Source of the DNA: a virus
Lineage: Duplodnaviria > Heunggongvirae > Uroviricota > Caudoviricetes
DNA length: 64,000 nucleotides
Virus record (IMG/VR): IMGVR_UViG_3300037087_000772
Location: 1 to 64,000 of that record
Direction: 5' to 3' (one strand)
Shown: positions 1 through 64,000 of the stretch, one piece after another
Numbering within the stretch: the first letter of the stretch is position 1
How the letters are laid out: each line of letters starts with the position of its first letter
The notes under the pieces: model-generated
The model's input: the letters and a program-made list of their open reading frames with translations, nothing else
Database searches by the model: none
What the model was told of the DNA's origin: nothing
Translations under genes and position numbers: made by a program

Positions 1-414
1 ATTGTAATGGACATAACAATTGAACAACTTCAAAAAGATACCGAATTAACCCTTGAATTCATATATTCAGTAAGAATAGTTGAATCCTTATCTAAGGTAA
101 ATCTCAAAACTGATTGTGATAAACAAGAAGCTATAAAAATGTTGGAAAGAACATTTTTGGAATACAAAGAGAAACTGAATAAGTAAAACAATCTTTCTGT
201 TTTTTCCTATAATGATATTATGAGTGAAAGGGAATCAAATATTTCAATTCTTTATGATGGAAAATTTTTTGATAACGAAGAAGAATTTCAAAATTATACA
301 AGAAAAGAAAAATTAGATAATATTTTAAGATAATAAAGAACTCCCAGAAAATAAAGGTATTTGGGTAAATAATTCTATTGTTAGAATTACAAAAGTTCCA
401 GAATATGATATAAC

Positions 415-624
415 ATGACAGAAGAAGATAAAATAAACGATTCATTTCTTTTCACGAAGAAAAAGAAGTTTTTTATGGTATTTTATAAAGGGATTACATT
501 CACCGATGAAGAATCACTTTTAAATTTTGAAAGAAAAGAAAAGTTAGATAATATCTTGGATGATAAAGAATTGAAAGATGGATACCAATATAATTTTGAA
601 TTTCCAGATAATTTAGATTTATGA
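415..624 (+). CDS. small hypothetical protein ending in the conserved RKEKLDNILDD peptide; member of the small-paralogue family
   Basis: ORF track. The C-terminal peptide FERKEKLDNILDD is shared with ORFs at 1719..1937 and 29479..30985. A degenerate copy of the same ~60-nt segment lies at 258..330 (…YTRKEKLDNILR*). Confidence 0.35.
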   Translation: MTEEDKINDSFLFTKKKKFFMVFYKGITFTDEESLLNFERKEKLDNILDDKELKDGYQYNFEFPDNLDL

Positions 625-1709
625 TAGATGAATTATACATATCTAAATCGTTTTGTTGTATAGGTCGAAATACTAAGAATTGTTTGGGTTGTGCCTTTTG
701 TAGAGTATCCCAGAATAATACTGAATTCGAATATTCATGTCTACCATCCAAAATCAATAAAAATTTCATCAATCTACCCATTTCAATTAATTTATTTTAT
801 GGTGATCCATTGATTCAAAGAGACAAAACACTAAAGTATTTACATAAATTAGAAAAAGAAAATCATAAAGGTCCGGTTGTTATAATTACAAAGGGTGAAT
901 TATTAGATTTCGATTTACCGAATGATATCAATCTTGATTTACATTTGGCTTTTTCAACTTTTGGTATTGATCATGAGTTTGATAGATATTCAAACAAACG
1001 ATTATCATATAATTTACGAGTAGCAAATTTTAGAAAATATAAATATCATAAATCCATTGAATTTAGGCCAATTTGTTATGGAATAAACGATTCATTTGAA
1101 ACTATTAAAAATGTATTCAGTATTGCTAAAGATTTTAATATTGCAATTGGTTATTCTGGATTACAAGGTATTCCTGAGGTAGTAAAATATTGGGAAGAAA
1201 GCAATATAGATTTGAAACCATATCCCGGATTTAAATTTGGACATAAGAAATCAATTTCTAATGATGTTCAACAGATATTTGATGAGTTATCAGATTTATA
1301 CAATATTCCAATATTTAGAAAAACATCCTGTTTAATATCTTATACACACGATTTAGAAAGAGATTACAATGCTCATTATTATCGTCCCACTGAAATGAAT
1401 TGTGAAAAATGTGTGATGAAAGATAAATGTTTTGGTTTTAAAAATAATCAACCAACTGATATTAAACATTTGATTCCTTTTGATTTTGAAATTAAGATGA
1501 AAACTAATCATGAATGTATCTTAAAGAAAAAAGGTATATGTGAATTTCCATCGGATGATTGTTCAAGAATTTCAGGAAATATTTTAGTTATCAAGGAAAA
1601 ATTGACAACTGCGGATGTCAGAGTTATTAAATGGTTAACAGGATTTACAGTGGATGCTGATTTTTATGAAAGTTCATTATTGAATGATAAATGGAGAATG
1701 AAAAAATAA
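621..1709 (+). CDS. hypothetical protein with an N-terminal Cys cluster (CC-x7-C-x2-C-x2-C); possible Fe-S or Zn protein
   Basis: 362-aa ORF. Cys cluster CCIGRNTKNCLGCAFC near the N-terminus and a second cluster CEKCVMKDKC. Not a canonical CxxxCxxC radical-SAM motif. Confidence 0.45.
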   Translation: MIDELYISKSFCCIGRNTKNCLGCAFCRVSQNNTEFEYSCLPSKINKNFINLPISINLFYGDPLIQRDKTLKYLHKLEKENHKGPVVIITKGELLDFDLPNDINLDLHLAFSTFGIDHEFDRYSNKRLSYNLRVANFRKYKYHKSIEFRPICYGINDSFETIKNVFSIAKDFNIAIGYSGLQGIPEVVKYWEESNIDLKPYPGFKFGHKKSISNDVQQIFDELSDLYNIPIFRKTSCLISYTHDLERDYNAHYYRPTEMNCEKCVMKDKCFGFKNNQPTDIKHLIPFDFEIKMKTNHECILKKKGICEFPSDDCSRISGNILVIKEKLTTADVRVIKWLTGFTVDADFYESSLLNDKWRMKK

Positions 1710-1718
1710 AATAGAAAT

Positions 1719-1937
1719 ATGAAAGAAGAAATAGAAAATTCGATTGAAAAAGAATGGGAAGAAATAACTCGAATCAGAGAAGAAAAAATAGTTCATCCTG
1801 ACGGTACATGCAGTGGTAGTATTGGTTATGGTGGTGTAACTGGTAGTGATGGAAAAGAAATGAAGATTGAAGATTTCGTTAATCATAAAAGGTCAGAAAG
1901 ACTTGATGAAATATTAGATACAGAAAAAGATGATTGA
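1719..1937 (+). CDS. small hypothetical protein, family member with C-terminal RSERLDEILD peptide
   Basis: 72-aa ORF overlapping the next ORF start. C-terminus HKRSERLDEILDTEKDD matches the family motif. Confidence 0.35.
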   Translation: MKEEIENSIEKEWEEITRIREEKIVHPDGTCSGSIGYGGVTGSDGKEMKIEDFVNHKRSERLDEILDTEKDD

Positions 1938-2154
1938 AAAATGCGATGAATTAACTGGTGTATTTAATATTCCAATATATAAAGATCAATATGCTGAGAA
2001 GAATACTTTTCTCATTGGTAGACAAACTGGAGGTAAAGCCAATTTTATAGTAATGAACTCTGAAACTTGTGACCAAATGGTTGAGTTATGGAACGAACAG
2101 TTTATTAATGATGAAAGATTTAAAAAATTAAAAGAAATTTTAGAAGAATTATGA
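1930..2154 (+). CDS. small hypothetical protein
   Basis: 74-aa ORF; its start overlaps the previous stop (ATGA coupling). Confidence 0.3.
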   Translation: MIEKCDELTGVFNIPIYKDQYAEKNTFLIGRQTGGKANFIVMNSETCDQMVELWNEQFINDERFKKLKEILEEL

Positions 2155-2468
2155 CAACACAAATAAATCAAACACGAGAAGAACATTTAAAGATTATCGA
2201 AAAAAATAACAATGTAAAGGGGGTCGGTGTACTTCTTTTCGATAATTCATTTACTATTGATGATAAATATTTACATAAACAAATTGAAGGTCAATCTTTT
2301 ACTAAGTATATCATTCCAGATATTAACTATCAAGATATTATTGATATGGGTGAAAAATCAATCTGTTTTAAATTCATTCCATATAATGTAACAATAAAAA
2401 TAGGTGGTGTTGAATATGAATTTAATTCATATAATGATATTCCGAAAGATCAATGGTTTTGTAGATAA
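2151..2468 (+). CDS. hypothetical protein
   Basis: 105-aa ORF overlapping the previous stop. Confidence 0.35.
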   Translation: MTTQINQTREEHLKIIEKNNNVKGVGVLLFDNSFTIDDKYLHKQIEGQSFTKYIIPDINYQDIIDMGEKSICFKFIPYNVTIKIGGVEYEFNSYNDIPKDQWFCR

Positions 2469-2488
2469 TTTTTTAATTCAAAAAAATT

Positions 2489-2512
2489 TGTTAACTTCGT
2501 AAGTTAACCTAA
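2489..2512 (+). promoter_or_regulatory. inverted repeat GTTAACTTcgtAAGTTAAC plus TATAAAT box upstream of pth2
   Basis: TTGTTAACTTCGTAAGTTAACC then TAAATATAAAT; shares AACTTCGTAA…TAAATATAAAT with 13247..13270. Confidence 0.3.
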
Positions 2513-2524
2513 ATATAAATTTTT

Positions 2525-2941
2525 ATGGAAAAACCGAAACAAGTAATTGTTATGAGGAAAGACCTCAATATGAGAAAAGGTAAAATGGTATCTCAGGGCG
2601 CTCATGCCTCTTTTAAAGCCTTTTTGGATTTATGTGAAAAAGAAAACAGAATAAATTTGGAAACTGGTGAATGGAAGATGATTATCTTTCGATATAGAGG
2701 GGATGGTCCTTGGGATCAATGGTTGAATGGTATATTCACAAAAGTTGTTGTTAGTTGTGATAGTGAATCAGAATTACTTGATTTATATCAAAAATCCAAA
2801 GATAAAGGATTACCTTGTTCTTTGATTACGGACTCTGGTCTGACCGAATTTGATGGTGTTCCAACGAATACTTGTATTGCAATAGGGCCATCTTATCCAG
2901 AAACAATAGATGAAATAACAGGACATTTGAAATTATTATGA
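2525..2941 (+). CDS. pth2: peptidyl-tRNA hydrolase, PTH2 family
   Basis: 138 aa. Motifs KxVxVMRKDLNMxKGKMxSQGAHAS, LITDSGLTEFDGVPTNTCIAIGP and the C-terminal ITGHLKLL are characteristic of the PTH2 (archaeal/eukaryotic-type) family. Confidence 0.7.
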   Translation: MEKPKQVIVMRKDLNMRKGKMVSQGAHASFKAFLDLCEKENRINLETGEWKMIIFRYRGDGPWDQWLNGIFTKVVVSCDSESELLDLYQKSKDKGLPCSLITDSGLTEFDGVPTNTCIAIGPSYPETIDEITGHLKLL

Positions 2942-3321
2942 AAAACATCGAAGTTGATTTAAAATTCTATGCCGTCAGAAGTAAAGACGGAAAATGGCTG
3001 AGGACTAAGGGATATAGTGGTAGTGGAGATAGTTGGGTAGATGATATAAAGAAAGCTAAGATATATCCAAGGATAGGCCCTGCAAGAAGTCAAGTTACTT
3101 GGTGGTCGAATAATTATCCTGATTATGGTATTCCAGAACTGATAGAATTACATTGTACCAATGGTATCATTCTGGAAGAAAAGGAAAGGGTTCAAAAGGC
3201 CATTGAAAAAAAGAAACAGGATATAATCAATGCCGAGATAAGTCATAGAGAATGGGAAATAGAACAAGCCCAAAACCAATTGAAAAAAGCTCAGAAAAAA
3301 TTGAAGGAATTGAAAAAATGA
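2938..3321 (+). CDS. hypothetical protein with C-terminal coiled coil
   Basis: 127-aa ORF; KAIEKKKQDIINAEISHREWEIEQAQNQLKKAQKKLKELKK. Confidence 0.4.
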   Translation: MKNIEVDLKFYAVRSKDGKWLRTKGYSGSGDSWVDDIKKAKIYPRIGPARSQVTWWSNNYPDYGIPELIELHCTNGIILEEKERVQKAIEKKKQDIINAEISHREWEIEQAQNQLKKAQKKLKELKK

Positions 3322-3776
3322 TACGAAAATCGGGGAAAAATATAACCACAACCGAAAGTGAAGAAGAATTAGAATTAAATCAATTTATCAATAACTTTCT
3401 TTCAAGGGATATACCATTCAAAGATAAAATTTTGGATTCTTTTCTGAGTGATAAATTAGATCCCCAGAGTAAAATTATAATTCGAGGATATGATAAGAAA
3501 AATGATAGAATTTTACATGAACAATCGGATAATATCGGTGAAGTAGAAACATCGAGTAAATTTTTAGGATGTCGTTTCAGAAAAGTAAAATTACAAATTA
3601 GATTAGAAACAATCGATGATATCAATAATCTAATTAAATTTTTAGAATATATAAGGCCGTGTTTAGGTGAGGATTCAGATGAACAGAATATCAATGAAAA
3701 CAGAAAAAGAACACTAAAAAAGATATTAAATGAACCAGATAACTTTCCAAAAATTAATTGGAACGGGGGATATTGA
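3252..3776 (+). CDS. hypothetical protein
   Basis: 174-aa ORF; its start overlaps the upstream gene (true start may be internal). Confidence 0.35.
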   Translation: MGNRTSPKPIEKSSEKIEGIEKMIRKSGKNITTTESEEELELNQFINNFLSRDIPFKDKILDSFLSDKLDPQSKIIIRGYDKKNDRILHEQSDNIGEVETSSKFLGCRFRKVKLQIRLETIDDINNLIKFLEYIRPCLGEDSDEQNINENRKRTLKKILNEPDNFPKINWNGGY

Positions 3777-4653
3777 TTATTTTTTAGAATGATGATTGTG
3801 TGGTTCAACATGAATAGTCACATCAGTAAAGGGTTGAACCTTTTTTATTTTTTCTTCTAAATCATCAGATATTTCATGTGCCTCAACCAATGTAATACAT
3901 CCAACATGAATGGTGACATCAACATAGTAGATATGTCCAGATTGTCTTATTTTAAATCCATGATAACATTTAATATCATCTCCATAATTCTTTATGACAT
4001 CTTCAATATCTTTAGCTACATCAAAGGGTACTTTATCAAGTAAAGAATCTACGGCTTTTCTTCCAAGTCGGTATGATACATGAATAACAATCAATGCGAC
4101 AAACAAAGCGGCAACGGAGTCAGCATAGAACAACCATCTCATACCAACCAACTTACCTATCGTCACACATATCAAACCGAAAAGAACAACCGATGAACTC
4201 CATATGTCTGTTGAAAAATGAATGGCGTCGGCTTCCAATGCTGGACTGTTGTATTTTTTAGCTGTCCTATGAAGTTTACGGGATCTCCAAAGATGTTATG
4301 ACGATGATATAACTGAATACACTTATCTTTATATCAACATTTCCATTGATTAATCGGTGAATAGATTCCCAACAAATCCAGAAACAGGTTATAAACAGAA
4401 GGAATGTTTCAATTAGGGCTGAAAAATTTTCAATCTTACCATGTCCATAATGATGATCCTTATCGGCCTCTTTAACTGACGCCTTGACAGCATATAAGGT
4501 AATCAAAGCGGCGACTAAATCCAATCCCGAATGGAGTGCCTCGGATAAAATACCCAAACTGTTTGTCCAAGTTCCTATCCCCAATTTAAATGTGGTTAGA
4601 AAAATGGCCGCAAATACAGAAATGAGAGCTACTTTTCGTTTCTCGTGTTTCAT
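3777..4653 (-). pseudogene. cation diffusion facilitator (CDF/CzcD-like) metal efflux transporter split into two ORFs by a frameshift
   Basis: ORF 4276..4653(-) encodes the TM1-4 part of a CDF protein (HSGLDLVAALITL…HHYGHGKIE). ORF 3777..4238(-) encodes TM5-6 plus the cytoplasmic C-terminal domain (FYADSVAALFVALIV…HVEPH). Together they make one CDF protein interrupted around 4238..4276. Confidence 0.5.
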
Positions 4654-4961
4654 TTCTTTCTCTTTTTTATGGGAGTGGCTGGCTTCCTGAATTCTCTTTT
4701 CTGATATCTACTTTTTCTACTATCAGTAAAAAAATTATAATCAGAAATGTTTATTACTGGTAAAGGTGGAAGTGATCTTAATTCCATGATTGGTTCATTA
4801 CTGATAACCAGATCTCCGACTATTCCTTTTTCTTTTAATTCATTTAAATTTTCAACATGGATAATTTCGATTTCGGCACCATCCAACTTTCCAACGATTT
4901 CAAGAGTACGGAGTTGTGCACTACCAATTGGTCCGATTCCGATTACTATAATATTATCCAT
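4650..4961 (-). CDS. hypothetical protein with N-terminal Rossmann dinucleotide-binding motif (TrkA-N-like?)
   Basis: 103 aa; IVIGIGPIGSAQ is a GxGxxG motif; ends in a basic tail. Confidence 0.3.
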   Translation of the reverse strand: MDNIIVIGIGPIGSAQLRTLEIVGKLDGAEIEIIHVENLNELKEKGIVGDLVISNEPIMELRSLPPLPVINISDYNFFTDSRKSRYQKREFRKPATPIKKRKK

Positions 4962-5350
4962 TATTTAAGGATTTCGAGATCTTTATCTGTTGGTTTGTTC
5001 GATACCATATACAAAATGGGAATCACTTTGAGAAAGTATATTGTGGTTTCTTTTGAAAAAGATTCGATTTTATCCAATGAACCATCGACAAGCTTGAATT
5101 TACTTTCGTAATTGGTTACTGTATGGAACAGGGATAACAGGGGTTTGAAAAGGAATTGAAGTGTAATCTGACAACGAATTTTAAACCTCATTAATGGTTT
5201 GAAATTTATTAATACAAAATCAGACTTCATTTTCTGGTTAAACTCCTTATAGAGTTTGAAATACATCGGATAACCACCATTCCTGTTGGTCTGTTTATTC
5301 CGAATCTCTTTTTCAATGATTTCTCTTTTATAAATTCCGGGAAGTTCCAT
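4961..5350 (-). CDS. hypothetical protein
   Basis: 129-aa ORF contiguous with 4650..4961. Confidence 0.3.
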   Translation of the reverse strand: MELPGIYKREIIEKEIRNKQTNRNGGYPMYFKLYKEFNQKMKSDFVLINFKPLMRFKIRCQITLQFLFKPLLSLFHTVTNYESKFKLVDGSLDKIESFSKETTIYFLKVIPILYMVSNKPTDKDLEILK

Positions 5351-5440
5351 TGTTTTTGATTTTTATGACTACAAAATTACGGCTTTTTTGTGAAATAAAA
5401 AAATTTCAACAAACATAAATTGATAAAATATATAAAAATA

Positions 5441-6157
5441 ATGAAAACGGCTCTACTTATATGTGGCAAATGTCCAGATAATTACAAATATTTTTACGAT
5501 TCGATATACAAAACACTCATAGAACCATTTTGTCCGGATGTGTTTATATCAACTTGGATCGAGAAAGATATTTCCGTATCTGATATTTTGAATTTATATA
5601 AACCAATCAACAGTAAATTCGAGAACTTCACAGATATGAAAGAACAATTGAATGATTTTTCAAATTTTTTAAATGATAATCAAATAAAAGATATTCTTCC
5701 GAGTATGTTTCCCATGTTTTATAAATTACACAATGTCAATAGATTAAGATTGGAATATCAAAAAAGAAGTGGGATTAAGTATGATCTGGTTATCAGAACC
5801 AGATTTGATTTAAACTTTGGAGAAAAAATGGAGTGTAGTATTATCCAACCTTATGTGTTTAATTCTATTGATGAAACGGAAATAAAAGATTCTATTCAGA
5901 ATAATGCTTTATATCTTAGATTAGATCCTTTTGTTGGGAATAGGGTGATAAATGATTGGATTTGGGATCAATTCGCCTTCGGAAATGAAAACAACATGGA
6001 TATATATTGTAATACATTCTTGAACCTGAAAAATATCTTATTGTCGAAAAGGGAGAATGTGAATATTAATGAGAAGGTATTATTTTATAATTTAAAAGAT
6101 AATAATGTGTTATTAAAACAAACTCACACCTCTTACAGAATATCGAATTATGTTTAG
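5441..6157 (+). CDS. hypothetical protein
   Basis: ORF track gives 5420 (TTG start); the first ATG is at 5441 (MKTALLICGK…). A promoter-like AATATATAAAAATA lies just upstream. Confidence 0.4.
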   Translation: MKTALLICGKCPDNYKYFYDSIYKTLIEPFCPDVFISTWIEKDISVSDILNLYKPINSKFENFTDMKEQLNDFSNFLNDNQIKDILPSMFPMFYKLHNVNRLRLEYQKRSGIKYDLVIRTRFDLNFGEKMECSIIQPYVFNSIDETEIKDSIQNNALYLRLDPFVGNRVINDWIWDQFAFGNENNMDIYCNTFLNLKNILLSKRENVNINEKVLFYNLKDNNVLLKQTHTSYRISNYV

Positions 6158-7053
6158 TGGTATAGATTGTTCCTTAAAATATAATCAAAAACATTGACAT
6201 CTAATTTTTCCAATAATTGATTTTTCTTCTTTTCGGTTGGTGTTTTCCAATAGCTTTTCATCATCTTCCTTAATTCGGTTGATGATGCTTCGATAATACC
6301 CGTTTTTTCCTTATTTAAGAAGATATGAGGGGGTTTCAGATACCAATCAATGTTCCCCATCCTTTCGACCCCTTTTCGTGGTATAATGACAAATCTCATC
6401 ATTCTTTCAAGTTCCTGATAATTTACCCATGTATCGAATGTATTGGCGTTATCCTGACCGATAATCATAGAAAAATTATACATCTCTGTAAGATTGGTTT
6501 CTTCCTTTAACCTTTTAACAAAATAGAAGGTTTCCCCGAAAAATTTATTTCTGATTTCATAATCGAACACTTTGATTCGTTTGTCAACCTCAGCGGCTAT
6601 TCGAGCCATCTCCAAACGATGTTCGGCCGGTGCCATACTTTTATTATACATATGATGAAAACATGGTAAAATCCATACTTCATCGAATTCATTACTGGTA
6701 TCCAAAACGAATTTAGCTGTTTGAATATGACCATCGTGGATCATATCAAAAGCTCCACCGTAAAGAGCCACTTTTATTTTCCTACCAAGTGTCTTATATT
6801 GTTCCCTTCTACGGTTTATTTTTATGAGAGTATCTTTAACTAAATCTTCAAAATTCCATCCTGATTCCTCAGCCAACATGATTAAAGAAGCCATCAAGTC
6901 ACCTGTTTCTTCCTTGATGTTCTTTATATCATTCCATTTCATCAGTTCAAAGAATTCATTTGTAATATCTTTTAAACGCTCAGAAAATGGTGTGTAACCG
7001 AAATTTTCTTTGAATGTATCAGCAGTTTGTTTTTGTAGTTTCTTTGTGTCCAT
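6154..7053 (-). CDS. bifunctional MazG-like NTP pyrophosphohydrolase / nicotinate(nicotinamide) mononucleotide adenylyltransferase (NadD/NMNAT) fusion
   Basis: N-terminal MazG/HisE-like motif EETGDLMASLIMLAEESGWNFEDL. C-terminal NadD motifs ALYGGAFDMIHDGH ((H/T)xGH nucleotidyltransferase motif) and IIEASSTELR (ISST-R motif). Confidence 0.7.
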   Translation of the reverse strand: MDTKKLQKQTADTFKENFGYTPFSERLKDITNEFFELMKWNDIKNIKEETGDLMASLIMLAEESGWNFEDLVKDTLIKINRRREQYKTLGRKIKVALYGGAFDMIHDGHIQTAKFVLDTSNEFDEVWILPCFHHMYNKSMAPAEHRLEMARIAAEVDKRIKVFDYEIRNKFFGETFYFVKRLKEETNLTEMYNFSMIIGQDNANTFDTWVNYQELERMMRFVIIPRKGVERMGNIDWYLKPPHIFLNKEKTGIIEASSTELRKMMKSYWKTPTEKKKNQLLEKLDVNVFDYILRNNLYH

Positions 7054-7103
7054 TGATAGGATTTTTACACTACAAAATTAATACTTTTTCGGGAATAAAA
7101 AAA

Positions 7104-7406
7104 TTAAAATTCTTTGGTTTGTTCGAATTGATCCAATAATAAAGAAAATCTCTGTATAAGTTTCTCTTTATCAGATAGTTTCAATTCACCTAACGCGATA
7201 AAAATCTGATGTACTAATTCATGATAAAATGTTTGTCTTTGATAATCTTCAGAACATTTTGAATTTTTTACTGTTTTTGATATTTGAATAATACACTCAA
7301 ATGGATCAGACGATCCACCAGCTGGTTTTACCTTCTCTTTTGTTTCGACTTTAAATTTTAGTCCACCTAAGGTAAAAGATTTGGGAATCCTATTTTTATT
7401 TTTCAT
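7104..7406 (-). CDS. small hypothetical protein with HExxH motif
   Basis: 100 aa; FYHELVHQIF contains HELVH. Confidence 0.3.
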   Translation of the reverse strand: MKNKNRIPKSFTLGGLKFKVETKEKVKPAGGSSDPFECIIQISKTVKNSKCSEDYQRQTFYHELVHQIFIALGELKLSDKEKLIQRFSLLLDQFEQTKEF

Positions 7407-8224
7407 AAATTAATATTTCTTTTCTTTTCTTTATCTTTCTTTATTAATTTGGACAGATTGGAATCAGGATCTTTTAATATATCATCCAGAATACCTTTCA
7501 TATAATCATTTTCTTTTCTCATTTTTTCAGTGTAAACTTTTTCACCATCTTTTTCCATTTCTTCTAATCGTCTAATGTCTGTTAAATCTTCTTGTACATT
7601 TAATATTTTATGATAAAAAATCTGACATTTCGTATGATATAATTGTCTTTCCCAACTAATTTCAGGTTTTCTCTCTTGATTACATAGTCTACTCCAATCA
7701 CGACTTTCTTTTTGAACTTCCTCACATTTTTTTATCCACTCCATATTCAGTTTAGAAGCTGAATCATATATTTTTTCCAAGAAGTCCTGATCAAATTGAA
7801 ATTTCATAGCTACTGGTTTCAGGAATTGACCTTTCTTATAAGGTCTTTGAGAATGTACCCCTCTTTTAATATCGAAATAGTTCATTAAACTGAAATCGAA
7901 TTCTTTATCATATATCTTTGGATTTTTATATTTTCTTTCATTATACATTACATGAAATACCAGATAATTTTCATGCCAATATGGATTATCATGAAGATAA
8001 AAATAATTACATATTACATCTTTCCCACTTCTTTTACCAACTACAATTGGGATTTCAAAAAAGATATTGTGGCTACCTTCAACATTTGATTTTTCAGATA
8101 TTCTTTTTAATTTATTTATCAAATCGATTTCTTTATTAGATATTCCTTCTATCTCTAATTCTGTTCCTAATCTATCAGAATCAACATTTTCCGTTATGAA
8201 CTCTTTGTAATTTTTTATTCTCAT
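7403..8224 (-). CDS. hypothetical protein
   Basis: 273-aa ORF; promoter-like TTAATATATA at 8252..8261 upstream. Confidence 0.45.
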   Translation of the reverse strand: MRIKNYKEFITENVDSDRLGTELEIEGISNKEIDLINKLKRISEKSNVEGSHNIFFEIPIVVGKRSGKDVICNYFYLHDNPYWHENYLVFHVMYNERKYKNPKIYDKEFDFSLMNYFDIKRGVHSQRPYKKGQFLKPVAMKFQFDQDFLEKIYDSASKLNMEWIKKCEEVQKESRDWSRLCNQERKPEISWERQLYHTKCQIFYHKILNVQEDLTDIRRLEEMEKDGEKVYTEKMRKENDYMKGILDDILKDPDSNLSKLIKKDKEKKRNINL

Positions 8225-8358
8225 AATATTGATATATTATTTTCTATTATGTATATATTAAAACAATTTTTAAAACTTTTTTCGGCTTCCGATGATATAA
8301 TATTCAACCAGTAAGCCGAAAATGGTGAAAAGAGTAGGCAATTTTAATACACAAATTA

Positions 8359-17702: not shown

Positions 17703-18923
17703 ATGAAAAATTTTCCACATCAATTCAGTGATTTAAAAAAATTAACAAAATCATTAGAAATAGCTAAACAATTAATAGATAATGGAGATCCTTTAACAGA
17801 CGAAAAGTTTGGAGAACAGTTAACGAGAAAAGGTATTTATACATATAGAGAAACTTCTCTTTCAACAGATGAATTTTTACAAAAGGAAAATCAAAAATTG
17901 ATTCAAAATAGGGGGTATCTTACTGTATCAAGGGAAATTAGAAGATTTTTGGATTTGTTAGGATTTATTGTTGTTCATCCAGACAAAACAGCAAAATTAA
18001 CAACGATGGGGAATGAAATATTAAAATTCCCGAATGATCAAGAATTATGGAAGAATGCTTTATCACAATTAAGGCTCGAATCCACAAATGGAGAAATTAG
18101 TCACCCATATAGAATTTTACTTAAACTTGTGAGTACTTTTTCGGGAATAGAAATAAAAAAATTAATGTTGGCTTTGGAAGCTGAAAATGACTCAGACGAT
18201 GAATTTGAGAGAATATCAAATTTGGTTAACAAAGATATTGATTATATTATTCAACTTCTTAATATAACAGAATCAATAGCTGACAATTCAGTTAAAATAT
18301 TACCAAGTATTGCTGAACAATTGGGTAATATAGAAAAAATAAAAAATAAGATATATCTAACTGGCCATGTTATAATTACCGAAGATGGCATTATATCATC
18401 TGATAGTTATAAAAAAGAGAAAATAAAAATAAATTTTGTAAGTGCCCAAGAAATAGCAAAAGCACCATTTTTTAAAAATTTACCATCTCTTTATATCGAT
18501 CCAACTGAATCTAATAGAATCAGAGAAAAAAGAACCGATCATCATCATAAAGATCTTCGTGATCTTTCTTTCTTACTCGAAAAATATGGATTTAAATTTC
18601 GTCAAAATCCCTTTGATTTATTAGCTGTAAATAATGATATTGTTCTTCTTTATGAAATGAAAACGATTTCAAATGATTTATCTGATGAAATGGAACAATC
18701 AATCAAGGGTCTTGGTCAGTTGAGAGCATATAATTATTTTCAACTATTAAAAAAGGGATATGAAAATGCTAAAAAAATAATTGTATTTTCCCAGAAACCA
18801 TCAAATGAAATAATAGATTTTTTTATAAGTGAAAATATTTCAACTATTTGGAAAAATAATGAGAATTTTGAGATATTTAATTCAACAACGAGAATGATAG
18901 AAATATATAATCCAATGATATGA
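17703..18923 (+). CDS. hypothetical protein
   Basis: 406-aa ORF immediately after ung. Confidence 0.45.
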   Translation: MKNFPHQFSDLKKLTKSLEIAKQLIDNGDPLTDEKFGEQLTRKGIYTYRETSLSTDEFLQKENQKLIQNRGYLTVSREIRRFLDLLGFIVVHPDKTAKLTTMGNEILKFPNDQELWKNALSQLRLESTNGEISHPYRILLKLVSTFSGIEIKKLMLALEAENDSDDEFERISNLVNKDIDYIIQLLNITESIADNSVKILPSIAEQLGNIEKIKNKIYLTGHVIITEDGIISSDSYKKEKIKINFVSAQEIAKAPFFKNLPSLYIDPTESNRIREKRTDHHHKDLRDLSFLLEKYGFKFRQNPFDLLAVNNDIVLLYEMKTISNDLSDEMEQSIKGLGQLRAYNYFQLLKKGYENAKKIIVFSQKPSNEIIDFFISENISTIWKNNENFEIFNSTTRMIEIYNPMI

Positions 18924-19032
18924 AAAGAAAAAAGATGATATCATTCATTCAATGTCTGAGGAAATTAACCTTTGGAGAAAAAATTTTAATGAATCTCAGG
19001 GAACAATAAAAATTTAACTGAAAATAATAACA

Positions 19033-19449
19033 ATGGAAAACAATGATTTAATAGCTGAATTCATGGGTTACGAGAAAGTGACAGTTGGTTATTTTGGAAC
19101 CGATGATGAAACAGAATGGCAAAAAGAACATGATTATTGGATGTTTGATGTAGGATTGACAGAAATTGGTGATTACTATGTGAATGTACCAAAGAAAGAA
19201 TTCTATAAAATTGAAAATATGGAATTGTGGTATGGTGAATGGAATAAACTGATGAATGTGATAGAAAAAATTGAAAACATGGGTTATGAAGTTTCTATAA
19301 TAAACAATGAATGTGAAATAGGAGAAGATGTAGATGCTGAACATTATGTGGGTTTAGTATGTAAACAAGAAAAATATAAAATCACATCAGTATATTCAGC
19401 AATAGTTGAATTTATTAATTGGTATAATAATAAAGAAAAGAAATTATGA
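19033..19449 (+). CDS. hypothetical protein
   Basis: 138-aa ORF. Confidence 0.4.
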   Translation: MENNDLIAEFMGYEKVTVGYFGTDDETEWQKEHDYWMFDVGLTEIGDYYVNVPKKEFYKIENMELWYGEWNKLMNVIEKIENMGYEVSIINNECEIGEDVDAEHYVGLVCKQEKYKITSVYSAIVEFINWYNNKEKKL

Positions 19450-19772
19450 GATGTCCATATTGTAACTCCGACCTCATCTATGAGGAAGAATATTATAGAG
19501 GAAAACCCGGTAGAAATGTAAATGGAAGTCAACCATATCCTATTGGATATTACTCTGAACCATCTTCAAATTATAAAGTATTGGGAGAAATATTCCGTTG
19601 TCCAAACGCTAATGGATTTGAAGATGAATCCGAAGCGATTGAATATGCTAAAAATAATGACATAGAATATTCAGAAGTAAGTGAAATTGTATGTGAAAGT
19701 AATTGTCATCATGTCTGTGGATCTTTTTATACAGATGAAGATGGAAATCTACATAATGGATTTCCTTGTTGA
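19446..19772 (+). CDS. hypothetical Cys-containing protein
   Basis: 108 aa; MRCPYCNSD… zinc-ribbon-like start. Confidence 0.35.
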   Translation: MRCPYCNSDLIYEEEYYRGKPGRNVNGSQPYPIGYYSEPSSNYKVLGEIFRCPNANGFEDESEAIEYAKNNDIEYSEVSEIVCESNCHHVCGSFYTDEDGNLHNGFPC

Positions 19773-19789
19773 AAAAATAAAAAAATATT

Positions 19790-19984
19790 ATGAATATATT
19801 GGAAAACGCTTCGAATGAAGATATATTGAAATTTAAATTATTATGTAAGGATGATAAACAAACAGATGAACAGGTAGAACTTGTTTTTTTAAATATTGAA
19901 ATATGTAATGAATGGGAAATAAATGAAGTTGTTAGTATTTTGGAACAATACCGACCAAATATTTTCAATAAATATAATATTTAG
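19790..19984 (+). CDS. small hypothetical protein
   Basis: 64-aa ORF. Confidence 0.25.
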   Translation: MNILENASNEDILKFKLLCKDDKQTDEQVELVFLNIEICNEWEINEVVSILEQYRPNIFNKYNI

Positions 19985-20498
19985 AATGAAAATCAATATA
20001 AAGATTGTTCCATTGATAAATAATTTTTCAAGAGATTTAGTTGAGAAAGATAAAGAATACATTTATTTGTTTACGGATAACTCTGGTAGAACATCTGGAA
20101 AAATTCCAATCCAAGATGGATGGTATAAAAACAAATATGGTAAAAATAAAATACTAAAATATCCAACCATGACTCAAGCTGTTATCAGGGGGTTGGATAA
20201 CGCTTATCCGATAACAACAACTGTTGATGATAAACGAACACAATGGAAAGACTATATGTTTGAAGAATATAAATCTATTATAGATGATGAAATAGATCAA
20301 ATTATAAATATTCTAAAAACAGAAAAGTATATAGGAATTAAATTCTCAGCAATAATGACATTTGGAAAAGGGAAAATATCCAACATGAAAGAAACATCTC
20401 CGTTATGTTGGAATTATCTCAATACCAAATTAATGAAAATTAAAATAGATAATACTGGTGAGAAACCAATATTTTCAATAAAAAATACTAATATATAA
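19923..20498 (+). CDS. hypothetical protein
   Basis: 191-aa ORF (true start may be internal). Confidence 0.35.
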   Translation: MKLLVFWNNTDQIFSINIIFRMKINIKIVPLINNFSRDLVEKDKEYIYLFTDNSGRTSGKIPIQDGWYKNKYGKNKILKYPTMTQAVIRGLDNAYPITTTVDDKRTQWKDYMFEEYKSIIDDEIDQIINILKTEKYIGIKFSAIMTFGKGKISNMKETSPLCWNYLNTKLMKIKIDNTGEKPIFSIKNTNI

Positions 20499-20514
20499 AA
20501 ATAAACTAAGGACT

Positions 20515-20847
20515 ATGAAAATTGATGATTTTATCAAACAAGAACTACTTTCCTCTTTCCAAAAACAATATAAAAAAAGTGAACTTTTATCTCATTTAGA
20601 ATCTGATACAACCAGAATCATTGATTTTATAGTAGAAGAATTTTCTCCAAAATCTGCAACTATCAGATTTAATGATAATTTTGCTTTCCTATCAATTCTA
20701 TATGATAGTAAAATACTATATTTATATGTTCAGTTTTATCAAAACAGAAAAACAGCAGTTAAAATTGTATCCACAGATGGTAAAAAAGAAAAAGCCGTTT
20801 TTAAGGGTGATATAGATGAATTTATTGATTTATACCGTAAAAAATGA
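20515..20847 (+). CDS. hypothetical protein
   Basis: 110-aa ORF. Confidence 0.4.
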   Translation: MKIDDFIKQELLSSFQKQYKKSELLSHLESDTTRIIDFIVEEFSPKSATIRFNDNFAFLSILYDSKILYLYVQFYQNRKTAVKIVSTDGKKEKAVFKGDIDEFIDLYRKK

Positions 20848-21428
20848 AAATAGTTAGACCGTGTAATGTTTTATATTGTGGAATGGCTGATGATATTCTA
20901 CATCCTTTGTTACTTGTTCCAGAATTAACCAAATTATTTGTTATTGATTATTTCGATTCAGCTTTTGCTAAAAATGGAACTTGGGAAGGTCAAAAGAAAG
21001 ATATATTAGAAATTCTGACCTCTGGTAACAATAAAAACTCACGTCATAGAGAGGTTTATTCTCATTATTATAAAAAAGTTCCTATTTATTATTTAGATGA
21101 TCCATGTAAAATAATAAAACAATTAGATGAAAATAAATGCTGGGAGGTGGATTTTATGTATAAGGGAATCAAAAGAGAATTGAATTATTTTCATCATACA
21201 AATTTTATATCTAAATGGAATAAAGATATTAGTGATATCTCTCATGTTATGAGTATGGGAGCTGTGTTTCCAATTTCAGATAAAAAACTAAAAAAAATGT
21301 TGATTGAAAGAACAACCCCCGATTGTAAATATTATGATGAATTTTTTGAAGAAAAAGATACTGTAAAGAAAGAAGTATTAGGTAGAACCATTTATATAAA
21401 CGAACTAAATTCGGTGATTAAAAATTAA
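20844..21428 (+). CDS. hypothetical protein
   Basis: 194-aa ORF overlapping the upstream stop. Confidence 0.4.
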   Translation: MKIVRPCNVLYCGMADDILHPLLLVPELTKLFVIDYFDSAFAKNGTWEGQKKDILEILTSGNNKNSRHREVYSHYYKKVPIYYLDDPCKIIKQLDENKCWEVDFMYKGIKRELNYFHHTNFISKWNKDISDISHVMSMGAVFPISDKKLKKMLIERTTPDCKYYDEFFEEKDTVKKEVLGRTIYINELNSVIKN

Positions 21429-21456
21429 TATATACGGAAAAAGAATACTGAATTAA

Positions 21457-22203
21457 ATGGAAGAATTCAAAATACCAGATAATATTCCTGTCATTGACAA
21501 ACCAGAAGAATATGAGAAAGTAATAGGTGTACAACCAGAACAAACTCCACCACCAGCCATTACCCAGCAACCAGTAGAATTAAAGCCGGGAATTTCGATT
21601 GTTGAAAGATCCTTTGAGGGATTTAATATACCAGATAACATCTCTGTTTATGAAAAACCAGAAGATGCTTATCAAGTTCCAAGTAATGTTCCAGTAGTCG
21701 AGAATACGAAATCAGAAGAAAAACCTGAAATTAAAATTTCAGAAGAAGAATTGGATATTTGGAAACGAATTGAAGAAGAATTAGGTGATGTCACCACTTC
21801 TAATAAATTCGTATCTTTTGATGGGGAAATCAATAAAATAGATGAAAAAAAACTTTGTGAATGGTTAAAAGAAAAACTTTCAGGAATTTCATTTTGTCAA
21901 ACATATCTCACCGATAAAATAGATGGTGATAATGGTATAGTAAAAGAAAATTCCACTTTGATGTTAAAAACTGATAAAGGAAGTAAATTTTTCCTCAACA
22001 AGGCCGGAAAATATCACCGTTTAGATGGACCTGCAATCGAATGGATGTATGGAGCCAATGAATACTTTAAGAATGGCATAAGACACAGAATTGGGGGGCC
22101 AGCCTATGAAAATAAAGATGAAAAACAATTTTGGTTCGAGGGAAAACAATATAGTGAAGTAGAATATTGGAAAATTTCTCAGGAAATAGAAAACTTAAAG
22201 TAA
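21457..22203 (+). CDS. hypothetical protein with Pro-rich N-terminus and C-terminal tandem HRxDGPA-type repeats
   Basis: 248 aa; KYHRLDGPAIEWMYG…NGIRHRIGGPAYENKDEKQFWFEGKQY. Promoter-like TTAATATATAC 22 nt upstream. Confidence 0.4.
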   Translation: MEEFKIPDNIPVIDKPEEYEKVIGVQPEQTPPPAITQQPVELKPGISIVERSFEGFNIPDNISVYEKPEDAYQVPSNVPVVENTKSEEKPEIKISEEELDIWKRIEEELGDVTTSNKFVSFDGEINKIDEKKLCEWLKEKLSGISFCQTYLTDKIDGDNGIVKENSTLMLKTDKGSKFFLNKAGKYHRLDGPAIEWMYGANEYFKNGIRHRIGGPAYENKDEKQFWFEGKQYSEVEYWKISQEIENLK

Positions 22204-22235
22204 TTTTATTCATATAATATCTAAAAAGATATATT

Positions 22236-22715
22236 GTGGATTTTCAAACACCATCCGAAGTTTGTGATTATATGGTTTCGTTAATGAAATCAGATAATTT
22301 AAAAAATCATCTTAAAATTTTAGAACCAACTCCCGGTGAAGGAAATTTAGTAAATGCTCTTAGAAGATTAACATTCAATGAAGTTATAGCACCAGATGAT
22401 TTTTGGAATATAGATGAAACAGAATACTTTGATTATATAATTATGAATCCACCGTTTAGTCCAATGGAAATGGGTTATAAAATATTATATCGTTGTATGA
22501 ATATGAGTAATAGAATCATAGCTTTAATGCCTTGGTTAACAATAATAAACAGTGAAAAAAGAACAAAAGATATAATGAATTTCGGTTTAAGATCAATTAC
22601 ACATTTACCAAGAAATGTATTTAAAGGAAGTAGGGTACAATGTTGTGTATTGGAAATGGAAAAAGATTTTCGTGAGGAAACAAAATTTAAAACATTTAAT
22701 TTTAAAAATGAATAA
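22236..22715 (+). CDS. small SAM-dependent N6-adenine methyltransferase-like protein (motif I … NPPF)
   Basis: 159 aa; ILEPTPGEGNL is motif I and IIMNPPFSP is motif IV (NPPF), a gamma-type order. Too short to carry a target recognition domain. Confidence 0.4.
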   Translation: MDFQTPSEVCDYMVSLMKSDNLKNHLKILEPTPGEGNLVNALRRLTFNEVIAPDDFWNIDETEYFDYIIMNPPFSPMEMGYKILYRCMNMSNRIIALMPWLTIINSEKRTKDIMNFGLRSITHLPRNVFKGSRVQCCVLEMEKDFREETKFKTFNFKNE

Positions 22716-22807
22716 TATGAAAGATAATTATAGAATATGGTATAATTTAGATCATGGAATAAGAGTTGTAAAATTTTTTACAATACTTACTTATCCATTA
22801 TTTCCAA

Positions 22808-23044
22808 TTGATGAAAATCAATTTAAAAAATAATAAAAATAAGATGAGATATTCAGAAACATTTAAAAAAAGTCAAACCAAAACAGTTGCTAATGGATTT
22901 GAGATTGCAGTAGAATGTAATAAAGTTCTTAATGTTGAAAATGAAAATAGTGAACTTATTAAGTTTCAATATGATAAGAAAAACGGAACATTAACAGTTT
23001 TGGAGGGTTTTAAATTAGTAACAGTAACTTACGAAGGAAAATAA
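22808..23044 (+). CDS. small hypothetical protein
   Basis: 78-aa ORF. Confidence 0.3.
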   Translation: MMKINLKNNKNKMRYSETFKKSQTKTVANGFEIAVECNKVLNVENENSELIKFQYDKKNGTLTVLEGFKLVTVTYEGK

Positions 23045-23493
23045 TGTTTGAAAAAAGTATAGATATTGGTCAGAATGGAGAAATCGTTGTTGAAGATGTA
23101 TCCTTGCTTCCAAAAGTAAAGAATATAAGTTCTAAAACAATAGGAAGTGATATAGTAGGATTCAAACCAAACAGCGAACTCCCACCTGATTATGATACTT
23201 GGAAAGAACCAGATATTGATTATTTGAAAATCAATGATTTGTCAGAACTGAAAGATTATATAAATAACTGGTTCAAGGAACATCCAAAAGTTCCTAAGGA
23301 ATGGTTACAGGTTACTAAGATAGCACAATATTCCTTTTTTGAAAAAACAAAACCAGCCTCTTTTATTCAGATTTTTGTTGATTCACCAGTTGAAAACTTT
23401 TTAGATGATATTCGTTTTAATCATCAAGAAGTTGGAAAATTACCAATAACTTATGATATAAAAGAAGTTGAAAATATTCTGAAAAATGTATAG
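23044..23493 (+). CDS. hypothetical protein
   Basis: 149-aa ORF. Confidence 0.4.
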   Translation: MFEKSIDIGQNGEIVVEDVSLLPKVKNISSKTIGSDIVGFKPNSELPPDYDTWKEPDIDYLKINDLSELKDYINNWFKEHPKVPKEWLQVTKIAQYSFFEKTKPASFIQIFVDSPVENFLDDIRFNHQEVGKLPITYDIKEVENILKNV

Positions 23494-23701
23494 ATGTGGT
23501 TATTGTGGAACACCTACCGATGAACATGGTGTACCATTGAATAATTGTAGTGAAATAAGTGAATCGGAATTGGACAATGCAACTCTAACTCAGGGTGAGT
23601 GTTGTAGAGAACAGGAAGAAGAAAAATATGTCATTATAACAAGAGATATGGCCATTGACGCGGGTGACCCATCTCTCGAAGGTCAAAGATGGAAATGGTA
23701 A
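23486..23701 (+). CDS. small Cys-rich hypothetical protein
   Basis: 71 aa; CGYCGTP…CCRE. Confidence 0.3.
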   Translation: MYRCGYCGTPTDEHGVPLNNCSEISESELDNATLTQGECCREQEEEKYVIITRDMAIDAGDPSLEGQRWKW

Positions 23702-24000
23702 AAATTAAATGAAATAAAATGCAAACACTTATTTTTTCTATAATGGTAATAATTGGTATTTATGCCGTTTATTGTATAATCGATATATTCAGAATTCACA
23801 AAAAGATTTTTGGTAAAAATTCAAAATCAGATGAAGAAAAAATCTAAAAAATACTATTATATAATCACTGAGACAGAATGTGTTCTTTGTGGTCGTGGTA
23901 AAACAACAAGAGAAAGAGTCTATGGTAAAAAACCGAAAGACCCTTGGAAAACCCACATATTTGAACAGTATGCTTGTGGTGAACATTTTATTTAAAAAAT

Positions 24001-24768
24001 ATGGAGCCTCATATAATTTCAGTAAGTCGTAGAGAAGATATTCCCGCATTCCGTGGCGATTGGTTCATGGAGAAAATAAAAAAGGGGTATGTTAATATGG
24101 TAAATCCTTGGTCAACATATACCATATCTTTCGAAAAAGTGAAATTGGCTGTATTCTGGTCGAAGAATCCAAGACCTTTTATGAAATATCTGGATTCTTT
24201 ACCATTCAAATATTATTTCCAATTTACATTAAATGGATATCCAGAATATGAATTAGAAGTCCCACCGATATTAGAAAGAATTGAAACTTTCAAGGAATTA
24301 TCAGATAAAATAGGTAGGGAGTGTGTAATATGGAGATTTGACCCGATTATTATTTCTGATAAAATAACAGAAGAAAAACTTTTAAGAAGAATTGAAAAAA
24401 TTGGGAATGAAATACATAATTATACAGAAAAACTTGTATTTAGTTATATTGATCCCTATAAAAAATTGGGTAATAAATTCAAAGAAGTTCCTGATGATGT
24501 TAAAATTAGAATTTCTAAACAATTAATAGAATTCAATAAAGATTGGGGATTGAAATTAGCCACCTGTGCCGAATCAATTAATTTGGATGGTATAGAACAT
24601 AATAAATGTGTAGATCCTGAATTAATTGAACGAATATGTGGAAAACAAAGATGGATAACGAGTACAAAGGATAAAAATCAAAGAACTGAATGTGGATGTA
24701 TCCAAAGTGGAGATATAGGAACATTTAAAACCTGTAAGCATCATTGTACATACTGTTACGCTTGTTAA
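24001..24768 (+). CDS. DUF1848-like protein (C-terminal Cys cluster CxC…C..HHCTYCYAC)
   Basis: 255 aa; ISVSRREDIPAF…FWSKNP…CGCIQSGDIGTFKTCKHHCTYCYAC matches my recollection of the DUF1848 family. Confidence 0.45.
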   Translation: MEPHIISVSRREDIPAFRGDWFMEKIKKGYVNMVNPWSTYTISFEKVKLAVFWSKNPRPFMKYLDSLPFKYYFQFTLNGYPEYELEVPPILERIETFKELSDKIGRECVIWRFDPIIISDKITEEKLLRRIEKIGNEIHNYTEKLVFSYIDPYKKLGNKFKEVPDDVKIRISKQLIEFNKDWGLKLATCAESINLDGIEHNKCVDPELIERICGKQRWITSTKDKNQRTECGCIQSGDIGTFKTCKHHCTYCYAC

Positions 24769-24997
24769 ATAAAATATGAAATATGAGAGAATTATTAGAT
24801 AATAAATGGATTATCGATTTTGACCAAGAAAGTATTGATATTCGAGATTTACAGATTATAATTCTTGATGCTCTTTCTAATGGTTATAAGACAGTTAAAC
24901 TATCAATAGAACAGGATTCTATTACTGAGGATAACGAGGAAGGTACAATTAACTATTATCCTACTGCTAAATTGATATTTGAAAAATTTTAATATAA

Positions 24998-25582
24998 TTG
25001 AAGATGGAAAATAAAAAATTAGATGAATTAAATGAATTATTAACAAATAATTCTTTACCAGAAATTTTAGTAGAATTTTTAAAGGAATATTCGTACTATG
25101 TTCCAGAGAGGGTAAAACCGTATGATATTTTTCAACAAATATTAAAAAAGAAAGTATCTTATTTAAATAGTCAGAACAATCCGAACTTTGAAATTTTAAG
25201 TTTTTATACAAATAAAAAACATGAATGGATTTCTACCAAAAAAGGATTTTTCGGGAATGTAAAAGAAAAAAAGAACTATACAAACGAAAAAATAGTGATT
25301 AGTAAAGGTACTGATGAATTTAATAATATAATTTCCAATAATATCGGAGATTTTAGAATTTATTCGGTATTAAGAAAAAATGATAATACTATATTGACCG
25401 TTGAGGATAAAACTACATATCATAATTCATTCGACCCCCCTGATTATTTTGAAAAAATAGGTAGATTTTGTTTGGATGGTGAATATTATATGAATTGGGA
25501 ATTAAAAAGTGAATCTGGAATTCAAGTTGCTTTTGGTGGTGGAACATTTATTGATATAAAAAATATAATTCTAAAGAATTAA
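24998..25582 (+). CDS. hypothetical protein
   Basis: 194-aa ORF. Confidence 0.4.
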   Translation: MKMENKKLDELNELLTNNSLPEILVEFLKEYSYYVPERVKPYDIFQQILKKKVSYLNSQNNPNFEILSFYTNKKHEWISTKKGFFGNVKEKKNYTNEKIVISKGTDEFNNIISNNIGDFRIYSVLRKNDNTILTVEDKTTYHNSFDPPDYFEKIGRFCLDGEYYMNWELKSESGIQVAFGGGTFIDIKNIILKN

Positions 25583-25586
25583 AATT

Positions 25587-26117
25587 ATGAAAATTTATGA
25601 TGATGATGAAATAAGAAGAATGGCTGGTCATCCAGACTGTGTTGATATATATGAAGTCAATGGGTTTCTAAGAGGATTTAGAAAAGCCCAAGAATTACTT
25701 TTATTTAAAAATGAATTTTTGGATAATAGTAGAAATCAATATCTGGATAATAGTAGAAATCAATATTCAAAAAATGGACTTCCATTCATGTACCCACATT
25801 TAGAAGAAGATAAAATTTTTAATGATAATTTTGATGAAATTGAAAAATATGCTAAGGAATGTCAGATAAATCAATATGGAGATTTTGGTAAACCGAAAAG
25901 TAATAATTATCCAGAATTCAGATTTCAATATAAAGGAATCATTCATCCCACACATTATGATTTCACATTCAAAAATGCTTTATTTCGTTATTGTTGGGTA
26001 GAACCATTTGAAGAATATAGGATGGGTAATCAAGTAGATATTTTTTATAGAACTGGTAGTTATTATGTAATTTTTGATTATGAAAAAGAAGGTTATGATG
26101 ATTATAAGTTAAAATGA
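25587..26117 (+). CDS. hypothetical protein containing an in-frame 24-bp tandem duplication (LDNSRNQY ×2)
   Basis: 176-aa ORF; ctggataatagtagaaatcaatat repeated at about 25728..25775. Confidence 0.4.
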   Translation: MKIYDDDEIRRMAGHPDCVDIYEVNGFLRGFRKAQELLLFKNEFLDNSRNQYLDNSRNQYSKNGLPFMYPHLEEDKIFNDNFDEIEKYAKECQINQYGDFGKPKSNNYPEFRFQYKGIIHPTHYDFTFKNALFRYCWVEPFEEYRMGNQVDIFYRTGSYYVIFDYEKEGYDDYKLK

Positions 26118-26124
26118 AATAATT

Positions 26125-26670
26125 ATGAAAAAAAGAAATATAAAAACATATCAAGATTGGGAAAAATCCGAACTCAATTTGAGTGAATTCTTATCCGAAA
26201 ATGACGAAATAGATTATGAAATTTATGAACATATATTGTGTGAATACTGTCCGCCTAATTATGATGATGAAATTATTGGTCAATGTGGTGAAGCATGGGA
26301 TGAAAGGGATGGAGTATTCTATTACGAAACAGTAAAACAAAAAGATGATAAATACTTCTATCTTGGTATTCTTCCTGATAAAAATATTAAAACAAAAACT
26401 AAACCAGAAAAATCAGTAAAAGAAGAATTAAAAATCGGAGATCCTGTTCAGGTAATGGATAGTGGTCTATTAATGTTTCAGTCATTTGCCCCGAAGAACT
26501 CCTTTCCAAACAATTATGGTCGAATAAGTGAAATATGGGAACAGGATTATTTGATTGAATTTCCATTAACTGGTGGATCGAAAAATAAATTGGGGTATGA
26601 TGAACACAGTCAAGTTGCACCATATCCGAAACATCTGGTACATAAACGAGAATTATTCAAAAAATTATAA
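26125..26670 (+). CDS. hypothetical protein
   Basis: 181-aa ORF. Confidence 0.4.
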   Translation: MKKRNIKTYQDWEKSELNLSEFLSENDEIDYEIYEHILCEYCPPNYDDEIIGQCGEAWDERDGVFYYETVKQKDDKYFYLGILPDKNIKTKTKPEKSVKEELKIGDPVQVMDSGLLMFQSFAPKNSFPNNYGRISEIWEQDYLIEFPLTGGSKNKLGYDEHSQVAPYPKHLVHKRELFKKL

Positions 26671-26675
26671 TATTT

Positions 26676-27149
26676 ATGACAGAAAATGATATTTTAGCAC
26701 TAAGTTGGAAACAACCATTTGCTAGTCTGATGTTATGTGGGAAAATTGAAACCAGAGTATGGAAAACTAAATACAGGGGTGAAGTATTGATATGTGCTTC
26801 TAAGAAGTCATATTCATTAAAGGAATTAAATGATATTTGTGGACAGTATCAATTGTATAGAATATTTGACACTTTACATTGTGATCTTGGTTGTGTAGAT
26901 GATCTTTGTGGATTGGCTATAGCCATTGGAAGATTAGTTGATTGTAGACCAATGCAAAAAACAGATGAAGATAATTGTTTCGCTTTATACAATCCTGATT
27001 TGTGGTGCCATGTTTATGAGGATGTTAGAGAAATAAAACCATTTCCATTCAGGGGAAAACAAGGTTGGTCTAAATTGGATAAGACAACTTTTGACAAAAT
27101 TGAGTATATAAATTATGAAAAGGATCTAAGAGAATGGCTAAAGAAATAA
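26676..27149 (+). CDS. ASCH domain protein
   Basis: 157 aa; LSWKQPFASLMLCGKIETRVWKTKYRGEVLICAS matches the ASCH N-terminal signature. Confidence 0.5.
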   Translation: MTENDILALSWKQPFASLMLCGKIETRVWKTKYRGEVLICASKKSYSLKELNDICGQYQLYRIFDTLHCDLGCVDDLCGLAIAIGRLVDCRPMQKTDEDNCFALYNPDLWCHVYEDVREIKPFPFRGKQGWSKLDKTTFDKIEYINYEKDLREWLKK

Positions 27150-27511
27150 CAATTAAAGAACTTATTGAGATTTTACAACATCATTTAAGTATGTTGAAAG
27201 AAGAATCTACACTTTTTGATGTAGGTACTACTATTGGAATATCTACAAGTCTTTCACTTCAAGATGTGAATGGTTGGAGAAAAGAAGATTTGGAATGGGG
27301 TATAAAGTATGGATTGGGTTGGAAAGATGGTACAAGTGATCAAGTCATAAAAGATTATGAACTTCATAAAAAAGCTAGTTCACTGTCAAGATCTGTTCAT
27401 GATCTTATTGGGTTAGAAAAGGATTTAAAGAATCTTGAAGATGAAGAAAAAAGAATAAGGGCTATTGAATCGATTGAGGATAATTCTCATGATGATATTC
27501 CCTTTCTTTAA
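27134..27511 (+). CDS. hypothetical protein
   Basis: 125-aa ORF. Confidence 0.35.
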   Translation: MAKEITIKELIEILQHHLSMLKEESTLFDVGTTIGISTSLSLQDVNGWRKEDLEWGIKYGLGWKDGTSDQVIKDYELHKKASSLSRSVHDLIGLEKDLKNLEDEEKRIRAIESIEDNSHDDIPFL

Positions 27512-27513
27512 GA

Positions 27514-27987
27514 ATGACATACAAAATTATATTTTTGGATTTTGATGGTGTGTTAATTCCAGCCAGTGCCAAGGGATTCAATATGAGAAATATTGACAAT
27601 CTCAATGAACTTATTCGTAAAACGGGGGCTAAAATAGTTGTAACCTCAGATTGGAAAAGAAAACACGATGTTACAAAAATTTTATATGATAATGGTGTTA
27701 AAGGTGAAATACTTGGAATCACTCCGAATTTTTCGATTAAAGAAGATGAAACCATTAAAGTTCCCAAAGGATTAGAAATTAAAGAATGGTTAAATAAGTT
27801 TAATTCATTCGATGGTGAAAATGAACTAAAATATGTTACGAATTATGTTATCTTAGATGACCATCATATTGATATGTTAGTTGAACAAATAGACAATATG
27901 GTGGAAATAGATCAGACTAAAGGATTCGATGGTAAAGCTCTGAAAGACGCTATATCCATATTAATAAGAGATGAAATAATTATTTAA
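27514..27987 (+). CDS. HAD-superfamily hydrolase/phosphatase-like protein
   Basis: 157 aa; IIFLDFDGVL is HAD motif I (DxDG[TV]L); VVTSDW. Confidence 0.45.
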   Translation: MTYKIIFLDFDGVLIPASAKGFNMRNIDNLNELIRKTGAKIVVTSDWKRKHDVTKILYDNGVKGEILGITPNFSIKEDETIKVPKGLEIKEWLNKFNSFDGENELKYVTNYVILDDHHIDMLVEQIDNMVEIDQTKGFDGKALKDAISILIRDEIII

Positions 27988-28005
27988 AAAAGAAATACTA
28001 CACGG

Positions 28006-28890
28006 ATGGAATGGGATGCAATAAAATGGGCACAAACCTATAAAACTTCAAATCTTAACAGAAGAAAAGAACTTTTGATTGATGTTTGGGAAAACACGAT
28101 TAAAATCGTTAAGAATGGAAAATACTTCTCGGATGGAGAAGTTATCATTGACAACTCGAAAGTGTGCCAGAACTCTTTATTTACTGAAAATGGCCCAATT
28201 TATGACCCAACGGGGATAAATGACTTTAAAACTGAAATATTGGTCATGGATGCTGATTGTTTGGATGTAGCAAGAACGATGGAAAATCCGATAGTTTTAA
28301 ATATGGCCAGTTATAAGAATCCCGGTGGTGGTGTAATAAATGGTTCATCGGCACAGGAAGAAAATTTATTCAGAAGAACCAATTTATTTAAATCTCTTTA
28401 TCAATATGTTGATTATGCTCATCAGTATGGAATAGAACAAAATTCTAAATACAAATATCCATTGGGTGATTATGGTGCAATCTATTCAAAAGATATAACC
28501 GTTTTTCGTGGTTCTGAAAAAAATGGATATTATTTACTCTCCCATCCATTCAAATGTGCTTTTATATCTGTACCTGCAATAAAAAGACCAGAATTGAAGA
28601 ATAGAAGAATGAATGAAAATGACTTCTCCAAAACCAAACAAAAAATAAGAAGGATTTTTCAATTCGCTCATGAGAATGGACATAGAGATTTAGTTCTTTC
28701 CGCTTTTGGTTGTGGTGCTTATGGAAATCCACCCGAACAGATAGCTTCAATCTTTAAAGAATTATTAGATACTGAATATAAAGGGGTTTTTCATAAGATA
28801 GTATTCGCTATCTATGATGATCATAACTCATATAAAGAACACAATCCAGATGGAAATTTAAAACCATTCAAGAAAATATTTAATATATAA
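28006..28890 (+). CDS. bacterial-type poly(ADP-ribose) glycohydrolase-like macrodomain protein (DUF2263/PARG)
   Basis: 294 aa; LNMASYKNPGGGVINGSSAQEENLFRR carries the PARG signature GGG-X7-QEE; C-terminal LVLSAFGCGAYGNPPE. Confidence 0.7.
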   Translation: MEWDAIKWAQTYKTSNLNRRKELLIDVWENTIKIVKNGKYFSDGEVIIDNSKVCQNSLFTENGPIYDPTGINDFKTEILVMDADCLDVARTMENPIVLNMASYKNPGGGVINGSSAQEENLFRRTNLFKSLYQYVDYAHQYGIEQNSKYKYPLGDYGAIYSKDITVFRGSEKNGYYLLSHPFKCAFISVPAIKRPELKNRRMNENDFSKTKQKIRRIFQFAHENGHRDLVLSAFGCGAYGNPPEQIASIFKELLDTEYKGVFHKIVFAIYDDHNSYKEHNPDGNLKPFKKIFNI

Positions 28891-28897
28891 TCACATT

Positions 28898-29482
28898 ATG
28901 ACAAATTTATACATTGATGAATTGGATTTCGAAGATGATGAAAATATCAAAATTATTGATTTTCCAATAACAAGACAAGCCTATTCATATACTTGTGGTT
29001 GTGATATAGTAGAAAGAACAATGGAATTTTATGGTGAAAATTTTCGTGAATCTGATTTAGTTGAAATTTTGAAAACTAACGAAGAAGAAGGAACACTTGT
29101 AAAAAACATAGTGAAATTTTTTCATTATCATGATCTAAAGACTGAATTACAACAAGATATGACAATTGATGATCTGATTAAATATGTGGATAAGAACATT
29201 CCAGTAATTGTTTTGATACAAGCTTGGGGAACTGATTTTAAATTCAAAAGAAAATATAAAGAAACTTGGGGAGATGGACATTTTGTGGCTGTAATTGGAT
29301 ACACAGATAAACTTTTATTAATTAGTGATCCGTCTTTATTTAATGTCGGATATATACCAAAATCTGAATTTATGAACAGATGGCATGACATTGATGATGG
29401 ACTTGAAACATATCAACTCGGATTGGCTGTTTTTGGAAGAAAAGCAATATTTGATAAAGATAAGTTAGAAAGAGTCAGATGA
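28898..29482 (+). CDS. papain-like cysteine peptidase, C39-like domain
   Basis: 194 aa; ITRQAYSYTCGCDIVERTM supplies the Gln and Cys nucleophile; WGDGHFVAVIGYTDKLLLISDP supplies the His, as in Peptidase_C39_2. Confidence 0.45.
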   Translation: MTNLYIDELDFEDDENIKIIDFPITRQAYSYTCGCDIVERTMEFYGENFRESDLVEILKTNEEEGTLVKNIVKFFHYHDLKTELQQDMTIDDLIKYVDKNIPVIVLIQAWGTDFKFKRKYKETWGDGHFVAVIGYTDKLLLISDPSLFNVGYIPKSEFMNRWHDIDDGLETYQLGLAVFGRKAIFDKDKLERVR

Positions 29483-29676
29483 TTTCAAAAGAATTTTGGA
29501 CAGAGATCGAAAAAGAACTTAACGATGCTTATCACAATCCTCAGTTAATAGAAAAAAATGACATTAATACTTTTACTGATTCAATAGTATCAAGAATTAT
29601 CAATGAAGATAGGTCAGATAAACTTCAAATCATTTTAGATGAAAAGGATGATAAAAAAACCCAATTTGATAAATAG
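29479..29676 (+). CDS. small-paralogue family member (C-terminal SDKLQIILDE)
   Basis: 65-aa ORF overlapping its neighbours. Confidence 0.35.
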   Translation: MISKEFWTEIEKELNDAYHNPQLIEKNDINTFTDSIVSRIINEDRSDKLQIILDEKDDKKTQFDK

Positions 29677-29914
29677 TATACATAGACTAAGACGAATAAA
29701 TAAAGAATATTATAAGAATATGTATAATCTAAATTGGGACTTATGGGATGATTGTATAAAAGGAAAAAATCGTCCTGATCTTTTAAGTTCAAATTTAATA
29801 AAAAATAATTTTACAATATTTGATTGGGATTTAGATGATTATTTTGTTATGTCAGAAGCAATAACAAAAAACAAAGACAGATCAAATACACTTAAAACTA
29901 TTTTAGATGAATGA
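29639..29914 (+). CDS. small-paralogue family member (C-terminal RSNTLKTILDE)
   Basis: 91-aa ORF. Confidence 0.35.
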   Translation: MKRMIKKPNLINSIHRLRRINKEYYKNMYNLNWDLWDDCIKGKNRPDLLSSNLIKNNFTIFDWDLDDYFVMSEAITKNKDRSNTLKTILDE

Positions 29915-30242
29915 AAATGAATTTAATTGGGATAATTTCTGGAAAGAATATCATGATTTTGAATTGGATAAAAGAAAATCCGAATCTATTGAGACAGGTT
30001 TAAGTTTTTTAGATAATTTATTTAAGAAAGGAATATCCAAGAATAAAATAACTATTATAACTGGAAAATCCGAATATAATTATAATTATTTATCAGAATT
30101 CGTGGATTTATATAATTCAAGACAAAATAATACATTTAAAGTGTTTTTTGGAAATGACACAGATATATTAGAAGCCAGATTAATAAATTACATAAGATCT
30201 GAAAAACTCAATGATATTTTGAATGATGGATTTCCTGGATAA
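29907..30242 (+). CDS. small-paralogue family member (FLDNLF…YIRSEKLNDILND)
   Basis: 111-aa ORF. Confidence 0.4.
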   Translation: MNENEFNWDNFWKEYHDFELDKRKSESIETGLSFLDNLFKKGISKNKITIITGKSEYNYNYLSEFVDLYNSRQNNTFKVFFGNDTDILEARLINYIRSEKLNDILNDGFPG

Positions 30243-30594
30243 ATTTTTGATCGGAAAATCTGAATCTATGATTCAGGATGTTAATAATATTAGAAATGAT
30301 ATTATTGAGATTGATGATGAAACCTTAGAATTTTTAAATGAAGAGAATCAAAGATATTCTCGTGAAATGGATTTTGACTATATCCCACCACCTTATAAAC
30401 CACTATTCGGAGAAACGATTTTAGGAATTAGACTATGGCACGAACATTCTTGTGAATTATTTACAACTGAGTTTAATCTGGAAAATATTAATGTTAGTGG
30501 ATTAGCAACTCGTGTTTTTCGTGGAATTGATTTAGTTGCAAAACTACAAAATCATATTAGATACAAAAAATTAGAAAAAATATTAAATGATTGA
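30223..30594 (+). CDS. small-paralogue family member (FLDKFLIGKS…IRYKKLEKILND)
   Basis: 123 aa; clear paralogue of 30587..30985. Confidence 0.45.
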   Translation: MMDFLDKFLIGKSESMIQDVNNIRNDIIEIDDETLEFLNEENQRYSREMDFDYIPPPYKPLFGETILGIRLWHEHSCELFTTEFNLENINVSGLATRVFRGIDLVAKLQNHIRYKKLEKILND

Positions 30595-30985
30595 TATGAA
30601 TTTTTTAGATAAATTTTTGATTGGGAAATCGGTTGAACCAGATATTAAAAATCATATTTGGTGTAATTTATTTGAAACCAATGAAAAAGATATTGATGGA
30701 ATTTTGGAATTTTTATCTCAAGAAAATAAAAAATATTGTGAAGAAATGAATTGGGATTCATGGAAATTTAATTATAGAAAACCAAAATTCGGGGAAACAA
30801 TAATCGGAATTGGAACAAAAAGTGCAGCTGGTACTGAAATGTATAATTCTTGTTATATAATTACAACTGACTTTATGAATAGACCAGATGGATTCGTATC
30901 TCATTGTTATTCGGGTCATGAAATATCAGAAAAAATACAAAATTTCATTAGATCTCAAAAATTAAAATCGTTGTTAAATGATTGA
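30587..30985 (+). CDS. small-paralogue family member (FLDKFLIGKS…IRSQKLKSLLND)
   Basis: 132 aa; the stop overlaps the MTase start (ATGATTGA). Confidence 0.45.
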   Translation: MIDMNFLDKFLIGKSVEPDIKNHIWCNLFETNEKDIDGILEFLSQENKKYCEEMNWDSWKFNYRKPKFGETIIGIGTKSAAGTEMYNSCYIITTDFMNRPDGFVSHCYSGHEISEKIQNFIRSQKLKSLLND

Positions 30986-31712
30986 TATAAATAAAATATA
31001 TTTCGATAATTGTTTACATCTAATGCCTGATATTGATACTCATATTGTTGATATGATTCTTGCTGATTTACCATACGGAGTCACAAGAAACAAGAAAGAT
31101 ATTATGATCCCATTTGAATTACTCTGGAAGAACTACAATCGAATTATAAAACCGAATGGATGTATTGCTTTATTCGCTCAGGGAATGTTCGCTCACAAAC
31201 TTGCTTTATCTAATGAGAAAATGTATCGTTATGATTTGATATGGAAAAAAGGAGAAAGGGTCACTGGATTTTTAAATGCAAAAAAACAAATACTTAGAAA
31301 CCATGAGCAAATTTTGATTTTCTATAAAAAACAACCAACTTACCATCCACAATTTACAGAGGGGACACCTCAGCATTCAAAAGGTAACGCTTTTTCTTTC
31401 AAAGAAGGAAAAAATCAAAATTATGGTTATTTTGATTCGAAAATTCCAGATATAAGAAAAGGAACTACACAAAAATATCCGAAAAGTGTTTTAAACTTCG
31501 AAAAACCTTGGCCACCTGTACATAGAACCCAAAAACCAGTAAAATTGTGTGAATGGTTAATATTGACCTTTACGAATCCCGGAGAATTAGTACTGGATAA
31601 CACTTGTGGTATTGGAACAACCTGTATAGCAGCTAAGAATACAGGAAGAAATTTCATAGGAATTGAAAATGATGAAGAATTTTATAATATGGATTATTAT
31701 CATTTGTTATGA
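30978..31712 (+). CDS. DNA methyltransferase, N6-adenine/N4-cytosine family (beta class: motif IV before motif I)
   Basis: 244 aa; ILADLPYG is a motif IV variant of DPPY; C-terminal LVLDNTCGIGTTCIAAKNTGRNFIGIENDEEF is the motif I FxGxG region typical of the N6_N4_Mtase family. Confidence 0.7.
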   Translation: MIDINKIYFDNCLHLMPDIDTHIVDMILADLPYGVTRNKKDIMIPFELLWKNYNRIIKPNGCIALFAQGMFAHKLALSNEKMYRYDLIWKKGERVTGFLNAKKQILRNHEQILIFYKKQPTYHPQFTEGTPQHSKGNAFSFKEGKNQNYGYFDSKIPDIRKGTTQKYPKSVLNFEKPWPPVHRTQKPVKLCEWLILTFTNPGELVLDNTCGIGTTCIAAKNTGRNFIGIENDEEFYNMDYYHLL

Positions 31713-32216
31713 ATAAATATTAGAATCATCTATATCCCAACTTCCATCATTTTTAATATTCTTAATATAATTCGGGTAAAACATAATAAAATCTTTTCTA
31801 ATTACATCAATATCAGTATTGGACTTTTCAATAATTATACCATCATAATTTAACAATATCTTATTCTTTATATTAATTATCTCACTCTTCCATTCCTTAA
31901 CATCATTCATATAATCAAACCAAGTTTCATAAATCTTTGGATTTTCTATTTTCAAATAAACTTTTAAAATTTTCGGATTTAATTTATTGTGTGTAAAAAC
32001 TTTAGCAACCTTTAATGATTCAGTAAACCAACACCCTTTACTACAATCAAATATTTTATCAATAGTTGATTTATAATATTCACCTGTTCCGTGATAAGCA
32101 ATTAATGGATGATTATTTTCATCTACGACTTTACTTTCATCAAACCATTTATAAAAATTAGGATTTAAATTTTTATATTCTTCAAACATTTTTAGATATT
32201 TCATAGAATTTACCAT
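31707..32216 (-). CDS. hypothetical protein
   Basis: 169-aa ORF. Confidence 0.4.
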   Translation of the reverse strand: MVNSMKYLKMFEEYKNLNPNFYKWFDESKVVDENNHPLIAYHGTGEYYKSTIDKIFDCSKGCWFTESLKVAKVFTHNKLNPKILKVYLKIENPKIYETWFDYMNDVKEWKSEIINIKNKILLNYDGIIIEKSNTDIDVIRKDFIMFYPNYIKNIKNDGSWDIDDSNIYS

Positions 32217-33530
32217 CTTTTAGTATTAGATATCTTAAAATCTTTTATTCTATTTAAATTTTCTTCGGTTGGCATAGGATCTACATTGAATTTCTTCTTA
32301 AATTCACGCCTCGATATTCCCCAACTTTCATATCCTTTCGAATCTAAATTATTAAATACGATTCCACCACTTGTATTACTTCTCCAAACATACTGAGATT
32401 CTATTCTTATTCCATCTAATTCATAGTTGGCCTTTTTATCATCATGATCGAAGAATTGAACCGATAATGGACTATTTGCTCCGATCCAATAATCGCCATC
32501 CACAATTTCTATATCATCTATGGTAAATTTGTAATTTACTGGAATTTCTATGATATATTCTTTTTCTTTTTTACCAGAAACATAATCTACTTCTCCAAAA
32601 AATTCTTCTGTCTTTGGTGAAGTGACTATTTTTACCTTAGTCGGATCAACTCTCAAAATAATACCCTCTTTATTTGCGAAATAAGCAGCTATATCCCTTG
32701 ATTCGGTAAAAGATAAGAATTTTCCATCCGATATTTTTGACATTCCTTTCTCAACGATAAATTGAATCAAATTATCAATGAAAGTTTTGACCCAAGTAGT
32801 ATGTTTATCATCAATCCCTTTAGCTTGTTCTTGTGATACTTTTCTTAATTGTTCAATTTCTTTACCTTTTAATCCTTGGAATACCCTTATTCCCCTATAT
32901 AAATTCTTTGGAAGTTTCGGTTTATCTTTTTTTATTTTATAATGGTGATAGAAGGAATATAACCAAACATATTGAACTATGTTATTAACTTTCTTAATTG
33001 ATAAATTATTTGTTATCGTATAGGCTGGAATACCATCAAAATCAACCCATCTTTTCACGACATCCTTGTGGAGATCAAAATCATATTTAGTACTTTTAGG
33101 GTTTGTATTTTTAATTTTTTCAAGATCCGTAAATCTATTTAAAAATCTAAGTCCATTTGTAGAATTCACATCACCAAACACATTTCTACTTTCTAATCCA
33201 CCAGAGGCAACAATTAACATAGCTGTTTGTTGTCTGAGATCTTTAAAAATGCTAGCTCCCTCCTTTGGAATTTTTTGTCCTATCTGAGCGACAGTATGTA
33301 ATAAAGATTTACTAACTGAATCCTTCCAATTAAGAATCATATTCTCTCTGATTTGAGTATATTTATTAAAGTCCATTCCCATCAAATTAACGAGTTCTTC
33401 TTCAGTATTAAAACCAGTTTTTATGGAATTTTTTAACTTTTCCTTAAATTCTGACCAATCAGTAAATTTTATCGAATCATTGAATTGACCATATCTTTCA
33501 TTCAAAAATTCTGAGAATGAATACAACATA
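32210..33530 (-). CDS. hypothetical protein; candidate R-S-E class mono-ADP-ribosyltransferase (Alt-like?)
   Basis: The ORF track extends to 33919, but a TTAATATATA promoter motif at 33547..33556 lies 16 nt upstream of the internal ATG at 33530 (MLYSFSEF…). Ordered motifs NLYRGIRV (Arg), FLSFTESRDIA (S-T-S-like) and KKEKEYIIEIP (ExE followed by hydrophobics) have the spacing seen in ADP-ribosyltransferases. Confidence 0.4.
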
Positions 33531-33546
33531 AGAAAGATTTTTTCTT

Positions 33547-33556
33547 TATATATTAA
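33547..33556 (-). promoter_or_regulatory. TTAATATATA promoter-like motif, 16 nt upstream of the internal start of 32210..33530
   Basis: Same motif as the other occurrences; it supports the shorter gene model. Confidence 0.4.
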
Positions 33557-33584
33557 AAATTTTTGTAACCTTTTTGAATATCTG

Positions 33585-33860
33585 ATGTCAAATGGACAAA
33601 ACAAAAAAGAGATTATGAAAAAAATTATAGTATTTTTGATGTTAATGTTTATTGGAAGTATAACATTAGCTGATGGAGACAAATCAACAAAATCAGAAGT
33701 AATTATTACCACTACTATAACAAAAGAAATCAACATTGATATATTGAAGCCAATAGTACCATTGGAAGCCACCTTTGATGAGGATTCTCTTGATTCGATT
33801 AATATATATTCTTTAAGACCAACAACCCCAAAAGAAGCAACCTTTGATGATGAAAAATAA
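33585..33860 (+). CDS. small putative secreted protein with signal peptide and a PxEATFDxD duplication
   Basis: 91 aa; MKKIIVFLMLMFIGSITLA then …PLEATFDEDS…PKEATFDDE. Confidence 0.3.
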   Translation: MSNGQNKKEIMKKIIVFLMLMFIGSITLADGDKSTKSEVIITTTITKEINIDILKPIVPLEATFDEDSLDSINIYSLRPTTPKEATFDDEK

Positions 33861-34122
33861 AGATCTAAATGATGATTTTTTAAAAAACCTTTTTCAAAAA
33901 ACACCAGAATGTTGTCCATCTGATGATTTTGTAGAAAAGGTTATGAATGCTTGTTGTACCGTTGAAGTAAAACAAACATTCAATATTTTTGTGTGGTTAA
34001 GAGAAAAACAATCTAAGCTGGTGATAAGTATGACTACTGGTATAATACATTCTTTCGATAATATGTTGAAAGACTATAAACTGGTCACTCAAATTCCCCA
34101 ACCAATTCAGCAATCAATTTAG
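33844..34122 (+). CDS. small hypothetical protein
   Basis: 92-aa ORF opposite in orientation to its neighbours. Confidence 0.25.
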   Translation: MMMKNKDLNDDFLKNLFQKTPECCPSDDFVEKVMNACCTVEVKQTFNIFVWLREKQSKLVISMTTGIIHSFDNMLKDYKLVTQIPQPIQQSI

Positions 34123-35560
34123 ATTCCTCACTTTTTAATTCATCCAGAACAGCCCCATCTTTTAACATGAATTTTTTATATTTCTGTCTATCGTCATAGA
34201 TAAGGCTCATAACCTGATTTACTACTCCAATTTCATTACGGAATACAGCCCCATTTAATAGAACAATGTCGGTTGGTTCAATTTCAATTTTCTTATTATT
34301 GAATATGGCATATTTCTTATCACTCGAAATGATACCTTTATAACTATCGACAGAGATATTGAACATTATCATACAGGTTGGATACAAACTCTTAAAGTCA
34401 TAACAGGGTGTCCAATGGCTCATACCTTTAACTGGTTCTTTAACATAACCACCCAAAACACCTTCAACATCCACTACATTTTCAGAACGGTCTAATCTAC
34501 AAAGAACAACATTCTTCTCTTTTTTCAGTTTTCTTCTTAAAATTCCCTCTGTTACAGGTAAGGTACTGTATGAATCCCCAATTTTTACTCTCGAAAGAGT
34601 TGAAATACCATATAAAATATTGATCAATTTTGTCTTTTCATGAATCTTTTGAACAAGTACGGAGTCAACCGCGTTATAATAAACGAATTTCTTATAATCT
34701 GTATTATATAAGGTTTTAAGACTTCCTTCATAATTAACTTTCTTAACTCCAAGAACATTATCAGATACGAAGTCCAGACTAATTGATTCCTTAACTCTAA
34801 TGGATGTATCCCATTTTTTGAATAGTTCCATATAGTCAACAACCATTCGATGAGCTGGTAATTCACAATATGTCTTTTTTTCCATATCCCAAGGTTCTCT
34901 CAGTAATTTTGTTACTGAAGCTACACTCGGATCTATTCCAAGTTTACGAGCTCTATTAACAAGAAAAACCCAGTCATATTCGGTAAAATTCCAACCAGTT
35001 AAAACTGGCATTCTCGGAACAAATTTCACAAAGAAATTCAATAACATTTCATATTCACTTTTGAAATGAATATATTTGAACTGATAAATAGTTCCGAATT
35101 TGGCGAAATAATTATTTATATCTTCTTCAATGGATTTGGAAATAACTTCAGATAATTCCTGAGTCCCCATTACCAGAACTTTATCTTTATTGACAATGGA
35201 AATGGATTGTATGGCACTTTCAGCTAAATGAGGAGCTGGTTTTTTGTCTATAATTTCATTTTCAATATCGATGAAAAATATATCAGGTTCATTATATTGA
35301 AAAATAATATCCTGTTCTTCCTGAGGTAATTCATCTATGTAATCATAGACGGAATAACGATTTGGATTTTTGGTGGGAACTGATTTAACTGATCGCCCAT
35401 CCCATGTAACATACTTTCCATCTCTTTGATGGTCATCGTCATCACAGGTAATATATTTGGTGGCATTGGGCCACTTATAATATCTTAATTTTACTTGTTT
35501 ACTACTATCTACATGAGATACAATAAGTGTATTATTTCTGTATTCGTAATCTACTAACAA
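34085..35560 (-). CDS. family-B DNA polymerase, N-terminal fragment (3'-5' exonuclease domain plus palm motif A); split gene (gp43A-like)
   Basis: 491 aa. Exo I FFIDIENEI (DxE); Exo II YYNAVDSVL; motif A LGGYVKEPVKGMSHWTPCYDFKSLYPTCMI (DxxSLYP). No motif B (KxxxNSxYG) or motif C (YGDTDS) before the stop at 34085, and downstream frames are not polymerase-like. Confidence 0.7.
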   Translation of the reverse strand: MLVDYEYRNNTLIVSHVDSSKQVKLRYYKWPNATKYITCDDDDHQRDGKYVTWDGRSVKSVPTKNPNRYSVYDYIDELPQEEQDIIFQYNEPDIFFIDIENEIIDKKPAPHLAESAIQSISIVNKDKVLVMGTQELSEVISKSIEEDINNYFAKFGTIYQFKYIHFKSEYEMLLNFFVKFVPRMPVLTGWNFTEYDWVFLVNRARKLGIDPSVASVTKLLREPWDMEKKTYCELPAHRMVVDYMELFKKWDTSIRVKESISLDFVSDNVLGVKKVNYEGSLKTLYNTDYKKFVYYNAVDSVLVQKIHEKTKLINILYGISTLSRVKIGDSYSTLPVTEGILRRKLKKEKNVVLCRLDRSENVVDVEGVLGGYVKEPVKGMSHWTPCYDFKSLYPTCMIMFNISVDSYKGIISSDKKYAIFNNKKIEIEPTDIVLLNGAVFRNEIGVVNQVMSLIYDDRQKYKKFMLKDGAVLDELKSEESKLIAELVGEFE

Positions 35561-35599
35561 TCATTCGGTTATTATTTTTTGGAATTTATTAATTAAAAC

Positions 35600-36007
35600 T
35601 TAGACTTTTATATCCAAATCTTTAACCTTTTGTTTTAATAATTTTGGAAAAAGTTTCATTTGTACCCAGAAATCATTTTCAAGATCATCATATTCTTTCA
35701 AGTCATATTCGGCTTCTAATATCATATTATTAATCTTTTCATCCTTGGGTAAATCATTCAACTTTTTTAATATTATTTTAATATTATTCTTTTGTGTTTG
35801 AATTGTTGAATATGTATTAAAAAAAGATGGAAAATCATTATTGATTTTTTTGGAATTTATAAGGTCATTCAATACTCCACATTTCTCATATTCTTCAGTT
35901 TCTATGAATATTTTATATGAATAAATCAGATCTTGCTCGTTTAACAAAAACTTATTTTCTTTTATAAGCAATATAATATAATTCGCTATATCTAATTCTT
36001 TATCCAT
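35600..36007 (-). CDS. hypothetical protein, paralogue of 36155..36619
   Basis: 135 aa; …KENKFLLNEQDLIYSYKIFIETEEYEKCGVLNDLI aligns with …TVSEKDLIFAYNYFLELEEYEKCSILNEFI of the neighbouring ORF. Confidence 0.4.
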   Translation of the reverse strand: MDKELDIANYIILLIKENKFLLNEQDLIYSYKIFIETEEYEKCGVLNDLINSKKINNDFPSFFNTYSTIQTQKNNIKIILKKLNDLPKDEKINNMILEAEYDLKEYDDLENDFWVQMKLFPKLLKQKVKDLDIKV

Positions 36008-36154
36008 TTTTATGAAGTATTACTGGTTCAAGTTCAATAAGTCTTTCTCTCAATTCGAGATTCAACTTATAATATTCTCTTAATCGTTCTTCGAGTTCTT
36101 CCCTTGTCATTTCAGGTAAAAGAAGTTCGAATGTATCCATTTCTTCTTTCTGGT

Positions 36155-36619
36155 TCATTTTTCAGATTTTTCTATTTCGTCAATTTCTTTTTGTTTCAAT
36201 ATGATAAGATTATCTATTTCTTTCAATTCATTTTTTATTTTTATCATCTCTTTTATATCTTCTTGAATAGAATGAATATTATCCCAAAAATCTTTTTCGT
36301 ACTTTTGAAGATCATTCAATATTTTTTCAATTTTCAATATAAGATTCTTTTTATCTTCGAAATCCTCTGAATTTTTTAATTCATTAAGATCTTTTAATTG
36401 TCTATTACATATATTTCTCTGTTCATTGATCCATGTATATTCATCAATATATGATTCCTCCTCACTATCGAATTCTTTAATCTTTATGAATTCATTCAAA
36501 ATAGAGCATTTTTCATATTCCTCTAATTCGAGGAAATAATTATATGCAAAAATTAAATCCTTTTCACTTACAGTTGTAACCTTTGATAATGAAAAAATGA
36601 AATTTATTAATTCGTTCAT
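36155..36619 (-). CDS. hypothetical coiled-coil protein, paralogue of 35600..36007
   Basis: 154-aa ORF. Confidence 0.4.
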   Translation of the reverse strand: MNELINFIFSLSKVTTVSEKDLIFAYNYFLELEEYEKCSILNEFIKIKEFDSEEESYIDEYTWINEQRNICNRQLKDLNELKNSEDFEDKKNLILKIEKILNDLQKYEKDFWDNIHSIQEDIKEMIKIKNELKEIDNLIILKQKEIDEIEKSEK

Positions 36620-36993
36620 TTCAATAAACTTTTAAACAAATCCAATTTCTTTTTAGCATTTACTTCACCAGAATTAAAATCACCAGCCAATTCACTTCCG
36701 TAACTATTCCATGCTGATACAGCGGAATCATGTTCTTTTTCATATTCTTTTTCCAATTTTGGAATTTCTATTTCTATATGAGTACGGAAATGTTTTTGTA
36801 ATAATATTTTTAACTCTTTACTGAATTTCTCAGAACATCTATATTCGGTATCAATTACCTCGATATTAGTAAATTGTTTTTCCTCTAACATTTTATTTAA
36901 AATCTTATCGGATTGAATCGAATTATTTTTTGTTTGAGTGTAAAGATTGATCAGATCTTCAAATGCTGTAGTTTCTTTTGTTTCTTTTTCCAT
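36616..36993 (-). CDS. hypothetical protein
   Basis: 125-aa ORF. Confidence 0.35.
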   Translation of the reverse strand: MEKETKETTAFEDLINLYTQTKNNSIQSDKILNKMLEEKQFTNIEVIDTEYRCSEKFSKELKILLQKHFRTHIEIEIPKLEKEYEKEHDSAVSAWNSYGSELAGDFNSGEVNAKKKLDLFKSLLK

Positions 36994-36997
36994 ATTA

Positions 36998-37240
36998 TTA
37001 TTGATATATTTTTATCACCGATGATTTAAATTCTTCGATAGATTGAAATTGGACATTATGACCACCAACTCTAAAATCAAGTAAATCATCTTTGATATTA
37101 AAAGTATGAGTGAACAACATAGTTTCTTTATCGAAAACACCAGATTGTTTTTTCATATACCAAATTTTATTATTCTTAAATTGTGGTGTTTGGATTTGAC
37201 ATTCGATTAATTGTTTATCTGGAATTTCTATGTTCTTCAT
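36998..37240 (-). CDS. small hypothetical protein
   Basis: 80-aa ORF. Confidence 0.3.
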   Translation of the reverse strand: MKNIEIPDKQLIECQIQTPQFKNNKIWYMKKQSGVFDKETMLFTHTFNIKDDLLDFRVGGHNVQFQSIEEFKSSVIKIYQ

Positions 37241-37454
37241 ATGCTTTAATTATTTTATTGAGAATAAATGCTTCCATATCTATCATACATTTTCCATATC
37301 CATCTGGAGTTTTTTCAGTAAAATTAGAAGCGGTATCAGCTACGGCATCATGTGAGATAGACATTGTAAAATCATTTATAGTAAAATGAAACATTCCGAA
37401 TTGATATGGATCAAAAAGAATTTTATATCCACCAAATTCAATTTCTTTTTTCAT
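37215..37454 (-). CDS. small hypothetical protein
   Basis: 79-aa ORF. Confidence 0.3.
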   Translation of the reverse strand: MKKEIEFGGYKILFDPYQFGMFHFTINDFTMSISHDAVADTASNFTEKTPDGYGKCMIDMEAFILNKIIKAYEEHRNSR

Positions 37455-37966
37455 TTACTTTTTTTATTTTTCGCTGTTATAAGATCATGAATAGCCTTAA
37501 TAATTTTGGCATAAAATTTATCCAAATTGTAAACTATTTCTTGTTCTGGTCTTGCTAATTTGGTTTGAATTTCGACATCGGATATTCTCTCATATTCTTC
37601 ATCACAACCTATTACTATTTTTGTCGGTTGAGATGTACCATGTTTACCAAGTTCATATAATACAATTGGATTTAGAGATCCTTTGGAGAACCAAAAAACA
37701 ATAATATCAGATTCTCTTAATCCCTTGTATTCCCATGTTATTTGTTCTACACTGGCATTGGGATCATCAATCGGGAAATTTTTTCTACGGGGGTTAAGTA
37801 CTGTAACTTGATCTAATAAATATTTATCATATTCTTTTTTTTCAGCTTTCATTTTTTCAATGAGTTCAGCCTGCCAATCTGGACAATTGGTTATACCACC
37901 AGCCAAAAATAATTTTAATTCATTTTCTTCCTGTGGCTTATTCGGGGCTTCTATAATTTCTAACAT
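37451..37966 (-). CDS. nucleoside 2-deoxyribosyltransferase-like / DNPH1-like protein
   Basis: 171 aa; KLFLAGGITNCPDWQ…ESDIIVFWF…LYELGKHG fits the Nuc_deoxyrib_tr-like fold signature. Confidence 0.45.
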   Translation of the reverse strand: MLEIIEAPNKPQEENELKLFLAGGITNCPDWQAELIEKMKAEKKEYDKYLLDQVTVLNPRRKNFPIDDPNASVEQITWEYKGLRESDIIVFWFSKGSLNPIVLYELGKHGTSQPTKIVIGCDEEYERISDVEIQTKLARPEQEIVYNLDKFYAKIIKAIHDLITAKNKKSK

Positions 37967-38009
37967 ATTTAATATTTTTTGTTTTTATATTCGAAATATG
38001 TCGAAATGT

Positions 38010-38447
38010 TTATTTTAATATTAAATACAAAAAATTAATTATGGCTGATATGATAATAGTAACTGAACAAAGTGTCGGAATATATATTCCTATTACTTTT
38101 CTTCTTCCATTTCCTGATAAATCATCTATGATTGTAGCTGGGTGTGATTCGTCTTTATGTAGGTCATCGATTATGAAATTCAATTTCTTCTGATTCCATC
38201 TGAGTACACCAGAGAACATAGTTGTAATTATGGCCCCAAAAATAAGTATCACTTCACCAATCCACACACTTTTAGCACCACTAAAACCAGCTATCGTAAT
38301 AGAAAAAAAGATCAAAAAGTAGTTAAATCTTTGACATAAAAGATTTTCAATGAACATTCTCTCTTGGCTCATATCCCATACTGGAGATAATTTATCTCTA
38401 TCAGAAGCCTTGATTGGTTTATGTTCTCTTAGTTCATTCATCATCAT
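38010..38447 (-). CDS. membrane protein (3-4 TM helices)
   Basis: 145-aa ORF with hydrophobic segments. Confidence 0.4.
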   Translation of the reverse strand: MMMNELREHKPIKASDRDKLSPVWDMSQERMFIENLLCQRFNYFLIFFSITIAGFSGAKSVWIGEVILIFGAIITTMFSGVLRWNQKKLNFIIDDLHKDESHPATIIDDLSGNGRRKVIGIYIPTLCSVTIIISAIINFLYLILK

Positions 38448-38745
38448 CTGGATTAAAACTCACGACATCACTCGGTATTTCTTCTGTCAAATCTTTAAAA
38501 TCTTCATTTTCTTGGTCGTAAGTACAACAAATAGCAATTAAATCAAAACGAAGATTCTCCAAATCTTTTTCGATATCTTGAGCTTCTATCTTAACATTTT
38601 TAGATTTATAACTACTCAGTTCCTCCAAATAATCTTTCCTCAAAGAATTATTTAATTTTTCAACAAGACTGATATAATTAAAAAGAGCTTGTTTTCTTAC
38701 ATTATTAAAATTTATATTCATTCCTACTGTTTTCTTTTCGATCAT
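38434..38745 (-). CDS. hypothetical protein
   Basis: 103-aa ORF. Confidence 0.3.
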   Translation of the reverse strand: MIEKKTVGMNINFNNVRKQALFNYISLVEKLNNSLRKDYLEELSSYKSKNVKIEAQDIEKDLENLRFDLIAICCTYDQENEDFKDLTEEIPSDVVSFNPDDDE

Positions 38746-39071
38746 ACAAACATTTTTAAAACATCAAAACCACTATCATAACGGACACCACAACGAATCA
38801 GATAAATGATTTCATTTTCTATTCGTGTAATATTATCAGACCAATCTATCCATTTTAATTCCTGTAATTCCATTAAATATATTTCATCGTGTTCCGCCCC
38901 TCTGATAATATCTTTATTTCTATGTTCATCCTTTAATAATAAATTAGAAATAAGTTTGAATGCACATAAATCGGGAGATTCCGAAAATTTTTCATCAAGA
39001 GGAATTCTATCAAATTTCAGATACTCATCCTCGTGTTTTTTAAATAGTTCAATAATTTTTTCTCGTTCCAT
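38742..39071 (-). CDS. hypothetical protein
   Basis: 109-aa ORF. Confidence 0.35.
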   Translation of the reverse strand: MEREKIIELFKKHEDEYLKFDRIPLDEKFSESPDLCAFKLISNLLLKDEHRNKDIIRGAEHDEIYLMELQELKWIDWSDNITRIENEIIYLIRCGVRYDSGFDVLKMFV

Positions 39072-39072
39072 A

Positions 39073-39468
39073 TTATTTCATATTTATAGACCAACATGAA
39101 GTTTTCATATTTAATTGTCCTGTTTTATTTTTTATTTTTAACCACACAGAATCTTTTAATCGTCTTGATTTTTTACCAATAATTAGATGAAATATATTTT
39201 TATATTTTTTCACAGTAACATCTTCCACTGTTCTTCCATCTAAATCATAGTCTTTTAACCACGAATCATTCCACCAATAATAACCCATTCCATAATAATA
39301 AAAATGACGATAATAAGTTTTTATGGCTGTAACTTCAAGTATACCATTATCATCATTTATAGTGACATTTTCCAAGACTTCTTCATTGTAATATTTTTTA
39401 TCACTTAATAGAAAACAATCTTGTCCACCATGAAAATCATATATTCCGTACTTAGTTTGTTTAATCAT
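39073..39468 (-). CDS. hypothetical protein
   Basis: 131-aa ORF. Confidence 0.35.
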   Translation of the reverse strand: MIKQTKYGIYDFHGGQDCFLLSDKKYYNEEVLENVTINDDNGILEVTAIKTYYRHFYYYGMGYYWWNDSWLKDYDLDGRTVEDVTVKKYKNIFHLIIGKKSRRLKDSVWLKIKNKTGQLNMKTSCWSINMK

Positions 39469-39851
39469 ATATTATTATTTAAAATTTCACCTAAATTTCT
39501 ACTTCTTTTCTGATTCACTCTAGCTTCATCCTCAATCCAATAATCATAAAAATCACCATCGTCCAGAATGTAATTCATAATTGCTTGATGATGATAATAA
39601 TCGAAATTTATAACACTTCTTATCATTTCATCATCTGACCACGGCTGTTCCTTATCACGAATTATTCTTTTAGATACTCCAACTATTGTATCTCCGGGTG
39701 TTGTAGGGGTAACACTGAACCAACCAAATAATTCACCTTCTTGTATATCATTCTTATCCTGAGTCTTAAATAACTTACCATCCCTCACCACATATTTCCA
39801 TCTGTATCCATCAAATGGTCTATCATTCATATTTAATACCTCGACTATCAT
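39465..39851 (-). CDS. hypothetical protein
   Basis: 128-aa ORF. Confidence 0.35.
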   Translation of the reverse strand: MIVEVLNMNDRPFDGYRWKYVVRDGKLFKTQDKNDIQEGELFGWFSVTPTTPGDTIVGVSKRIIRDKEQPWSDDEMIRSVINFDYYHHQAIMNYILDDGDFYDYWIEDEARVNQKRSRNLGEILNNNI

Positions 39852-40366
39852 ACTAATTTCATTTTTAATCCCATTTTTTGCATTTTCAAAACCACTTCTG
39901 CGTTTCCCATAGCATCATCTACTGGATGATGTGAATGTTTTGTTTCTCTCAGATGTTTCCATTGTGTATAAACATCCATTTTCATACCACAATATAAATC
40001 ACCGATCCTTCTTCCACTCCATCCAAAAGGATTATCTTCTAAATACCAATGAAAATACCAATCAATCCATTTCCAATCATAGGCTAAATTATCTGACATG
40101 AAAACTGGTTTACCCACATTGGTTTTTTTAATCCATTCGAAGAATTTTATCATTGTTTCTTTTGGATCATCAAATTTCAAATGTTCTTCTCTGGAAAAAC
40201 CACTTATCGCCAAGGCGTCTGGTTTCCATAATTCAGAGATTGGTTTAGTCGTTCCATAGAAAGTATCAGATAATCCAATTTTTACTTTAACTACACCAAA
40301 ACATACCATTGAATACTTCGGTGGAATTGGTCCATCTGATTCAACATCTATTACATAAAAACTCAT
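39848..40366 (-). CDS. DEDDh-family 3'-5' exonuclease (DnaQ-like)
   Basis: 172 aa; FYVIDVESDG is Exo I (DxE); YDWKWIDWYF is Exo II-like; HHPVDDAMGNA is Exo III (H-x4-D). Confidence 0.55.
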   Translation of the reverse strand: MSFYVIDVESDGPIPPKYSMVCFGVVKVKIGLSDTFYGTTKPISELWKPDALAISGFSREEHLKFDDPKETMIKFFEWIKKTNVGKPVFMSDNLAYDWKWIDWYFHWYLEDNPFGWSGRRIGDLYCGMKMDVYTQWKHLRETKHSHHPVDDAMGNAEVVLKMQKMGLKMKLV

Positions 40367-40371
40367 AACTC

Positions 40372-40617
40372 TTAATAATTAAATGACCTAAATTGATTTA
40401 ATTGAGTGTCCCAATCCATTGAAAGATTATACACTTCCATAACACTTTGCATGTCTTTTCCATTGTATTCTTCCTTTACTTTATGGACATCTTCATTCGA
40501 ATGAACAAAAACTGGATAATCATCATAATCGAAAGTATCACATACTACAATCATGTGAGTTGCTTTTTCTTTTTTCCCTCTTTTTAACCATCCTTTAATT
40601 TCTTCTTGTGTTGTCAT
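40372..40617 (-). CDS. small hypothetical protein
   Basis: 81-aa ORF. Confidence 0.3.
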   Translation of the reverse strand: MTTQEEIKGWLKRGKKEKATHMIVVCDTFDYDDYPVFVHSNEDVHKVKEEYNGKDMQSVMEVYNLSMDWDTQLNQFRSFNY

Positions 40618-41090
40618 AATTCATTTTCCTTTTTTGCTATTAAATCACCTAAAATATAAATTCTATCCCCATCAGCTGGATGTTTGTCAATTATAAAGAA
40701 ATACCATTCATTCAATTTATTCTTTATATCCGCTTTTATCATAAACTCTATTGATTCTTTGGTATATTTATTCCATCTTTCTAATTCTAATTCTTTTGTT
40801 AAACCATAGAAAAAATTTATCAATTCTTTTTCTTTTTCCTTAGAATAATCCCCAATTTTAAATTTACGAGAATAAATGGGGTTTGTCATATAATATAGAC
40901 CTAATGATAGTGGTGATACTTCCGTAAAATTATATTCTTTAAGTATTCTGTTTTTATTGTTCAGAAACCATTCCCAATCTTCGGCCTCTGTTTCATTTAA
41001 GAATCTTTTTTCATCTTTGGTAATGAAGTAATCAGTTATGATTGGTTTAAAAAACCAGCCTCTACTTTTCTTTTCTGTTATTTTTTTCAT
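40614..41090 (-). CDS. hypothetical protein
   Basis: 158-aa ORF. Confidence 0.4.
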   Translation of the reverse strand: MKKITEKKSRGWFFKPIITDYFITKDEKRFLNETEAEDWEWFLNNKNRILKEYNFTEVSPLSLGLYYMTNPIYSRKFKIGDYSKEKEKELINFFYGLTKELELERWNKYTKESIEFMIKADIKNKLNEWYFFIIDKHPADGDRIYILGDLIAKKENEL

Positions 41091-41093
41091 AAA

Positions 41094-41408
41094 TTAATCA
41101 TTTGGATTGTGATTCTTTATACATCTTTCAATATCTTCTTCTGACCATAATTGATCCTCTCTAAACTCTTTTATAATACGAACACTTATTGATTGGTAAT
41201 GACGATTATATTTTTTCAATAAATCTTCAATGATTTTTTTAAACTTTTTTTGATTTTTTGTATTTTCTCCGTCAACATAAAAATCATATCCAAGAGTTGG
41301 TGGCCCCCCACATTTAATATCAGCGTAATCATTCATTCCACAAAAAACATCGAAATGGTAAGCTGACACAAGATTAACTGTTTTTTTCATAGTTATAATT
41401 TTTATCAT
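41094..41408 (-). CDS. hypothetical protein
   Basis: 104-aa ORF. Confidence 0.35.
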   Translation of the reverse strand: MIKIITMKKTVNLVSAYHFDVFCGMNDYADIKCGGPPTLGYDFYVDGENTKNQKKFKKIIEDLLKKYNRHYQSISVRIIKEFREDQLWSEEDIERCIKNHNPND

Positions 41409-41443
41409 GAATAATATACAAAAAATATTTCAGAAATAAAAAT

Positions 41444-41671
41444 TTATTTGATATTTTCTAATTTATTCACATCAAGTTTCATGGAAAAACTTTTAATCAC
41501 ATCACCATCTATAATAGCGAATGAGTCTTGTGGATAAAATTTATAATCTCTTGCTATCGAATTAAATTTATGTTCGATTTCAGAAGATGTCATTCTATTA
41601 ATGAATATTTCACCATCCATTACTTCTTGATAAATGACTAAAAATGTTCTTTCTTTTTCTTTCTTTTTCAT
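41444..41671 (-). CDS. small hypothetical protein
   Basis: 75-aa ORF. Confidence 0.3.
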   Translation of the reverse strand: MKKKEKERTFLVIYQEVMDGEIFINRMTSSEIEHKFNSIARDYKFYPQDSFAIIDGDVIKSFSMKLDVNKLENIK

Positions 41672-41710
41672 ATCTATTATATCATTTTTTCACAACAAAG
41701 TTTTGAGCAA

Positions 41711-41742
41711 AAAAAAGTCGGAACTGAGTCCGACTTTTTTGT
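41711..41742 (-). terminator. strong (bidirectional) rho-independent terminator immediately downstream of the major capsid gene
   Basis: AAAAAAAGTCGGAactgagTCCGACTTTTTT, with an A-run on one side and a T-run on the other. Confidence 0.7.
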
Positions 41743-41763
41743 ATATGGTAATTAAACCTACTA

Positions 41764-43593
41764 TTAGATTAAGTAACCATGTGTATCAGTAACTTTAATA
41801 CTCATGTATTGTTTTTCTGGGAAGAAACCGATATCAGATACTGCGTATCTTGAACGGATTAACATTCTTGGTGCCCATGTTGCTTCACTGATTAAACTGA
41901 TAGACTGTGCCATCAAATAAGGAATGAAAACAAGACCCGGCTGGTCAATTGTGTTCTTTCTTCCTACGAAGATTTGATTGTCATCCCATCTCATGTAAGG
42001 ATCTACATAAATTTGGATGTTACCGATGTTACCCATTGGGTATAACTGACCGTTGGTGTTTAATTTACCAACATTGGTTGGGTTAAGTGTGTAACCAGCG
42101 ATATCTTGTAATACGGAAGCGATGTTACCGTTTGTTACTAAATATTGAGCTGGTCCAATTCTACCATCAGTAGCGATGAAGTTAGAAGCGTTGTTGATCT
42201 TGGCAACTAACTTTCTTTGAATTGTGTGGGTTGTTTCACCACCCGGTGCGTAACCAGTTGCTGACAAGTAGGTATCAACATTGAAGTCAAATTTACTTGT
42301 TCCGTCTGCGTTCTTTGGACAGGTGTTTGAAATTCTGTTCTTAGCTGCCAAACTTCTGATCTTAGCTACGATTTCTTTTGAAATAACCTGAGTTAATTCA
42401 TTGATAAGAACACCTTCCAATTTCTGAACGATGTCCATTCCAGTAGCGGCTTTAATATCCTCAATTTGAGTTCTCTTTAAAGCTGAACTGATTTCGATGT
42501 CACCAACGGTAACAACTTTTGTGAATACGTCAGGACCAATAACACCCGGATAGGTCTTTTCATCCTGATATCTGTTCATTGCACCACCACCGTTTGACTT
42601 GTAGTTATCTCTGTCTGCGGCTGCTTGAGCTGACCATGCATCTTCGAAACCATTTTGTCCTGCTGAAAATCCCGGTAATTGATCTTCCAATAAGGAAACC
42701 AATGTGATTGTGGCACCAGTGATATAACTTGTCCAAGTTGGAACAACTGATGTAGTTGTACCTGAAGCGTAGACGAAACCACCGATTAAAGTAGTTGTCA
42801 TGGCTGTAGTTTGGTCAAATGTATTCTTAGCTGCTGTCCAAGCTGAACCATCTTGTGGTAATACTGGACCAACTGAGAAACCAGCTTGACGATAACATCT
42901 GAAAATTGGTAATCCATCAATTCTGGAGAATCCTAAGAATTCCAACCAGTTTACTTTTGATGCTGTTCCCGGACCACTTATTAAGGTTTTACCACTACCA
43001 CCAAAGGTTGTGTCACTACCTAAATAAACCCAAGTTCTCTTATCAATTCCACCAATTCTTTCTTGAATCTGATAAACACCTAATTGCCATTTCAAATCAG
43101 CGATGATAGCTGCTGTAATAGTAGCTGCTGTTGCACCACCACCTTGTAATTTGAAAACCAATGGTCTTTGTTCAGCTTCTTGATCTTCACGAGATCCATC
43201 ACCATAAGCATTATCGTATTTGAAATCTACGAATAACAACTCAATTCTTGGAGAAGCGGTTGGTTTTACAGCTACTAAATCTAAACCGATTGTTTGAGCT
43301 GCGATCTTCATTGATACTGGAAGTAAATTCTGTGCAACATCACCACTACCGATGTTACCAGCACCTGCTTGCCATACTGAAGATGGGATAGTTCCAACTG
43401 TTGGAGCTAAAATGTTACCCATACCGTTTTGGTTAAGGTTGACATATGCCACGTTTTCATTGATATGAAGCTGGTGCATTTCAGCGTATTCGGCCATCCA
43501 TTCTCTTTTTTCTTCGTCCTTTACTTTTAAGGCTTCGAGGATTGGTGTCCATTTCTTTAAAGCTTTTGCTTTGTCTACTATAAAGTGTGTCAT
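41764..43593 (-). CDS. major capsid protein, T4 gp23-like
   Basis: 609 aa. Position in the portal–protease/scaffold–MCP order; N-terminal propeptide-like region; overall resemblance to gp23, including the C-terminal segment (…PYLMAQSISLISEATWAPRMLIRSRYAV…). TATAAATA-like motif about 25 nt upstream of the ATG; strong terminator downstream. Confidence 0.75.
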   Translation of the reverse strand: MTHFIVDKAKALKKWTPILEALKVKDEEKREWMAEYAEMHQLHINENVAYVNLNQNGMGNILAPTVGTIPSSVWQAGAGNIGSGDVAQNLLPVSMKIAAQTIGLDLVAVKPTASPRIELLFVDFKYDNAYGDGSREDQEAEQRPLVFKLQGGGATAATITAAIIADLKWQLGVYQIQERIGGIDKRTWVYLGSDTTFGGSGKTLISGPGTASKVNWLEFLGFSRIDGLPIFRCYRQAGFSVGPVLPQDGSAWTAAKNTFDQTTAMTTTLIGGFVYASGTTTSVVPTWTSYITGATITLVSLLEDQLPGFSAGQNGFEDAWSAQAAADRDNYKSNGGGAMNRYQDEKTYPGVIGPDVFTKVVTVGDIEISSALKRTQIEDIKAATGMDIVQKLEGVLINELTQVISKEIVAKIRSLAAKNRISNTCPKNADGTSKFDFNVDTYLSATGYAPGGETTHTIQRKLVAKINNASNFIATDGRIGPAQYLVTNGNIASVLQDIAGYTLNPTNVGKLNTNGQLYPMGNIGNIQIYVDPYMRWDDNQIFVGRKNTIDQPGLVFIPYLMAQSISLISEATWAPRMLIRSRYAVSDIGFFPEKQYMSIKVTDTHGYLI

Positions 43594-43697
43594 AGTTTAT
43601 TTTTTTATTATTTTTTTATTTATATATTTAATCAAAAAACTCACTTTTTTCCATTTTACCTGAATTAGTGGTAATTAAACATATAATTTTAACAGAT

Positions 43698-46154
43698 TTA
43701 GTATCTGTTAAGAACATTTTTCATATGCTCAACTTGTTCATCAGAAAGTGAATAATTATCGTATGTATTTATGTTTTCATTCAATACTTTCTTTCCTGTG
43801 TTAGCTTGTGCATATTGTAGAAGATCTCTGGTTAACCAGAATGATTCTACTTTTTTCTCCGTAGTTAAGTCAGTATAGAATTGTGCTGTATCTAAAATAC
43901 TTTCTTGTACTTTCGGATTTAATTTTTCCCAAATTGGCTGTAAGTCACTTGGAATATTTTCAACCAATGTTTCATTTAATGATCTGGTTGGTTTGAACAA
44001 TGCTTTCTGCATTAATATAAGAACATCACTTTCGTTTGAATAATTTCCCTTGTTTTCGTTCATGACAAAGTTTACTTTTTCCTTATCTTCTGGAGTTAAA
44101 CCATAATAAGCGGCTTTCTTCTTTTCAGGTAAGAATAATAAGAAGTGAGGATCTTCTGTCTTAGCGGCTTCGCGTTTTTTAGCGGCTTCGATGAGTTTCT
44201 TTATGTCTTTTGTTATCTGATTCGTATTTTCGTAAATTTTGGTTGTACCTAAAATTGTAAGTCTACTTTCTTCGACTTCAACTTCTTCGCCAGTATCTCC
44301 CATTTTTACAACTACAATTTTTGTAGTATCATCTGTTGCGAGAACTTCACCTGTACGAGTTGGTTCTTCAGTAGCTCCTTCAGTACCTTCTGGTTGTGCT
44401 GTTTCTTCATCTTTATCTCCCTTAACAGTAACAATCATACCCGGAGTAATACCTAAACCTGTTTCTTCTTGTGGTGGAACTTCCTCAGTATTTACACCTT
44501 CAGCATCCTGAGCTGGTGTTTCTTCTACTGGTGGTGTTTCACCTTGTACTGGTGCTTCCTGAGCTGGTTTTTCTTCAGCTGGAGGTGTTTCCTGAGCCGG
44601 TTCTTCAACCTTAGGTTCTTCTGTTGCACCATCTGCTGGTTTTTCTTCTGGTTTATCTTCATAATAATTTGAAGGATCATCAGTTGTCATATCACCAATG
44701 GCTTCAGTAACACCTAATTTCTCAACAACTCTCTTTGTGTAGTCAATGTGTCTATCAATGACTTCTGCTTCATATTTTTGATAAGCGATAGAATCGGTAA
44801 GATTTTCAGCCAACATTTCTGAATAACGGATACCGTTATCAGTTTGTTCTGCTACATATTCACCATATCTGATAGCGTTATCTACATGCTCGGCGATGTA
44901 TTGAGTATAATCAACAATCTTTTCTGCACTTTCACTGATGTAATCGGCGTAATCAACAAGATTGTCAACCGTTTCGGCTACATATTCAGCGTACATAATG
45001 TTCTTATCGAGATGTTCTGCGATATAATCAGCGTAATCAGCTATCTTATCAAAGTTTTCAGCGATGTATTCACTATATTTAATAGTGTTTTCAGTCTGTT
45101 CAGCTACATATTCGATAAAACTAATACCGTTATCTAACTTTTCAGCGATGTATTTTTGATAATCAATAACTTGGTCGGTTGTACCTGCTAAATAATCAAT
45201 ATAACCAATTGTTTTTTCGACTGCTTCTGCGATGTGGTCGTTGTGTTCGATAATGAGTTTTGTTTTTTCTTTGTTTTTCTCAACTCTTTCTTCCAGTTTG
45301 TCGTTTGTTTTCTTCAACTGTTTGTTTTCTTGAACTAAAACATTAATCGCGTCTGCTATCTGATCAAGATATTCGGCCATTCTTTTTTGACCCTCGGATA
45401 ATGTTTCGAATTCTTCATAAAGGCGAGAGAGTTTTTCCGGATCGAAATTCTTTGAATTAAGAGTTTCTTCAATGGAATTTTTTGTTTTCAATAACTCACT
45501 GTCTAAATAGGATTTGAACTCTTCCAATTTTGTCTGAGTTCCAATTTCGTTTTTTTCCATATTGAACAATTCATTTATTTTTGACTCCTCAGATATATCG
45601 AATATCCTGAAGTTTAAATTTTCATTGAATCCCAATGATTCATTCATGTTTTTCAATTCCATTCGGGCTGAACTAAATCCGGGGTCTGCAACACAATCAT
45701 AGGTGAATAACTTTTTAATTGTTACTTCACCATTCGATTCTGTTACACCGGCAGCTCTACTGGAAACGAAAATAGGTAGGTCATCATCTACAAGAGCTTG
45801 TGCTTCCTTTCCATAAAAGGTATTAGTTAATTTAATTTCTCCATCAACTCTATTGGTTTCCTTTATAAACCAAGCATTTTGAATTGTATGAGAAATACGA
45901 GTTAAGCTAGTATCAAATACATCTGGATGATCAAACTCTCCATAGACAACTTTTAACAGTTTTTTTCTTTCTAATAATTCACTAAGATGGGGTAAGAATT
46001 TCTCTGCGGTGTAAATCCTGTCATTTCTATTTCTAATATTGAATTCTGTAAAAATACCCTTCATGATATATAGGATATTACCCTTACTACTTACGACCTC
46101 ATTGATTTTCTCCAGACCACCCAATGTATTATCAATTATTATTACATTTTTCAT
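43698..46154 (-). CDS. prohead core protease (T4 gp21/S77-like N-terminal domain) fused to a repeat-rich acidic scaffold (gp22-like) region
   Basis: 818 aa. N-terminal …YIMKGIFTEFNIRNRNDRIYTAEKF… resembles the prohead protease family. The central ~180 aa has about 10-12 tandem 14-aa repeats (xYxEYVAExxDxxI). It is followed by a Pro/Glu/Thr-rich acidic linker and a C-terminal domain. Confidence 0.6.
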   Translation of the reverse strand: MKNVIIIDNTLGGLEKINEVVSSKGNILYIMKGIFTEFNIRNRNDRIYTAEKFLPHLSELLERKKLLKVVYGEFDHPDVFDTSLTRISHTIQNAWFIKETNRVDGEIKLTNTFYGKEAQALVDDDLPIFVSSRAAGVTESNGEVTIKKLFTYDCVADPGFSSARMELKNMNESLGFNENLNFRIFDISEESKINELFNMEKNEIGTQTKLEEFKSYLDSELLKTKNSIEETLNSKNFDPEKLSRLYEEFETLSEGQKRMAEYLDQIADAINVLVQENKQLKKTNDKLEERVEKNKEKTKLIIEHNDHIAEAVEKTIGYIDYLAGTTDQVIDYQKYIAEKLDNGISFIEYVAEQTENTIKYSEYIAENFDKIADYADYIAEHLDKNIMYAEYVAETVDNLVDYADYISESAEKIVDYTQYIAEHVDNAIRYGEYVAEQTDNGIRYSEMLAENLTDSIAYQKYEAEVIDRHIDYTKRVVEKLGVTEAIGDMTTDDPSNYYEDKPEEKPADGATEEPKVEEPAQETPPAEEKPAQEAPVQGETPPVEETPAQDAEGVNTEEVPPQEETGLGITPGMIVTVKGDKDEETAQPEGTEGATEEPTRTGEVLATDDTTKIVVVKMGDTGEEVEVEESRLTILGTTKIYENTNQITKDIKKLIEAAKKREAAKTEDPHFLLFLPEKKKAAYYGLTPEDKEKVNFVMNENKGNYSNESDVLILMQKALFKPTRSLNETLVENIPSDLQPIWEKLNPKVQESILDTAQFYTDLTTEKKVESFWLTRDLLQYAQANTGKKVLNENINTYDNYSLSDEQVEHMKNVLNRY

Positions 46155-46271
46155 AGTCTATGGTTTCAATGCTTTTTTTATATATATTCACCAAATAATA
46201 TGGTATTTTTCCATTAAAAAGATATGTTTGACCTCAACTGATTAATATATAACAAGAAAACCCTTTAAAGC

Positions 46272-46616
46272 ATGCTAATTTCAAAGATTGTTCAGATTGT
46301 AATTACGAAAAGAAATATCGGATTTTTTCGTAAAAAAGGATACGATGCTGAAATGATGGATACCCTTAGTGTATTTGTGGGAGATTTACCCGAAAATAGT
46401 CATTGTGAAGTTGATGTTTCTTGTGATAATTGTAAAAAAATTAGAAAAATGAAATATTTTGAGTATAAAAGATATGGTGATAAATATATGTGTAGACAAT
46501 GTTCGGAAGGTAAAAGGCAAGAAACAAGCATGAAAAATTGGGGGGTTGATAATCCCTCCAAGAGTGATATAATAAAACAAAAGATAAGTGATACCTTAAA
46601 AAAATTAAAATCTTAG
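46272..46616 (+). CDS. small zinc-ribbon protein with NUMOD-like C-terminus (possible homing-endonuclease remnant or DNA-binding protein)
   Basis: 114 aa; CEVDVSCDNCKK…CRQCSEG Cys4. The C-terminal NWGVDNPSKSDIIKQKISDTLKK resembles NUMOD3-type DNA-binding modules of free-standing homing endonucleases. Opposite in orientation to the flanking head genes. Confidence 0.35.
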   Translation: MLISKIVQIVITKRNIGFFRKKGYDAEMMDTLSVFVGDLPENSHCEVDVSCDNCKKIRKMKYFEYKRYGDKYMCRQCSEGKRQETSMKNWGVDNPSKSDIIKQKISDTLKKLKS

Positions 46617-48427
46617 ATAGTGGGTGTTTGTCCACCACCTTGTCCTTGTCCACCGGCCTGACCACCTCCACCCTGAGGTCCACCAGCTGGGCCACCCTGA
46701 GGAACACCACCTTGCGGTGCACCACCCTGAGGACCACCAACACCACCTTGCGGTGCACCACCCTGAGGACCACCAACACCACCTTGAGCACCACCTTCAG
46801 GGGCACCACCTTCAGGAGGCGGAATTTCTCCACCACCACCCGGACCACCACCACCCGGCTCTTCTGGTGGATTTAATCCCTGCTCTAGCATAAATTTCTT
46901 TCGTTCTATCATTTTATATTTCTCATTTTCTTCAATATCTTTATCAGTGAATTTCATGATATTACGGGCTATCCATTCAACACTTAAATATGGTTTATCT
47001 CCCATATCTCTTAAATTACTGGATAGATTGGCTGCTATTGATGCCCTTTTATCTAAGTTGGCTAAATATTTCCATTCTTCAAATAACACATCAGAATTAA
47101 ACATTAACTTCATAGAGTTAAAGAATACAACATCTTTCTTTAATTCTGGAAAATTCAAAATCATTTGAATTCTCAAAGGTTTAGTAATAATTTCTTTAAA
47201 AATGGTTCTAATACGATTGATAAAATTCTTGAACTTAATTTCATCTCTGGTTATCTGAGTAGTTGAGTCATATAATGTACCACCACCACTTTCTTCTTCG
47301 AATCTTTGGAATGGAATTTTACTTGCTCTTTTAAAATTCTTAAAGAACCATTGTAAAGTAACATCTTCTGCTAGATTATTTTGTTCTGGTTTTACTATTT
47401 CGAATGATGGTGTTTGACCAGCACTTGATGGAAACCAGAAATCTTTTGCGTGAGGAATGTTTGTACTTCCATTCATCATAACCAATCCTAAGTGTTCATC
47501 CCATTGAACATCTTCATGGTAATCGGACATTAATTCATAAATCTGTTGTTCGGCTTGTTGACGGGATAAACCATCAACTGGAATTATAAATTTTTTGTAA
47601 AGAGAAGCTTGATTAATATTGTATAATAATTTTGCCTGTTCAATCATTTTTAATTGATTAAAAGGTCTAATAAGGTTTTCAACATAACTTGTATCACCAT
47701 ATTCATTATTATTAGAATATGATATGTATACAATTTGTGAATCCAATAATACTCTACGAAGTTGAGGATTATCTGGGTATTGAATCCAGATCATTGTATT
47801 GGATACTGGATCTGTAGCCACAATTAATGTTATTGGATCAAGTGGGGCCAAATCTATGATATTTTTTTGACGATCATCATAAATGATTTCATAAGCGATA
47901 TAACCATCAATCAATAAACTTTTAAGATAATTCCAAGCAACGACACCATCAATAAAATTGAATTCGTTCATTAATCTATCAAACACTTCTTGATATTTTT
48001 GTCTTGTTGTTTGGTCGTAACTATCTGGTAAATCCTTTATATAACAAAATTTGTTATTGTCATCATATATAATACACTCATCACATATTTGAATGATGAA
48101 GTCCTTTATTTCATCTTTGATTGAATATTGTCTTAGAATTTTTCTTTTATCTAAATATGTTCTATCTAAATAGGCTATTGATTTCTTATCGAGAAAACGA
48201 GCAATCGTTTTTTTAGTAAATAAATCATACATATTTGTACTCTGGGGATGGTATAAAACATCACTCGTTTCTTCATGAACACCCAAGGCATAAGCATTTT
48301 TGATCTTCATATCATTATAATCAAGACCACCAAAAACATTAGATAATCCTCTTAAAACTCTGTTGAAAATTGTCGGGTTTTGTTGGGCTGACTGTTGACT
48401 TGAATAATCACCTCTATAACTTGCCAC
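46613..48427 (-). CDS. portal vertex protein, T4 gp20-like, with Gly/Pro/Gln-rich C-terminal extension
   Basis: 604 aa; YDSTTQITRDEIKFKNFINRIRTIFKEIITKPLRIQMILNFPEL closely parallels T4 gp20 [38 protein letters not shown]. The C-terminal ~90 aa is GC-rich tandem-repeat-encoded low complexity (GGVGGPQGGAPQGG…). Confidence 0.75.
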   Translation of the reverse strand: MASYRGDYSSQQSAQQNPTIFNRVLRGLSNVFGGLDYNDMKIKNAYALGVHEETSDVLYHPQSTNMYDLFTKKTIARFLDKKSIAYLDRTYLDKRKILRQYSIKDEIKDFIIQICDECIIYDDNNKFCYIKDLPDSYDQTTRQKYQEVFDRLMNEFNFIDGVVAWNYLKSLLIDGYIAYEIIYDDRQKNIIDLAPLDPITLIVATDPVSNTMIWIQYPDNPQLRRVLLDSQIVYISYSNNNEYGDTSYVENLIRPFNQLKMIEQAKLLYNINQASLYKKFIIPVDGLSRQQAEQQIYELMSDYHEDVQWDEHLGLVMMNGSTNIPHAKDFWFPSSAGQTPSFEIVKPEQNNLAEDVTLQWFFKNFKRASKIPFQRFEEESGGGTLYDSTTQITRDEIKFKNFINRIRTIFKEIITKPLRIQMILNFPELKKDVVFFNSMKLMFNSDVLFEEWKYLANLDKRASIAANLSSNLRDMGDKPYLSVEWIARNIMKFTDKDIEENEKYKMIERKKFMLEQGLNPPEEPGGGGPGGGGEIPPPEGGAPEGGAQGGVGGPQGGAPQGGVGGPQGGAPQGGVPQGGPAGGPQGGGGQAGGQGQGGGQTPTI

Positions 48428-48500
48428 AAATTGAAATTATTTTTTATTTCAGTTATCCACTGAATATAACCTATATATTATTTTATATTAATCAAAAAGT

Positions 48501-49316
48501 TTAATCTTTAAAGAGTTCGAAATGAGTTTCGAGCTGTCTAAGTTTTTTTAATAAATCTTTTTCATCACTGTCTAAATCACCTAATATTTTATCAAATGAT
48601 TCTAATATTGCCTTAATTTTATCTTTTTCAATATCTATTTGAGAACTTTTATATGTTTCTATAATGTTTTTTCTATTTAACAATTTACAATCAATAAACA
48701 TCATCCTCTGAGCAATCGTACTTGATATGGCATATAAATCTGGACTTCCTGATGAAAATTTATTTATTTTATCTGGATCATAAGCCGTCAAAGAATATTC
48801 ATATCCCCCATTCATCTTTAAAAGATTATATACAGCGTAAGATTCAGATCTCAATGGAACTTCATTTAGAACATTTTCCCCTTTTAAATGTATATTTTTA
48901 TTTTTATCTATTCTATCACTATTAGCTTTAAATATTCTATCAAAGACGGCTATTCTGTATTTATATGGCAAATAATCAAGATTAAGAGCATACATAATCA
49001 TTTTTTTATTTTTTCCATATCTCTGAACTATTTTTTCCGATTCTCTGAAACCTAATACATAAATAGGACACCATATTTTCAAAGAAGGTACATATTTTTT
49101 ATCGATATATTTTTCCTCATAAAATTTATCACTTATGTATTCGTATTTTATCAGGTAAAATTTACCCGGTAATAATTTAGATGGTTTGGCAACCATAACC
49201 TCTTTGTTATTGTTGTTAATCAAATCAAAAATGATATGAGTAGATTCATAAACACAAGTTTTCAAATTCTTGTTATATTCTCCCAATAAAGCGTAACATT
49301 CTTCAAGAAATGTCAT
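48501..49316 (-). CDS. hypothetical protein
   Basis: 271-aa ORF. Confidence 0.45.
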   Translation of the reverse strand: MTFLEECYALLGEYNKNLKTCVYESTHIIFDLINNNNKEVMVAKPSKLLPGKFYLIKYEYISDKFYEEKYIDKKYVPSLKIWCPIYVLGFRESEKIVQRYGKNKKMIMYALNLDYLPYKYRIAVFDRIFKANSDRIDKNKNIHLKGENVLNEVPLRSESYAVYNLLKMNGGYEYSLTAYDPDKINKFSSGSPDLYAISSTIAQRMMFIDCKLLNRKNIIETYKSSQIDIEKDKIKAILESFDKILGDLDSDEKDLLKKLRQLETHFELFKD

Positions 49317-49319
49317 AAA

Positions 49320-49838
49320 TTAAAATAATTTTACTTTTGGATTGTCTTTATCTTCAAAAAACTTAGGTGTTATTATATAAAATTCAATCCCTTTTTTTTC
49401 ACAAAATTTCTTAGCAGCTGACCACTTGATAATATTTTTCTGAAATGTTCTCAAAGCATATTCGTAATTCTTCAAGGATTTTGCTGTTTTTGTCTTAGGT
49501 TCTTTTGGTGGTTCAAAATTTCTATATTCACTCCAAGGTTTTATTTCTAAAACAACTATACGAGTACTACCATCACTCTTTTTAAATTCACAATAAGCGT
49601 CAGGATAATAACGATGTGTACTCCAATTTCCATGTTCATTAACTTCATATGGAATTGTTAATCCCTCAGCTGACCACTTTAAAACTCTATTATTGTTGTC
49701 TAAATAGTAATAGAGTTTCCTTTCCCAAGATGATCTAAAATAAATTCTTTCAAGATCTCCCAAATATTTATCTGGGTTCATACAAACATAAAGACCCTGA
49801 TGGTATTTTTTATTATTAGGTGGATGACTATTTCCCAT
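49320..49838 (-). CDS. hypothetical protein
   Basis: 172-aa ORF; promoter motif at 49855..49864, 16 nt upstream. Confidence 0.45.
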   Translation of the reverse strand: MGNSHPPNNKKYHQGLYVCMNPDKYLGDLERIYFRSSWERKLYYYLDNNNRVLKWSAEGLTIPYEVNEHGNWSTHRYYPDAYCEFKKSDGSTRIVVLEIKPWSEYRNFEPPKEPKTKTAKSLKNYEYALRTFQKNIIKWSAAKKFCEKKGIEFYIITPKFFEDKDNPKVKLF

Positions 49839-49853
49839 AAACTATTTTTATTT

Positions 49854-50234
49854 TTATATATTAAAAAATCCCTCACCATCATTACAAGAGTCCAAACTTA
49901 TTGTGGGAATCCCCTCTTGATTTGATTTTTTATTCAATAATTTATTATACCCATCCGCTGCCCCTCTTTTAAAAATTTCAGTGAAATAGGGCATTGCTAC
50001 TTTAAATTTTTTATCATTGAAACTATTCCAATTTAAATACATGAATAATAATCCAGATTGTAAACAATCTTTTTTATCATCCTCAGTTTTGTAACGGTGT
50101 TTTAATTTTACAATAGTGTTATCACCAATTAATTTAATCATTATTTCAGCTTTTTTAGTTAAAAATCCCTTTCCTTTTGATAATACTATTTGATAATAAA
50201 AATCATCTTCATCGAGATATCCTTTTTTTGACAT
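49854..50234 (-). CDS. hypothetical protein
   Basis: 126-aa ORF. Confidence 0.4.
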   Translation of the reverse strand: MSKKGYLDEDDFYYQIVLSKGKGFLTKKAEIMIKLIGDNTIVKLKHRYKTEDDKKDCLQSGLLFMYLNWNSFNDKKFKVAMPYFTEIFKRGAADGYNKLLNKKSNQEGIPTISLDSCNDGEGFFNI

Positions 50235-50433
50235 ACATTAGTTCTTGCTTTTTTTGATCTTATAGTGAAATACCATAAAAATCAAGGAAGATAAAAGAAT
50301 CTGAATAGGAGTAGGAAGGATTAAAAAGGAATATAAATTTATCGGTCAATTTTCAAACTTTTCTTATTTTTCGACATATATTATAATATATATGTCATTT
50401 TATAAATTTTGTTTAATTTATTTTCAATGAAAA

Positions 50434-50472
50434 ACCACCGACAGAAAAATCCATCGGTGGTCTTTTGTTTTT
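50434..50472. terminator. rho-independent terminator (hairpin ACCACCGA…TCGGTGGT plus T-rich tail)
   Basis: aaaaACCACCGACagaaaaatccaTCGGTGGTcttttgttttt, downstream of gene 50485..51774(-) in a 250-nt non-coding gap. Confidence 0.55.
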
Positions 50473-50484
50473 AAGAACTAAAAA

Positions 50485-51774
50485 TTAACGGACTAAGGAT
50501 TTCTTAAACTGTGTTTTTTCGTCTTTAATCTTATTGAGTTCCTGATAAAGTCCCTCTCTCATTCTCAATAAATTATCGAATAAAAGTTTCAAACTCTTAT
50601 CTGATTCCAATAATGCTTTCTCATATTTTAATTCATCAATAGCGTTGGAATTGTCTATAATCTGGGCTTCAATGACTTTTTCTTTATCTTCTAAAGTTTT
50701 AATTTTCTTCATTTCCTTTGAAAGTTTATTTTCGAAGAAATGTGTAACATCAAAATCTAATTCTTTACGAATTTCATTGATAAGTTCTGAAACTGATTCA
50801 AATTGATAGAATGCACTTCCTGTTCTTGCGTCTTTTGAATATAGATACATATTGTCTTTATAATTGAATACAAAACATTCCAATGTCGGTTGTAACATAT
50901 TATAAACCTTTAAAGCTATATCCAATTCAATTATATTTGAAATGTTTTCTTTAACAGCGTTTACCATAAGGAAGTAATCTTTCTTTAAGTAAGGAATAAT
51001 TGGAGAAGCAAAAATACTTTCAAGAGTTGTTTCTGGATCTAATTTTTCTTCATTAACATATAAAGATTTATCATTTTTTGTTGAAATTCCTACTACAATA
51101 TTTTCATCAACCTTGATATTGAATCTATCTTTTTCAACTTCACCTAAGGTAAGAGCTTGCTCTAAAATTCTTAATTGTCTAACTCTATCTTCATCTTTTA
51201 CATAATCTTCAACTAAAACTTGTCTAATTCCTTTGTCATCAATCATAAACCATCTATCTGCTATAAAGGCCATATAACCATTTTCAACTTTTTCTATTAA
51301 AGTGAATATTTTTTCACCTTTACCAGAATTTGACATATTTTGGACATCCAAAGGATTTTTTGTTAAATTCCATACAAATTTCTTTATTTCTGGCACCCAA
51401 TCATAAAGTTTTAATTCATGTAAAATTTGTTCCATTCTGGTACTGTCATCTGGTAATTGGATGATTTCCAATATAACATTTAACGGATGACGATATAATT
51501 CACCACCATTGGTTCTTTCAACTCTCTTATAAAGGTCTTTTAATTCGTAAATAAGGTTAAAAGATTGAATTTCACCATCAACTGTTTCCAATAATGACTT
51601 CACATCTGTATCATATGTATAAGGCATTAACCTCTCTTTTAAACCTTTTTGAATTTCTTTTTCTGAGAAATCATTAAAATTCAAAAGAAAAGATTCGATG
51701 ATATTTGAAATTTCTTCTTGTTCGAATACCAACTTTTGTTTAAATTCGAATAATTCCATTTTTAAATTTTTCAT
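50485..51774 (-). CDS. hypothetical protein
   Basis: 429-aa ORF. Confidence 0.45.
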   Translation of the reverse strand: MKNLKMELFEFKQKLVFEQEEISNIIESFLLNFNDFSEKEIQKGLKERLMPYTYDTDVKSLLETVDGEIQSFNLIYELKDLYKRVERTNGGELYRHPLNVILEIIQLPDDSTRMEQILHELKLYDWVPEIKKFVWNLTKNPLDVQNMSNSGKGEKIFTLIEKVENGYMAFIADRWFMIDDKGIRQVLVEDYVKDEDRVRQLRILEQALTLGEVEKDRFNIKVDENIVVGISTKNDKSLYVNEEKLDPETTLESIFASPIIPYLKKDYFLMVNAVKENISNIIELDIALKVYNMLQPTLECFVFNYKDNMYLYSKDARTGSAFYQFESVSELINEIRKELDFDVTHFFENKLSKEMKKIKTLEDKEKVIEAQIIDNSNAIDELKYEKALLESDKSLKLLFDNLLRMREGLYQELNKIKDEKTQFKKSLVR

Positions 51775-51940
51775 ATTCTTTATTGTTATTTTTTAGCAAT
51801 CTTTTACATTTTGAAAAAATTGAATACAATTCAAACTTATATATTAAGTCTCACAGCTCATTTTTTTCCAAATATTTTTTATTTGAAAAAAATTATCGTA
51901 ATATTGCATTAATATATAAGGGAAAAGAAACACTTTCCCA

Positions 51941-52276
51941 ATGAAGTATCTTAAATCTTTTCTTCAACTAACAGAAAACATGGAAATCGAACCTCATAAA
52001 GTAACTAATTTATCAGTTGAACAACAAATGTTGTTAAATATTAATAGGTATAATGTAGAAGAAGTCGCTGAACGATATACGAGAAAGCAATTAGCAAAAA
52101 CTATTGTCTACACAACTTGTTATTCTGAATCTTTAATGAAGCAATATAAGGAATTTAAAACAAAAGAAGATATGGTTCTTTATATTATTGAATGGCTTGA
52201 TGAATGTTTTGAAGATTTAGGATATGTTGAAGATTTAATTGAAACGATTGATAATTGTAATAACGGTACATATTAA
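51941..52276 (+). CDS. hypothetical protein
   Basis: 111-aa ORF; promoter motif TTAATATATAAG 21 nt upstream. Confidence 0.45.
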   Translation: MKYLKSFLQLTENMEIEPHKVTNLSVEQQMLLNINRYNVEEVAERYTRKQLAKTIVYTTCYSESLMKQYKEFKTKEDMVLYIIEWLDECFEDLGYVEDLIETIDNCNNGTY

Positions 52277-52560
52277 TTATCTTCTTCCATATAATCTTCT
52301 ATTTCAGGGAAACTTATTTCCTGAACATAATCATATACATTTCGAAGCTGTTCCAGAATATCATCTATTACATCTTCTCTGTCAAATATTTCGTTTTCTA
52401 AATCATATGGAACTGATCCACTTATAGCTTCAACATGCCAATTTGAATTTTTATAAATACGAATAACAAATTTATCAACAATATCATCTTCCTCTTCATG
52501 AAGTTTATCTTTTTCTTCATGTTCTTCAATGAAAACATAATAGATCTCGTCTTTATACAT
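52273..52560 (-). CDS. acidic hypothetical protein
   Basis: 95-aa ORF. Confidence 0.35.
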   Translation of the reverse strand: MYKDEIYYVFIEEHEEKDKLHEEEDDIVDKFVIRIYKNSNWHVEAISGSVPYDLENEIFDREDVIDDILEQLRNVYDYVQEISFPEIEDYMEEDN

Positions 52561-52618
52561 ACACAGTTTCTTTTTTTAAACCATATATATTTAAAAATTC
52601 AGTCCAAAATTGATAATT

Positions 52619-52876
52619 CTATTTTATTTTTAATACAGGTGGAATATAACTCAATATAACTACTGTTGATATTCCTGTTTCGTTGACTTGCGGTTTAATA
52701 CTATATTCGTTGAATTTGTAGTTCATCCAACCATTACACTTCAAATAATTCAAAAGATTTCTAATGTTTAAATTTTCTGGTATATCAGATAGTTGAATTT
52801 TCATACGTTTTCCAAAGGGATCATCATCAATAATGATCGAACCGAAGTCTTTAAACCTCGATGAAGGACTACTCAT
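52619..52876 (-). CDS. hypothetical protein
   Basis: 85-aa ORF. Confidence 0.35.
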   Translation of the reverse strand: MSSPSSRFKDFGSIIIDDDPFGKRMKIQLSDIPENLNIRNLLNYLKCNGWMNYKFNEYSIKPQVNETGISTVVILSYIPPVLKIK

Positions 52877-52960
52877 AAATTAATCATTTTTTTAGGATTT
52901 ACACAAAAATGTGTGTATAAGATATTTTCTTTATATATTAAATTTCAAATATTGTTTATT

Positions 52961-54724
52961 TTAATCTGGTGGAGGTGGTGCTTGTCCAGTAGTGAAATTT
53001 TTAATCACACCATAAGAAAAACCGAATATATTTTGTGCATAAGCTACATAATAATATTTAGTACCAGACAATAATCCACTAATAGTTCCACTAAAATTAA
53101 GTGGGGCATTTCCAGTTCCACAACTCTTAACTGTTCCAGTGTAAACACCAAAAGAAGTAAGAGAATATTTCATTCCTAAATCTATTATAGATCCACCACC
53201 ATTTGAAATTAAAGATCCAGTTAAAACAGCTGATGATGAAGTAACACTTGTAGAACCGATAGTTGCAACAGTTGGAGCAGGTGATGAGGAAGTTGTTATA
53301 GTTAATATAGATCCATAACCTGTACCCAATGAATTAGTGGCAAAGGCTCTAACATAATAGATTGTCAATTGATTTAATCCCATCATAGTATCTGTATAAG
53401 ATCCTATTCCTGTACTACCATCATAAACAACCGTATTATTCAATGTCGGGTTGTTCGTTGTAGAATAACAAATTCCACGAACAGTTGCCAATCCACCATC
53501 ACTTGTCACATTACAAGAGACTGTACAAGAATTATATCCCGGAGTTCCAGTTGATACAGTAGTGACACTTGGAATTGAATAAGTTGGGGGTGGAGGTGGA
53601 GGTGGTAATGGTTGTGGAACAACATTCTGTTGTAAATCCGTTGTAAAAGTTCCCTGAAATTCACTGATTAAAAAACCATTTTCAAAAATCCCATTTAACC
53701 ACATTCCAGAAAAAAACATTCCAGATTTAAAAATTCCATTCATCCATAATCCGTCATACCAAAGTCCATTTTTCCAAATTGTTAATGAAGTAAAGGCATC
53801 TTCTGCACTTGTATTGAATACCCCACCATACCATTTTCCATAATTGAATAATCCTTTTTCGAAATGACCACCGAACCAAAATCCATTGTTAAATGTTCCG
53901 TCTTTCCAATGAGTAACATTATGATCAACACTAGCTATAGTATTTCCACTACTATCAATATTAAGTCCAGACATAAATTGTCCATTTTCAAAAACACCAT
54001 TATACCAAGTTGTTAGTGTTGTTGTTCCACTTTCAGTTCCAAATCTTGCTAATATATTAGTTTTTATTTGATTGAATGTTCCTGTTTTCCAAATACCTTT
54101 AAGAAAATCTCCACCGAAAAATCCACCACTCCACCATTCATAATTATCAAAATAACCATTATAAAACTTCCCGTTAACCCAATATGAATTTTTAACCGTA
54201 CCATTATTGAATACACCGTTCATCCAGACTGAATTTTTGAATAATCCATTATAGTAATTTCCATTATACCAATATGGACAATCAAGGGCCCCCGTTGTAA
54301 CCTGTGTAGATGTCATTCCAGAAACATTATTATCATTCCCAAAGATACCATTATGCCATTCACCGTTTAACCATTTACCGTTCAAAAACTGAGAATACAT
54401 TTTATCTTCTTCAACAATCACAAATCTTTTTGTTAATATCATTGATTTATCCAATAAATAAGAAAACCAACGACCTTTTTTCCAAATTCCATCATGCCAA
54501 ATTCCAGAATACCATGTACCATCTTCCCATTCTCCACAAATCCATTCTCCCATGTACCATACTAAACCATAATCATCCAAACCTAAAACAGCATTTCGGA
54601 TGGAGGCATTTAATATCCAATTATATCTAACCTTTAATATTTCTATGGTTAAATCATCAGTCAATAAGATATTATTAACATTGTTTTCTATATTTACTAT
54701 TTGAACTTTAAAAGCCATTCCCAA
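52961..54724 (-). CDS. putative tail fibre/structural protein with Gly/Trp/Asn/Phe-rich beta-repeat core, poly-Pro linker and Ser/Thr-rich Ig-like C-terminal region
   Basis: 587 aa; repeated (W/F)xNGx(F/W) units (GIWHDGIWKKGRWF, NGLFKNSVWMNGVFNNGTVKNSYWVNGKFYNGYF…); PQPLPPPPPPPTYSIP; Ser/Thr/Gly-rich C-terminal domains. Confidence 0.45.
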   Translation of the reverse strand: MGMAFKVQIVNIENNVNNILLTDDLTIEILKVRYNWILNASIRNAVLGLDDYGLVWYMGEWICGEWEDGTWYSGIWHDGIWKKGRWFSYLLDKSMILTKRFVIVEEDKMYSQFLNGKWLNGEWHNGIFGNDNNVSGMTSTQVTTGALDCPYWYNGNYYNGLFKNSVWMNGVFNNGTVKNSYWVNGKFYNGYFDNYEWWSGGFFGGDFLKGIWKTGTFNQIKTNILARFGTESGTTTLTTWYNGVFENGQFMSGLNIDSSGNTIASVDHNVTHWKDGTFNNGFWFGGHFEKGLFNYGKWYGGVFNTSAEDAFTSLTIWKNGLWYDGLWMNGIFKSGMFFSGMWLNGIFENGFLISEFQGTFTTDLQQNVVPQPLPPPPPPPTYSIPSVTTVSTGTPGYNSCTVSCNVTSDGGLATVRGICYSTTNNPTLNNTVVYDGSTGIGSYTDTMMGLNQLTIYYVRAFATNSLGTGYGSILTITTSSSPAPTVATIGSTSVTSSSAVLTGSLISNGGGSIIDLGMKYSLTSFGVYTGTVKSCGTGNAPLNFSGTISGLLSGTKYYYVAYAQNIFGFSYGVIKNFTTGQAPPPPD

Positions 54725-54741
54725 TTTTTATTTTTATAAAG

Positions 54742-57309
54742 TTAATCATATACTAATGTCCACCCTTTCAATATAAGATTATTTCTTGATACCTGAGATA
54801 TCGTAGTAACATGAGCATTAAGACCAGCTATTCCCATTCCCGATGTATTTATATACCCATTTAAAAGTCCATTGGAATCAAGTATGTTAAAGAATTTATC
54901 CACATCAACAAGATTATTATTACTCAAATCTAAATGGGTGAGATATAGTAATCCAGTAATATCAAAATCTGGTAAAATATTATTAGATAATGTCAGAGAT
55001 GTTAGATTGTTTATATTCATCACATTAGAAATAAATATACCACCACCATTTACTGTTACTGATCTTAGATACTGTAAATCCCCTTGGAAGGTTATACCAA
55101 AGAAATTATTAGCGGAATATGTATGACTTCCTATGTAATAACCATTAAAAGTAATGGTTTCTAATCCATCCCCCCAATCTATATCCAATGTTGTTGGTGA
55201 GATACTTTGTAAGATATAATTAAACACCATTCCAATTGTTGCTTTGATCTTAAATGAAAACGATCCATATGCTGTCGTTCCAGTTGTACTTCCACTTGTT
55301 GCCCCCGTTAATAAATCATATGTTATCACTAAATTTTCACTTAAAATTGGAATTGGTATTTTTGTGTGTTTATCAACACCAATCTCAATCAATTCTATTG
55401 GTTTGTAAATTAAATTAGGATCATAACTAAAAGTTATATTTCCACCATTGTTCATTAAATTTTCAGGATTGTACATTTCCAGAACGAACTTATGATTATC
55501 GTCTTGAGTTAATAAAGCTGTAGTATTTTTCGTTATATTTATATCATTTTCGATAATTCTGGAATATGAAATACAAATATCTTTTCTTAAATCATCATCT
55601 TTAACTCTGTACCAATCGTTTTCTTCATTCTTATAAACAGAATATAATAATTCCGATATTCCTGTCAGAGTATAAATACTATCTATACTTGTTATGGTTA
55701 ATCCAGAATTACTCTTATATGTTTCTATAATGAAATATTCATTTGGAACATAATCTACAATCAATGTTTTGTAAATTGAATTCAAATTAACAAAAGTATG
55801 ATTTTTTAGAAAATACATATCAGATGGGTTTGTCGGTGTAATCTTCACATAAGTTCCTTTTGGATACATTCCTAAATATTCCGAACTTTGAATTTCATTA
55901 AAAGCTGTTAATCCCGATGTAAATAATGTCAAATTAACATCACTCAAAAAAGAATACGAATTATTAAAAATAGTTGGATTTATCGAATTCAAATGTTCAT
56001 ATAATTTATATTTCGAATAAGAATTAGTGGTAGAAAATGAATATTCAGTATAAGAAACTCCACTATAAATAATTTGTAATCCATCATAATCAAAATAATG
56101 ATTATATTGATAATAAGTTGGAGATACATTTAATGATGGATCGACATAAAAATATTTGGAGTGATAAGCTGAATTTAAAATAGTTTGGATATTACCTATT
56201 GTTGACCATTGAAGATTTGTAATTGTATATGAATAACCACTTAAATCAGTCAATAAATTATTTGGAATAGGATCTTTCAAAGACACATAATAATCAACTG
56301 AATTGTCTTTACTTTTTATAAATGTATTGTAGAAAAGACTGGTATTTCCTGATATTTCAATTTGTACATAATCATTTAAATTTGTATTACTATAAAAATT
56401 CGAACTCACTTTAACAAAAGTATAAACTGATTCATTTGTAGCTGTTAACCACCATTCATCATATTTATTAAACATCGTACTTCCAGATGTAATTCCCGTA
56501 TAAATAAATTTGGTTGTGTCTGGATCAAGTATTATAATATATTCGTTATCATGATATTTAATCACGACTTTATCACCATTATTAAGAACATTAGAAACAT
56601 TGAATCCTGTATAAAGAGAATAATTTAATGGATTCATGTGTCTTGCTATATCATAATCAGTGAAAATCAATTTAGGAATTGGTATTGTCGCCCCCAAATT
56701 ATAATTGAAGAAATTTTTTATAATATAGGTTTTACCCGACATATAATCAGCTGATTGATATGATACTGGAAAATAATCCCCTACATTTTTTAAATGATAT
56801 TCCTTGTGTTTATTATCACCCAGCTTGACATAACCTTTGTATCTAAATGTATTCCCCGAATCAGCCATAAAATCTGATCTAATTAAAAATCCTCTTTGGT
56901 CGACATTGTATAATCCATTTTGGGTTTTATCTGATTGATTTACCAGAAGGACTTTATGTTTCGTCTTTAAATAAGCATTATCAATCGTATAATATCTTAG
57001 GGTCAAATCTAAACTCGATGTACTACATACATCAACACTATCCATATTGACCATGAAATTATTTATAATATCAAATTCATTATACATATTGTAAATACAC
57101 CAATTCTTTCCGACCATTGGATTTTTATTATAAATATCATCGAGAGTATTAACATATTGATAGGTGATACCAGATAAACATTTTTGGTATTTAAAATAGT
57201 TATCTGGGATATAAGTTACCCCGCTCCAATAAGCATCTAATCTCTCTTCTCTCAACCAAGTGTCGCCATTCAAAGTCCAATCAAATTTGATGTTCCATAT
57301 GTCTTTCAT
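54742..57309 (-). CDS. large structural (tail/fibre?) protein with C-terminal leucine-rich repeats
   Basis: 855 aa; C-terminal NLTSLTLSNNILPDFDITGLLYLTHLDLSNNNLVDVDKF are LRR units. Co-oriented with the downstream fibre-like gene; promoter motif at 57337..57346. Confidence 0.45.
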   Translation of the reverse strand: MKDIWNIKFDWTLNGDTWLREERLDAYWSGVTYIPDNYFKYQKCLSGITYQYVNTLDDIYNKNPMVGKNWCIYNMYNEFDIINNFMVNMDSVDVCSTSSLDLTLRYYTIDNAYLKTKHKVLLVNQSDKTQNGLYNVDQRGFLIRSDFMADSGNTFRYKGYVKLGDNKHKEYHLKNVGDYFPVSYQSADYMSGKTYIIKNFFNYNLGATIPIPKLIFTDYDIARHMNPLNYSLYTGFNVSNVLNNGDKVVIKYHDNEYIIILDPDTTKFIYTGITSGSTMFNKYDEWWLTATNESVYTFVKVSSNFYSNTNLNDYVQIEISGNTSLFYNTFIKSKDNSVDYYVSLKDPIPNNLLTDLSGYSYTITNLQWSTIGNIQTILNSAYHSKYFYVDPSLNVSPTYYQYNHYFDYDGLQIIYSGVSYTEYSFSTTNSYSKYKLYEHLNSINPTIFNNSYSFLSDVNLTLFTSGLTAFNEIQSSEYLGMYPKGTYVKITPTNPSDMYFLKNHTFVNLNSIYKTLIVDYVPNEYFIIETYKSNSGLTITSIDSIYTLTGISELLYSVYKNEENDWYRVKDDDLRKDICISYSRIIENDINITKNTTALLTQDDNHKFVLEMYNPENLMNNGGNITFSYDPNLIYKPIELIEIGVDKHTKIPIPILSENLVITYDLLTGATSGSTTGTTAYGSFSFKIKATIGMVFNYILQSISPTTLDIDWGDGLETITFNGYYIGSHTYSANNFFGITFQGDLQYLRSVTVNGGGIFISNVMNINNLTSLTLSNNILPDFDITGLLYLTHLDLSNNNLVDVDKFFNILDSNGLLNGYINTSGMGIAGLNAHVTTISQVSRNNLILKGWTLVYD

Positions 57310-57388
57310 TGTAGATTCAACAAGGTAATTTCTTTTTATATATTAAATTAGTGTCTTTCCTTTTTAATAAGAAAAAACTATTTTTGAT

Positions 57389-57399
57389 TTAATATATAA
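57389..57399 (+). promoter_or_regulatory. TTAATATATAA promoter-like motif (25 nt upstream of the ATG of 57425..58531)
   Basis: One of about 12 near-identical occurrences at a fixed distance from start codons. Confidence 0.4.
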
Positions 57400-57424
57400 A
57401 AAGAAAAAATCTACTTCCCCTGAC

Positions 57425-58531
57425 ATGATATATAATATACAAAATCAAATTGACTTATCAGGATTCTACATTGTCTATAATGGTGTTGTCGTAAATGAAA
57501 AAGAGGGAACTTATGGAATATCTCATTTAATAGAACATTTAGTATGTAAAAACTTGAATGATGAATTTGTGGATTCATTAGAAAAAAACGGTATAACTTG
57601 GAATGCTTATACAACACCGAATAATATAGTTTTCTATATCAAAGGTTTAGATGATTATGTTTATAATTTCAAAAATGAATTTCTTCAAAAAATCACAAAC
57701 TTCAAAATAACTCCTGATGTTTTTAAAATAGAAAAAAATGTGGTTTTAGAGGAATATACCGACTTATTCAATAGGTATAATAAAAATCATTTTCTCAATT
57801 TATATAGAAAAGTACTAAACAACTATAATTCAGTTGGGAAAAAAGAGGACATAGAACAATTAACAATGGAAAAATGCTTAGAACATTATTCGCAGTTTTA
57901 TAGTAATCCATCTAAAATAATATACATATCAAAGAAATATAAAGAAGAAACAACAAATATAACCTTTGATGATAAGTCAAGTAAAAAAACTTTTAAATTA
58001 GGAACATATGATTATACCTTAGAAACTCCTTTATTATCTGGAAATAAATCTTCTATTATTTACCTTTCTCCAATAATAAATGAAGATTTCGATAAGATAA
58101 TATTCATCAACTATCTTCTATCTGGAGGATTAAAATCTCCGTTATATAAAGCAATTAGAGAAAAAAATAGTTTGGCTTATTATATCAACTGTCGTATTGA
58201 TCGTCTGGATGATAAAGGAATCATAATTATTTCAACCGAAACGAGCGATGTTAATGTGGAAAAATTAAATGAAACTATAATCAATGTTTTTAAAGAAAGA
58301 TCCTATTTAACCAGAGAAAAATTTGAAAGTGTAAAAAATTTCATTAAAATCAGTTTGATAAAATCGAATATTAACTTACAAGACAATGAAGATAAATTCA
58401 TTCTCCCCCAGAATTGGCTTATAGAAGATACAATCGACAAGTTAACTTATGAGGATATTATGGTGGCTTTTGATAAATATTTCAACATCAATGACTTCTA
58501 TAAAAGTGTAAATAAAAATGAATTTTCTTAA
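57425..58531 (+). CDS. M16 (pitrilysin/insulinase)-family peptidase-like protein
   Basis: 368 aa; EGTYGISHLIEHLVCKN matches the inverted zinc motif HxxEH of the M16 family. Confidence 0.45.
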   Translation: MIYNIQNQIDLSGFYIVYNGVVVNEKEGTYGISHLIEHLVCKNLNDEFVDSLEKNGITWNAYTTPNNIVFYIKGLDDYVYNFKNEFLQKITNFKITPDVFKIEKNVVLEEYTDLFNRYNKNHFLNLYRKVLNNYNSVGKKEDIEQLTMEKCLEHYSQFYSNPSKIIYISKKYKEETTNITFDDKSSKKTFKLGTYDYTLETPLLSGNKSSIIYLSPIINEDFDKIIFINYLLSGGLKSPLYKAIREKNSLAYYINCRIDRLDDKGIIIISTETSDVNVEKLNETIINVFKERSYLTREKFESVKNFIKISLIKSNINLQDNEDKFILPQNWLIEDTIDKLTYEDIMVAFDKYFNINDFYKSVNKNEFS

Positions 58532-58652
58532 ACTTTTGATACACAAAAAAATATATTAAATTGACCGTAAAAATTCAAAAAATCAGTTTTTTTTTATTAA
58601 TATATAAGTTAAATATTTTTGTAGGCTTCAATGGTAAATTTTAGGGCATGGA

Positions 58653-58859
58653 TTGAATGGGTTGAAAAATAATTTAAAAAAAATAAAAATTAGAAAAATG
58701 TCAGAACAGCAAGAACAAAGAATATCCTTTGTATTAAAAAATTTCATAGAAGAAATATCCAAAGACCTAAAGCTCACAGAAGAACAAAAAACAGAATTAA
58801 AAAAAATGGCTATTGAGGATACAAATAAACTCTTTAACTATAGCTTGGAAATCAAGTAA
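58653..58859 (+). CDS. small hypothetical protein
   Basis: 68-aa ORF, lysine-rich. Confidence 0.3.
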   Translation: MNGLKNNLKKIKIRKMSEQQEQRISFVLKNFIEEISKDLKLTEEQKTELKKMAIEDTNKLFNYSLEIK

Positions 58860-58943
58860 TTTTAATTTTTTTATGACAGAAATTTTCTTATATTTGTATT
58901 CAATTCCCAAAAAATAGAATCGGGAAGTAAAAATAATTTATAT

Positions 58944-59468
58944 ATGAACAAAAACAACAGAGAAAAAACAGAAAAAATCAATCATCAAATTACATCTCAT
59001 TCAGTTAGACTAATATTTACAGATGGAACTCAACCATATGTAACCACAACAACGGAAGCTTTACAATTGTCGAAAGACTTGGGTGTGGATCTAATTGAAA
59101 TTTCACCAACAGCAAACCCACCAGTTTGTAAAATGATGGATTACAATAAGTTCCTTTACGAAAAGAAACAAAAAGACAAAGAAAATCAGAAAAACAATAA
59201 AAAAATAAAATTGAAAGAGATCCGTATGACTTATAATACGGGAGAACATGATTTCAATTTTAAATTAAATCATGCCATCAATTTTCTCAACGATGGTGAT
59301 AAAGTTAAAGCCTTTATATTTTTCGCTGGCCGAGAGCTAAAATTCAAAGAAATCGGGGAATTATTATTGTTGAAATTCGTTGATGGACTTAAAGAAGTCG
59401 GAAAAATTGAAAATATGCCTAAACTGGATGGTAACAGATTGTGGGTCATAATCCAACCGAAAAAATAA
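58944..59468 (+). CDS. infC: translation initiation factor IF-3 homologue
   Basis: 174 aa. Co-linear with bacterial IF3 over its whole length: VRLIFTDGTQ…ALQLSKDLGVDLIEISPTANPPVCKMMDYNKFLYEKKQK…KLKEIRMTYNTGEHDFNFKL…FLNDGDKVKAFIFFAGRE…MPKLDGNRLWVIIQPKK against E. coli …VRLTGLEGEQ…[29 protein letters not shown]…[20 protein letters not shown]…FLEEGKKAKITLRFRGRE…TKIEGRQMIMVLAPKK. Confidence 0.85.
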   Translation: MNKNNREKTEKINHQITSHSVRLIFTDGTQPYVTTTTEALQLSKDLGVDLIEISPTANPPVCKMMDYNKFLYEKKQKDKENQKNNKKIKLKEIRMTYNTGEHDFNFKLNHAINFLNDGDKVKAFIFFAGRELKFKEIGELLLLKFVDGLKEVGKIENMPKLDGNRLWVIIQPKK

Positions 59469-59515
59469 ACAAAACTGATTATATTTGATATATACTAATA
59501 GAAAATAATAACCTA

Positions 59516-59776
59516 TTGAAAATGAATCGTTTTATTTTATTATTTGAGGAACTTATCAATACTATTTTTAACAAGAGAAAGAAATATATAGTGGAAATTG
59601 TTAAATATCAGGATGATAATGGTAATGATGTTCCTATTGGATCAATCACTCAGAACGAAAAACTCGTTGATAAATTTGAGACCTACACATATTCCAGAAG
59701 ATTAGCCTACAAGATCGGAAAAACTGTAAATGCCGTCAAATATGACGGAAAGTTCGACATCAGGATATATGAATAA
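59516..59776 (+). CDS. hypothetical protein
   Basis: 86-aa ORF. Confidence 0.35.
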   Translation: MKMNRFILLFEELINTIFNKRKKYIVEIVKYQDDNGNDVPIGSITQNEKLVDKFETYTYSRRLAYKIGKTVNAVKYDGKFDIRIYE

Positions 59777-59824
59777 TTTTTTTATTCATGAAATTGTCGT
59801 ATCTTTGTCAAAAATTAAACAATC

Positions 59825-60316
59825 ATGAGAAATAATTGGTTCATACGATTACGAATACGATTTAGAAATTATAGAAGAAATGTCGCGAAAAAGATTGAGG
59901 GTCAAGATGTTCTGAATGTTGATCAGCAATTGGGATTTGACATCTTCAAAATAGCTCTACAAGATGAAGGAAATATTCGTTATTATGATGCACCAAATGG
60001 GGCCAATACCTCTCACATAAAATACATCGTAAGTAAAGAATACTTTCAAGGGAAAAAGGATGTAGATACTTTCATTATTTTTGATGACGCTCAGGATAGG
60101 GGTAAAATGATTGTAGTAAATCACGAATATAAATACAATTTTGAATTTCCCAAGAGAACAACAAATATAATGAATGATATATTTGACGATACAGTAAGAA
60201 AAGACAGAAAGAGGATGAAAGAAGAAATTTTGGCTAACATTACCACAAGTCTTACTATTGTATTGACCAAACTTAAAGAAAAAATGTTGGAATCCAAAAA
60301 ACCCCTACCTAAATAG
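59825..60316 (+). CDS. hypothetical protein
   Basis: 163-aa ORF. Confidence 0.4.
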   Translation: MRNNWFIRLRIRFRNYRRNVAKKIEGQDVLNVDQQLGFDIFKIALQDEGNIRYYDAPNGANTSHIKYIVSKEYFQGKKDVDTFIIFDDAQDRGKMIVVNHEYKYNFEFPKRTTNIMNDIFDDTVRKDRKRMKEEILANITTSLTIVLTKLKEKMLESKKPLPK

Positions 60317-60331
60317 TACTTTCTCCAAGTA

Positions 60332-61375
60332 TTAGATATTTATCGAATTTTTCATATTTTCGTAAAGTTGTTTTGGTGTTGATTCTTCATCCAATTTCAC
60401 GATTTTTAGGTTTCTTTTCAATCTTTCCATAATTATAACATCTTGGCTATTGTCTAATCTCTTGCTAAACTTAATTATCTCAAGCAGGTTGTCTTTAAAT
60501 ACCTGAGAGTTAAAATCTATCGTGCCGGGATATGTCCCCTTATATAGAGTATAAATCGTTTGAATACCAGCATCTCCAATCCCACGATTTCCCTGCATAA
60601 AGATTGATTTGATATTATCTTTTCCATGACCCATTATCTTTCTGAAAAGTTCGAATTCATTATTTATCTCAACTGTCTTTTTTCCATTGAGAAATTTTTC
60701 GAAAAATTCAACGAATTCCATTTCATTATTTGTTTGAAAAAGATTATCCTCAAAAGTCTTAACGATATTATCAGTGAACATATTATATTGTTCTGGTAGA
60801 TAAACCCTTTCATCATTATATTTGAAATTATACATCATATTGATGTATTTGAGATCTAATCCATCATAGCAAATAAGTTCATATAAATCACTATCAGACG
60901 ATACTATAAACGTTGATTCCCCCTTTTTGTTTAAATTCTTTACAAGATATGCCATTATATCATCACCTTCCATCCTATCGACTTGAAGTAAATCAACAGT
61001 TTTTTTGAATGATATGGCTGTTTTTAATTCACCATATTCTTGATAAATGAATTTCCAATCTATATCTTCGTCTTTTTTTCTTGTCCCTTTATATTCAGGA
61101 TAAAAGTCTTTTCTCCAATTACCAGTGGAATCAGAGATGAAAAATGTTTTACGAAAATGAAAAAGGTGGGTTAAAATGTTGAAATCCCTTTCCAAAATAT
61201 TATATAATTCCGAATAAAGGATCTTGTTTTTCCAGAGAGTACTTATATTTTTTCGTAAAAGATAATTCCCATCAATAAGCAAATTTAAATTAATCATTAA
61301 GGATTGATTATTTTTCCTTATATAAAGTAGGTAAGAATGAAAGTTTATTATTTTAAGTGAGTGGAATATCTTCAT
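60332..61375 (-). CDS. rnh: RNase H / flap endonuclease (5'-3' exonuclease, T4 rnh-like)
   Basis: 347 aa; STGNWRKDFYPEYKGTRKK, DRMEGDDIMAYL and VSSDSDLYEL match the conserved FEN/5'-3' exonuclease motifs (YKxxR, EADD, SxDxDLxQL). Confidence 0.75.
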   Translation of the reverse strand: MKIFHSLKIINFHSYLLYIRKNNQSLMINLNLLIDGNYLLRKNISTLWKNKILYSELYNILERDFNILTHLFHFRKTFFISDSTGNWRKDFYPEYKGTRKKDEDIDWKFIYQEYGELKTAISFKKTVDLLQVDRMEGDDIMAYLVKNLNKKGESTFIVSSDSDLYELICYDGLDLKYINMMYNFKYNDERVYLPEQYNMFTDNIVKTFEDNLFQTNNEMEFVEFFEKFLNGKKTVEINNEFELFRKIMGHGKDNIKSIFMQGNRGIGDAGIQTIYTLYKGTYPGTIDFNSQVFKDNLLEIIKFSKRLDNSQDVIIMERLKRNLKIVKLDEESTPKQLYENMKNSINI

Positions 61376-61757
61376 CTGAAAGAATCCAATCTAATTTGAG
61401 CCTTCTTTCTTCATTAGTCATATAAGGTAGTTTGTCTTGATAATCAGCCAACATATTTGGTTTTTCTGGATCATCATTAATTACTCCTTCAGACTCCATC
61501 AAATATAATTTATTGTCATTAATTTTATAAAAAGGTGTCTTTTGGGGTGATTCTCTGTATATCATTTCGGTACAACCAAAAATAGAACCAATAGGATGTT
61601 CTTCTCGGATACTATGTGAACAAGATATATTTAATGTCACATCTAAATCCTTACCATTCAATTTTTGTCCACCAAGAACACGAACACGAACTTTCTTATC
61701 TTTTTTCCTGCTACCATTTTCTTTTTCGTAACAAGTTTTAACATAATAATAAGCCAT
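61353..61757 (-). CDS. hypothetical protein (occupies the dsbA-like position upstream of rnh)
   Basis: 134-aa ORF. Confidence 0.35.
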   Translation of the reverse strand: MAYYYVKTCYEKENGSRKKDKKVRVRVLGGQKLNGKDLDVTLNISCSHSIREEHPIGSIFGCTEMIYRESPQKTPFYKINDNKLYLMESEGVINDDPEKPNMLADYQDKLPYMTNEERRLKLDWILSDEDIPLT

Positions 61758-61818
61758 ATCTCTGATTTTTTAATAAAGTTAAAAAAAAAATTCGAATAAA
61801 AAAATTAAAAGATTAGAT

Positions 61819-62130
61819 TTATATCATATAAGTTACTTTATCAAAACGAGGAAGAACAAGAGGTTGATTGTTTTCATCAAGCCCCATATTCACTTCATAA
61901 GTATAATAAATAGTGACTGAATTTAATTTTTCTTTTTTAACTGGTTCACTACCATCTTCCGTTAATAGAGTTTCAGTTTCATAATTTAATTCAACACCCG
62001 GAATCTCACCAATCAAAGAATGTAAATCATTTTTAATTTGATTCGTATTTAAATTTCTTTCACTCAGGTCATATTGACTTGAAAAATAATTATTTATTTG
62101 CATTTTTTTGAAATTAGCTATTTCATCCAT
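61819..62130 (-). CDS. hypothetical protein
   Basis: 103-aa ORF; promoter motif at 62154..62163. Confidence 0.35.
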   Translation of the reverse strand: MDEIANFKKMQINNYFSSQYDLSERNLNTNQIKNDLHSLIGEIPGVELNYETETLLTEDGSEPVKKEKLNSVTIYYTYEVNMGLDENNQPLVLPRFDKVTYMI

Positions 62131-62179
62131 TTTTTGAAAGATTTATTTTGACTTATATATTAAAACTAATGAGATCAGT

Positions 62180-64000: not shown

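Follow-up and report, generated by a model that had tools for sequence, protein, structure and literature searches.

A MazG-NadD fusion protein of a huge phage and its predicted role in NAD+ synthesis

The source of the DNA described here is a huge phage (contig of ~0.74 Mb), one of whose genes encodes a protein that sequence matches and structure models identify as a two-domain enzyme, with an N-terminal MazG-type domain joined to a C-terminal NadD-type domain. The fusion is conserved, rare, and apparently undescribed, and it appears to be the new part of the finding. The explanation that we favor, at a probability of about 55%, is that the protein is a nicotinate mononucleotide (NaMN) adenylyltransferase with a built-in nucleotide-sanitizing and/or oligomerizing MazG module that would sustain NAD+. 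All positions refer to the window, that is, the whole stretch of 64,000 nucleotides that was analyzed (positions 1 to 64,000 of IMG/VR record IMGVR_UViG_3300037087_000772).

A two-domain protein with MazG and NadD motifs

The open reading frame (ORF) of the fusion lies on the minus strand at exactly positions 6154 to 7053 and, according to the ORF list and the sequence, runs from an ATG start to a TAA stop and encodes 299 amino acids. The window uses the standard code with ordinary stop-codon usage, which together with the TAA stop makes the ORF boundaries safe. An alternative genetic code, suspected from a split cation-efflux gene, was rejected, as that gene has a frameshift and no in-frame stop. 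At least 15 contigs, of up to 736,551 bp, carry a protein identical to the query, and full-length homologues (57 to 100% identity) that retain every motif make up at least 120 clusters, so the ORF is not due to chance. Conservation of the two domains is equal (mean pairwise identity, 66% and 67%). The AlphaFold2 (AF2) model of the full protein has two domains (mean pLDDT, 91.2; pTM, 0.69) and an interdomain linker at about residues 81 to 92 (6778 to 6813, minus strand; pLDDT of 58 at residues 81 to 90). The linker includes the conserved QYKxLGRK, in which Q85, Y86, L89, G90, and R91 are invariant across the query's homologue family. The sequence-only reading had placed MazG and NadD in one polypeptide and proposed domain searches as a check; those searches matched MazG (PF03819), CTP_transf_like (PF01467), and NadD models, and the Pfam, NCBIfam, PDB sequence, and fold matches agree. 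The BFVD viral fold library gave no full-length two-domain match (best TM over the query, 0.49), and a PHROGs search with the fusion protein gave no significant family.

Residues 1 to 90 (6784 to 7053, minus strand) form a MazG-type all-alpha NTP pyrophosphohydrolase domain, as judged from Pfam, profile, and AF2 fold matches, with four helices at residues 3 to 18, 23 to 39, 43 to 63, and 68 to 88. PF03819 matched residues 31 to 84 (E = 7e-7; 29.8 bits against a gathering cutoff of 22), and the profile of the domain matched E. coli MazG (3cra) at 9e-9. Modeled alone, the domain is a four-helix bundle (pLDDT, 92.5) whose 15 best PDB fold matches were all MazG, MazZ, YpjD, or HisE, with TM of 0.6 to 0.8 and weak E values (≥0.012). 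Among its closest structural matches is the MazG-like enzyme of cyanophage S-2L, solved with dGDP bound. The metal-binding signature ExxE(12-28)ExxD was read from the sequence as E33-F-F-E36 (6946 to 6957, minus strand) and E48-E49-T-G-D52 (6898 to 6912, minus strand) and is complete in the query, with 12 residues between E33xxE36 and E49xxD52. Close homologues keep E33 and E36 (118 of 120 each), D52 (119 of 120), and E49 and G51 (all 120). K78 and R82, which we take from MazG proteins generally to be the triphosphate-binding residues, are likewise retained among homologues. The nature of the domain is evident from its fold, its motifs, and their family-wide conservation; its substrate we infer.

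The remainder of the protein, residues 93 to 299 (6157 to 6777, minus strand), is a NadD-type nicotinate (nicotinamide) mononucleotide adenylyltransferase domain by Pfam, NCBIfam, PDB, and Foldseek. PF01467 matched residues 97 to 263 (E = 2e-17), and the 12 best NCBIfam matches were all NadD/NMNAT models (E = 3e-28 to 5e-6). The best of these, TIGR00482 (E = 3e-28), scored 99 bits, under its curated equivalog (trusted) cutoff of 112.45, and the domain is therefore too divergent for automatic naming. A PDB sequence search matched NadD structures alone (best, B. subtilis 1kam at 5e-12), while the best Foldseek match was B. subtilis NadD 1kaq (TM of 0.86 over the target; E = 3e-14) and the top 50 were all NadD, NaMNAT, or NMNAT. 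The nucleotidyltransferase motif (H/T)xGH is H106-D-G-H109 (6727 to 6738, minus strand), read from the sequence within GGAFDMIHDGH (residues 99 to 109), a match to the motif G-x-F-x-P-x-(H/T)-x-G-H that has Met104 where Pro, the family consensus, usually precedes HxGH. The ISSTxxR motif of NadD/NMNAT, also read from the sequence, is S257-S-T-E-L-R262 (6268 to 6285, minus strand; ASSTELR at residues 256 to 262). Both motifs had been called intact, and they are so in the query and across its 120 close homologues: 74 have H and 46 have T at position 106, H109, S257, and S258 are present in all 120, and G108, T259, and R262 are present in 110, 116, and 118, respectively. A G-E-T-F stretch, in which Glu174 is nearly invariant, aligns to the "SYT" segment of NadD. 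The sequence alone does not discriminate between preference for NaMN and for NMN.

Relatives of the fusion and their NAD genes

The gene had been read as a phage gene, and the window bears this out with genes for a Gp23-like capsid protein, DNA polymerase B, IF3, and a portal of the T4 type; megablast of its first 25 kb against GenBank phages gave no match at the DNA level. Three further genes provide context: an ART-PolyVal ADP-ribosyltransferase-like gene that is a candidate NAD+ consumer (12728 to 13228, plus strand; weak match to PF18760), a second ART-PolyVal gene (31707 to 32216, minus strand; PF18760), and a PARG_cat_microb, poly-ADP-ribose glycohydrolase-like gene (28006 to 28890, plus strand; PF10021). 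The sequence-only reading had suggested looking for a partner Nampt (NadV) or ADPR-PP/Namat, and this search came up empty, as Pfam found no Nampt, Adps/Namat, PncA, PncB, NadE, NadR, or PnuC in the 64-kb window; the 3.8-kb flank upstream of the window has no NAD partner gene. With respect to the named NAD+ reconstitution pathways, the window has no PRPS-like or phosphoribosyltransferase-family Pfam match (NARP1 pair) and neither PnuC nor NadR (NARP3), no NAPRTase/Nampt-family gene was found in the window or in 26 related neighborhoods (NARP2), and the adenylyltransferase has no Nudix domain. Of the features that define "NAD-jumbo phages," a size above 200 kb (736,551-bp contig) and nadD are present, and pncB and nadE are not in the window. 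The window also maps to about 432 to 495 kb of the JGI contig Ga0334813_000005 (597,284 bp). Among the best 120 matches listed in a PncB protein search, none was on the 736,551- or the 597,284-bp contig; a metagenome scan for PncB gave at least 576 matches, and the 80 best-scoring of these included none from Ga0334813_000005. The direct neighbors of the fusion are unique to the window and are not conserved in relatives.

The fusion has relatives on IMG/VR contigs of 200 to 676 kb, and phage LR756501 (735 kb) encodes another. We compared 26 related loci, and no conserved operon runs through all of them. A PncA-like isochorismatase lies within 8 kb of the fusion in 7 of the 26 and PncB in 6, NadE lies 2 kb downstream at one locus, and a Macro domain is near the fusion at three loci, two of which additionally have a TonB receptor and a NadR-like gene. 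A contig of 669,408 bp is listed in a fusion cluster, and a contig of the same size is in a PncB cluster. Phage LR756501 carries the fusion together with an island of PncB, NadE, TonB receptor, PnuC, NadR, and PncA and falls within the Preiss-Handler definition of NAD-jumbo phages. Since PncA, PncB, and NadE cluster with the fusion in related huge phages, the enzyme most likely works in the deamidated Preiss-Handler route, on NaMN, rather than in a Nampt/NMN route, and since a separate NadR covers NMN in LR756501, a NadD-type enzyme fits NaMN there. An HD-like gene with no significant Pfam match recurs near PncA (seven loci).

A search of 1.84 billion proteins yielded only 108 representatives of the subfamily to which the N-terminal domain belongs, and in ~51 of these the domain directly precedes NadD. 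The architecture, earlier called unusual, is thus rare but not a one-off, as it is conserved in a clade of huge phages and is also present, with NAD kinase, in Pirellulales. These planctomycetes have MazG-NadD-X-NAD kinase proteins, one representative of which adjoins NadE; in a further protein (P0325), the domain is fused to NAD kinase without a recognizable active NadD. Standalone homologues of the domain (~100 amino acids) are found in ordinary phages, with no NAD neighbors, in ordinary phage replication-type neighborhoods. When 185,579 species genomes were scanned with a single sequence, no relative was returned, and a profile scan of species genomes returned three MAG contigs only (Saccharofermentanales, Aureispira, and Methanothrix), the species-genome scan being a nonexhaustive one with two peptide patterns that missed the Pirellulales proteins. 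We rejected these MAG contigs as cellular homes for the fusion: their taxonomy is discordant, and the Saccharofermentanales contig has a viral-like neighborhood, with genes (PncA, PncB, and others) that it shares with IMG/VR viral contigs, so the three are probably misbinned phage DNA.

Proposed function and alternatives

We propose that the C-terminal domain would convert NaMN and ATP to nicotinate adenine dinucleotide (NaAD), the third Preiss-Handler step, on a route that would lead from nicotinamide to nicotinate (PncA), NaMN (PncB), NaAD (NadD), and NAD+ (NadE), the other steps being provided for this phage by genes beyond the window or by the host. The MazG domain may form the core through which the enzyme assembles as a dimer or tetramer, and it may hydrolyze NTPs that NadD could misuse (dATP, other non-ATP, and aberrant NTPs). 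Such NTPs are plentiful in an infected cell, and their removal would keep NAD synthesis clean. The module would then be a pre-emptive counterpart of the YqeK (HD) domain, which proofreads the products of NadD, and of the Nudix domain in NadM-Nudix fusions. The expected net effect is that NAD+ is sustained or raised in the infected cell, for the phage's own NAD-consuming enzymes, possibly for offsetting NADase-based defense, or for both. The counter-depletion role put forward in the sequence-only reading may hold, but the gene could just as well supply NAD+ to NAD-consuming enzymes that the phage itself encodes; the window has two ART-PolyVal genes and a PARG-like gene. That the MazG domain serves specifically as a fidelity or sanitizing module, letting nicotinamide released by NADases become clean NAD+ in a dNTP-flooded cell, is a suggestion that we make tentatively; its targets would then be dATP, wrong or damaged NTPs, and possibly nucleotide analogues made by defense systems.

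A mainly noncatalytic MazG domain, which would oligomerize NadD or sense nucleotides with hydrolysis only incidental, is conceivable but doubtful. The domain has been kept despite loss of E33/E36 in 22 of the 51 NadD-fused representatives and of residues of both motifs in 17 of the 51, and the tetrad is degenerate in all planctomycete MazG-NadD-NadK proteins (Q33, with S, K, or G at position 36). On a rough NJ tree (indicative only), the losses fall on scattered branches, which implies several independent events, and because fused lineages have lost the tetrad repeatedly, catalysis is not the universal reason for the fusion. The architecture of P0325 adds to this argument, as it suggests that what the fusions share is an NAD enzyme as partner, not one particular reaction. 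On the other hand, the clade of the query keeps the tetrad (118 to 120 of 120), its MazG domain is conserved as strongly as NadD and retains K78 and R82 as well, and oligomerization and catalysis can coexist. Linkage to NAD kinase, which releases ADP rather than PPi, also speaks against a MazG domain that pulls or regulates the pathway by hydrolyzing PPi or by cleaving NAD/NaAD or ADP-ribose-type dinucleotides, a role that we regard as improbable: the typical reaction of all-alpha NTP-PPases is cleavage of NTPs between the alpha and beta phosphates, and inorganic pyrophosphatase is already abundant in cells. What commends it is that NadD releases PPi in a reversible reaction, that PncB makes PPi too, that the Nudix domain of NadM offers a precedent, and that T. 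maritima MazG reportedly has pyrophosphatase along with NTP-PPase activity. Moreover, an NMN-engineering study (PMC13609833) coexpressed mazG with genes of the NAD pathway.

The Nampt/NMN route of the sequence-only reading would make the protein an NMN adenylyltransferase acting after a phage or host Nampt, NARP2-like and selected chiefly against TIR/SIR2-type NAD depletion. Both NaMN and NMN are substrates of many NadD/NMNAT enzymes, NAD reconstitution is established as counter-defense for NARP1, NARP2, and NARP3, the window has NAD+/ADP-ribose conflict-type genes (ART-PolyVal twice and PARG-like), and Glu174, near the predicted pyridine-nucleotide site, might disfavor a carboxylate. We nonetheless consider this route unlikely, as Nampt is absent from the window and from all 26 related neighborhoods, the genes that do co-occur with the fusion are PncA, PncB, and NadE, the adenylyltransferases of NARP2 and NARP3 are of the NadM-Nudix and NadR types and not of the NadD type, and in LR756501 a separate NadR already covers NMN. 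It is far less probable still that the C-terminal domain is another enzyme of the HIGH superfamily (PPAT, FAD synthetase, cytidylyltransferase, or heptose adenylyltransferase). That identity would fit the general Pfam family, CTP_transf_like, the TIGR00482 score under the trusted cutoff, and weak matches to CoaD and RfaE models (E = 0.003 to 0.05) and to a heptose-adenylyltransferase PHROG (0.02), but it is at odds with the twelve best NCBIfam models, the NadD-only PDB sequence matches, the NadD- or NMNAT-type top fold matches, the invariant SSTxxR motif, the co-location of PncA, PncB, and NadE in relatives, and the NAD kinase fusion in planctomycetes. The sequence-only reading had named missing catalytic His residues or a different nucleotidyltransferase family as grounds for abandoning NadD; both His residues are present, and no other family came near the NadD score.

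NAD+ is central to the conflict of phages with bacterial immunity, and the three phage NAD+ reconstitution pathways named so far include none with NadD or a deamidated route. Huge phages have a NadD-based Preiss-Handler toolkit (PncA, PncB, MazG-NadD, and NadE), often accompanied by a Macro domain, TonB receptor, PnuC, and NadR, in which the NadD step is consistently joined to a MazG domain, and planctomycete proteins for NAD(P) synthesis have the same rare pairing. If MazG proofreads or sanitizes the supply of NadD, the metabolite damage control of NadD-YqeK would reach viruses, and this would account for the repeated gain of nucleotide hydrolases by NAD-synthesis adenylyltransferases. If its role is structural only, the fusion would be a modest annotation refinement of the published NAD-jumbo phage story.

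Comparison with known systems

Bacterial NadD proteins (for example, B. subtilis 1KAM/1KAQ and B. anthracis 3E27) resemble the query in fold (TM, 0.86; 24 to 28% identity) and in having (H/T)xGH and ISSTxxR, and the relatives of the query are, like them, associated with PncB and NadE. Unlike bacterial NadD, the query is phage encoded, has a MazG domain of ~90 amino acids at its N terminus, falls below the trusted cutoff of TIGR00482, and has GETF for the SYT segment and Met104 for the usual Pro. The single-domain all-alpha NTP pyrophosphohydrolases MazG, MazZ, and YpjD (E. coli 3CRA, S. solfataricus 1VMG, cyanophage S-2L 7ODY, and Bacillus 5IE9) share with it the four-helix fold, ExxE...ExxD, and the K/R pair of the last helix, whereas the domain of the query is fused to NadD and its subfamily is very narrow. 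The Pirellulales MazG-NadD-X-NAD kinase proteins (for example, MCP4888674.1, of 763 amino acids) have the same N-terminal subfamily directly followed by an intact NadD but are cellular, continue into a degenerate second nucleotidyltransferase-like domain and NAD kinase, and have a tetrad with Q33 and K, S, or G at position 36.

NAD-jumbo phages are, like the phage studied here, huge phages with NAD+ synthesis genes, for which nadD and pncB-nadD-nadE clusters have been published (Li et al. 2024, Microbiome, PMC11662467). That study names the nadD of the 735-kb phage and classed the phage as having nadD only, whereas we found a whole NAD island in it. In the record of this phage, tblastn gave a single NadD-type match, a full-length homologue of the query (49% identity), so the published nadD and this homologue are presumably the same gene. 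Neither MazG nor a fusion is mentioned in the text of PMC11662467 (0 occurrences).

NadM-Nudix (phage KVP40-type, NARP2) and NadR (NARP3), which are both part of phage NAD+ reconstitution, likewise combine a phage pyridine-nucleotide adenylyltransferase with a second nucleotide-handling domain, NadM-Nudix being a bifunctional NMNAT/ADP-ribose pyrophosphatase. They differ from the query in adenylyltransferase subfamily, in partner (Nudix or P-loop kinase), and in route (Nampt/NMN or NR, compared with the probable Preiss-Handler route of the query type). NadD-YqeK of Mycoplasma and Firmicutes (PRK07152; Haas et al., bioRxiv 10.1101/2021.12.01.470718) pairs NadD itself with a nucleotide phosphohydrolase, and the published role of YqeK is proofreading of NaAD analogues together with nucleotide sanitizing, in that it hydrolyzes 8-oxo-GTP as well as the analogues that arise when NadD uses the wrong (d)NTPs. 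The hydrolase there is a di-iron HD enzyme at the C terminus, as opposed to an all-alpha MazG domain in the opposite order, and the query matches only the NadD half of PRK07152 (model positions 2 to 184 of 361). Should the MazG domain prove to be a fidelity or sanitizing module, MazG-NadD would be the third independently evolved solution that joins an adenylyltransferase to a nucleotide hydrolase, after NadM-Nudix and NadD-YqeK, and would define a further phage pathway of NAD+ reconstitution, of the Preiss-Handler type, alongside NARP1, NARP2, and NARP3.

Domain architecture and genomic source of the fusion

The 299-aa ORF at 6154..7053 on the minus strand (ATG to TAA) encodes a single polypeptide joining MazG and NadD, as the sequence-only reading had proposed. 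Pfam placed MazG (PF03819) at aa 31 to 84 (E = 7e-7, exceeding the gathering score) and a cytidylyltransferase-like domain (PF01467) at aa 97 to 263 (E = 2e-17). The top 12 NCBIfam matches were all NadD/NMNAT models, the best of which, TIGR00482 (E = 3e-28; 99 bits), scored slightly below its trusted cutoff of 112. NadD structures were the sole matches in a PDB sequence search, led by Bacillus subtilis 1kam (5e-12), and a PHROGs search returned no family for the protein. Both nucleotidyltransferase motifs named in that reading were read in the DNA (HDGH at 6727 to 6738 and SSTELR at 6268 to 6285, minus strand), along with both halves of the MazG metal-binding signature, EFFE (6946 to 6957, minus strand) and EETGD (6898 to 6912, minus strand), which together form ExxE(12)ExxD. 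The earlier observation was thus confirmed in every detail, and its interpretation was supported in part.

An AlphaFold2 model of the fusion built with 119 homologues (mean pLDDT, 91.2) showed two domains separated by a low-confidence linker at residues 81 to 90. The C-terminal domain matched B. subtilis NadD 1kaq (TM score, 0.86; E = 3e-14), and its best 50 PDB fold matches were all NadD, NaMNAT, or NMNAT enzymes; it is very probably a functional NaMN/NMN adenylyltransferase. Modeled separately, the N-terminal 92 residues formed four helices (pLDDT, 92.5), and all of their best 15 PDB fold matches were all-alpha NTP pyrophosphohydrolases, including Escherichia coli MazG, Sulfolobus solfataricus MazG (TM score, 0.80; rmsd, 1.8 Å), Bacillus MazG, YpjD, and HisE. 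Also among the nearest structural matches was the MazG-like enzyme of cyanophage S-2L, which was solved with dGDP bound. The sequence profile of the N-terminal domain recovered E. coli MazG at 9e-9.

The source of the fusion is a huge phage. Window genes were called from precomputed Pfam results on contigs with identical proteins and from our own scans; they include a Gp23-family major capsid gene (41764 to 43593) and a T4-type portal gene (46613 to 48427), as well as family-B DNA polymerase and 5'-3' exonuclease genes. Translation-related genes typical of huge phages were also present, namely, IF3 (58944 to 59468, plus strand) and a PTH2-type peptidyl-tRNA hydrolase (2525 to 2941, plus strand). 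At least 15 contigs carried the exact fusion protein; the largest spans 736,551 bp, and another is a JGI contig of 597,284 bp. The genome has a GC content of ~29% and uses the standard genetic code. No GenBank phage matched the window at the DNA level in a megablast of its first 25 kb; at the protein level, LR756501, an uncultured phage of 735,411 bp, encodes a full-length fusion homologue with 49% identity.

Cell-like genes in the window encode a Band_7 protein, a DnaJ-domain protein, and a hybrid histidine kinase (62180 to 63991, minus strand; PAS, HisKA, HATPase_c, and receiver domains; E = 1e-17 to 4e-23), the last an unusual cargo even for huge phages. A cation-efflux (CDF) transporter gene (3777 to 4653, minus strand) is split into 125-aa and 153-aa ORFs; the cause is a frameshift and not a stop codon in frame. 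Because the same split occurs in four independently assembled contigs (L001 to L004), it is real, and the gene either is a pseudogene or undergoes programmed frameshifting. The ORF immediately upstream of the fusion (100 aa; 7104 to 7406, minus strand, as is the fusion) is separated from it by a 50-nt gap and carries a HELVH (HExxH) zinc-metallopeptidase-like motif; it had no Pfam match and no homologue in related loci. Precomputed Pfam results alone identified a gene with a TnsA-like endonuclease N-terminal domain (49320 to 49838, minus strand) beside the structural module and, elsewhere, a DUF1848 gene (24001 to 24768, plus strand).

Distribution and conservation

Full-length fusion homologues formed at least 120 clusters (90% identity), with 57 to 100% identity to the query. 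Among 120 close homologues, the MazG tetrad residues were intact in 118 to 120; position 106 was H or T, H109, S257, and S258 were invariant, and R262 was retained in 118. The two domains were equally conserved (mean pairwise identity, 66.4% and 67.2%). IMG/VR held 22 fusion loci, many on contigs of 200 to 676 kb, and a pattern-limited scan of 185,579 species genomes recovered only three MAG contigs, which were taxonomically discordant and are probably misbinned phage DNA. BFVD, a set of reference viral protein structures, contained no two-domain match. An exhaustive HMMER search of 1.84 billion proteins with the N-terminal domain alone returned only 108 representatives, ~51 of which had a NadD domain immediately following. 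Standalone members (~100 aa) had neighborhoods of the ordinary phage replication type. Together with the clade-wide conservation, these counts indicate that the fusion is rare in sequence space yet stable and selected within its clade. The architecture is therefore unusual, as first described, but not peculiar to one genome, and the gene encodes a genuine two-domain huge-phage enzyme maintained by selection.

The N-terminal domain also occurs in longer planctomycete proteins. Representatives P0271 (763 aa), P0284 (762 aa), and P0297 (633 aa) consist of MazG and NadD followed by a second, degenerate nucleotidyltransferase-like domain and, last, NAD kinase, while P0325 (556 aa) combines MazG and NAD kinase, with no recognizable active NadD. 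Where an NCBI name was available (the P0271 cluster and P0297), it placed the sequences in Rubripirellula, Pirellulales, and Planctomycetaceae; their contigs reach 390 kb. The neighborhood of P0284 looks bacterial, and a glutamine-dependent NadE immediately precedes the gene. The MazG domain is degenerate in these proteins, all of which have lost the ExxE pair. The 556- to 763-aa chains look like a multidomain NAD(P) "synthase," and we found no description of them in the literature. Recurrence in two such different settings ties this N-domain subfamily specifically to NAD(P) biosynthetic enzymes.

NAD pathway context

The sequence-only reading had suggested looking for a Nampt partner, but neither the window nor its 3.8-kb upstream flank contained an NAD partner gene, and the fusion's immediate neighbors were not conserved in other loci. 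Four window genes do have an NAD+/ADP-ribose theme, none adjoining the fusion: two ART-PolyVal ADP-ribosyltransferase-like genes (12728 to 13228, plus strand; 31707 to 32216, minus strand), a microbial PARG-like gene (28006 to 28890, plus strand), and a nucleoside 2-deoxyribosyltransferase-like gene (37451 to 37966, minus strand).

Among 26 related loci, seven had a PncA-like isochorismatase (44% identity to an annotated phage nicotinamidase) within 8 kb of the fusion and six had PncB (NAPRTase; 3e-63). Locus L028 had NadE 2 kb downstream. A Macro-domain gene followed shortly after the fusion in L013, L022, and L029 (directly in L013), and L022 and L013 also carried a TonB-dependent receptor and a NadR-like gene. 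In LR756501, the fusion lies at 30.9 kb and a separate NAD island at 423 to 431 kb (LR756501.1 423,001 to 431,474; L032 13002 to 21475, minus strand), encoding PncB, NadE (NAD_synthase, 2e-62), a TonB-dependent receptor, PnuC (NMN_transporter, 2e-44), a NadR-like protein (nucleotidyltransferase plus AAA_28), and a PncA-like isochorismatase. For both the fusion cluster P0093 and the PncB cluster P0157, the longest contig listed measures 669,408 bp and is probably one and the same.

Since NMN is already covered in LR756501 by a separate NadR, the nonredundant job of a NadD-type enzyme would be NaMN, which implies the Preiss-Handler route, starting from nicotinamide and passing through nicotinate. 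The relatives' context likewise points to this route rather than the Nampt route, and we put the probability that the fusion serves Preiss-Handler-type NAD+ supply at roughly 0.6 to 0.7. Counter-defense seems less likely to be the main selective force than NAD+ supply to NAD consumers encoded by the phage itself; the window carries the two ART-PolyVal genes and the PARG-like gene noted above.

Two other genes were observed near PncA. In L005, deposited as a Saccharofermentanales MAG, an IS605 OrfB/Cas12f-like TnpB gene (10647 to 11825, plus strand) sits between PncA and PncB. Seven related loci carry an HD-like "GHDLIEDP" gene (L016 3407 to 3787, L021 1930 to 2778, L029 1588 to 2097, and four more) that by eye resembles SpoT/Mesh1-type hydrolases; it had no significant Pfam match and could be a further member of a phage NAD/nucleotide cluster.

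Phage nadD biology is already known. In their account of "NAD-jumbo phages," Li et al. (2024; PMC11662467) reported phages encoding either a salvage or a Preiss-Handler pathway, with pncB-nadD-nadE clusters among them, and explicitly noted nadD of the 735-kb phage, never mentioning MazG. That phage was said, unlike other largest phages, to lack a complete NR salvage pathway, with only nadD named (PMC11662467); given its NAD island, this classification looks incomplete. Surveys of phage NAD systems name NadV, NadM-Nudix, and NadR-kinase but neither NadD nor a MazG fusion; NARP1 and NARP2 involve no NadD, PncB, or MazG, and NARP3 consists of PnuC and NadR. The literature searched seems to contain no account of the conserved MazG-NadD fusion, of how it is distributed, or of its planctomycete relatives.

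Role of the MazG domain

Of the wider family's NadD-fused representatives, 28 had all four acidic residues intact, 22 had lost the ExxE pair, and 17 had lost residues in both halves. These losses were scattered on a rough neighbor-joining tree, indicating several independent events in which the domain itself was retained. The MazG domain must then have a noncatalytic value, most simply oligomerization, because single-domain MazG proteins are active as dimers or tetramers. The query's lineage seems to have kept catalysis as an additional function, and we lean toward an active domain there.

If active, a MazG NTP pyrophosphohydrolase beside NadD may preemptively remove dATP and other non-ATP nucleotides before NadD uses them, an attractive role because dNTP pools are swollen in infected cells. 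Removal of PPi or cleavage of dinucleotides by MazG is a weaker alternative, given that NAD kinase, to which the domain is also fused, does not release PPi. The best precedent for a catalytic role is NadD-YqeK: NadD can use wrong (d)NTPs, yielding NaAD analogues, and the fused HD-domain hydrolase YqeK cleaves these analogues and 8-oxo-GTP (Haas et al., bioRxiv 10.1101/2021.12.01.470718). NadM-Nudix offers another example in which an NAD adenylyltransferase and a nucleotide pyrophosphatase are fused.

Follow-up and report, generated by a model that had tools for sequence, protein, structure and literature searches.

A predicted microbial-type PARG encoded in a megaphage genome, a candidate eraser of O-linked ADP-ribose

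Bacterial immunity uses ADP-ribosylation and signals made from ADPR as major currencies, as in DarTG, CmdTAC, Thoeris and NAD depletion. To our knowledge, the phage-encoded erasers known to date are the NADARs, the sponges and RyDEP. Surveys of jumbo phages and of NAD-ADPr systems treated Macro domains generally and never named PARG. The phage NADAR AdfN is an orphan antitoxin that neutralises DarTG1 (PMC11825919). RyDEP hydrolyses the O-glycosidic ribose-ribose bond in a derivative of ADPR and is linked to genes for NAD+ resynthesis (PMC13232231).

Among bacterial PARGs with a solved structure or an assay, the closest to the protein described here are those of Thermomonospora curvata (3SIG), Deinococcus radiodurans (DRB0099; 5ZDA-G) and Streptomyces coelicolor (SCO0909). 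All three belong to the same family as the phage protein and share with it the patterns GGG-X6-8-QEE and GCGx[FY]GN as well as the fold with an N-terminal extension. In the T. curvata enzyme the aromatic residue F227 stacks on adenine, and the C-terminal 'ribose cap' confines catalysis to the exo-glycohydrolase mode. The key residues of this PARG are E114, E115 and F227 (PMC8120803). Among the hydrolases assayed on RNA that had been ADP-ribosylated at the 2'-OH by RhsP2, only the bacterial PARGs SCO0909 and DRB0099 reversed the modification; both also process ADPr-phosphate ends, E. coli was protected from the RhsP2 toxin, and the authors proposed that orphan bacterial PARGs are immunity enzymes (PMC11833690).

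We analysed a PARG gene of a phage in the window, i.e. the whole stretch of DNA under study, 64,000 nt in length (Table 1). The start codon of the gene agrees with the N-termini of the homologues in an alignment of relatives. The catalytic loop has the layout P106-GGG-VINGSSA-QEE-NL121, in which G107-G108-G109, seven further residues and Q117-E118-E119 make up the pattern GGG-X7-QEE; its DNA reads ccc ggt ggt ggt gta ata aat ggt tca tcg gca cag gaa gaa aat tta. A match of this kind is far beyond chance. We observed that G107-G109, Q117, E118 and E119 are invariant among 26 relatives, and that GGG-X7-QEE is kept in all viral lineages with a full-length ORF (37/37), down to ~30% identity.

Table 1. 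Position of the PARG gene, its parts and the neighbouring features in the window
Feature	Position	Strand	Remarks
PARG gene	28006..28890	+	294 aa; one ATG-to-TAA ORF (ORF listing and raw sequence)
PARG protein parts	28006..28890	+	Helical extension at the N-terminus, then macrodomain core
Catalytic loop PGGGVINGSSAQEENL	28321..28368	+	Residues 106-121
Diphosphate-binding loop G235-C-G-A-Y239-G-N241	28708..28728	+	Aligns with GCGVFGN of T. curvata PARG
C-terminal motif DDHNSYKEHNPDGNLKPF	28816..28869	+	Residues 271-288; subfamily-specific
ASCH-domain protein	26676..27149	+	No Pfam match; human ASC-1 ASCH domain, E 7.9e-6
HAD_SAK_2 phosphatase (PF18143)	27514..27987	+	18 nt upstream of PARG
C39-like peptidase	28898..29482	+	8 nt downstream of PARG
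MazG-NadD-like fusion	6154..7053		TIGR00482, 99 bits, cut-off 112; 21 kb from PARG
ART-PolyVal, stand-alone (H-Y-D clade)	31707..32216	-	Pfam E 3e-15; 2.8 kb from PARG
R-S-ExE mono-ART, divergent	32210..33529	-	439 aa; ART domain at about residues 205-345

The sequence-only reading had named a PARG/DUF2263 catalytic signature in this protein, and the HMM searches agreed with it, as the curated thresholds of both family models were passed. Pfam PF10021 PARG_cat_microb (Microbial-type PARG, catalytic domain) gave 94 bits (E 1.5e-26; gathering score 23.5), and NCBIfam TIGR02452 gave 148.4 bits (E 2.7e-43; cut-off 50) with residues 27-275 placed on model positions 2-257 of 266. The gene already had a JGI label, 'uncharacterized protein (TIGR02452 family)'; searches of PHROGs and PADLOC with the protein produced no match. 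Against the PDB sequences, the only real phmmer matches were the PARGs of T. curvata (3SIG, E 2e-24) and D. radiodurans (the 5ZD entries, E 3e-21). The profile of the 26 relatives found T. curvata PARG at E 4e-35, over chain residues 4-260, and D. radiodurans PARG at E 2e-33.

Both the phmmer and the profile alignments put E118/E119 opposite E114/E115 of the T. curvata active site, a correspondence on which the PARG assignment had been made to depend; in the E115A mutant chain 3SIJ, the Ala stands opposite E119. In the diphosphate-binding loop Y239 replaces F227 of T. curvata, and this position is F or Y among the viral and bacterial homologues. Judged from its sequence, 28006..28890 is a full-length microbial-type PARG gene with the GGG-X7-QEE and GCGAYGN loops intact.

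The AlphaFold2 model made from the alignment (pLDDT 90.9, pTM 0.89) is a macrodomain with an N-terminal helical extension, the helices at 5-37 preceding the core, and T. curvata PARG is its closest structure; the macrodomain fold expected by the sequence-only reading is thus the one predicted. The best PDB matches of the model in Foldseek were 3SIJ/3SIH/3SIG (E ~1e-18), with TM values of 0.70-0.71 for the query and 0.75-0.78 for the target, followed by all the 5ZD entries of D. radiodurans PARG (E ~1e-14). MacroD-type macrodomains reached a TM of ~0.37 only. The canonical, eukaryote-type PARGs, including the baculovirus PARG, are distant macrodomain relatives with the same catalytic loop logic; they are larger proteins than the window PARG, they have no ribose cap, and the TM values are ~0.4-0.5. 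We consider it very probable that the protein is an active PARG-family hydrolase.

Still, the solved bacterial PARGs are only 25-27% identical to the window PARG in the structural alignment, and the window protein, besides being encoded by a phage, differs from them at the C-terminus. At the place of the T. curvata ribose cap, directly after the last core strand, it has an invariant motif of its own, DDHNSxKEHNPxGN..PF. The residues D272, N274, N280, P281, G283, N284, P287 and F288 are invariant among the 26 relatives, and the last ~20 residues of the protein, with the stretch 273-288 that follows the last core strand, are near-invariant inside the subfamily. The motif has no alignment to the solved PARGs 3SIG and the 5ZD entries, and the alignment of the profile with 3SIG ends at profile position 287 of 310. 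If the D. radiodurans alignment is extended free of gaps, K277/E278 would come to lie near the T267 cap position. Since the C-terminal motif differs, the substrate preference of the window PARG could differ from that of the solved enzymes.

The family is large: at E<=1e-3 it takes in 9,392 cluster representatives (clusters of 50% identity). The subfamily is rich in Bacteroidota and Spirochaetota, among others, and has at least 578 species-level matches. The best bacterial homologues are 45-49% identical to the window PARG, and one 49% match that was inspected has a clearly bacterial context. The bacterial PARGs of the subfamily are stand-alone genes with no conserved neighbour in the 80 loci analysed.

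Viral homologues, on the other hand, are rare. They occur in 20 of 50,697 GenBank phage records: 15 from Lak megaphages, two that both contain the 497,513-bp genome of Bacillus phage G, two from uncultured phages of 595-642 kb, and one fragment of 23 kb. A scan of IMG/VR with a subfamily-specific pattern confirmed 139 relatives, and the 80 most similar were kept, giving 79 loci; the contig measures at least 100 kb for 48 of these and at least 200 kb for 30, and five belong to giant-virus genomes of 1.8-2.5 Mb. In BFVD the fold was found in Pandoravirus (TM 0.90), Marseillevirus, Tupanvirus, Orpheovirus and others, with the label 'Microbial-type PARG'. The viral PARGs are concentrated in huge phages and giant viruses; this genome-size bias is to be read as an observation and not as a statistic, because the loci were picked by similarity to a megaphage protein via subfamily patterns.

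The PARGs of phage G (gp114), of the Lak phages, of the 595-642 kb phages and of Pandoravirus and other giant viruses share the family and the fold of the window PARG and have the same bias towards very large genomes. Similarity in structure is high for the PARG of Pandoravirus neocaledonia (TM 0.90), and the phage G PARG is 35% identical to the window PARG, which is only 30-45% identical to the viral PARGs already in databases. The neighbours differ, as phage G PARG is accompanied by a MacroD-type gene and the PARGs of other clades by NadD or NadE. The category of the protein is not new, because databases already auto-annotate the family in large viruses.

The PARG gene belongs to an uncultured megaphage of ~600-740 kb related to LR756501. 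The window is phage DNA with ~29% G+C and encodes a major capsid protein (MCP), a prohead protease, a portal protein and a family-B DNA polymerase (PolB). Megablast of the 20 kb round the PARG gene against the 50,697 phage records gave no match, and therefore the genomic context was drawn from protein searches. The closest sequenced relative is LR756501/LR756503, an uncultured phage of 735,411 bp (MCP 68% and PolB 67% identical), and the MCP and PolB are 40-50% identical to those of the 634-642 kb phages. An identical PARG protein is encoded by at least 19 metagenomic contigs, which come from several samples and, among those listed, reach 597,284 bp; the longest contig in the record of the PARG protein cluster has 736,551 bp.

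No match to the PARG was found in LR756501 at E 1e-5; the 40 kb round PolB of that phage contain a HAD homologue and no PARG, ART, C39 peptidase or methylase. In related phages where the surrounding gene order is kept, the PARG is 61-76% identical (61-68% in L011, L013 and L016/17). The order in L011, L013 and L016/17 is DUF1848 ... HAD ... PARG ... methylase, 430-445-aa protein, polymerase, with small genes flanking the PARG that vary among these phages and the window. We regard the PARG gene as accessory, because it is missing from LR756501 and its immediate neighbours are variable in the clade.

The gene starts 18 nt after the upstream stop and ends 8 nt before the next gene, in a tightly packed block of the plus strand extending from about 17.0 to 31.7 kb. 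Operon structure is inferred only from this tight same-strand packing, because a scan of 16-35 kb for sigma-70 promoters and terminators was no better than shuffled controls (114 promoters against 129 expected, 2 terminators against 5.5). The sequence-only reading had placed the gene in an accessory region with ASCH, HAD phosphatase and C39-like peptidase neighbours. The accessory placement agrees with what was seen in LR756501, and the three neighbour calls hold as well, given the PF18143 match, the ASC-1 ASCH match and the C39-like peptidase assignment. The ASCH gene is syntenic inside the phage clade. The HAD_SAK_2 gene lies 0-0.7 kb upstream of the PARG in 4/4 lineages of this clade, and the description of PF18143 is 'HAD domain in Swiss Army Knife RNA repair proteins'. 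The C39-like peptidase is particular to this phage and is absent from the relatives L011, L013 and L016.

A general coupling of HAD and PARG was considered and rejected, as the HAD HMM finds the pairing only in this clade and at one other locus. All-against-all clustering of ORFs from 82 viral regions (40 lineages) and 80 bacterial loci produced no conserved neighbour common to all PARGs. ARH-type, MacroD-type and NadE genes were not found in the window.

The window also encodes two putative ARTs. ART-PolyVal is a member of the H-Y-D clade and related to PARPs (PMC5512222); it is detectable with Pfam, and was missed by the sequence-only reading. That reading had listed a candidate ART at 32210..33530, which we confirm as a protein of the R-S-ExE fold with Y211-R212-G213, S273-F274 and E322-x-E324 invariant down to 36% identity. 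The 439-aa ART had no match in Pfam, PHROG or PADLOC and belongs to an orphan family with 40 members in a search of 5.8 billion proteins. Arguably, this orphan family is more novel than the PARG in this stretch. RhsP2 was rejected as a model for the phage ARTs, since its R-Y-E triad is unlike that of either of them.

With respect to function, we favour, with middling confidence for the statement as a whole, a role in counter-defence, in which the PARG would be an orphan enzyme erasing ADP-ribose that is O-linked to nucleic acids or to PAR-like chains. Such an eraser and immunity role is proposed because the chemistry of the family allows as substrates the ribose-ribose bonds of PAR, ADP-ribose at the 2'-OH of RNA and ADP-ribose attached to RNA or DNA at a terminal phosphate. 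The macrodomain cleft would bind the terminal ADP-ribose via the G235-N241 diphosphate loop and Y239. During infection the enzyme would strip ADP-ribose put on nucleic acids or PAR-like chains by ADP-ribosyltransferases of the host or of a competitor, and this removal may keep phage gene expression going.

Several observations are consistent with this role, among them the accessory nature of the gene and the published activities of SCO0909 and DRB0099 (PMC11833690). The catalytic and ligand residues are invariant in relatives and kept in 37 viral lineages, which argues for selection on activity. The bacterial genes of the subfamily are stand-alone and have no conserved neighbour, and thus fit orphan immunity genes. 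The subfamily is tied to ADP-ribose erasure because an ARH/DraG-type ADP-ribosylglycohydrolase domain is fused to the PARG in 4 of 10 close multidomain relatives that were scanned, and because phage G has a MacroD-type gene 3.4 kb from its PARG. The upstream ASCH and 'RNA-repair-type' HAD genes fit an RNA-directed role weakly and by synteny only; the reading of the locus as an 'RNA-repair island' is weak because HAD-PARG and ASCH-PARG adjacency is limited to one syntenic clade and LR756501 has the HAD gene and no PARG. AdfN follows a logic like the one proposed for the PARG, being a stand-alone ADP-ribosylhydrolase from bacteria that reverses the product of a host ART; however, AdfN has an unrelated fold, cuts the N-glycosidic bond of guanine-ADPr and has an experimentally proven role, whereas the role of the PARG is inferred (PMC11825919).

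The source of the ADP-ribose could instead be the phage itself: erasing what its own ARTs (31707..33529) have written, the PARG might protect phage components or time the host takeover, like the immunity half of a toxin-immunity pair. We consider this doubtful. The two ART genes are 2.8-4.6 kb from the PARG, the 439-aa ART and the PARG are both present in 4/4 lineages of the clade, and the place of ART-PolyVal in the PARP-related H-Y-D clade makes O-linked or oligomeric products conceivable (PMC5512222). However, joint presence inside one clade amounts to ordinary synteny. The genes lie on opposite strands, in blocks that converge, and seven other genes separate them; the adjacency, co-orientation and cross-lineage co-inheritance expected of a writer and its eraser are not seen. 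More distant copies of the 439-aa ART in megaphages (34-50% identical) have no PARG within 10 kb, and no homologue of the window ART-PolyVal was found at the other viral or bacterial PARG loci, which leaves the earlier idea of editing the phage's own ADP-ribosyl modifications unsupported. Moreover, ExE-type ARTs classically yield N-linked Arg-ADPr, which PARGs do not cleave (PMC8120803), and the window has no ARH-type partner for the ExE-type ART. DNA bases ADP-ribosylated in the DarT manner (at thymidine N3 or guanine N2) are another substrate put forward by the sequence-only reading and in our judgement a very improbable one. DarTG is a genuine defence against phages, and ADP-ribosylhydrolases that counter it occur in phages (PMC11825919), but the DarTG marks are unlikely to be PARG substrates because the linkages are N-glycosidic and PARGs cut an O-glycosidic bond. 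Guanosine-ADPr is removed by NADARs only, with the macrodomain hydrolases of the S. coelicolor panel inactive, and the linkages on which bacterial PARGs act are those to 2'-OH and phosphate (PMC11833690). DarG and TARG1-type macrodomains remove thymidine-ADPr, and in a set of fly hydrolases, said to include Parg, only Targ1 and Targ3 were active (PMC12879935).

NAD-synthesis neighbours in other huge-phage clades point instead to a metabolic or signal-degrading role. NadD (TIGR00482, 123 bits, cut-off 112) is near the PARG in 8 viral lineages at a median distance of 1.9 kb, and NadE (TIGR00552, 152 bits) in 4, at 0.7 kb in two of these. The linkage to one or the other covers 11 of 40 viral PARG lineages, with both genes in one, and two separate huge-phage clades, and hints at a tie to NAD/ADPR metabolism. 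The proposal is that the PARG would degrade soluble ADPR-derived signals by linearising 2'cADPR/3'cADPR, and could feed ADPR to NAD+ resynthesis under a NAD-depleting defence; we rate it as unlikely. The O-glycosidic ribose-ribose bond in these signals would be of the type that PARG cuts in PAR, and the phage glycosidase RyDEP cuts the same bond of 2'/3'cADPR and feeds NARP1 (PMC13232231). The likeness ends there, as RyDEP has an unrelated fold with a RyR domain, works by a His/Asp mechanism and is proven on 2'/3'cADPR (PMC13232231). The window itself encodes a MazG-NadD-like fusion, though at a distance of 21 kb and with a score below the cut-off (99 against 112 bits), and the NadD and NadE associations may each go back to one syntenic ancestor. 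We know of no PARG that hydrolyses 2'/3'cADPR and found no link between PARG and gcADPR in the papers searched; a cyclic substrate may also be a misfit for an exo-type cleft. There is, finally, the view that the protein binds ADP-ribose, or soaks it up as a sponge, without catalysis, or that the gene is a functionally neutral passenger recently gained from a bacterium. The bacterial homologues (best 49%) are as close as the other viral ones, and the nearest relative, LR756501, lacks the gene. Yet no catalytic residue has been lost in 37 viral lineages, with identities going down to ~30%; at least 19 contigs, drawn from several samples, encode a 100% identical protein, and in related phages with conserved gene order it is 61-76% identical, so that this view has very little probability.

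The gene is of interest as an intact, well-modelled candidate for counter-defence, carried by a phage whose genome is among the largest. Further interest comes from the genome-size bias of the viral PARGs and from the NadD/NadE linkage elsewhere. It is conceivable, if improbable, that the PARGs of huge phages and giant viruses are, as a class, macrodomain-fold ribose-ribose or ribose-2'-O glycosidases directed against ADPR-based immunity, with the ADP-ribose passed on to NadD/NadE resynthesis. These enzymes would then strip 2'-O-ADP-ribosyl RNA left by host ART toxins, or linearise 2'cADPR/3'cADPR. If this were true, PARG would be a means of counter-defence that recurs among viruses with very large genomes, and the second enzyme class after RyDEP that destroys TIR/Thoeris signals. 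Even if the protein is an ordinary PARG, it would document that megaphages borrow orphan immunity enzymes of bacteria.

The fusion of a MazG nucleotide pyrophosphohydrolase with a NadD-like domain, encoded 21 kb from the PARG gene on the opposite strand, is, judging by its domain matches, a phage gene of NAD metabolism; its score of 99 bits is slightly below the TIGR00482 cut-off of 112 bits. In other huge phages, genes of this kind were found much closer to PARG, at distances from 0.6 to 6 kb: NadD in eight lineages (loci L018-L031, L043, L047 and L081) and NadE in four (L067-L070, L081-L085 and L092). Near these pairs we often observed a gene for a YqeY-like protein together with one for a calcineurin-like phosphoesterase.

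Beside the 439-aa protein with the divergent mono-ART domain, a stand-alone ART-PolyVal domain is encoded, the start of its gene overlapping the stop of the larger ART gene. This short protein also aligns to a part of a polyvalent-protein PHROG of 1664 positions. In L011 and L013, both related phages, no homologue of it was found at this site.

The DUF1848 protein is kept in relatives and also in LR756501 (the closest sequenced relative, 735 kb), where over 200 kb separate its gene from the PolB polymerase gene. The PADLOC model that it matches describes an accessory of defence-associated reverse transcriptases, yet here the gene is phage-encoded. Coordinates of this and other genes are listed in the table; the two small overlapping genes look like a tandem duplication.

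Features of the window and of compared PARG loci (window coordinates unless a locus is named)
Feature	Position	Strand	Evidence or remark
Second radical-SAM-like ORF, weak	621..1709	+	match below threshold
MazG and NadD-like nicotinate/nicotinamide mononucleotide adenylyltransferase fusion	6154..7053	-	TIGR00482, 99 bits
Radical-SAM protein	10800..11603	-	E 1.2e-7
SprT-like metalloprotease domain protein	11944..12735	+	E 4e-8
DUF1848 protein	24001..24768	+	PADLOC 'RTasDUF1848', E 1.4e-40
Protein with short internal direct repeat	25587..26117	+	LDNSRNQY, twice
Paralogous small proteins, neighbouring overlapping genes	30223..30594 and 30587..30985	+	common N-terminal ...FLDKFLIGKS... motif, alike C-terminus
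Stand-alone ART-PolyVal protein, 169 aa	31707..32216	-	Pfam E 3e-15
159-aa protein, MIELYHGS...GQGFYLT	L143 4900..5379	-	sequence inspection
Bacillus phage G locus (L175)	JN638751.1 66154..70829		gp114 and gp122

Among bacterial loci, six closely related genomes (L143 and five other Segatella/Prevotella loci) carry a 159-aa protein about 0.6 kb upstream of PARG. By eye, this protein looks DUF3990-like, and its nearness to PARG may be a coincidence.

Relatives of the window PARG showed several domain architectures. Four of them (P0162, P0166, P0185 and P0190), with PARG domains 44-50% identical to the window protein, have an N-terminal ARH/DraG-type ADP-ribosylglycohydrolase domain fused on, while others bear LRR_5, RCC1 or Sel1 repeats. 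Five separate stretches of one 1441-aa representative, P0165, align to the window PARG. In Bacillus phage G the homologue, 35% identical, is gp114, annotated only under that name; 3.4 kb downstream lies gp122, an 'Appr-1-p processing' macrodomain of the MacroD type. The two make up a PARG and MacroD hydrolase duo, as described for PARP-possessing bacteria.

Follow-up and report, generated by a model that had tools for sequence, protein, structure and literature searches.

A sequence motif of about 19 residues, predicted to form an amphipathic helix, unites a set of small, diversified proteins encoded by a huge T4-like phage with a GC content of 29.5%. The phage carries the T4-like markers gp23 capsid protein, gp20 portal and S77 prohead protease, and its host is probably a member of the Bacteroidota. 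The consensus of the motif is h-x-N-x-x-R-x-x-K-L-x-x-I-L-[ND]-[DE], with an Asn three residues ahead of an Arg, both invariant, and its fuller form reads E-E-x-h-x-N-x-x-R-x-E-K-L-x-x-I-L-[DN]-[DE]. Ten copies were found in the window, i.e., the whole 64,000-nucleotide stretch of DNA that was analysed, five of them in cluster 1 (220-3776) and five in cluster 2 (29479-30985). In the phage as a whole, the copies number at least 16 and form three tandem clusters, the third of which lies outside the window. The motif family is real and conserved at the protein level, and the motif scores far above chance. As to its function, we lean, at somewhat better than even, towards diversified soluble accessory proteins in which the helix would act autonomously, as a docking or capping element.

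The genes of the two clusters in the window, with the immediate neighbours of cluster 2, are as follows.

220..333, + strand: o220, 37 aa, hairpin and helix only; motif at 277-330 (EEEFQNYTRKEKLDNILR, then the stop codon), 31.2 bits; the same as P0004.
415..624, + strand: o415, 69 aa, of a conserved subfamily of 60-70 aa; motif at 508-564.
1719..1937, + strand: o1719, 72 aa; motif at 1866-1922, 31.7 bits.
1930..2154, + strand: o1930, 74 aa, paralogue of P0032; motif at 2092-2148 (NEQFINDERFKKLKEILEE), 28.7 bits.
3252..3776, + strand: o3252, 174 aa (152 aa in the gene call, with a start at 3318); motif at 3678-3734 (DEQNINENRKRTLKKILNE), followed by 13 residues and the stop, 24.0 bits.
28898..29482, + strand: standalone C39-like cysteine peptidase, its stop overlapping the start of ORF1; context only.
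29479..29676, + strand: ORF1, 65 aa, independently called; motif helix at 29587-29643 (VSRIINEDRSDKLQIILDE), 10 residues before the stop, 29.5 bits.
29639..29914, + strand: ORF2, 91 aa; motif at 29855-29911 (EAITKNKDRSNTLKTILDE, then the stop codon), 27.1 bits.
29907..30242, + strand: ORF3, 111 aa, a distant, rearranged paralogue of ORF4 and ORF5; motif at 30171-30227 (EARLINYIRSEKLNDILND), 30.7 bits.
30223..30594, + strand: ORF4, 123 aa; motif at 30535-30591 (VAKLQNHIRYKKLEKILND, then the stop codon), 31.5 bits.
30587..30985, + strand: ORF5, 132 aa, paralogue of ORF4; motif at 30926-30982 (SEKIQNFIRSQKLKSLLND, then the stop codon), 29.4 bits.
30978..31712, + strand: N6/N4 DNA methyltransferase, its ATG within the last two motif codons of ORF5; context only.

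A first-pass annotation had described the five ORFs of cluster 2 as sharing a C-terminal peptide, and all five were present as described, each carrying the motif and each found by an independent gene caller. The distant copies that it had placed at 415..624 and 1719..1937 were likewise recovered, and the one at 258..330 proved to lie in the 37-aa ORF at 220-333. Two further copies came to light, in 1930-2154 (RFKKLKEILEEL, up to the stop codon) and in 3252-3776 (RKRTLKKILNE). A profile HMM separated the ten copies, at 24-32 bits each, from 20 shuffled windows, in which the best scores were 5.3-10.5 bits; the former are training-set scores, as the HMM was built from those same copies. Independent copies in relatives reached 18-21 bits with the same model. 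Over 35 module instances, Asn and Arg were 100% invariant, the invariant set being N, R, L and L. The shared element exists as claimed but is not strictly terminal: it is a helix of about 19 residues that ends 0-10 residues from the stop in cluster 2, 0-19 across the window and 0-48 in relatives. Because this distance varies, the proposed role as a C-terminal degron is unlikely; the other two roles put forward at that stage, an interaction tag and a targeting or packaging signal (the latter with circumstantial support), are candidates.

We considered whether conservation might reside in the DNA, as a promoter, a PeSL-like shuffling cassette or a translational-coupling signal, or whether the ORFs might not be genes. 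T4-type phages do shuffle their variable-region genes by means of conserved promoter/stem-loop (PeSL) cassettes (PMC2839356, PMC4122927), and in cluster 2 the two codons that close the motif (AAT-GAT or GAT-GAA, encoding [ND][DE]) each time hold the first ATG of the next ORF. However, such an ATG arises automatically from these codon pairs in an AT-rich genome, and in cluster 1 and the relatives the copies lie 13-48 codons from the stop, away from start codons. The HMM scan of the window placed all ten copies on the + strand, in frame and inside ORFs, whereas a PeSL repeat sits in the non-coding flank. Nucleotide identity between copies was only 60-72%. Third codon positions were the least conserved, with about half the information of the others (means of 1.02, 1.05 and 0.58 bits at positions 1, 2 and 3), and the invariant Leu switched between the CTN and TTA families (CTT, CTC, CTA, TTA), which bears out the earlier remark that copies differ at synonymous sites and argues against a non-coding repeat. 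Rfam gave no match in the cluster region. A nucleotide-level element is thus extremely improbable and already largely refuted.

The motif genes are protein-coding and under purifying selection, as indicated by the o415 subfamily: o415 and its L058 orthologue differ by a dN of 0.13 and a saturated dS of 1.55, for a dN/dS of approximately 0.08. The sequence is also stable, being identical in four independent samples. No orthologues of ORF1-5 were found outside the present phage, so that selection on these five can be read only from their paralogy. As the first reading had recognised, ORF4 and ORF5 are paralogous over their full length (41% identity, E 3e-23); ORF3 was added as a more distant paralogue. 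A weak "DnaB-like" PHROG match of ORF3 (E 3.5e-4) is probably spurious, the segment concerned, F-L-D-x-L-F-x-x-G-x-S-K, being that of the ORF4/5 N terminus. Judged from their sequences, the five ORFs are genuine paralogous genes. We think it fairly probable, as part of the favoured explanation, that they arose through tandem duplication and represent a 1.5-kb insertion at a variable locus.

From the C39 gene/ORF1 junction to that of ORF5 and the methyltransferase gene, consecutive genes overlap by 4, 38, 8, 20, 8 and 8 nt. These overlaps are real, and the translational coupling proposed with them is plausible rather than established, because ORF4 and ORF5 more likely start at their second ATG (30226, giving 122 aa, and 30596, giving 129 aa; M-D/N-F-L-D-K-F) and ORF2 may also start at 29720, which would yield a 64-aa form, that of P0005. 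Cluster 2 lies among the accessory genes PARG, ART-PolyVal, HAD_SAK_2 and methyltransferase. At the corresponding locus, relatives have the order PARG-106 aa-MTase or PARG-66 aa-C39-MTase, without the five ORFs. The gene abutting the cluster is indeed an N6/N4 DNA methyltransferase, but since relatives carry both it and the C39 peptidase without the cluster, both neighbours are incidental.

The comparison of loci also bears on a reading in which the C39-like peptidase would recognise or cleave the motif as a variant double-glycine leader, with the five ORFs as its substrates. The peptidase lies directly upstream, overlaps ORF1 and has intact Cys and His motifs. Double-glycine leaders have the consensus E-L-x-x-I-x-G-G, and the motif resembles them in its amphipathic helix, in its adjacent C39 gene and in the K-L-x-x-I-L-x-x spacing, with hydrophobic residues at -7 and -4 from the motif end. 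These leaders, however, are N-terminal and end in GG, GA or GS, whereas the motif is C-terminal, lacks Gly-Gly and ends in [ND][DE]; in cluster 2 at most 10 residues follow it, which leaves nothing to release. The linkage is not conserved either. The PARG-66 aa-C39-MTase locus of a related phage has none of the five ORFs, no motif was found in those neighbourhoods of C39 homologues whose DNA could be examined, and no C39 gene lies near clusters 1 and 3 or L061. As standalone genes, C39 homologues at 50-68% identity are common in Bacteroidota assemblies. The locus comparison led us to drop the idea, which is highly improbable.

In cluster 1, the 3' end of o415 overlaps the start of a radical-SAM-like gene (621-1709, encoding 362 aa). 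In L058, a single 439-aa enzyme corresponds to window positions 621-1709 plus 1719-1937, and o1719 to the C-terminal 60 residues of that enzyme; by this comparison, the pair in the present phage appears as a gene fission relative to the L058 enzyme. A role of the motif proteins as RiPP precursors of the radical-SAM-like enzyme was set aside, given the weak enzyme match (16.8 bits), the lack of residues past the motif in most copies and the motif carried by the relative's enzyme itself. The orthologue of o3252 lies at L060 7665-7970.

Structure prediction gave the shared element a defined shape. The AlphaFold model of o415 has a beta-hairpin at residues 22-29 and a 17-residue helix at 32-48 (pLDDT 80-87), and the poor, low-confidence model of ORF5 (pLDDT 56) has a C-terminal helix at 108-127 after a beta-strand, the two being built on shallow alignments of 13 and 3 sequences, respectively. 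On a helical wheel, N6, R9, L13, I16, L17 and E2 all fall inside a 60-160 degree arc; the conserved residues occupy one face of the predicted amphipathic helix. Many members have a strand or hairpin, Y-x-G-x-x-F-x-S/T, ahead of the helix, which makes a predicted metal-free strand/hairpin-helix mini-module. Among the 35 module instances there was no conserved Cys or His of the kind that serves as metal ligand in classical zinc fingers. The GRAVY of the motif proteins ranges from -0.4 to -1.2, with no transmembrane-like hydrophobicity, and the pI of ten window proteins is mostly 4.5-5.0 (5.6 for ORF5, 6.0 for o3252 and 9.3 for ORF2). That the cluster 2 proteins are soluble, mostly acidic accessory proteins belongs to the favoured explanation and shares its modest advantage.

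The motif occurs in varied settings. Some motif proteins have multiple copies, two in P0016 and P0023 and three in P0034. At L061, four consecutive small ORFs carry five copies between them, and the third cluster of the present phage (L068) consists of five tandem paralogues. BLASTP between subfamilies aligned the motif region only, the N-terminal parts being unrelated. The L058 fusion compared with the split ORFs of the window, the proteins with two or three copies, L061 and the third cluster all show a helix that behaves as an autonomous, portable unit: it stands by itself or after a hairpin, occurs in multiple copies, is fused to an enzyme or forms a separate ORF.

Alternatively, the helix may have no function of its own, the proteins being diverged homologues of one fold, a beta-sheet with a capping helix that possibly derives from a MORN-like C-terminal cap, and the helix its slowest-evolving core. 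The paralogy of ORF3, ORF4 and ORF5 over their whole length would fit, as would the placement of the helix after beta-strands in both AlphaFold models. So would the proteins of the third cluster, L060 and L038, in which x-G-K-x-H-x-E-x-G-P-A hairpin repeats end in a last hairpin, W/Y-L-N-G-x-x-x-S-E-E-E-F, that runs straight into the motif helix. But the helix-only or multi-copy ORFs (P0016, P0023, P0034 and those of L061) argue that the helix duplicates and persists without the hairpin, the N-terminal parts are unrelated between subfamilies, and two polar residues kept in every instance would be unusual for a mere packing helix. We hold this reading to be doubtful. The invariant Asn and Arg could nevertheless be purely structural, e.g., by capping the helix or bonding to the hairpin, in which case the motif would be the best-preserved piece of a common fold, with no "handle".

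In the docking-helix explanation that we prefer, docking would take place through the conserved face (N, R, L, I and L), either onto the protein's own beta-sheet or onto a shared partner or a fellow member of the family. On this view the family would amount to diversified "payloads" on a common handle, most likely proteins of early host takeover or of anti-defence.

Such a helix might instead serve as a capsid-targeting or packaging signal. It would then be the C-terminal counterpart of the T4 capsid targeting sequence and would bring proteins to the scaffolding core for encapsidation and injection, with its L-x-[ED] end as a possible prohead-protease site. The T4 prohead-protease site is L/I-x-E, and 4 of the 10 window copies end similarly in L-D-E, L-N-E or L-E-E, the others ending in L-[ND]-D, L-D-T or L-R. 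The T4-like head genes of the phage suit this reading, and so do links to the capsid protein: P0034, with its three copies, matches residues 13-103 of the window capsid protein, encoded at 41764-43593 on the minus strand (E 1e-11), a 136-aa ORF with the motif at L061 is a further homologue of the N-terminal part of the major capsid protein, and P0032, to which o1930 is tied by paralogy, is a capsid-protein fragment joined to the motif. The logic is that of the T4 internal proteins IPI, IPII and IPIII and their polymorphic relatives, which are encoded by clustered, diverse small genes and have a common capsid targeting sequence (PMC3012670).

The motif genes are similarly small, diverse and clustered in variable regions, with one short peptide in common. 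However, the T4 signal is N-terminal, has about 10 residues and is removed by gp21, whereas the present motif has about 19, lies C-terminally or internally in all copies and shares no sequence similarity with it. Cleavage past a C-terminal motif would leave it attached, and the window copies end in Asp at least as often as in Glu. The phage has an 818-aa protease-scaffold protein (43698-46154), and its own scaffold region holds no motif copy but approximately 13 Y-[IV]-A-E repeats, which are better protease-site candidates (TRF did not detect the Y-I-A-E repeats at the DNA level). Approximately 500 kb of head-module DNA from related phages had no copy above 12.5 bits, and the clusters lie among non-structural accessory genes. 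We regard a packaging signal as unlikely. Quite unlikely, too, is its boldest form, in which one portable C-terminal capsid-loading helix would dock at least 16 diversified small proteins, capsid-derived fragments included, on the scaffold or the N-terminal region of the capsid protein, the proteins forming an anti-defence arsenal that is packaged and then injected. Evolution would then have solved the problem of T4 internal-protein targeting a second time, independently.

Much of the genome of huge phages consists of small orphan genes that are beyond grouping or study by homology. Here, at least 16 orphan genes of one phage, and more in its relatives, are united by one short helix, which is portable, and the 19-residue HMM offers a means of classifying such genes. 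The partner of the N/R/L/I/L face, once found, may explain the roles of the whole gene set. A packaging or partner-docking role would make the motif a possible tag for cargo loading or for pull-down of a hub protein of host or phage; a purely structural cap would reduce the set to an ordinary lineage-specific paralogue expansion.

The family is rare, 1.84 billion proteins yielding no more than 27 cluster representatives, and a metagenome scan returned a single locus, already known. ORF5 matched only itself among 5.8 billion proteins. Megablast of positions 27000-33000 against 50,697 phage records gave no match, and scanning IMG/VR for relatives of ORF5, of the C39 peptidase and of the o415 family gave none. 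In related phages, the 276 kb surrounding the DNA polymerase had no motif copy above chance level. Reference bacterial genomes, scanned for the o415 family, had no member, and a degenerate DNA pattern had 2 matches in unrelated large proteins, consistent with chance. Searches of Pfam, PHROGs and NCBIfam with all motif proteins returned nothing consistent, which upholds the earlier impression that the family is undescribed, and the motif had no PDB match. A family that is restricted to one lineage and heavily expanded in this phage is what we would, on balance, conclude.

Several known folds and motifs bear some likeness to the module. The predicted hairpin and helix of the o415 type recall the metal-free beta-beta-alpha mini-fold of FSD-1/FSD-EY, designed on the model of a zinc finger, but the present helix is roughly double in length and metal ligands are absent. 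FSD-EY (1fme) was also the best PDB sequence match of the o415-type profile, against ktilYkGivFtsEEellNfqR, and is no sign of homology because the match is not significant (E 0.28) and the peptide is a designed one. The hairpin repeats of the L068 cluster, the 174-aa protein of L060, the 177-aa protein of L038 and P0019 are presumably MORN-like (MORN_2 type, Y-x-N-G-x-x-H-R-x-x-G-P-A), a likeness judged by eye. Pfam MORN/MORN_2 did not match the five L068 ORFs, P0019 or the L060 protein at E up to 5, the P0019, L060 and L038 proteins had no Pfam match at E up to 0.1, and the L060 relative had no PDB match; most window members (ORF1-5, o1930 and o3252) lack such repeats. Resemblances to a glutaredoxin C terminus, Rho_N/SAP, an IQ motif, bZIP and a clamp-binding motif were seen by eye, were backed by no search and were set aside.

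SHOCT (PF09851), a domain of about 30 residues with two predicted amphipathic helices and a conserved Gly and Glu, for which oligomerisation or binding has been hypothesised (PMC3581485), is comparable in layout. It is widespread in bacteria, whereas the present motif is confined to one phage clade and combines a predicted hairpin or strand with one long helix and an invariant Asn and Arg, in place of two helices. No SHOCT match was obtained for 9 window proteins (E up to 1) or 14 o415-type proteins (E up to 10). Like SHOCT, the module has about 30 residues, no Cys or His, a mainly C-terminal position and many unrelated N-terminal regions, and its distance of 0-48 residues from the C terminus, in varied architectures, falls within the approximately 50 residues typical of SHOCT.

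A six-frame motif scan of the window returned ten strong copies of the peptide, five of them in consecutive + strand ORFs at 29479-30985 (ORF1-5, cluster 2) and five in ORFs at 220-3776 (cluster 1, named by their start positions: o220, o415, o1719, o1930 and o3252). The first-pass annotation had reported the five ORFs of cluster 2, which are indeed present and overlap each other as well as the genes on either side; the gene caller of the assemblies had predicted them independently. Its distant copies in o220, o415 and o1719 were recovered as well, but its total of eight fell short, o1930 and o3252 being new. The peptide is likewise shared as described but longer, with an additional invariant Asn; aligned on the invariant Arg it reads h-x-N-x-x-R-x-x-K-L-x-x-I-L-[ND]-[DE]. 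A profile of the ten copies scored them at 24-32 bits, compared with at most 10.5 bits in all 20 shuffled windows, and gave 18-21 bits to independent copies found later in relatives.

Every copy lies in frame in a + strand ORF. Codon position 3 is about half as informative as positions 1 and 2, CTT, CTC, CTA and TTA all serve as codons for the invariant Leu, and DNA identity between copies is only 60-72%. These features together indicate selection at the protein level, as had been proposed from differences at synonymous positions. For the same reasons a nucleotide-level element is unlikely, and the frame-independent repeat that had been considered as the alternative was not found.

As first suggested, ORF4 and ORF5 are paralogous along their entire length (41% identity, E 3e-23), and ORF3 is a more distant, rearranged paralogue of both. 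Orthologues of ORF1-5 were found nowhere in protein-database and IMG/VR searches; the paralogy, operon-like packing and common motif argue that these ORFs are coding. Four independent samples show no sequence difference in the region, and polymorphism is therefore uninformative. For o415, orthologues from related phages are 75-79% identical, with a dN of 0.13 and a saturated dS of 1.55 relative to the one on contig L058. In cluster 2, each last motif codon pair (AAT-GAT or GAT-GAA) harbours the first ATG of the ORF that follows, an automatic outcome of [ND][DE] when the genome is AT-rich. The second ATG is the more probable start of both ORF4 and ORF5, giving matching N-termini, M-D/N-F-L-D-K-F. 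Translational coupling of the cluster 2 ORFs is plausible.

An AlphaFold2 model of o415, based on a 13-member family alignment, predicted a beta-hairpin (residues 22-29) and a helix (residues 32-48, pLDDT 80-87) between disordered ends. The ORF5 model was poor (pLDDT 56), with a beta-strand followed by a 20-residue terminal helix corresponding to the motif. All 35 instances examined have N, R and the last L; the first L occurs in 34 and I in 31. On a helical wheel, N, R, L, I, L and a conserved Glu cluster in a 60-160 degree arc and therefore form one conserved face in which hydrophobic and polar residues are mixed. Structure searches gave no significant match. By sequence, the o415-type profile had its best PDB match in FSD-EY, a designed beta-beta-alpha peptide that is metal-free (E 0.28, not significant); this agrees with the predicted topology but shows no more than that. 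The motif proteins are hydrophilic, with a pI of 4.5-5.0 reported for eight of ten (values outside the main range: ORF5, 5.6; o3252, 6.0; ORF2, 9.3), which argues against membrane targeting and simple DNA binding.

When 1.84 billion cluster representatives were searched with a profile, only 27 matched at E <=1e-3. One of them, a TPR protein, is plainly a false positive; the others are 30-221 aa long and, where annotated at source, solely "hypothetical protein". No relative was found in reference bacterial and archaeal genomes, and by the tests run the family is not assignable to SHOCT, MORN_2, double-glycine leaders, the T4 targeting sequence or PeSL cassettes. The initial core interpretation, an undescribed family conserved at the protein level, is correct.

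The helix occurs in o415-type proteins of 60-70 aa, twice in the database proteins P0016 and P0023 and three times in P0034. The 2.3-kb contig L061 has five copies over four consecutive small ORFs, and in MORN-like hairpin-repeat proteins (L060, L038, P0019) the last hairpin, W-L-N-G-x-x-x-S-E-E-E-F, leads into the helix. A third locus of the same phage, outside the window, encodes P0032 together with five paralogues in tandem (111-125 aa) that all end in the module, which brings the count to at least 16 copies per genome. Contig L058 encodes a single 439-aa protein (4108-5427) with the module at its own C-terminus, the window counterpart of which is a 362-aa ORF (621-1709, +) and the separate 72-aa o1719 (1719-1937, +), a case of gene fission. 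Because it is found fused, split, single and repeated, the helix is a portable unit.

Several observations accompany these loci. The third cluster lies at L068 13890-15632 (-), some 75-85 kb from the start of the window; its paralogues bear MORN-like G-K-x-H-N-E-x-G-P-A hairpins, and a DUF2201_N protein adjoins. The 621-1709 product is a Cys-rich, radical-SAM-like enzyme (C-x2-C-x2-C), to which Pfam Radical_SAM gives a score of only 16.8 bits. On L058, IS605 OrfB/TnpB-like (Cas12f-like) genes at 1249-2409 and 8236-9450 flank the motif-gene region.

The locus of cluster 2 takes three forms:
PARG - 106-aa gene - methyltransferase, on L038
PARG - 66-aa gene - C39 peptidase - methyltransferase, on a related phage contig
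PARG - C39 peptidase - five motif ORFs - methyltransferase, in this window

At this variable accessory locus, ORF1-5 are therefore a 1.5-kb insertion or a tandem expansion. The methyltransferase gene does abut the cluster, as noted at first, but the adjacency is incidental, since relatives' forms of the locus have it without the five ORFs. The neighbours (microbial PARG, ART-PolyVal ADP-ribosyltransferase, HAD_SAK_2, N6/N4 methyltransferase) are typical accessory or anti-defence genes. Positions 27514-32216 of the window make up an accessory block in the style of ADP-ribosylation and RNA repair, with HAD_SAK_2, microbial-type PARG, C39-like peptidase and N6/N4 methyltransferase, and the ART-PolyVal gene on the opposite strand. 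In the syntenic relative L038 the slot between PARG and methyltransferase holds a different putative protease, the 106-aa protein (10449-10769, -), with a metalloprotease-like H-E-L-V-H, where the window has the C39 peptidase.

The K-L-x-x-I-L spacing is reminiscent of double-glycine leaders, and the ORF1-5 motif could be a substrate tag of the C39 peptidase. This is unlikely: the motif lacks Gly-Gly and is found at the opposite protein end from such leaders, a related phage has the peptidase without the motif cluster, the remaining motif clusters have no C39 gene, and the neighbourhoods examined around C39 homologues elsewhere contain no motif genes.

The main rival explanation is that the helix would be tied to head assembly, as in T4 internal proteins, the nearest known analogue in logic. 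Three results point in this direction. P0034, with its three copies, is homologous to residues 13-103 in the N-terminal region of the window major capsid protein (E 1e-11), and also to small proteins of portal-anchored loci from relatives; on L061, the ORF that follows the motif cluster belongs to the P0034 type. P0032 (64-aa ORF, L068 10001-10195), from the same phage, joins a 40-residue capsid-protein fragment to the motif (31.5 bits on Pfam Gp23, cut-off 24.4 bits; capsid residues 460-498, E 7e-7), and o1930 (1930-2154) is its diverged paralogue (E 1e-8). However, the motif lies at the C-terminal end, its final residue is Asp, not Glu, in over half of the copies in the window, and about 500 kb of relatives' head-module DNA contained no convincing copies. 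Furthermore, the phage's own protease-scaffold protein lacks the motif and has more obvious cleavage sites in ~13 Y-[IV]-A-E repeats. In that 818-aa protein (43698-46154, -), an S77-type prohead protease is joined to a scaffold-like region. The Y-[IV]-A-E repeats there are diverged, 11 residues long and undetected by TRF on DNA, and are followed by a Pro/Glu-rich linker; Y-I-A-E is similar to the gp21 site of T4 and to the end of its targeting sequence.

The best description of the conserved peptide is a predicted autonomous amphipathic helix, often hairpin-buttressed, with one conserved face. Duplication and shuffling have spread it among small soluble accessory proteins in a single clade of T4-like huge phages. 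In the favoured mechanism it would act as a docking or capping unit for protein-protein contact, either within its own protein or with one common partner; the degron role proposed initially is unlikely. The family extends a familiar theme, short modules common to phage multigene families.

The phage is T4-like, as the window (29.5% GC) encodes a gp23-type major capsid protein, gp20-type portal, S77 prohead protease and family-B DNA polymerase, and huge, as its proteins recur on metagenomic contigs of 230-292 kb (one of 737 kb). No GenBank phage record is similar to the region. The host probably belongs to the Bacteroidota, because standalone homologues of the C39-like peptidase, 50-60% identical, occur in Bacteroidota assemblies and no purine-rich ribosome-binding site accompanies the start codons. 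The phage also encodes a 603-aa hybrid sensor kinase (62180-63991, -; PAS, HisKA, HATPase_c and receiver domains) and an apparently split cation-efflux (CDF) transporter in adjacent ORFs (3777-4238 and 4276-4653, -; Cation_efflux and ZT_dimer matches). An Rfam DUF805b RNA motif (8306-8340, +; 44 bits, gathering score 35.6) lies directly upstream of a 775-aa SPFH/Band_7 gene (8359-10686), a candidate bacterial cis-regulatory element within a phage genome.

What the first reader, a model, noticed from the sequence alone, without database searches (positions are those of the whole stretch)
34085..35560. Family-B DNA polymerase present only as an N-terminal fragment (split gp43-like gene)
- The ORF has Exo I/II/III and polymerase motif A (DFKSLYPT) but stops before motifs B and C.
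- The downstream minus-strand ORF is unrelated; two small opposite-strand ORFs (33585..33860 and 33844..34122) lie at its 3' end.
- Either the polymerase is a bipartite enzyme, as reported for a few T4-like phages (43A/43B), with the second half elsewhere, or an insertion disrupted it.
Basis: partly seen in the sequence, partly recalled or inferred. Interest (0 to 1): 0.55.

Follow-up and report, generated by a model that had tools for sequence, protein, structure and literature searches.

The report
N-terminal subunit of split phage polymerase
This gene is the intact N-terminal half of a two-piece family-B DNA polymerase in a roughly 736-kb phage; relatives keep the other half as a separate, often distant gene, so it is a known kind of split enzyme and not a broken gene.

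Summary
Window 34085-35560 (-) is a 491-aa ORF with the PolB N-terminal domain, the exonuclease motifs, motif A and the first fingers helix. It stops before motifs B and C, and no C-terminal half or remnant of one lies anywhere in the 64-kb window.

It is not an error or a pseudogene:
- The identical protein is on 13 independently assembled contigs.
- The 119 nearest homologue clusters listed (58-87% identical) are 479-509 aa, apart from one shorter partial sequence.
- 20 relatives stop at the same point.
- All catalytic residues are invariant.

The break lies at the tip of the fingers domain (RB69 gp43 about residue 515). This is the same structural position as the gp43A/gp43B split of Aeromonas phage 44RR.

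Relatives encode the C-half (motifs B and C, KKxY, thumb) as its own gene. Its distance from the N-half ranges from 1.2 kb to 281 kb, and it is often on the opposite strand. It carries no intein at its N-terminus.

The most likely mechanism is a non-covalent heterodimer with a composite active site. The N-half supplies the motif A aspartate and the C-half supplies the motif C aspartates.

I could not locate this phage's own C-half; that is the main gap. This is a new member of a known kind, of moderate interest.

The parts
34085..35560 (-). Gene for the N-terminal subunit of a split family-B DNA polymerase (491 aa, TTG start, TGA stop at 34085-34087). It holds the N-terminal domain, the 3'-5' exonuclease, the first part of the palm with motif A, and the first fingers helix.
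   Evidence: aligns to RB69 gp43 residues 183-491; AF2 model; best structural matches are RB69 gp43, TM about 0.6.
35261..35269 (-). Exo I motif, D98-I-E100.
   Evidence: D98 and E100 are invariant in 25 homologues.
34973..34990 (-). Exo II motif, N191-FTEY-D196.
   Evidence: N191, Y195 and D196 invariant.
34664..34678 (-). Exo III motif, Y295-NAV-D299.
   Evidence: Y295 and D299 invariant.
34379..34399 (-). Polymerase motif A, D388-FKSLYP. It carries one of the catalytic aspartates.
   Evidence: D388, F389, S391, L392, Y393 and P394 invariant.
34166..34189 (-). Basic motif of the first fingers helix, R458-QKYKKF-M465. It corresponds to RB69 NQRKEHKGYM, residues about 480-489.
   Evidence: alignment. 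R458 and K462 are invariant.
34088..34165 (-). Acidic helical tail of 26 aa (net charge -5) that ends the subunit at the fingers tip. It is inferred to dock on the basic N-terminal helix of the C-half.
   Evidence: tails are 20-29 aa; net charge is -2 to -7 in the 18 relatives 57% or more identical to the window, -4 in LR745206 and 0 in the more distant LR756500 and MA9V-1. (continuous helix 446-488). The docking role is inferred, not shown.
33847..34122 (+). Small convergent ORF (91 aa as called) that overlaps the last 38 nt of the polymerase gene. It is a conserved neighbour and not part of the polymerase.
   Evidence: 42% identity in L016; also found in LR756501.
33585..33860 (+). Small ORF with a signal-peptide-like N-terminus (73-91 aa depending on the start). 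It is a conserved neighbour and not part of the polymerase.
   Evidence: 48% identity in L016; 38% in LR756501.
32210..33529 (-). 439-aa protein of unknown function downstream. It is unrelated to PolB. The 569-aa ORF listed mechanically includes a spurious 5' extension.
   Evidence: (68% identity in L016).

Best explanation
The ORF encodes the N-terminal subunit of a two-subunit family-B replicative DNA polymerase of a T4-like huge phage with a genome of about 736 kb.

The polypeptide is cut at the tip of the fingers domain. The N-subunit carries the N-terminal domain, the proofreading exonuclease, the motif A strand of the palm and the first fingers helix. A second gene elsewhere in the genome supplies the second fingers helix with motif B, motif C, the KKxY motif and the thumb.

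The two proteins are translated separately and assemble non-covalently. The polymerase active site is therefore composite: the motif A aspartate comes from this protein and the motif C aspartates come from the partner.

The acidic helical tail of the N-subunit probably pairs antiparallel with the basic N-terminal helix of the C-subunit and so rebuilds the fingers hairpin.

Shown here: the gene structure, its conservation, the position of the break, and the existence and intactness of separate C-half genes in relatives.

Inferred: physical assembly, the docking role of the tail, and the presence of the partner in this particular genome.
For: The gene is real and under constraint.
- The identical protein is on 13 contigs from independent samples.
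- Of the 119 nearest homologue clusters listed (58-87% identical), all but one partial sequence are 479-509 aa, and none is full length.
- In 20 relatives, ORFs read stop-to-stop all end 20-29 aa after the RKKYKxxM fingers motif.
- Exo I, II and III, motif A and fingers residues R458 and K462 are invariant in 25 sequences.
- PHROG 2062 is itself a 502-position 'half' profile.

The break lies at the fingers tip.
- The N-half aligns to RB69 gp43 residues 183-491, with 24 more residues after that.
- A C-half profile aligns to RB69 from about residue 518 to 891.
- Pfam DNA_pol_B covers profile positions 20-140 in the N-half and starts at position 128-149 in the two C-halves scanned.

The position matches a biochemically validated split.
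- 44RR gp43A (498 aa) ends 23 aa after QRKSEKKM.
- 44RR gp43B starts 46 aa before motif B.
- The split gp43A/gp43B products of the related phage 25 co-purify and have polymerase activity (PMC2988022, citing Petrov et al. 2010).

Partner genes exist in relatives.
- All six related huge-phage records have a C-half. Five (LR756501/3, LR756502/4, LR745206) have an intact full-length ORF; LR756500 aligned only partially.
- The same holds for MA9V-1, pT24 and the Lak phages (partial alignment).
- Four IMG/VR contigs carry both halves.
- Motif B (K, N, Y, G), motif C (D-T-D) and KKxY are invariant.
- The halves lie 1.2-281 kb apart and are often on opposite strands.

There is no covalent joining machinery.
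- The N-half has no intein domain.
- C-halves start with Met followed directly by a helix.
- No Rfam intron is present.

Charge complementarity: tails carry -2 to -7 in the window's close relatives, and the last 30 residues before motif B carry 0 to +4 in the huge-phage C-halves. The signs are reversed in 44RR.

The AF2 model of the N-half alone is confident for the N-terminal domain and exonuclease. pLDDT is below 50 for the palm fragment (357-406) and part of the fingers helix, as expected for half-domains that need a partner.

Precedents show that such splits work.
- PhiKZ DNAP-N/DNAP-C forms a stable 1:1 complex, with motif A on one chain and motif C on the other (PMC13648687).
- An engineered split of Pfu polymerase near the fingers tip is active (PMC3061061).
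Against: The partner gene of this phage was not found.
- It is not in the 64-kb window or in the 10 kb beyond its left end.
- None of the C-half proteins retrieved lies on the contigs known to carry this phage: ENA k141_203136 (736,551 bp), JGI Ga0334813_000005 (597,284 bp), the WOOD18-1 scaffolds, and Logan SRR23247760 and SRR23247752.
- The protein index is demonstrably incomplete: the full-length C-half of IMG/VR contig 3300037087_000150 is also missing from it. This absence is therefore weak evidence.

No experiment shows assembly for this clade.

The low pLDDT of the palm fragment could also come from the shallow, closely related alignment.
Confidence: 0.85

Rival explanations
1. The gene is a pseudogene or remnant. 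A once-contiguous polymerase gene was recently broken by an insertion or rearrangement, and the fragment has no function.
For: The ORF lacks motifs B and C. Unrelated genes follow it.
Against: The stop position is conserved in 20 relatives at 35-75% identity, and the listed homologue clusters are 479-509 aa apart from one partial sequence. All catalytic residues are invariant. No homing endonuclease, intein, intron or polymerase remnant lies at the break. The flanking small ORFs are conserved genes.
Confidence: 0.03
2. The truncation is an artefact: an assembly error or sequencing frameshift wrongly separates this ORF from its C-terminal region.
For: None beyond the truncated appearance.
Against: The identical 491-aa product is called on 13 contigs from independent runs and assemblers, spanning Logan, ENA and JGI. 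The sequence downstream in all frames has no similarity to PolB.
Confidence: 0.01
3. The two halves are joined after synthesis, either by a split intein acting on the proteins (Nanoarchaeum equitans type) or by trans-splicing of the RNAs. The mature enzyme would then be one chain.
For: Inteins are active in this gene family. Some relatives carry an intein, or a fractured intein with a free-standing ORF, at motif C of the C-half.
Against: Those inteins sit at DTD|S inside the C-half and not at the N/C break. The N-half ends in a 26-aa variable acidic helix with no intein domain. C-halves begin with Met and a variable helix or a TPR-like extension, with no C-terminal intein block or conserved nucleophile. 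No intron family was detected in the window.
Confidence: 0.03
4. In this particular phage the C-half has been lost. The N-half would survive as a stand-alone proofreading exonuclease or accessory factor that works with another polymerase.
For: No C-half could be tied to this phage's contigs. Jumbo phages of this group are reported to carry a second, split minimal Pol III alpha-like enzyme (PMC7824862).
Against: Motif A and the dNTP-binding fingers residues are fully conserved in this sequence and its clade, which a pure exonuclease would not need. Every relative with enough sequence has the C-half. The protein index used for the search is incomplete.
Confidence: 0.05

Closest known systems
Split gene 43 (43A/43B) of Aeromonas phages 44RR2.8t and 25 (Petrov et al. 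2010, as summarised in PMC2988022)
   Same: Both are T4-type PolB enzymes cut into an N-subunit of about 490-500 aa and a C-subunit. The break is at the same structural position, 23-26 residues after the R-K-x-x-K-x-x-M fingers helix and 35-80 residues before motif B. Each half has its own start and stop. The phage 25 products co-purify and have polymerase activity.
   Different: In 44RR the cistrons are adjacent, 49 nt apart, on one strand. Here the partner is not within at least 28 kb on one side or 44 kb on the other, and in the nearest relatives it lies 50-280 kb away, often on the opposite strand. Sequence identity to gp43A is only 24%. The charges of tail and head are reversed. An independent origin at a permissive site is likely but was not tested by phylogeny.
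PhiKZ DNAP-N (gp82) / DNAP-C (gp50) split B-family polymerase (PMC13648687)
   Same: Both have two genes far apart in a jumbo-phage genome. The N-subunit holds the N-terminal domain, the exonuclease and motif A, and the C-subunit holds motif C and the thumb. PhiKZ forms a stable 1:1 complex with a composite active site.
   Different: PhiKZ is split inside a large palm-insertion domain, with the whole fingers domain on the C-subunit. Here the cut is at the fingers tip and there is no palm insertion. PhiKZ belongs to a different, very divergent PolB clade and recruits the Rhc subunit.
Split PolB genes of cultured Bacteroidota phages (Chryseobacterium MA9V-1/2, Tenacibaculum pT24), annotated as two 'DNA polymerase' CDSs
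   Same: They share the N-half and C-half architecture and the break region, and belong to the same broad lineage (28% identity). Their hosts are in the same phylum as the Prevotella host of the related Lak phages; the window phage's own host is not established.
   Different: In those phages the halves are 1.2-2.2 kb apart on one strand, with two small genes between. Flavobacterium phage MaF61, among the same set of hits, has an unsplit 994-aa gene.
Archaeal split PolB: Methanothermobacter PolB1/PolB2, and the Nanoarchaeum equitans split-intein PolB (from my own knowledge, not checked here)
   Same: The family-B polymerase is encoded by two separated genes.
   Different: These are a different lineage. 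The N. equitans halves are ligated by a split intein, and no intein is present at this break.
Engineered split of Pfu polymerase near the fingers tip (PMC3061061)
   Same: It shows that a family-B polymerase tolerates a termination-reinitiation break near the fingers tip and stays active.
   Different: It is an artificial construct in an archaeal enzyme, with adjacent coding segments.

Membership tests
Family-B DNA polymerase, T4 gp43-like | 3'-5' exonuclease motifs Exo I (DxE), Exo II (Nx2-3F/YD) and Exo III (Yx3D) | tested here: met
   D98/E100, N191/D196 and Y295/D299 are all invariant in 25 homologues.
Family-B DNA polymerase, T4 gp43-like | Polymerase motif A (DxxSLYPS) | tested here: met
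   D388-FKSLYP; invariant.
Family-B DNA polymerase, T4 gp43-like | Motifs B (Kx3NSxYG) and C (YxDTDS) and the thumb on the same polypeptide | tested here: not met
   They are absent from the ORF and from the whole window. In relatives a separate gene supplies them. The ORF is therefore one subunit and not a complete PolB.
Two-subunit gp43A/gp43B-type split PolB (44RR/25) | The N-terminal cistron ends and the C-terminal cistron begins at the fingers tip, each with its own stop and start | tested here: met
   the tail is 26 aa after RQKYKKFM, against 23 aa after RKSEKKMM in 44RR. Huge-phage C-halves start 34-81 aa before motif B, against 46 aa in 44RR.
Two-subunit gp43A/gp43B-type split PolB (44RR/25) | The partner cistron lies immediately downstream, separated by a short intercistronic untranslated sequence | tested here: not met
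   The downstream sequence holds two convergent small ORFs and an unrelated 439-aa gene. No C-half lies in the window or in the 10 kb to its left.
Two-subunit gp43A/gp43B-type split PolB (44RR/25) | A partner C-half gene is present in the same genome | tested here: inconclusive
   It is present in all 6 related huge-phage records (partial alignment only in LR756500), in 4 IMG/VR contigs carrying both halves, and in MA9V-1, pT24 and Lak. It was not located for this phage.
Two-subunit gp43A/gp43B-type split PolB (44RR/25) | The subunits form a complex with polymerase activity | not testable with these tools
   This needs co-expression and biochemistry.
Split-intein trans-spliced PolB (N. equitans type) | An N-terminal intein fragment at the C-terminus of the N-half and a C-terminal intein fragment at the N-terminus of the C-half | tested here: not met
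   The N-half has no intein Pfam hit and its tail is a 26-aa acidic helix. C-half heads are helices or a TPR-like motif. Inteins in relatives sit at motif C and not at this break.
PhiKZ-type DNAP-N/DNAP-C | The split lies within a palm-insertion domain, with the fingers entirely on the C-subunit | tested here: not met
   Here the first fingers helix is on the N-half. The PhiKZ description comes from PMC13648687.
Pseudogene or decaying fragment | Variable truncation points, loss of catalytic residues, and no conservation as an independent ORF | tested here: not met

The most novel reading that the evidence does not exclude
This phage has lost the C-half. Its N-half would persist as a free-standing proofreading exonuclease and clamp-binding module that serves a different polymerase, for example the split minimal Pol III alpha-like enzyme reported in this group of jumbo phages. 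A milder and more probable version is that the partner exists. In that case the two (or, with fractured inteins, three) pieces are scattered over more than 50 kb in different transcription units, and assembly of the replicase through a dedicated acidic-tail/basic-head (plus TPR-like) docking module is a regulated step.
Probability: 0.05. Interest if true: 0.7.

Novelty: new member of a known kind. Interest (0 to 1): 0.4.

Why it matters
This matters in four ways.

- Annotation: half-length PolB ORFs in huge phages should not be called pseudogenes, fragments or misassemblies.
- Scale: a very large, environmentally widespread clade of T4-like huge phages runs its replicase as an obligate heterodimer. 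More than 100 sequence clusters of the N-half were found.
- Evolution and structure: the subunit genes drift freely around genomes of 0.5-0.7 Mb, from 1 kb to 281 kb apart and on either strand. The cut point coincides with that of Aeromonas phage 44RR and with an engineered Pfu split. This marks the fingers tip as a generally permissive and possibly recurrent fission site in family-B polymerases.
- Enzyme engineering: the charge-complementary tail and head helices are a natural design for split-polymerase reassembly.

Tried and rejected
Locating this phage's own C-half:
- I searched with the LR756501 C-half and the IMG/VR 3300037087_000150 C-half, enumerated clusters, and looked up candidate proteins.
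- P0030 looked promising because its contigs reach 643 kb. It lies on GROS21-1 scaffolds, whereas the window's phage lies on k141_203136, Ga0334813_000005 and WOOD18-1 scaffolds. I rejected it as the partner.
- P0021, P0026, P0175 and P0176 come from other samples.
- Extension by 10 kb to the left found no PolB. Two right-edge ORFs are not on record.
- An identity calibration on contigs carrying both halves predicts a partner about 57-63% identical to the LR756501 C-half. That points to the clade of L045, P0020, P0021 and P0023, but this is only a prediction.

Readings considered and rejected:
- A degenerate C-half or mobile-element remnant next to the break.
- An intron.
- A terminator or promoter signal at the break; nothing exceeded shuffled controls.
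- An intein at the N/C junction.

I did not compute dN/dS, because the closest relatives with DNA in hand are only about 74% identical at the protein level.
Full report
**What is at the locus**

Window 34085-35560 on the minus strand is a single ORF of 491 aa with a TTG start. The only nearby ATG is out of frame. Relatives align from residue 1, and independent gene calls give the same 491-aa product.

Pfam finds DNA_pol_B_exo1 and only the first part of DNA_pol_B, profile positions 20-140 of 453. PHROGs gives 2.3e-68 to phrog_2062. That profile is only 502 positions long, so it is itself a family of half polymerases. The ORF also matches positions 103-497 of the 856-position phrog_262.

The motifs are:
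- Exo I: D98-I-E100.
- Exo II: N191..D196.
- Exo III: Y295..D299.
- Motif A: D388-FKSLYP.

The window contains no motif B or C. I tested this three ways:
- regular expressions over six frames;
- tblastn with seven C-halves and one unsplit relative (the MA9V-1 C-half alone);
- a C-half profile HMM run with --max over every stop-to-stop segment (best E = 0.29).

**Genomic setting**

The window is AT-rich, about 29% GC. It carries T4-type structural genes: gp23 major capsid, gp20 portal and prohead protease.

The nearest database records are metagenomic huge phages of 462-735 kb: LR756500-504 and LR745206. After those come the Prevotella Lak megaphages and cultured Bacteroidota phages.

The capsid protein of the window is found with an identical sequence on several contigs:
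- ENA ERZ27254251:k141_203136 (736,551 bp);
- JGI Ga0334813_000005 (597,284 bp);
- WOOD18-1 scaffolds;
- several Logan contigs.

The source is therefore a phage of about 0.74 Mb.

**Not an artefact and not a pseudogene**

The exact 491-aa protein is on 13 contigs from independent runs and assemblers.

A search of 5.8 billion protein clusters returned 1,158 homologues. Of the 119 nearest clusters listed besides the query's own (58-87% identity), all are 479-509 aa except one 359-aa partial sequence, and none is full length.

In 20 relatives I read the ORF stop-to-stop. Every one ends 20-29 residues after the conserved fingers motif R-K-K-Y-K-x-x-M.

In an alignment of 25 homologues, the catalytic and substrate-binding residues are invariant: D98, E100, N191, D196, Y295, D299, D388, S391, L392, Y393, P394, R458 and K462.

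**Where the protein is cut**

The N-half aligns to RB69 gp43 residues 183-491. The alignment ends in ...VFNQRKEHKGYMLA, and 24 further residues follow in the N-half.

A profile of C-halves aligns to RB69 from about residue 518 through 891.

By the published RB69 domain boundaries (fingers 469-572; my own knowledge of Wang et al. 1997 and Franklin et al. 2001), the break is at the tip of the fingers hairpin.

The AF2 model of the N-half alone (mean pLDDT 74.6) shows three regions:
- a confident N-terminal domain and exonuclease (blocks mostly 85-97);
- a palm fragment (357-406) with pLDDT below 50;
- a final uninterrupted helix, 446-488.

The best structural matches are RB69 gp43, with TM about 0.6. 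Low confidence in the half-domains fits a need for a partner. The shallow alignment could also explain it.

**The partner gene in relatives**

Separate C-half ORFs of 408-566 aa were read from the huge-phage records. They were aligned with metagenomic homologues and with those of MA9V-1 and pT24.

The following are invariant:
- motif B (K, N, Y, G);
- motif C (D-T-D-S);
- a second K of the KKxY motif, together with Y.

The arrangements found are listed below.

| Phage or contig | N-half | C-half | Separation and orientation |
|---|---|---|---|
| 44RR2.8t | 43A | 43B | 49 nt apart |
| pT24 | - | - | 1.2 kb, two genes between |
| MA9V-1 | - | - | 2.2 kb, two genes between |
| Lak-B2 | - | - | C about 7 kb upstream of N, same strand |
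| IMG/VR 3300009776_000433 and 3300025715_000021 | - | - | C 7.8 kb upstream of N, same strand |
| LR756500 | - | - | C about 13 kb downstream of N |
| IMG/VR 3300025858_000010 | - | - | about 51 kb, opposite strands |
| IMG/VR 3300042261_001186 | - | - | about 81 kb, opposite strands |
| LR745206 | 232,803-234,338 (+) | 130,571-131,944 (-) | 101 kb |
| LR756502 | - | - | 132 kb, opposite strands |
| LR756504 | - | - | 281 kb, opposite strands |
| LR756501 (nearest complete relative; N-half 67% identical) | 90,194-91,693 (-) | 709,334-711,034 (+) | 618 kb in the linear record, or about 115 kb across its ends |

Flavobacterium phage MaF61 has an unsplit 994-aa gene.

The fission is therefore old and fixed in a large clade. 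The two genes behave as independent units that genome rearrangement has moved around.

**Comparison with 44RR**

44RR gp43A (498 aa) ends ...QRKSEKKMMLAAIRNQEAIKKILASRGVKLDH. 44RR gp43B (391 aa) begins MELELFRDFNEEEL... and reaches motif B after 46 residues.

The cut is at the same structural place as in the window protein, within a few residues, although the proteins share only 24% identity.

The review PMC2988022 summarises Petrov et al. 2010:
- Phage 25 adds a seg-like homing endonuclease gene.
- The 43A and 43B products of phage 25 co-purify and have polymerase activity.

That review's Aeh1 example is a split nrdA, not gene 43.

**Mechanism**

Motif A, with one catalytic aspartate, is on the N-half. 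Motif C is on the C-half. Neither protein can polymerise alone, so the enzyme must be a heterodimer with a composite active site.

Nothing suggests covalent joining:
- There is no intein domain in the N-half.
- The tails and heads vary in sequence and length.
- C-halves start with Met followed by a helix.
- There is no Rfam intron in the window.

The N-half tails are leucine-spaced helices of 20-29 aa. Net charge is -2 to -7 in the relatives 57% or more identical to the window, and -5 in the window itself. It is -4 in LR745206 and 0 in the more distant LR756500 and MA9V-1.

The 30 residues before motif B carry a net charge of 0 to +4 in the huge-phage C-halves. In 44RR the signs are reversed, with the tail at +3 and an acidic start to the head.

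I infer that the tail and head extend the two antiparallel fingers helices into a charge-complementary zipper. This would supplement the interface made by completing the palm sheet.

Two precedents show that such enzymes function:
- the 2.1-A PhiKZ DNAP-N/DNAP-C complex (PMC13648687);
- the active Pfu polymerase split near the fingers tip (PMC3061061).

**The break region**

Two small plus-strand ORFs are convergent with the polymerase gene, and one overlaps its last 38 nt. They are followed by a 439-aa minus-strand gene.

All three are conserved in the relative L016, at 48%, 42% and 68% identity. The small pair also occurs in LR756501.

None of them hits polymerase, intein or endonuclease families. 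They are ordinary neighbours and not the scar of an insertion.

**What I could not do**

I did not find the C-half of this very phage.

Candidate C-halves retrieved from the protein index lie on other phages' contigs. The index is incomplete: it lacks the full-length C-half of IMG/VR contig 3300037087_000150, which I read directly.

Look-ups are restricted to window proteins.

I calibrated N-half against C-half identities on contigs that carry both. N-halves are 70-78% identical where C-halves are 68-75% identical. This predicts a partner about 57-63% identical to the LR756501 C-half, which points to the clade of L045, P0020, P0021 and P0023.

This remains the decisive open check. A small probability remains that the partner has been lost.

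**Verdict**

This is a real, conserved N-terminal subunit of a split T4-type family-B polymerase. It is cut at the fingers tip as in 44RR gp43A/B, and the partner gene is dispersed elsewhere in a genome of about 0.74 Mb.

It is a new member of a known kind. What is noteworthy is the size of the clade, the extreme and variable separation of the two genes, and the recurrence of the same fission point.

Noticed in passing
L042 733-1866, 1863-3011, 2995-4047 (IMGVR_UViG_3300022555_001101); also L235 29-3379 and L236 3733-7083; P0026 (732 aa): In many relatives the C-half is interrupted at motif C (DTD|S). Some carry a contiguous mini-intein (P0026). Others carry a fractured intein: ORF1 is the extein plus the N-terminal intein part (Pfam Intein_splicing positions 3-95), a free-standing 382-384-aa ORF with no Pfam hit follows, and ORF3 is the C-terminal intein part plus the extein. 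Those phages would build their polymerase from three polypeptides, two of them joined by trans-splicing.
   Followed up: partly
L012 5785-5950, P0030, L045 2501-2650 (N-termini of C-halves of the LR756501-like clade): The C-halves of this clade carry an N-terminal extension of about 50 aa with a single TPR-like motif (Pfam TPR_1, 1.3e-05 in L042 ORF1). The LR745206-like, MA9V-1 and 44RR C-halves lack it. Its role is unknown; it may be a docking element.
   Followed up: partly
window 62180-63991 (-): A 603-aa ORF has the full hybrid histidine kinase architecture: PAS, HisKA, HATPase_c and a response-regulator receiver domain. Pfam E-values are 1e-17 to 4e-23. This is unusual cargo for a phage.
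   Followed up: no
window 8306-8340 (+): An Rfam DUF805b RNA motif (44 bits against a gathering score of 35.6) lies immediately upstream of a 775-aa SPFH/Band-7 domain ORF at 8359-10686.
   Followed up: no
window 28006-28890 (+), 31707-32216 (-), 28898-29482 (+), 30978-31712 (+): A cluster of ADP-ribosylation and modification genes lies near the polymerase gene: a PARG-like glycohydrolase, an ART-PolyVal-like ADP-ribosyltransferase domain, a C39 peptidase and an N6/N4 DNA methyltransferase. The Pfam labels come from the precomputed gene table.
   Followed up: no
window 35600-36007 (-) and 36155-36619 (-); window 30223-30594 (+) and 30587-30985 (+): There are two pairs of tandem paralogous small genes of unknown function, at 35% and 41% identity. 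The first pair sits directly upstream of the polymerase N-half.
   Followed up: partly
window 3777-4238 (-) and about 4276-4653 (-): Two adjacent ORFs both hit Pfam Cation_efflux, and the downstream one also hits ZT_dimer (gene table, L233 13157-14033). This may be another gene split into two cistrons.
   Followed up: no
window 43698-46154 (-): An 818-aa ORF has its N-terminus resembling the T4 prohead core serine protease (Peptidase_S77/S80, weak hits). A long coiled-coil-like extension follows, so it is much larger than T4 gp21.
   Followed up: no

Follow-up and report, generated by a model that had tools for sequence, protein, structure and literature searches.

The stretch of DNA analysed here, 64 kb long and called the window below, contains an infC-like gene that encodes IF3, a translation initiation factor (Table 1). 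The sequence-only reading had taken the stretch to be phage DNA, and the other genes of the window bear this out. A gp23-type major capsid protein, a prohead protease and a T4-type portal are encoded 11-17 kb from the IF3 gene on the same piece, and a family B DNA polymerase is encoded in the window as well. The PTH2, cold-shock domain and J-domain proteins that the same reading had listed were all three found again with Pfam. Besides IF3 and PTH2, no translation factor or ribosomal protein was found in the 64 kb, and a scan of the window for tRNA genes found none. The closest capsid protein is that of LR756501, a genome of 735 kb (68% identity); identity is 48-50% to those of genomes of 634-642 kb and 28% to those of Lak phages. 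An IF3 protein identical to that of the window is present on 17 metagenomic contigs, the longest of which has 736,551 bp, and in IMG/VR 17 contigs carry IF3 of the same type. A megablast search with positions 57000-62000 gave no match in the phage collection, and the phage is absent from INPHARED at the DNA level.

Table 1. Genes and sequence features of the window discussed in the text
Feature	Position	Strand	Description	Basis
PTH2	2525-2941			Pfam
Cold-shock domain protein	13347-13535			Pfam
J-domain protein	13612-13962			Pfam
gp23-type major capsid protein	41764-43593
Prohead protease	43698-46154
T4-type portal	46613-48427
Peptidase M16 gene	57425..58531	+	upstream neighbour	Pfam families on identical loci; tblastn synteny
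Small ORF	58653..58859	+	between M16 and IF3; 68 aa (53 aa from internal start)	38-53% identity in relatives
Putative own promoter	58889..58896	+	TATATTTG, TAnnTTTG match, 55 nt upstream of ATG	motif scan
Leader	58914..58943	+	ATAGAATCGGGAAGTAAAAATAATTTATAT, A-rich, without Shine-Dalgarno sequence	sequence
IF3 (infC-like) coding sequence	58944..59468	+	174 aa, ATG start, TAA stop	ORF list and sequence
N-terminal domain	58977..59186	+	residues 12-81	Pfam IF3_N, full profile
Inter-domain linker helix	59142..59195	+	residues 67-84, lysine-rich, YNKFLYEKKQKDKENQKN / KFLYEKKQKDKENQKNNKK	DSSP on AF2 model
C-terminal (30S-binding) domain	59205..59462	+	residues 88-173; beta-alpha-beta-alpha-beta-beta	Pfam IF3_C, full profile
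Loop FFAGR	59319..59333	+	residues 126-130, equivalent to E. coli 129-RFRGR-133	HMMER alignment to E. coli IF3
Downstream ORF	59825..60316	+	163 aa	33-47% identity, same position in relatives
5'-3' exonuclease/FEN gene	60332..61375	-	convergent downstream neighbour	PF02739 on identical loci; 53-55% identity in relatives

The gene encodes a full-length, two-domain IF3 homologue. Both Pfam domains, a search for which the sequence-only reading had proposed, are matched over their whole profiles: IF3_N (PF05198) scores 95.8 bits where the cutoff is 26.9 (E 1.7e-27, profile positions 1-70 of 70), and IF3_C (PF00707) 100.4 bits where it is 34.8 (E 5.4e-29, positions 1-86 of 86). The NCBIfam equivalog TIGR00168 (infC), with a cutoff of 60 bits, is matched at 185.7 bits over positions 2-169 of 170, and there is a match to PHROG 9787, "translation initiation factor", as well. 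Among solved structures, the IF3 chain 5me0_Y aligns with residues 12-173 (E 9e-40) and the E. coli IF3 chain 8jsg_A with residues 8-174 (E 4e-39), in both cases without large gaps. The motif strings from which that reading had recognised the protein are essentially right, except that its DLVEISP is DLIEISP in the sequence.

The AF2 model of the protein has the IF3 fold in both halves. Its N-terminal domain superimposes on 1TIF with an rmsd of 2.0 Å and a TM score of 0.85, and the C-terminal domain, with secondary structure elements in the order E-H-E-H-E-E, on 1TIG with an rmsd of 1.2 Å over 86 columns and a TM score of 0.92. The C-terminal half, which would have counted against the sequence-only reading had it not been of IF3 type, is a bona fide IF3_C domain. 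The domains are joined by a lysine-rich helical linker of the length usual in the IF3 family (about 20 residues), which aligns without gaps with the linkers of the E. coli and G. stearothermophilus proteins. The residues by which E. coli IF3 contacts the elbow of the initiator tRNA, R25, Q33 and R66 (PMC9723500), correspond to R22, Q30 and K63 of the window protein. Y72 (E. coli Y75) is also retained, and so are D103, F104, K107, G129 and R130, the counterparts of D106, Y/F107, K110, G132 and R133 of E. coli. Across 85 sequences of the phage clade and 80 of Bacteroidota, R22, K63, Y72, D103, F104, K107, G129 and R130 vary little or not at all; R22, Y72, D103, K107, H110 and R130 are invariant in both sets, and G129 is so or nearly so.

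The IF3 gene has a fixed place in a block of genes, the order of which is g855, M16 peptidase, the 68-residue ORF, IF3, the 163-residue ORF, FEN, orf103 and a (hybrid) kinase. According to tblastn, the block from g855 to the kinase is kept in related loci (L001, L002, L003, L096, L098, L099 and L108-L110). Gene calls on the identical loci include the small ORF, and a Pfam search with the 163-residue ORF gave no match. IF3 is the most conserved member of the block, in which its relatives are 53-77% identical. The position M16, small ORF, IF3, ORF, FEN in a huge phage with a T4-like capsid, by which the clade can be recognized, is that of the window gene. The dN/dS ratio of IF3 ranges from 0.07 to 0.27 across pairs and is 0.12-0.15 in the three pairs with the least saturation (dS 0.94-1.11), and the GC content of the gene is in line with its surroundings. 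Judged by these sequence comparisons, the gene has long resided in the phage lineage, in conserved synteny and under purifying selection, and is no recent host fragment.

A neighbour-joining tree of 162 alignment columns (not a maximum-likelihood tree) gave a phage-only clade in 191 of 200 bootstraps; at least 85 sequences of this clade were found. Comparison with host infC had been proposed from the sequence, and the nearest cellular relatives of this clade turned out to be Bacteroidota IF3, which form the next branch after a small sister group; among the members of this group are two viral ones, from an IMG/VR contig and from LR756500. The clade signature R-x-T-Y-N-T-G ... F-F-[S/A]-G-R-E ... 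R-L-W reads RMTYNTGEHDF, FFAGRE and NRLWV in the window protein. That the gene might be a recent capture of host infC, a bacterial fragment brought in by mis-binning or contamination, or a chimera made in assembly is a concern with real precedents, as some "phage" IF3 records in the databases are host DNA. Vibrio prophage records with thrS-infC-rpmI-rplT beside an integrase, and a Pseudomonas record with IF3 at the end of the contig, were set aside as host DNA lying at the edge of a prophage or contig. For the window this concern, which the sequence-only reading had raised with regard to a recent host-derived fragment, is refuted for practical purposes. The best cellular identity is just 52-56% (Bacteroidota), the same syntenic block occurs on many independent contigs and samples, phage structural genes lie on the same piece, rpmI and rplT are not found nearby, and the gene combines a dN/dS of about 0.1 with the GC content of its surroundings.

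The sequence-only reading had held phage-encoded translation factors to be rare. This no longer stands, as Al-Shayeb et al. 2020 (Nature 578:425, PMC7162821) list IF3 among the translation genes of huge phages, with trees, and report IF1 as well; phage IF3 has been reported again since (PMC7824862, PMC11748809, PMC11895373). The window IF3 is an additional case of this published group, and its orthologue can be located in the 735-kb Mahaphage genome LR756501 of that study. The IF3 of LR756501/LR756503 belongs to the same family, has the same signature (RFTYNTGDHDF ... FFSGRE) and lies in the same block of M16, small ORF, IF3, ORF and FEN. The host phylum predicted for these phages in the same paper (PMC7162821), Bacteroidetes, is also the same. 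The two proteins are, however, only 53% identical and the genomes have no nucleotide-level match, and the window therefore represents a different phage species or genus. The huge, Mahaphage-type phages of the window lineage most likely infect Bacteroidota, a prediction drawn from the identity of the closest cellular IF3 proteins (Bacteroidota, 52-56%), the starts without Shine-Dalgarno sequences, the promoter motif described below and the hosts that have been predicted for this clade in print.

The Bacteroidota proteins, such as that encoded by infC of Flavobacterium johnsoniae (PMC7797042), are 46-56% identical to the phage IF3 and have the same two-domain architecture. Both share the motifs NT.(D/E)HDF.FK..HA..FL, LLLKF and P-K-L-(D/E)-G-x-R, and in both cases translation operates in a context that lacks Shine-Dalgarno sequences. 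The cellular proteins differ by a basic, Gly/Arg-rich N-terminal extension of 10-45 residues, which the phage proteins do not have. A second difference lies in the gene: infC of Bacteroidota belongs to an infC-rpmI-rplT operon and often starts with ATA, ATC or ATT, whereas the phage gene starts with ATG and lies in a phage block. In the Bacteroidota set rpmI-rplT follows infC in 66 of 80 loci, and in about 30 of the 80 no start other than an ATA, ATC or ATT codon is possible, or none other preserves the conserved N-terminal sequence. The ATA start of F. johnsoniae infC has been demonstrated experimentally (PMC7797042). The genes for L35 and L20 (rpmI and rplT) were not found in any phage locus examined, and the autoregulatory AUU start, which had been suggested as a feature to look for, is absent: the codon is ATG at 58944 and likewise ATG in all phage orthologues examined. 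Two in-frame upstream ATA codons (58890 and 58914) were considered as near-cognate starts and rejected, because the frames of the relatives are open for only 0-6 codons before the ATG.

The Bacteroidota -7 promoter consensus is TAnnTTTG. A match to it upstream of the IF3 gene makes a putative promoter of its own. The motif occurs 20-80 nt upstream of 12 of 84 window genes, against an expectation of 0.048 per gene. It is found 39-55 nt upstream of the IF3 ATG in all six relatives at 73-77% identity (the window being counted), and in just 2 of 15 distant relatives, which gives 8 of 21 for the clade. Around the IF3 gene, a sigma-70 scan returned 10 promoter-like sites against 11.6 in shuffled sequence, and a terminator scan gave no excess over shuffled sequence, its single site lying on the wrong strand inside the coding sequence. 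Shine-Dalgarno-like 4-mers at -22 to -5 precede 4 of 83 window genes, against a background of 8.8%, and the A content of the window genes reaches 64-69% at -13 to -11. By the longest-ORF rule, 72 window genes start with ATG, 8 with TTG and 3 with GTG; as it depends on that rule, this distribution was taken as evidence neither for nor against relaxed fidelity.

A distinctive feature of the protein is found in the loop that inspects the start codon. In E. coli IF3, R131 of this loop contacts the start codon, and the R131P mutation relaxes fidelity (PMC11775629). The equivalent residue of the window protein is Ala128 (codon GCT, 59325-59327), so that the basic residue usual in the RFRGR loop, a conserved motif and no formal criterion of the family, is missing. 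Among 85 sequences of the phage clade the position is occupied by serine in 66, alanine in 13, asparagine in 2, histidine in 1 and a basic residue in 3 (82 of 85 non-basic); LR756501 and LR756503 have serine. The 80 Bacteroidota proteins have arginine in 47, lysine in 31 and valine in 2. The flanking residues are F127 and G129 in 83 of the 85 phage sequences each, and R130 in all 85. Further clade-specific changes of the C-terminal domain are found at E. coli positions 99, 100, 103, 134, 170 and 171; where the host proteins have K/R at 131, P100 and D103, the phage proteins have A/S, Y and G. Neither the loop substitution nor the start codon and the synteny of phage IF3 was found in the available text of Al-Shayeb et al. 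2020 or in the other literature searched, and the position-131 substitution of the phage clade appears to be unreported there. The pattern suggests that initiation proofreading may have been retuned in this clade. It would give a concrete form to the proposal of the sequence-only reading that a viral IF3 could re-tune initiation or make up for host shut-off.

A simpler possibility is that the phage gene only adds IF3 dosage, or stands in for host IF3 when this is depleted or inactivated in the course of infection or through a host defence, and that the change at 131 is neutral on a Bacteroidota ribosome. This is a plausible reading, although we place it below an even chance. All core IF3 residues are kept, and valine at 131 is tolerated in two Bacteroidota proteins (L086 and L093). 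The host proteins also depart from E. coli at several arginines of the C-terminal domain: R99, R112, R116 and R129 are non-basic in Bacteroidota too, and the residue rules derived from E. coli may therefore not transfer directly. Moreover, F. johnsoniae IF3 behaves unlike E. coli IF3 in vitro (PMC7797042). On the other hand, the substitution persists in a radiation whose members fall to about 53% identity, with F127, G129 and R130 invariant or nearly so, while K/R is kept in the sister phage group and in the cellular relatives. This pattern has the look of a functional shift that became fixed, and not of drift.

Loss of R131 is known from other systems. The E. coli R131P mutant, mycoplasma IF3 (P, F or Y at 131) and mammalian mitochondrial IF3 (KKGK in place of RFRGR) lack the arginine as the phage protein does, and such variants, natural or selected, have been linked to the acceptance of starts other than AUG, of unconventional initiator tRNAs and of mRNAs that are leaderless or lack a Shine-Dalgarno sequence (PMC11775629). 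The phage replacement differs from these in being alanine or serine, and it would act in the context of a Bacteroidota ribosome. Mitochondrial IF3 also has N- and C-terminal extensions, which are lacking in the phage protein.

By combining these observations, a possible course of events can be described, in which we infer the timing of expression, the binding to host ribosomes, the escape from autoregulation and the change in fidelity. The phage IF3 would probably be made from its own putative promoter. As its gene starts at AUG, on an A-rich leader without a Shine-Dalgarno sequence, its synthesis would escape the negative feedback through which IF3 restrains the host gene with its AUA, AUC or AUU start. 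The conserved C-terminal domain would then bind the host 30S subunit and the N-terminal domain the initiator tRNA. The raised supply of IF3 would provide more free 30S subunits and a faster turnover and recycling of initiation complexes, and may thereby sustain translation of the very large phage transcriptome. Beyond duplicating host IF3, the phage protein may shift proofreading so that initiation complexes which are weak or unconventional are tolerated more readily. We regard it as likely, taking this account as a whole, that the window encodes a functional IF3 belonging to a vertically inherited lineage of huge phages, which would raise the IF3 supply and shift proofreading. A stronger version is tentative and on balance doubtful: that the whole lineage of Bacteroidota huge phages floods the cell with an IF3 of relaxed proofreading, in which R/K131 has become S/A, E134 is kept and the near-cognate start has been shed, so that the virus would be reprogramming initiation fidelity and not merely adding a factor.

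The same features could also serve a competitive shut-off factor, which would occupy the IF3 site of the 30S subunit and, through its uncharged codon-inspection loop, block initiation or bias it against host mRNAs, without being a general helper. Such a role would fit the fixation of the loop substitution in the clade and the additional changes in the C-terminal domain, and an AUG start would permit over-production free of feedback. A pure blocker, however, needs the C-terminal domain alone, yet the N-terminal domain, the linker and R22, K63 and Y72 are conserved as in cellular IF3, and purifying selection extends over the whole gene. Phage and host mRNAs seemingly share an architecture without Shine-Dalgarno sequences, which leaves no obvious basis for discrimination. 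We consider this role improbable.

If the relaxed-proofreading reading is true, the phage would alter the choice of start sites and initiator tRNAs on host ribosomes. The starts then accepted might be weak, Shine-Dalgarno-less, non-AUG or leaderless starts of the phage, or a phage-encoded initiator tRNA might be used. If the factor adds dosage only, the gene is one of the ordinary auxiliary genes that huge phages carry. Phage IF3 is known from genome surveys. The phage clade differs from its close cellular relatives at a residue that E. coli genetics and work on mitochondrial IF3 have linked to the discrimination of start codons and initiator tRNAs. The difference at position 131 turns the notion that phages may redirect translation into a question about one residue, which is suited to reconstitution, and a F. 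johnsoniae initiation system is already available (PMC7797042).

IF3 has been acquired separately by other huge phages (LR756504, LR756511, Atu_ph07/Phosso and Turkey5), and these independent acquisitions argue for a general benefit of the gene. Agrobacterium phage Atu_ph07, Sinorhizobium phage Phosso and the E. coli phages Turkey5, vB_EcoM_JNE01 and Sharanji have annotated two-domain IF3 proteins like that of the window (PMC7824862, PMC11895373), which represent acquisitions independent of it, with 33-39% identity and hosts in other phyla. Loss of R131 as a general property of phage IF3 was considered and rejected: Atu_ph07 and Phosso, which keep RFKGRE unlike the window protein, LR756500, LR756504 and the IMG/VR lineage L128-L133 all have K/R at this position. 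The benefit of a phage IF3 does not, therefore, require the substitution, and the retention of K/R in these lineages favours a mere supplement of IF3. Against such a supplement, Turkey5 IF3, acquired independently by a jumbo phage of E. coli, also has alanine at the R131 position (KAAGR), as in the window. The neighbours of IF3 in these jumbo phages are ClpX-like or ClpS genes, whereas in the window they are the M16 peptidase and FEN genes.

The infC-like gene of the window encodes a full-length, two-domain IF3, as the sequence-only reading had proposed. In profile searches, Pfam IF3_N spans residues 12-81 (E 1.7e-27) and IF3_C residues 88-173 (E 5.4e-29), each over the full profile. The protein scores 185.7 bits against the NCBIfam infC equivalog TIGR00168 (cutoff 60) and is assigned to PHROG 9787 ('translation initiation factor'), and solved IF3 chains align to it with almost no gaps (5me0_Y, E 9e-40; E. 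coli 8jsg_A, E 4e-39). The AlphaFold2 model (mean pLDDT 87) consists of an N-domain, a linker formed by a lysine-rich helix (residues 67-84) and a beta-alpha-beta-alpha-beta-beta C-domain; the C-domain superimposes on 1TIG to 1.2 Å and the N-domain on 1TIF to 2.0 Å. Apart from position 131 (see below), the functional core is retained in the window/E. coli pairs R22/R25, K63/R66, Y72/Y75, D103/D106, K107/K110 and R130/R133; the roles of R25, Q33 and R66 in E. coli IF3 have been described (PMC9723500).

The window is AT-rich (GC 26-37%) and carries phage hallmark genes, including one for a family B DNA polymerase. Its capsid protein is 68% identical to that of the 735-kb genomes LR756501 and LR756503, 48-50% to those of the 634-642-kb genomes, 32% to that of LR756500 and 28% to those of the Lak phages. 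On this basis the phage belongs to the 'Mahaphage' clade described by Al-Shayeb et al. 2020, for whose largest members Bacteroidetes were predicted as hosts (PMC7162821). An identical IF3 protein is encoded by 17 metagenomic contigs, among them a JGI contig of 597 kb and another contig of 736,551 bp. The PTH2, Csp and J-domain genes that the sequence-only reading named on the same genome were all located by Pfam.

Features of the window, with coordinates and strand
Feature	Coordinates	Strand	Remark
PTH2-type peptidyl-tRNA hydrolase	2525-2941	+	E 2.5e-30
Cation-diffusion facilitator, ORF 1	4276-4653	-	consecutive with ORF 2
Cation-diffusion facilitator, ORF 2	3777-4238	-
SPFH/Band-7 protein	8359-10686	+	775 aa
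ART-PolyVal ORF	12728-13228	+
Cold-shock-domain protein	13347-13535	+	E 2.1e-14
J-domain protein	13612-13962	-	E 7e-19
DUF1848 protein	24001-24768	+	E 3.9e-83
HAD_SAK_2 domain	27514-27987	+	'Swiss-army-knife RNA repair'
Microbial PARG	28006-28890	+	ADP-ribose glycohydrolase
N6/N4 DNA methylase	30978-31712	+
ART-PolyVal ORF	31707-32216	-
569-aa ORF	32210-33919	-	no Pfam or PHROG match
Family B DNA polymerase ORF	34085-35560	-	491 aa
Nucleoside 2-deoxyribosyltransferase-like	37451-37966	-
gp23-type major capsid protein	41764-43593		phage hallmark
Prohead protease	43698-46154		phage hallmark
T4-type portal	46613-48427		phage hallmark
TnsA-like endonuclease N-domain	49320-49838	-
IF3	58944-59468	+	ATG at 58944, TAA ending 59468, 174 aa
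Hybrid sensor kinase (PAS, HisKA, HATPase_c, receiver)	62180-63991	-	runs beyond window end

The IF3 gene belongs to a block in the order 855-aa protein (-), M16 peptidase (+), small ORF (+), IF3 (+), 163-aa ORF (+), FEN nuclease (-), 103-aa ORF (-) and PAS-HisKA-HATPase-REC kinase (-). The block recurs in the IMG/VR loci L001-L003, in the metagenomic loci L096, L098 and L108-L110, and in LR756501 (L099). Its proteins are 33-61% identical between these loci, IF3 being the best conserved. Pairwise Nei-Gojobori dN/dS of IF3 is 0.07-0.27, and 0.12-0.15 in the three pairs with the least saturation (dS 0.94-1.11). These sequence comparisons argue that IF3 is a resident, constrained phage gene. A recent host-derived fragment, which the sequence-only reading had considered, does not agree with the conserved block, the low dN/dS and the phage-only clade described below, and we regard passenger and artefact explanations as practically excluded.

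The kinase is 753 aa long on L007, a locus with an identical IF3, and is 51-55% identical in the same block of L001, L003 and L098; retention of a two-component signalling protein by a huge-phage lineage is unusual. In one relative (L095) a gene for ribosomal protein S21 (18680-18874) lies some 8 kb away from IF3; none was found in the window. IS605-type OrfB/TnpB genes lie near the block in two others (L096, 14593-15813; L097, 248-1405).

We compared 177 non-redundant sequences over 162 core columns by neighbour joining; in the resulting tree the phage-type IF3s form a clade of their own (191 of 200 bootstraps). Its sister is a small group including two viral sequences, IMG/VR L006 (229 kb) and LR756500 (462 kb), and cellular Bacteroidota IF3s, outside the phage clade, are the next relatives. 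A targeted IMG/VR scan found the phage-clade type on 17 contigs of 24-243 kb. The best 80 of at least 583 confirmed matches (among at least 600 pattern hits) in GTDB species representatives are all of the cellular type, 46-54% identical and almost all from Bacteroidota. The IF3s of LR756504, LR756511, Atu_ph07/Phosso and Turkey5 lie elsewhere in the tree and in other neighbourhoods, so large phages have captured IF3 several times. The IF3 of Vibrio phage Va_90-11-286_p16 (MK672802, L107) was rejected as a true phage gene, being host thrS-infC-rpmI-rplT DNA beside an integrase, and that of MT121966 (L106) sits at a contig end; both annotations are artefacts of prophage boundaries and make phage-encoded IF3 look more frequent than it is.

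The autoregulatory AUU start typical of infC, which the sequence-only reading proposed to look for, is not present: the window gene and every orthologue examined start with ATG. Among the 80 Bacteroidota matches listed, about 30 have ATA, ATC or ATT as the sole possible start or the sole one keeping the conserved N-terminus, in agreement with F. johnsoniae infC, where an ATA start was mapped experimentally and autoregulation inferred (PMC7797042). In 66 of these 80 loci rpmI and rplT follow infC directly; they do so in no phage locus examined. The phage proteins also lack the basic Gly/Arg-rich N-terminal extension (10-45 residues) of Bacteroidota IF3. Ten loci of Chitinophagaceae and relatives (L015, L021, L027, L034, L036, L061, L072, L075, L082, L094) have an ATG start and no rpmI-rplT after infC; compared with Flavobacteriales and Bacteroidales, they indicate that both traits vary within Bacteroidota.

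Starts without a Shine-Dalgarno (SD) sequence and with an A-rich leader are expected for Bacteroidota-type initiation. The window genes lack SD motifs: an SD-like 4-mer occurs at -22 to -5 in only 4 of 83 (background 8.8%), and A makes up 64-69% at -13 to -11. The box TATATTTG at 58889 precedes the ATG of IF3 by 55 nt and matches TAnnTTTG, the -7 promoter consensus of Bacteroidota. Of 84 window genes, 12 have such a box 20-80 nt ahead of the start, against 0.048 expected per gene (about 3-fold enrichment), and the boxes at 58614, 58889, 59480 and 59800 precede four consecutive plus-strand genes (orf68, IF3, orf86, orf163) by 25-55 nt. All 6 relatives at 73-77% identity (counting the window) keep a box 39-55 nt before the IF3 start; of 15 more divergent relatives, only 2 do. 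A sigma-70-type promoter scan around the gene gave no excess over expectation. The SD-less starts, A-rich tract and TAnnTTTG boxes fit Bacteroidota-type transcription and translation.

The phage clade differs from Bacteroidota at E. coli positions 99 (T for G), 100 (Y for P, 100% in each), 103 (G for D), 134 (E for T/S/A), 170 (L for M) and 171 (W for I). At position 131 it has S66/A13/N2/H1 and three basic residues (n=85), against R47/K31/V2 in the Bacteroidota matches listed (n=80). The window loop FFAGR, with Ala128, is the counterpart of E. coli 129-RFRGR-133; the flanking F127, G129, R130 and E131 (window numbering) are invariant or nearly so across the clade. The net charge of the loop is +2 in Bacteroidota (F-F-R/K-G-R-T/S/A) and 0 in the phage clade (F-F-S/A-G-R-E). 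As the sister phage group and cellular relatives keep K/R, the change is derived and was then maintained. Atu_ph07, Phosso, LR756500, LR756504 and the IMG/VR lineage L128-L133 also keep K or R, so the loss is lineage-specific rather than universal for phage IF3; Turkey5, an unrelated E. coli jumbo phage, has Ala as well (KAAGR).

In E. coli, R131 touches the start codon at nucleotides +2 and +3 as well as the base at +4. With R131P, initiation rises at non-AUG codons and on leaderless mRNAs, and so does initiation by initiator tRNAs that do not have the three G-C pairs; when RFRGR is exchanged for mitochondrial KKGK, AUG and GUG are discriminated less strictly and leaderless translation is less inhibited, and mycoplasma IF3s naturally carry P, F or Y at 131 (all PMC11775629). 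The sequence and model comparisons show the identity, fold and conservation of the phage protein, its synteny and start codon, the loss of the operon and the loop substitution. We infer, in every functional step, that the phage protein is probably a working IF3: it would act on host 30S subunits, its expression would escape the feedback that the host exerts through the start codon, and it would sustain or speed initiation and subunit recycling while a very large phage infects the cell. Within this explanation, retuned proofreading through the loop change is a tentative suggestion. Somewhat more plausible, though still short of an even chance, is a loop change that is functionally neutral on Bacteroidota ribosomes, the phage IF3 being a plain duplicate. 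A hijacker or shut-off factor is unlikely; the N-domain, which binds tRNA, shows the same degree of constraint as its cellular counterpart.

Phage-encoded IF3 is not the rare novelty first supposed: it has been published for huge phages (PMC7162821, and later PMC7824862, PMC11748809 and PMC11895373), and an orthologue lies in a published genome. A full-text literature search, with most subscription journals outside its coverage, returned no prior report of the coherent clade, its synteny, the ATG start or the lost basic residue at 131; these four features make the function of the phage IF3 directly testable.

Several other genes of the window deserve mention. The polymerase ORF holds the exonuclease domain and only the first ~140 polymerase-profile positions; together with the 569-aa ORF next downstream it may represent a split or highly diverged polymerase. 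The cation-diffusion facilitator (Cation_efflux + ZT_dimer) is either a pseudogene with a frameshift or a phage transporter that is truly split. The two ART-PolyVal ORFs are ADP-ribosyltransferase-like (one match weak, the other E 1.4e-13) and, with PARG and the HAD_SAK_2 domain, look like an ADP-ribosylation writer/eraser set, possibly serving host takeover or counter-defence.
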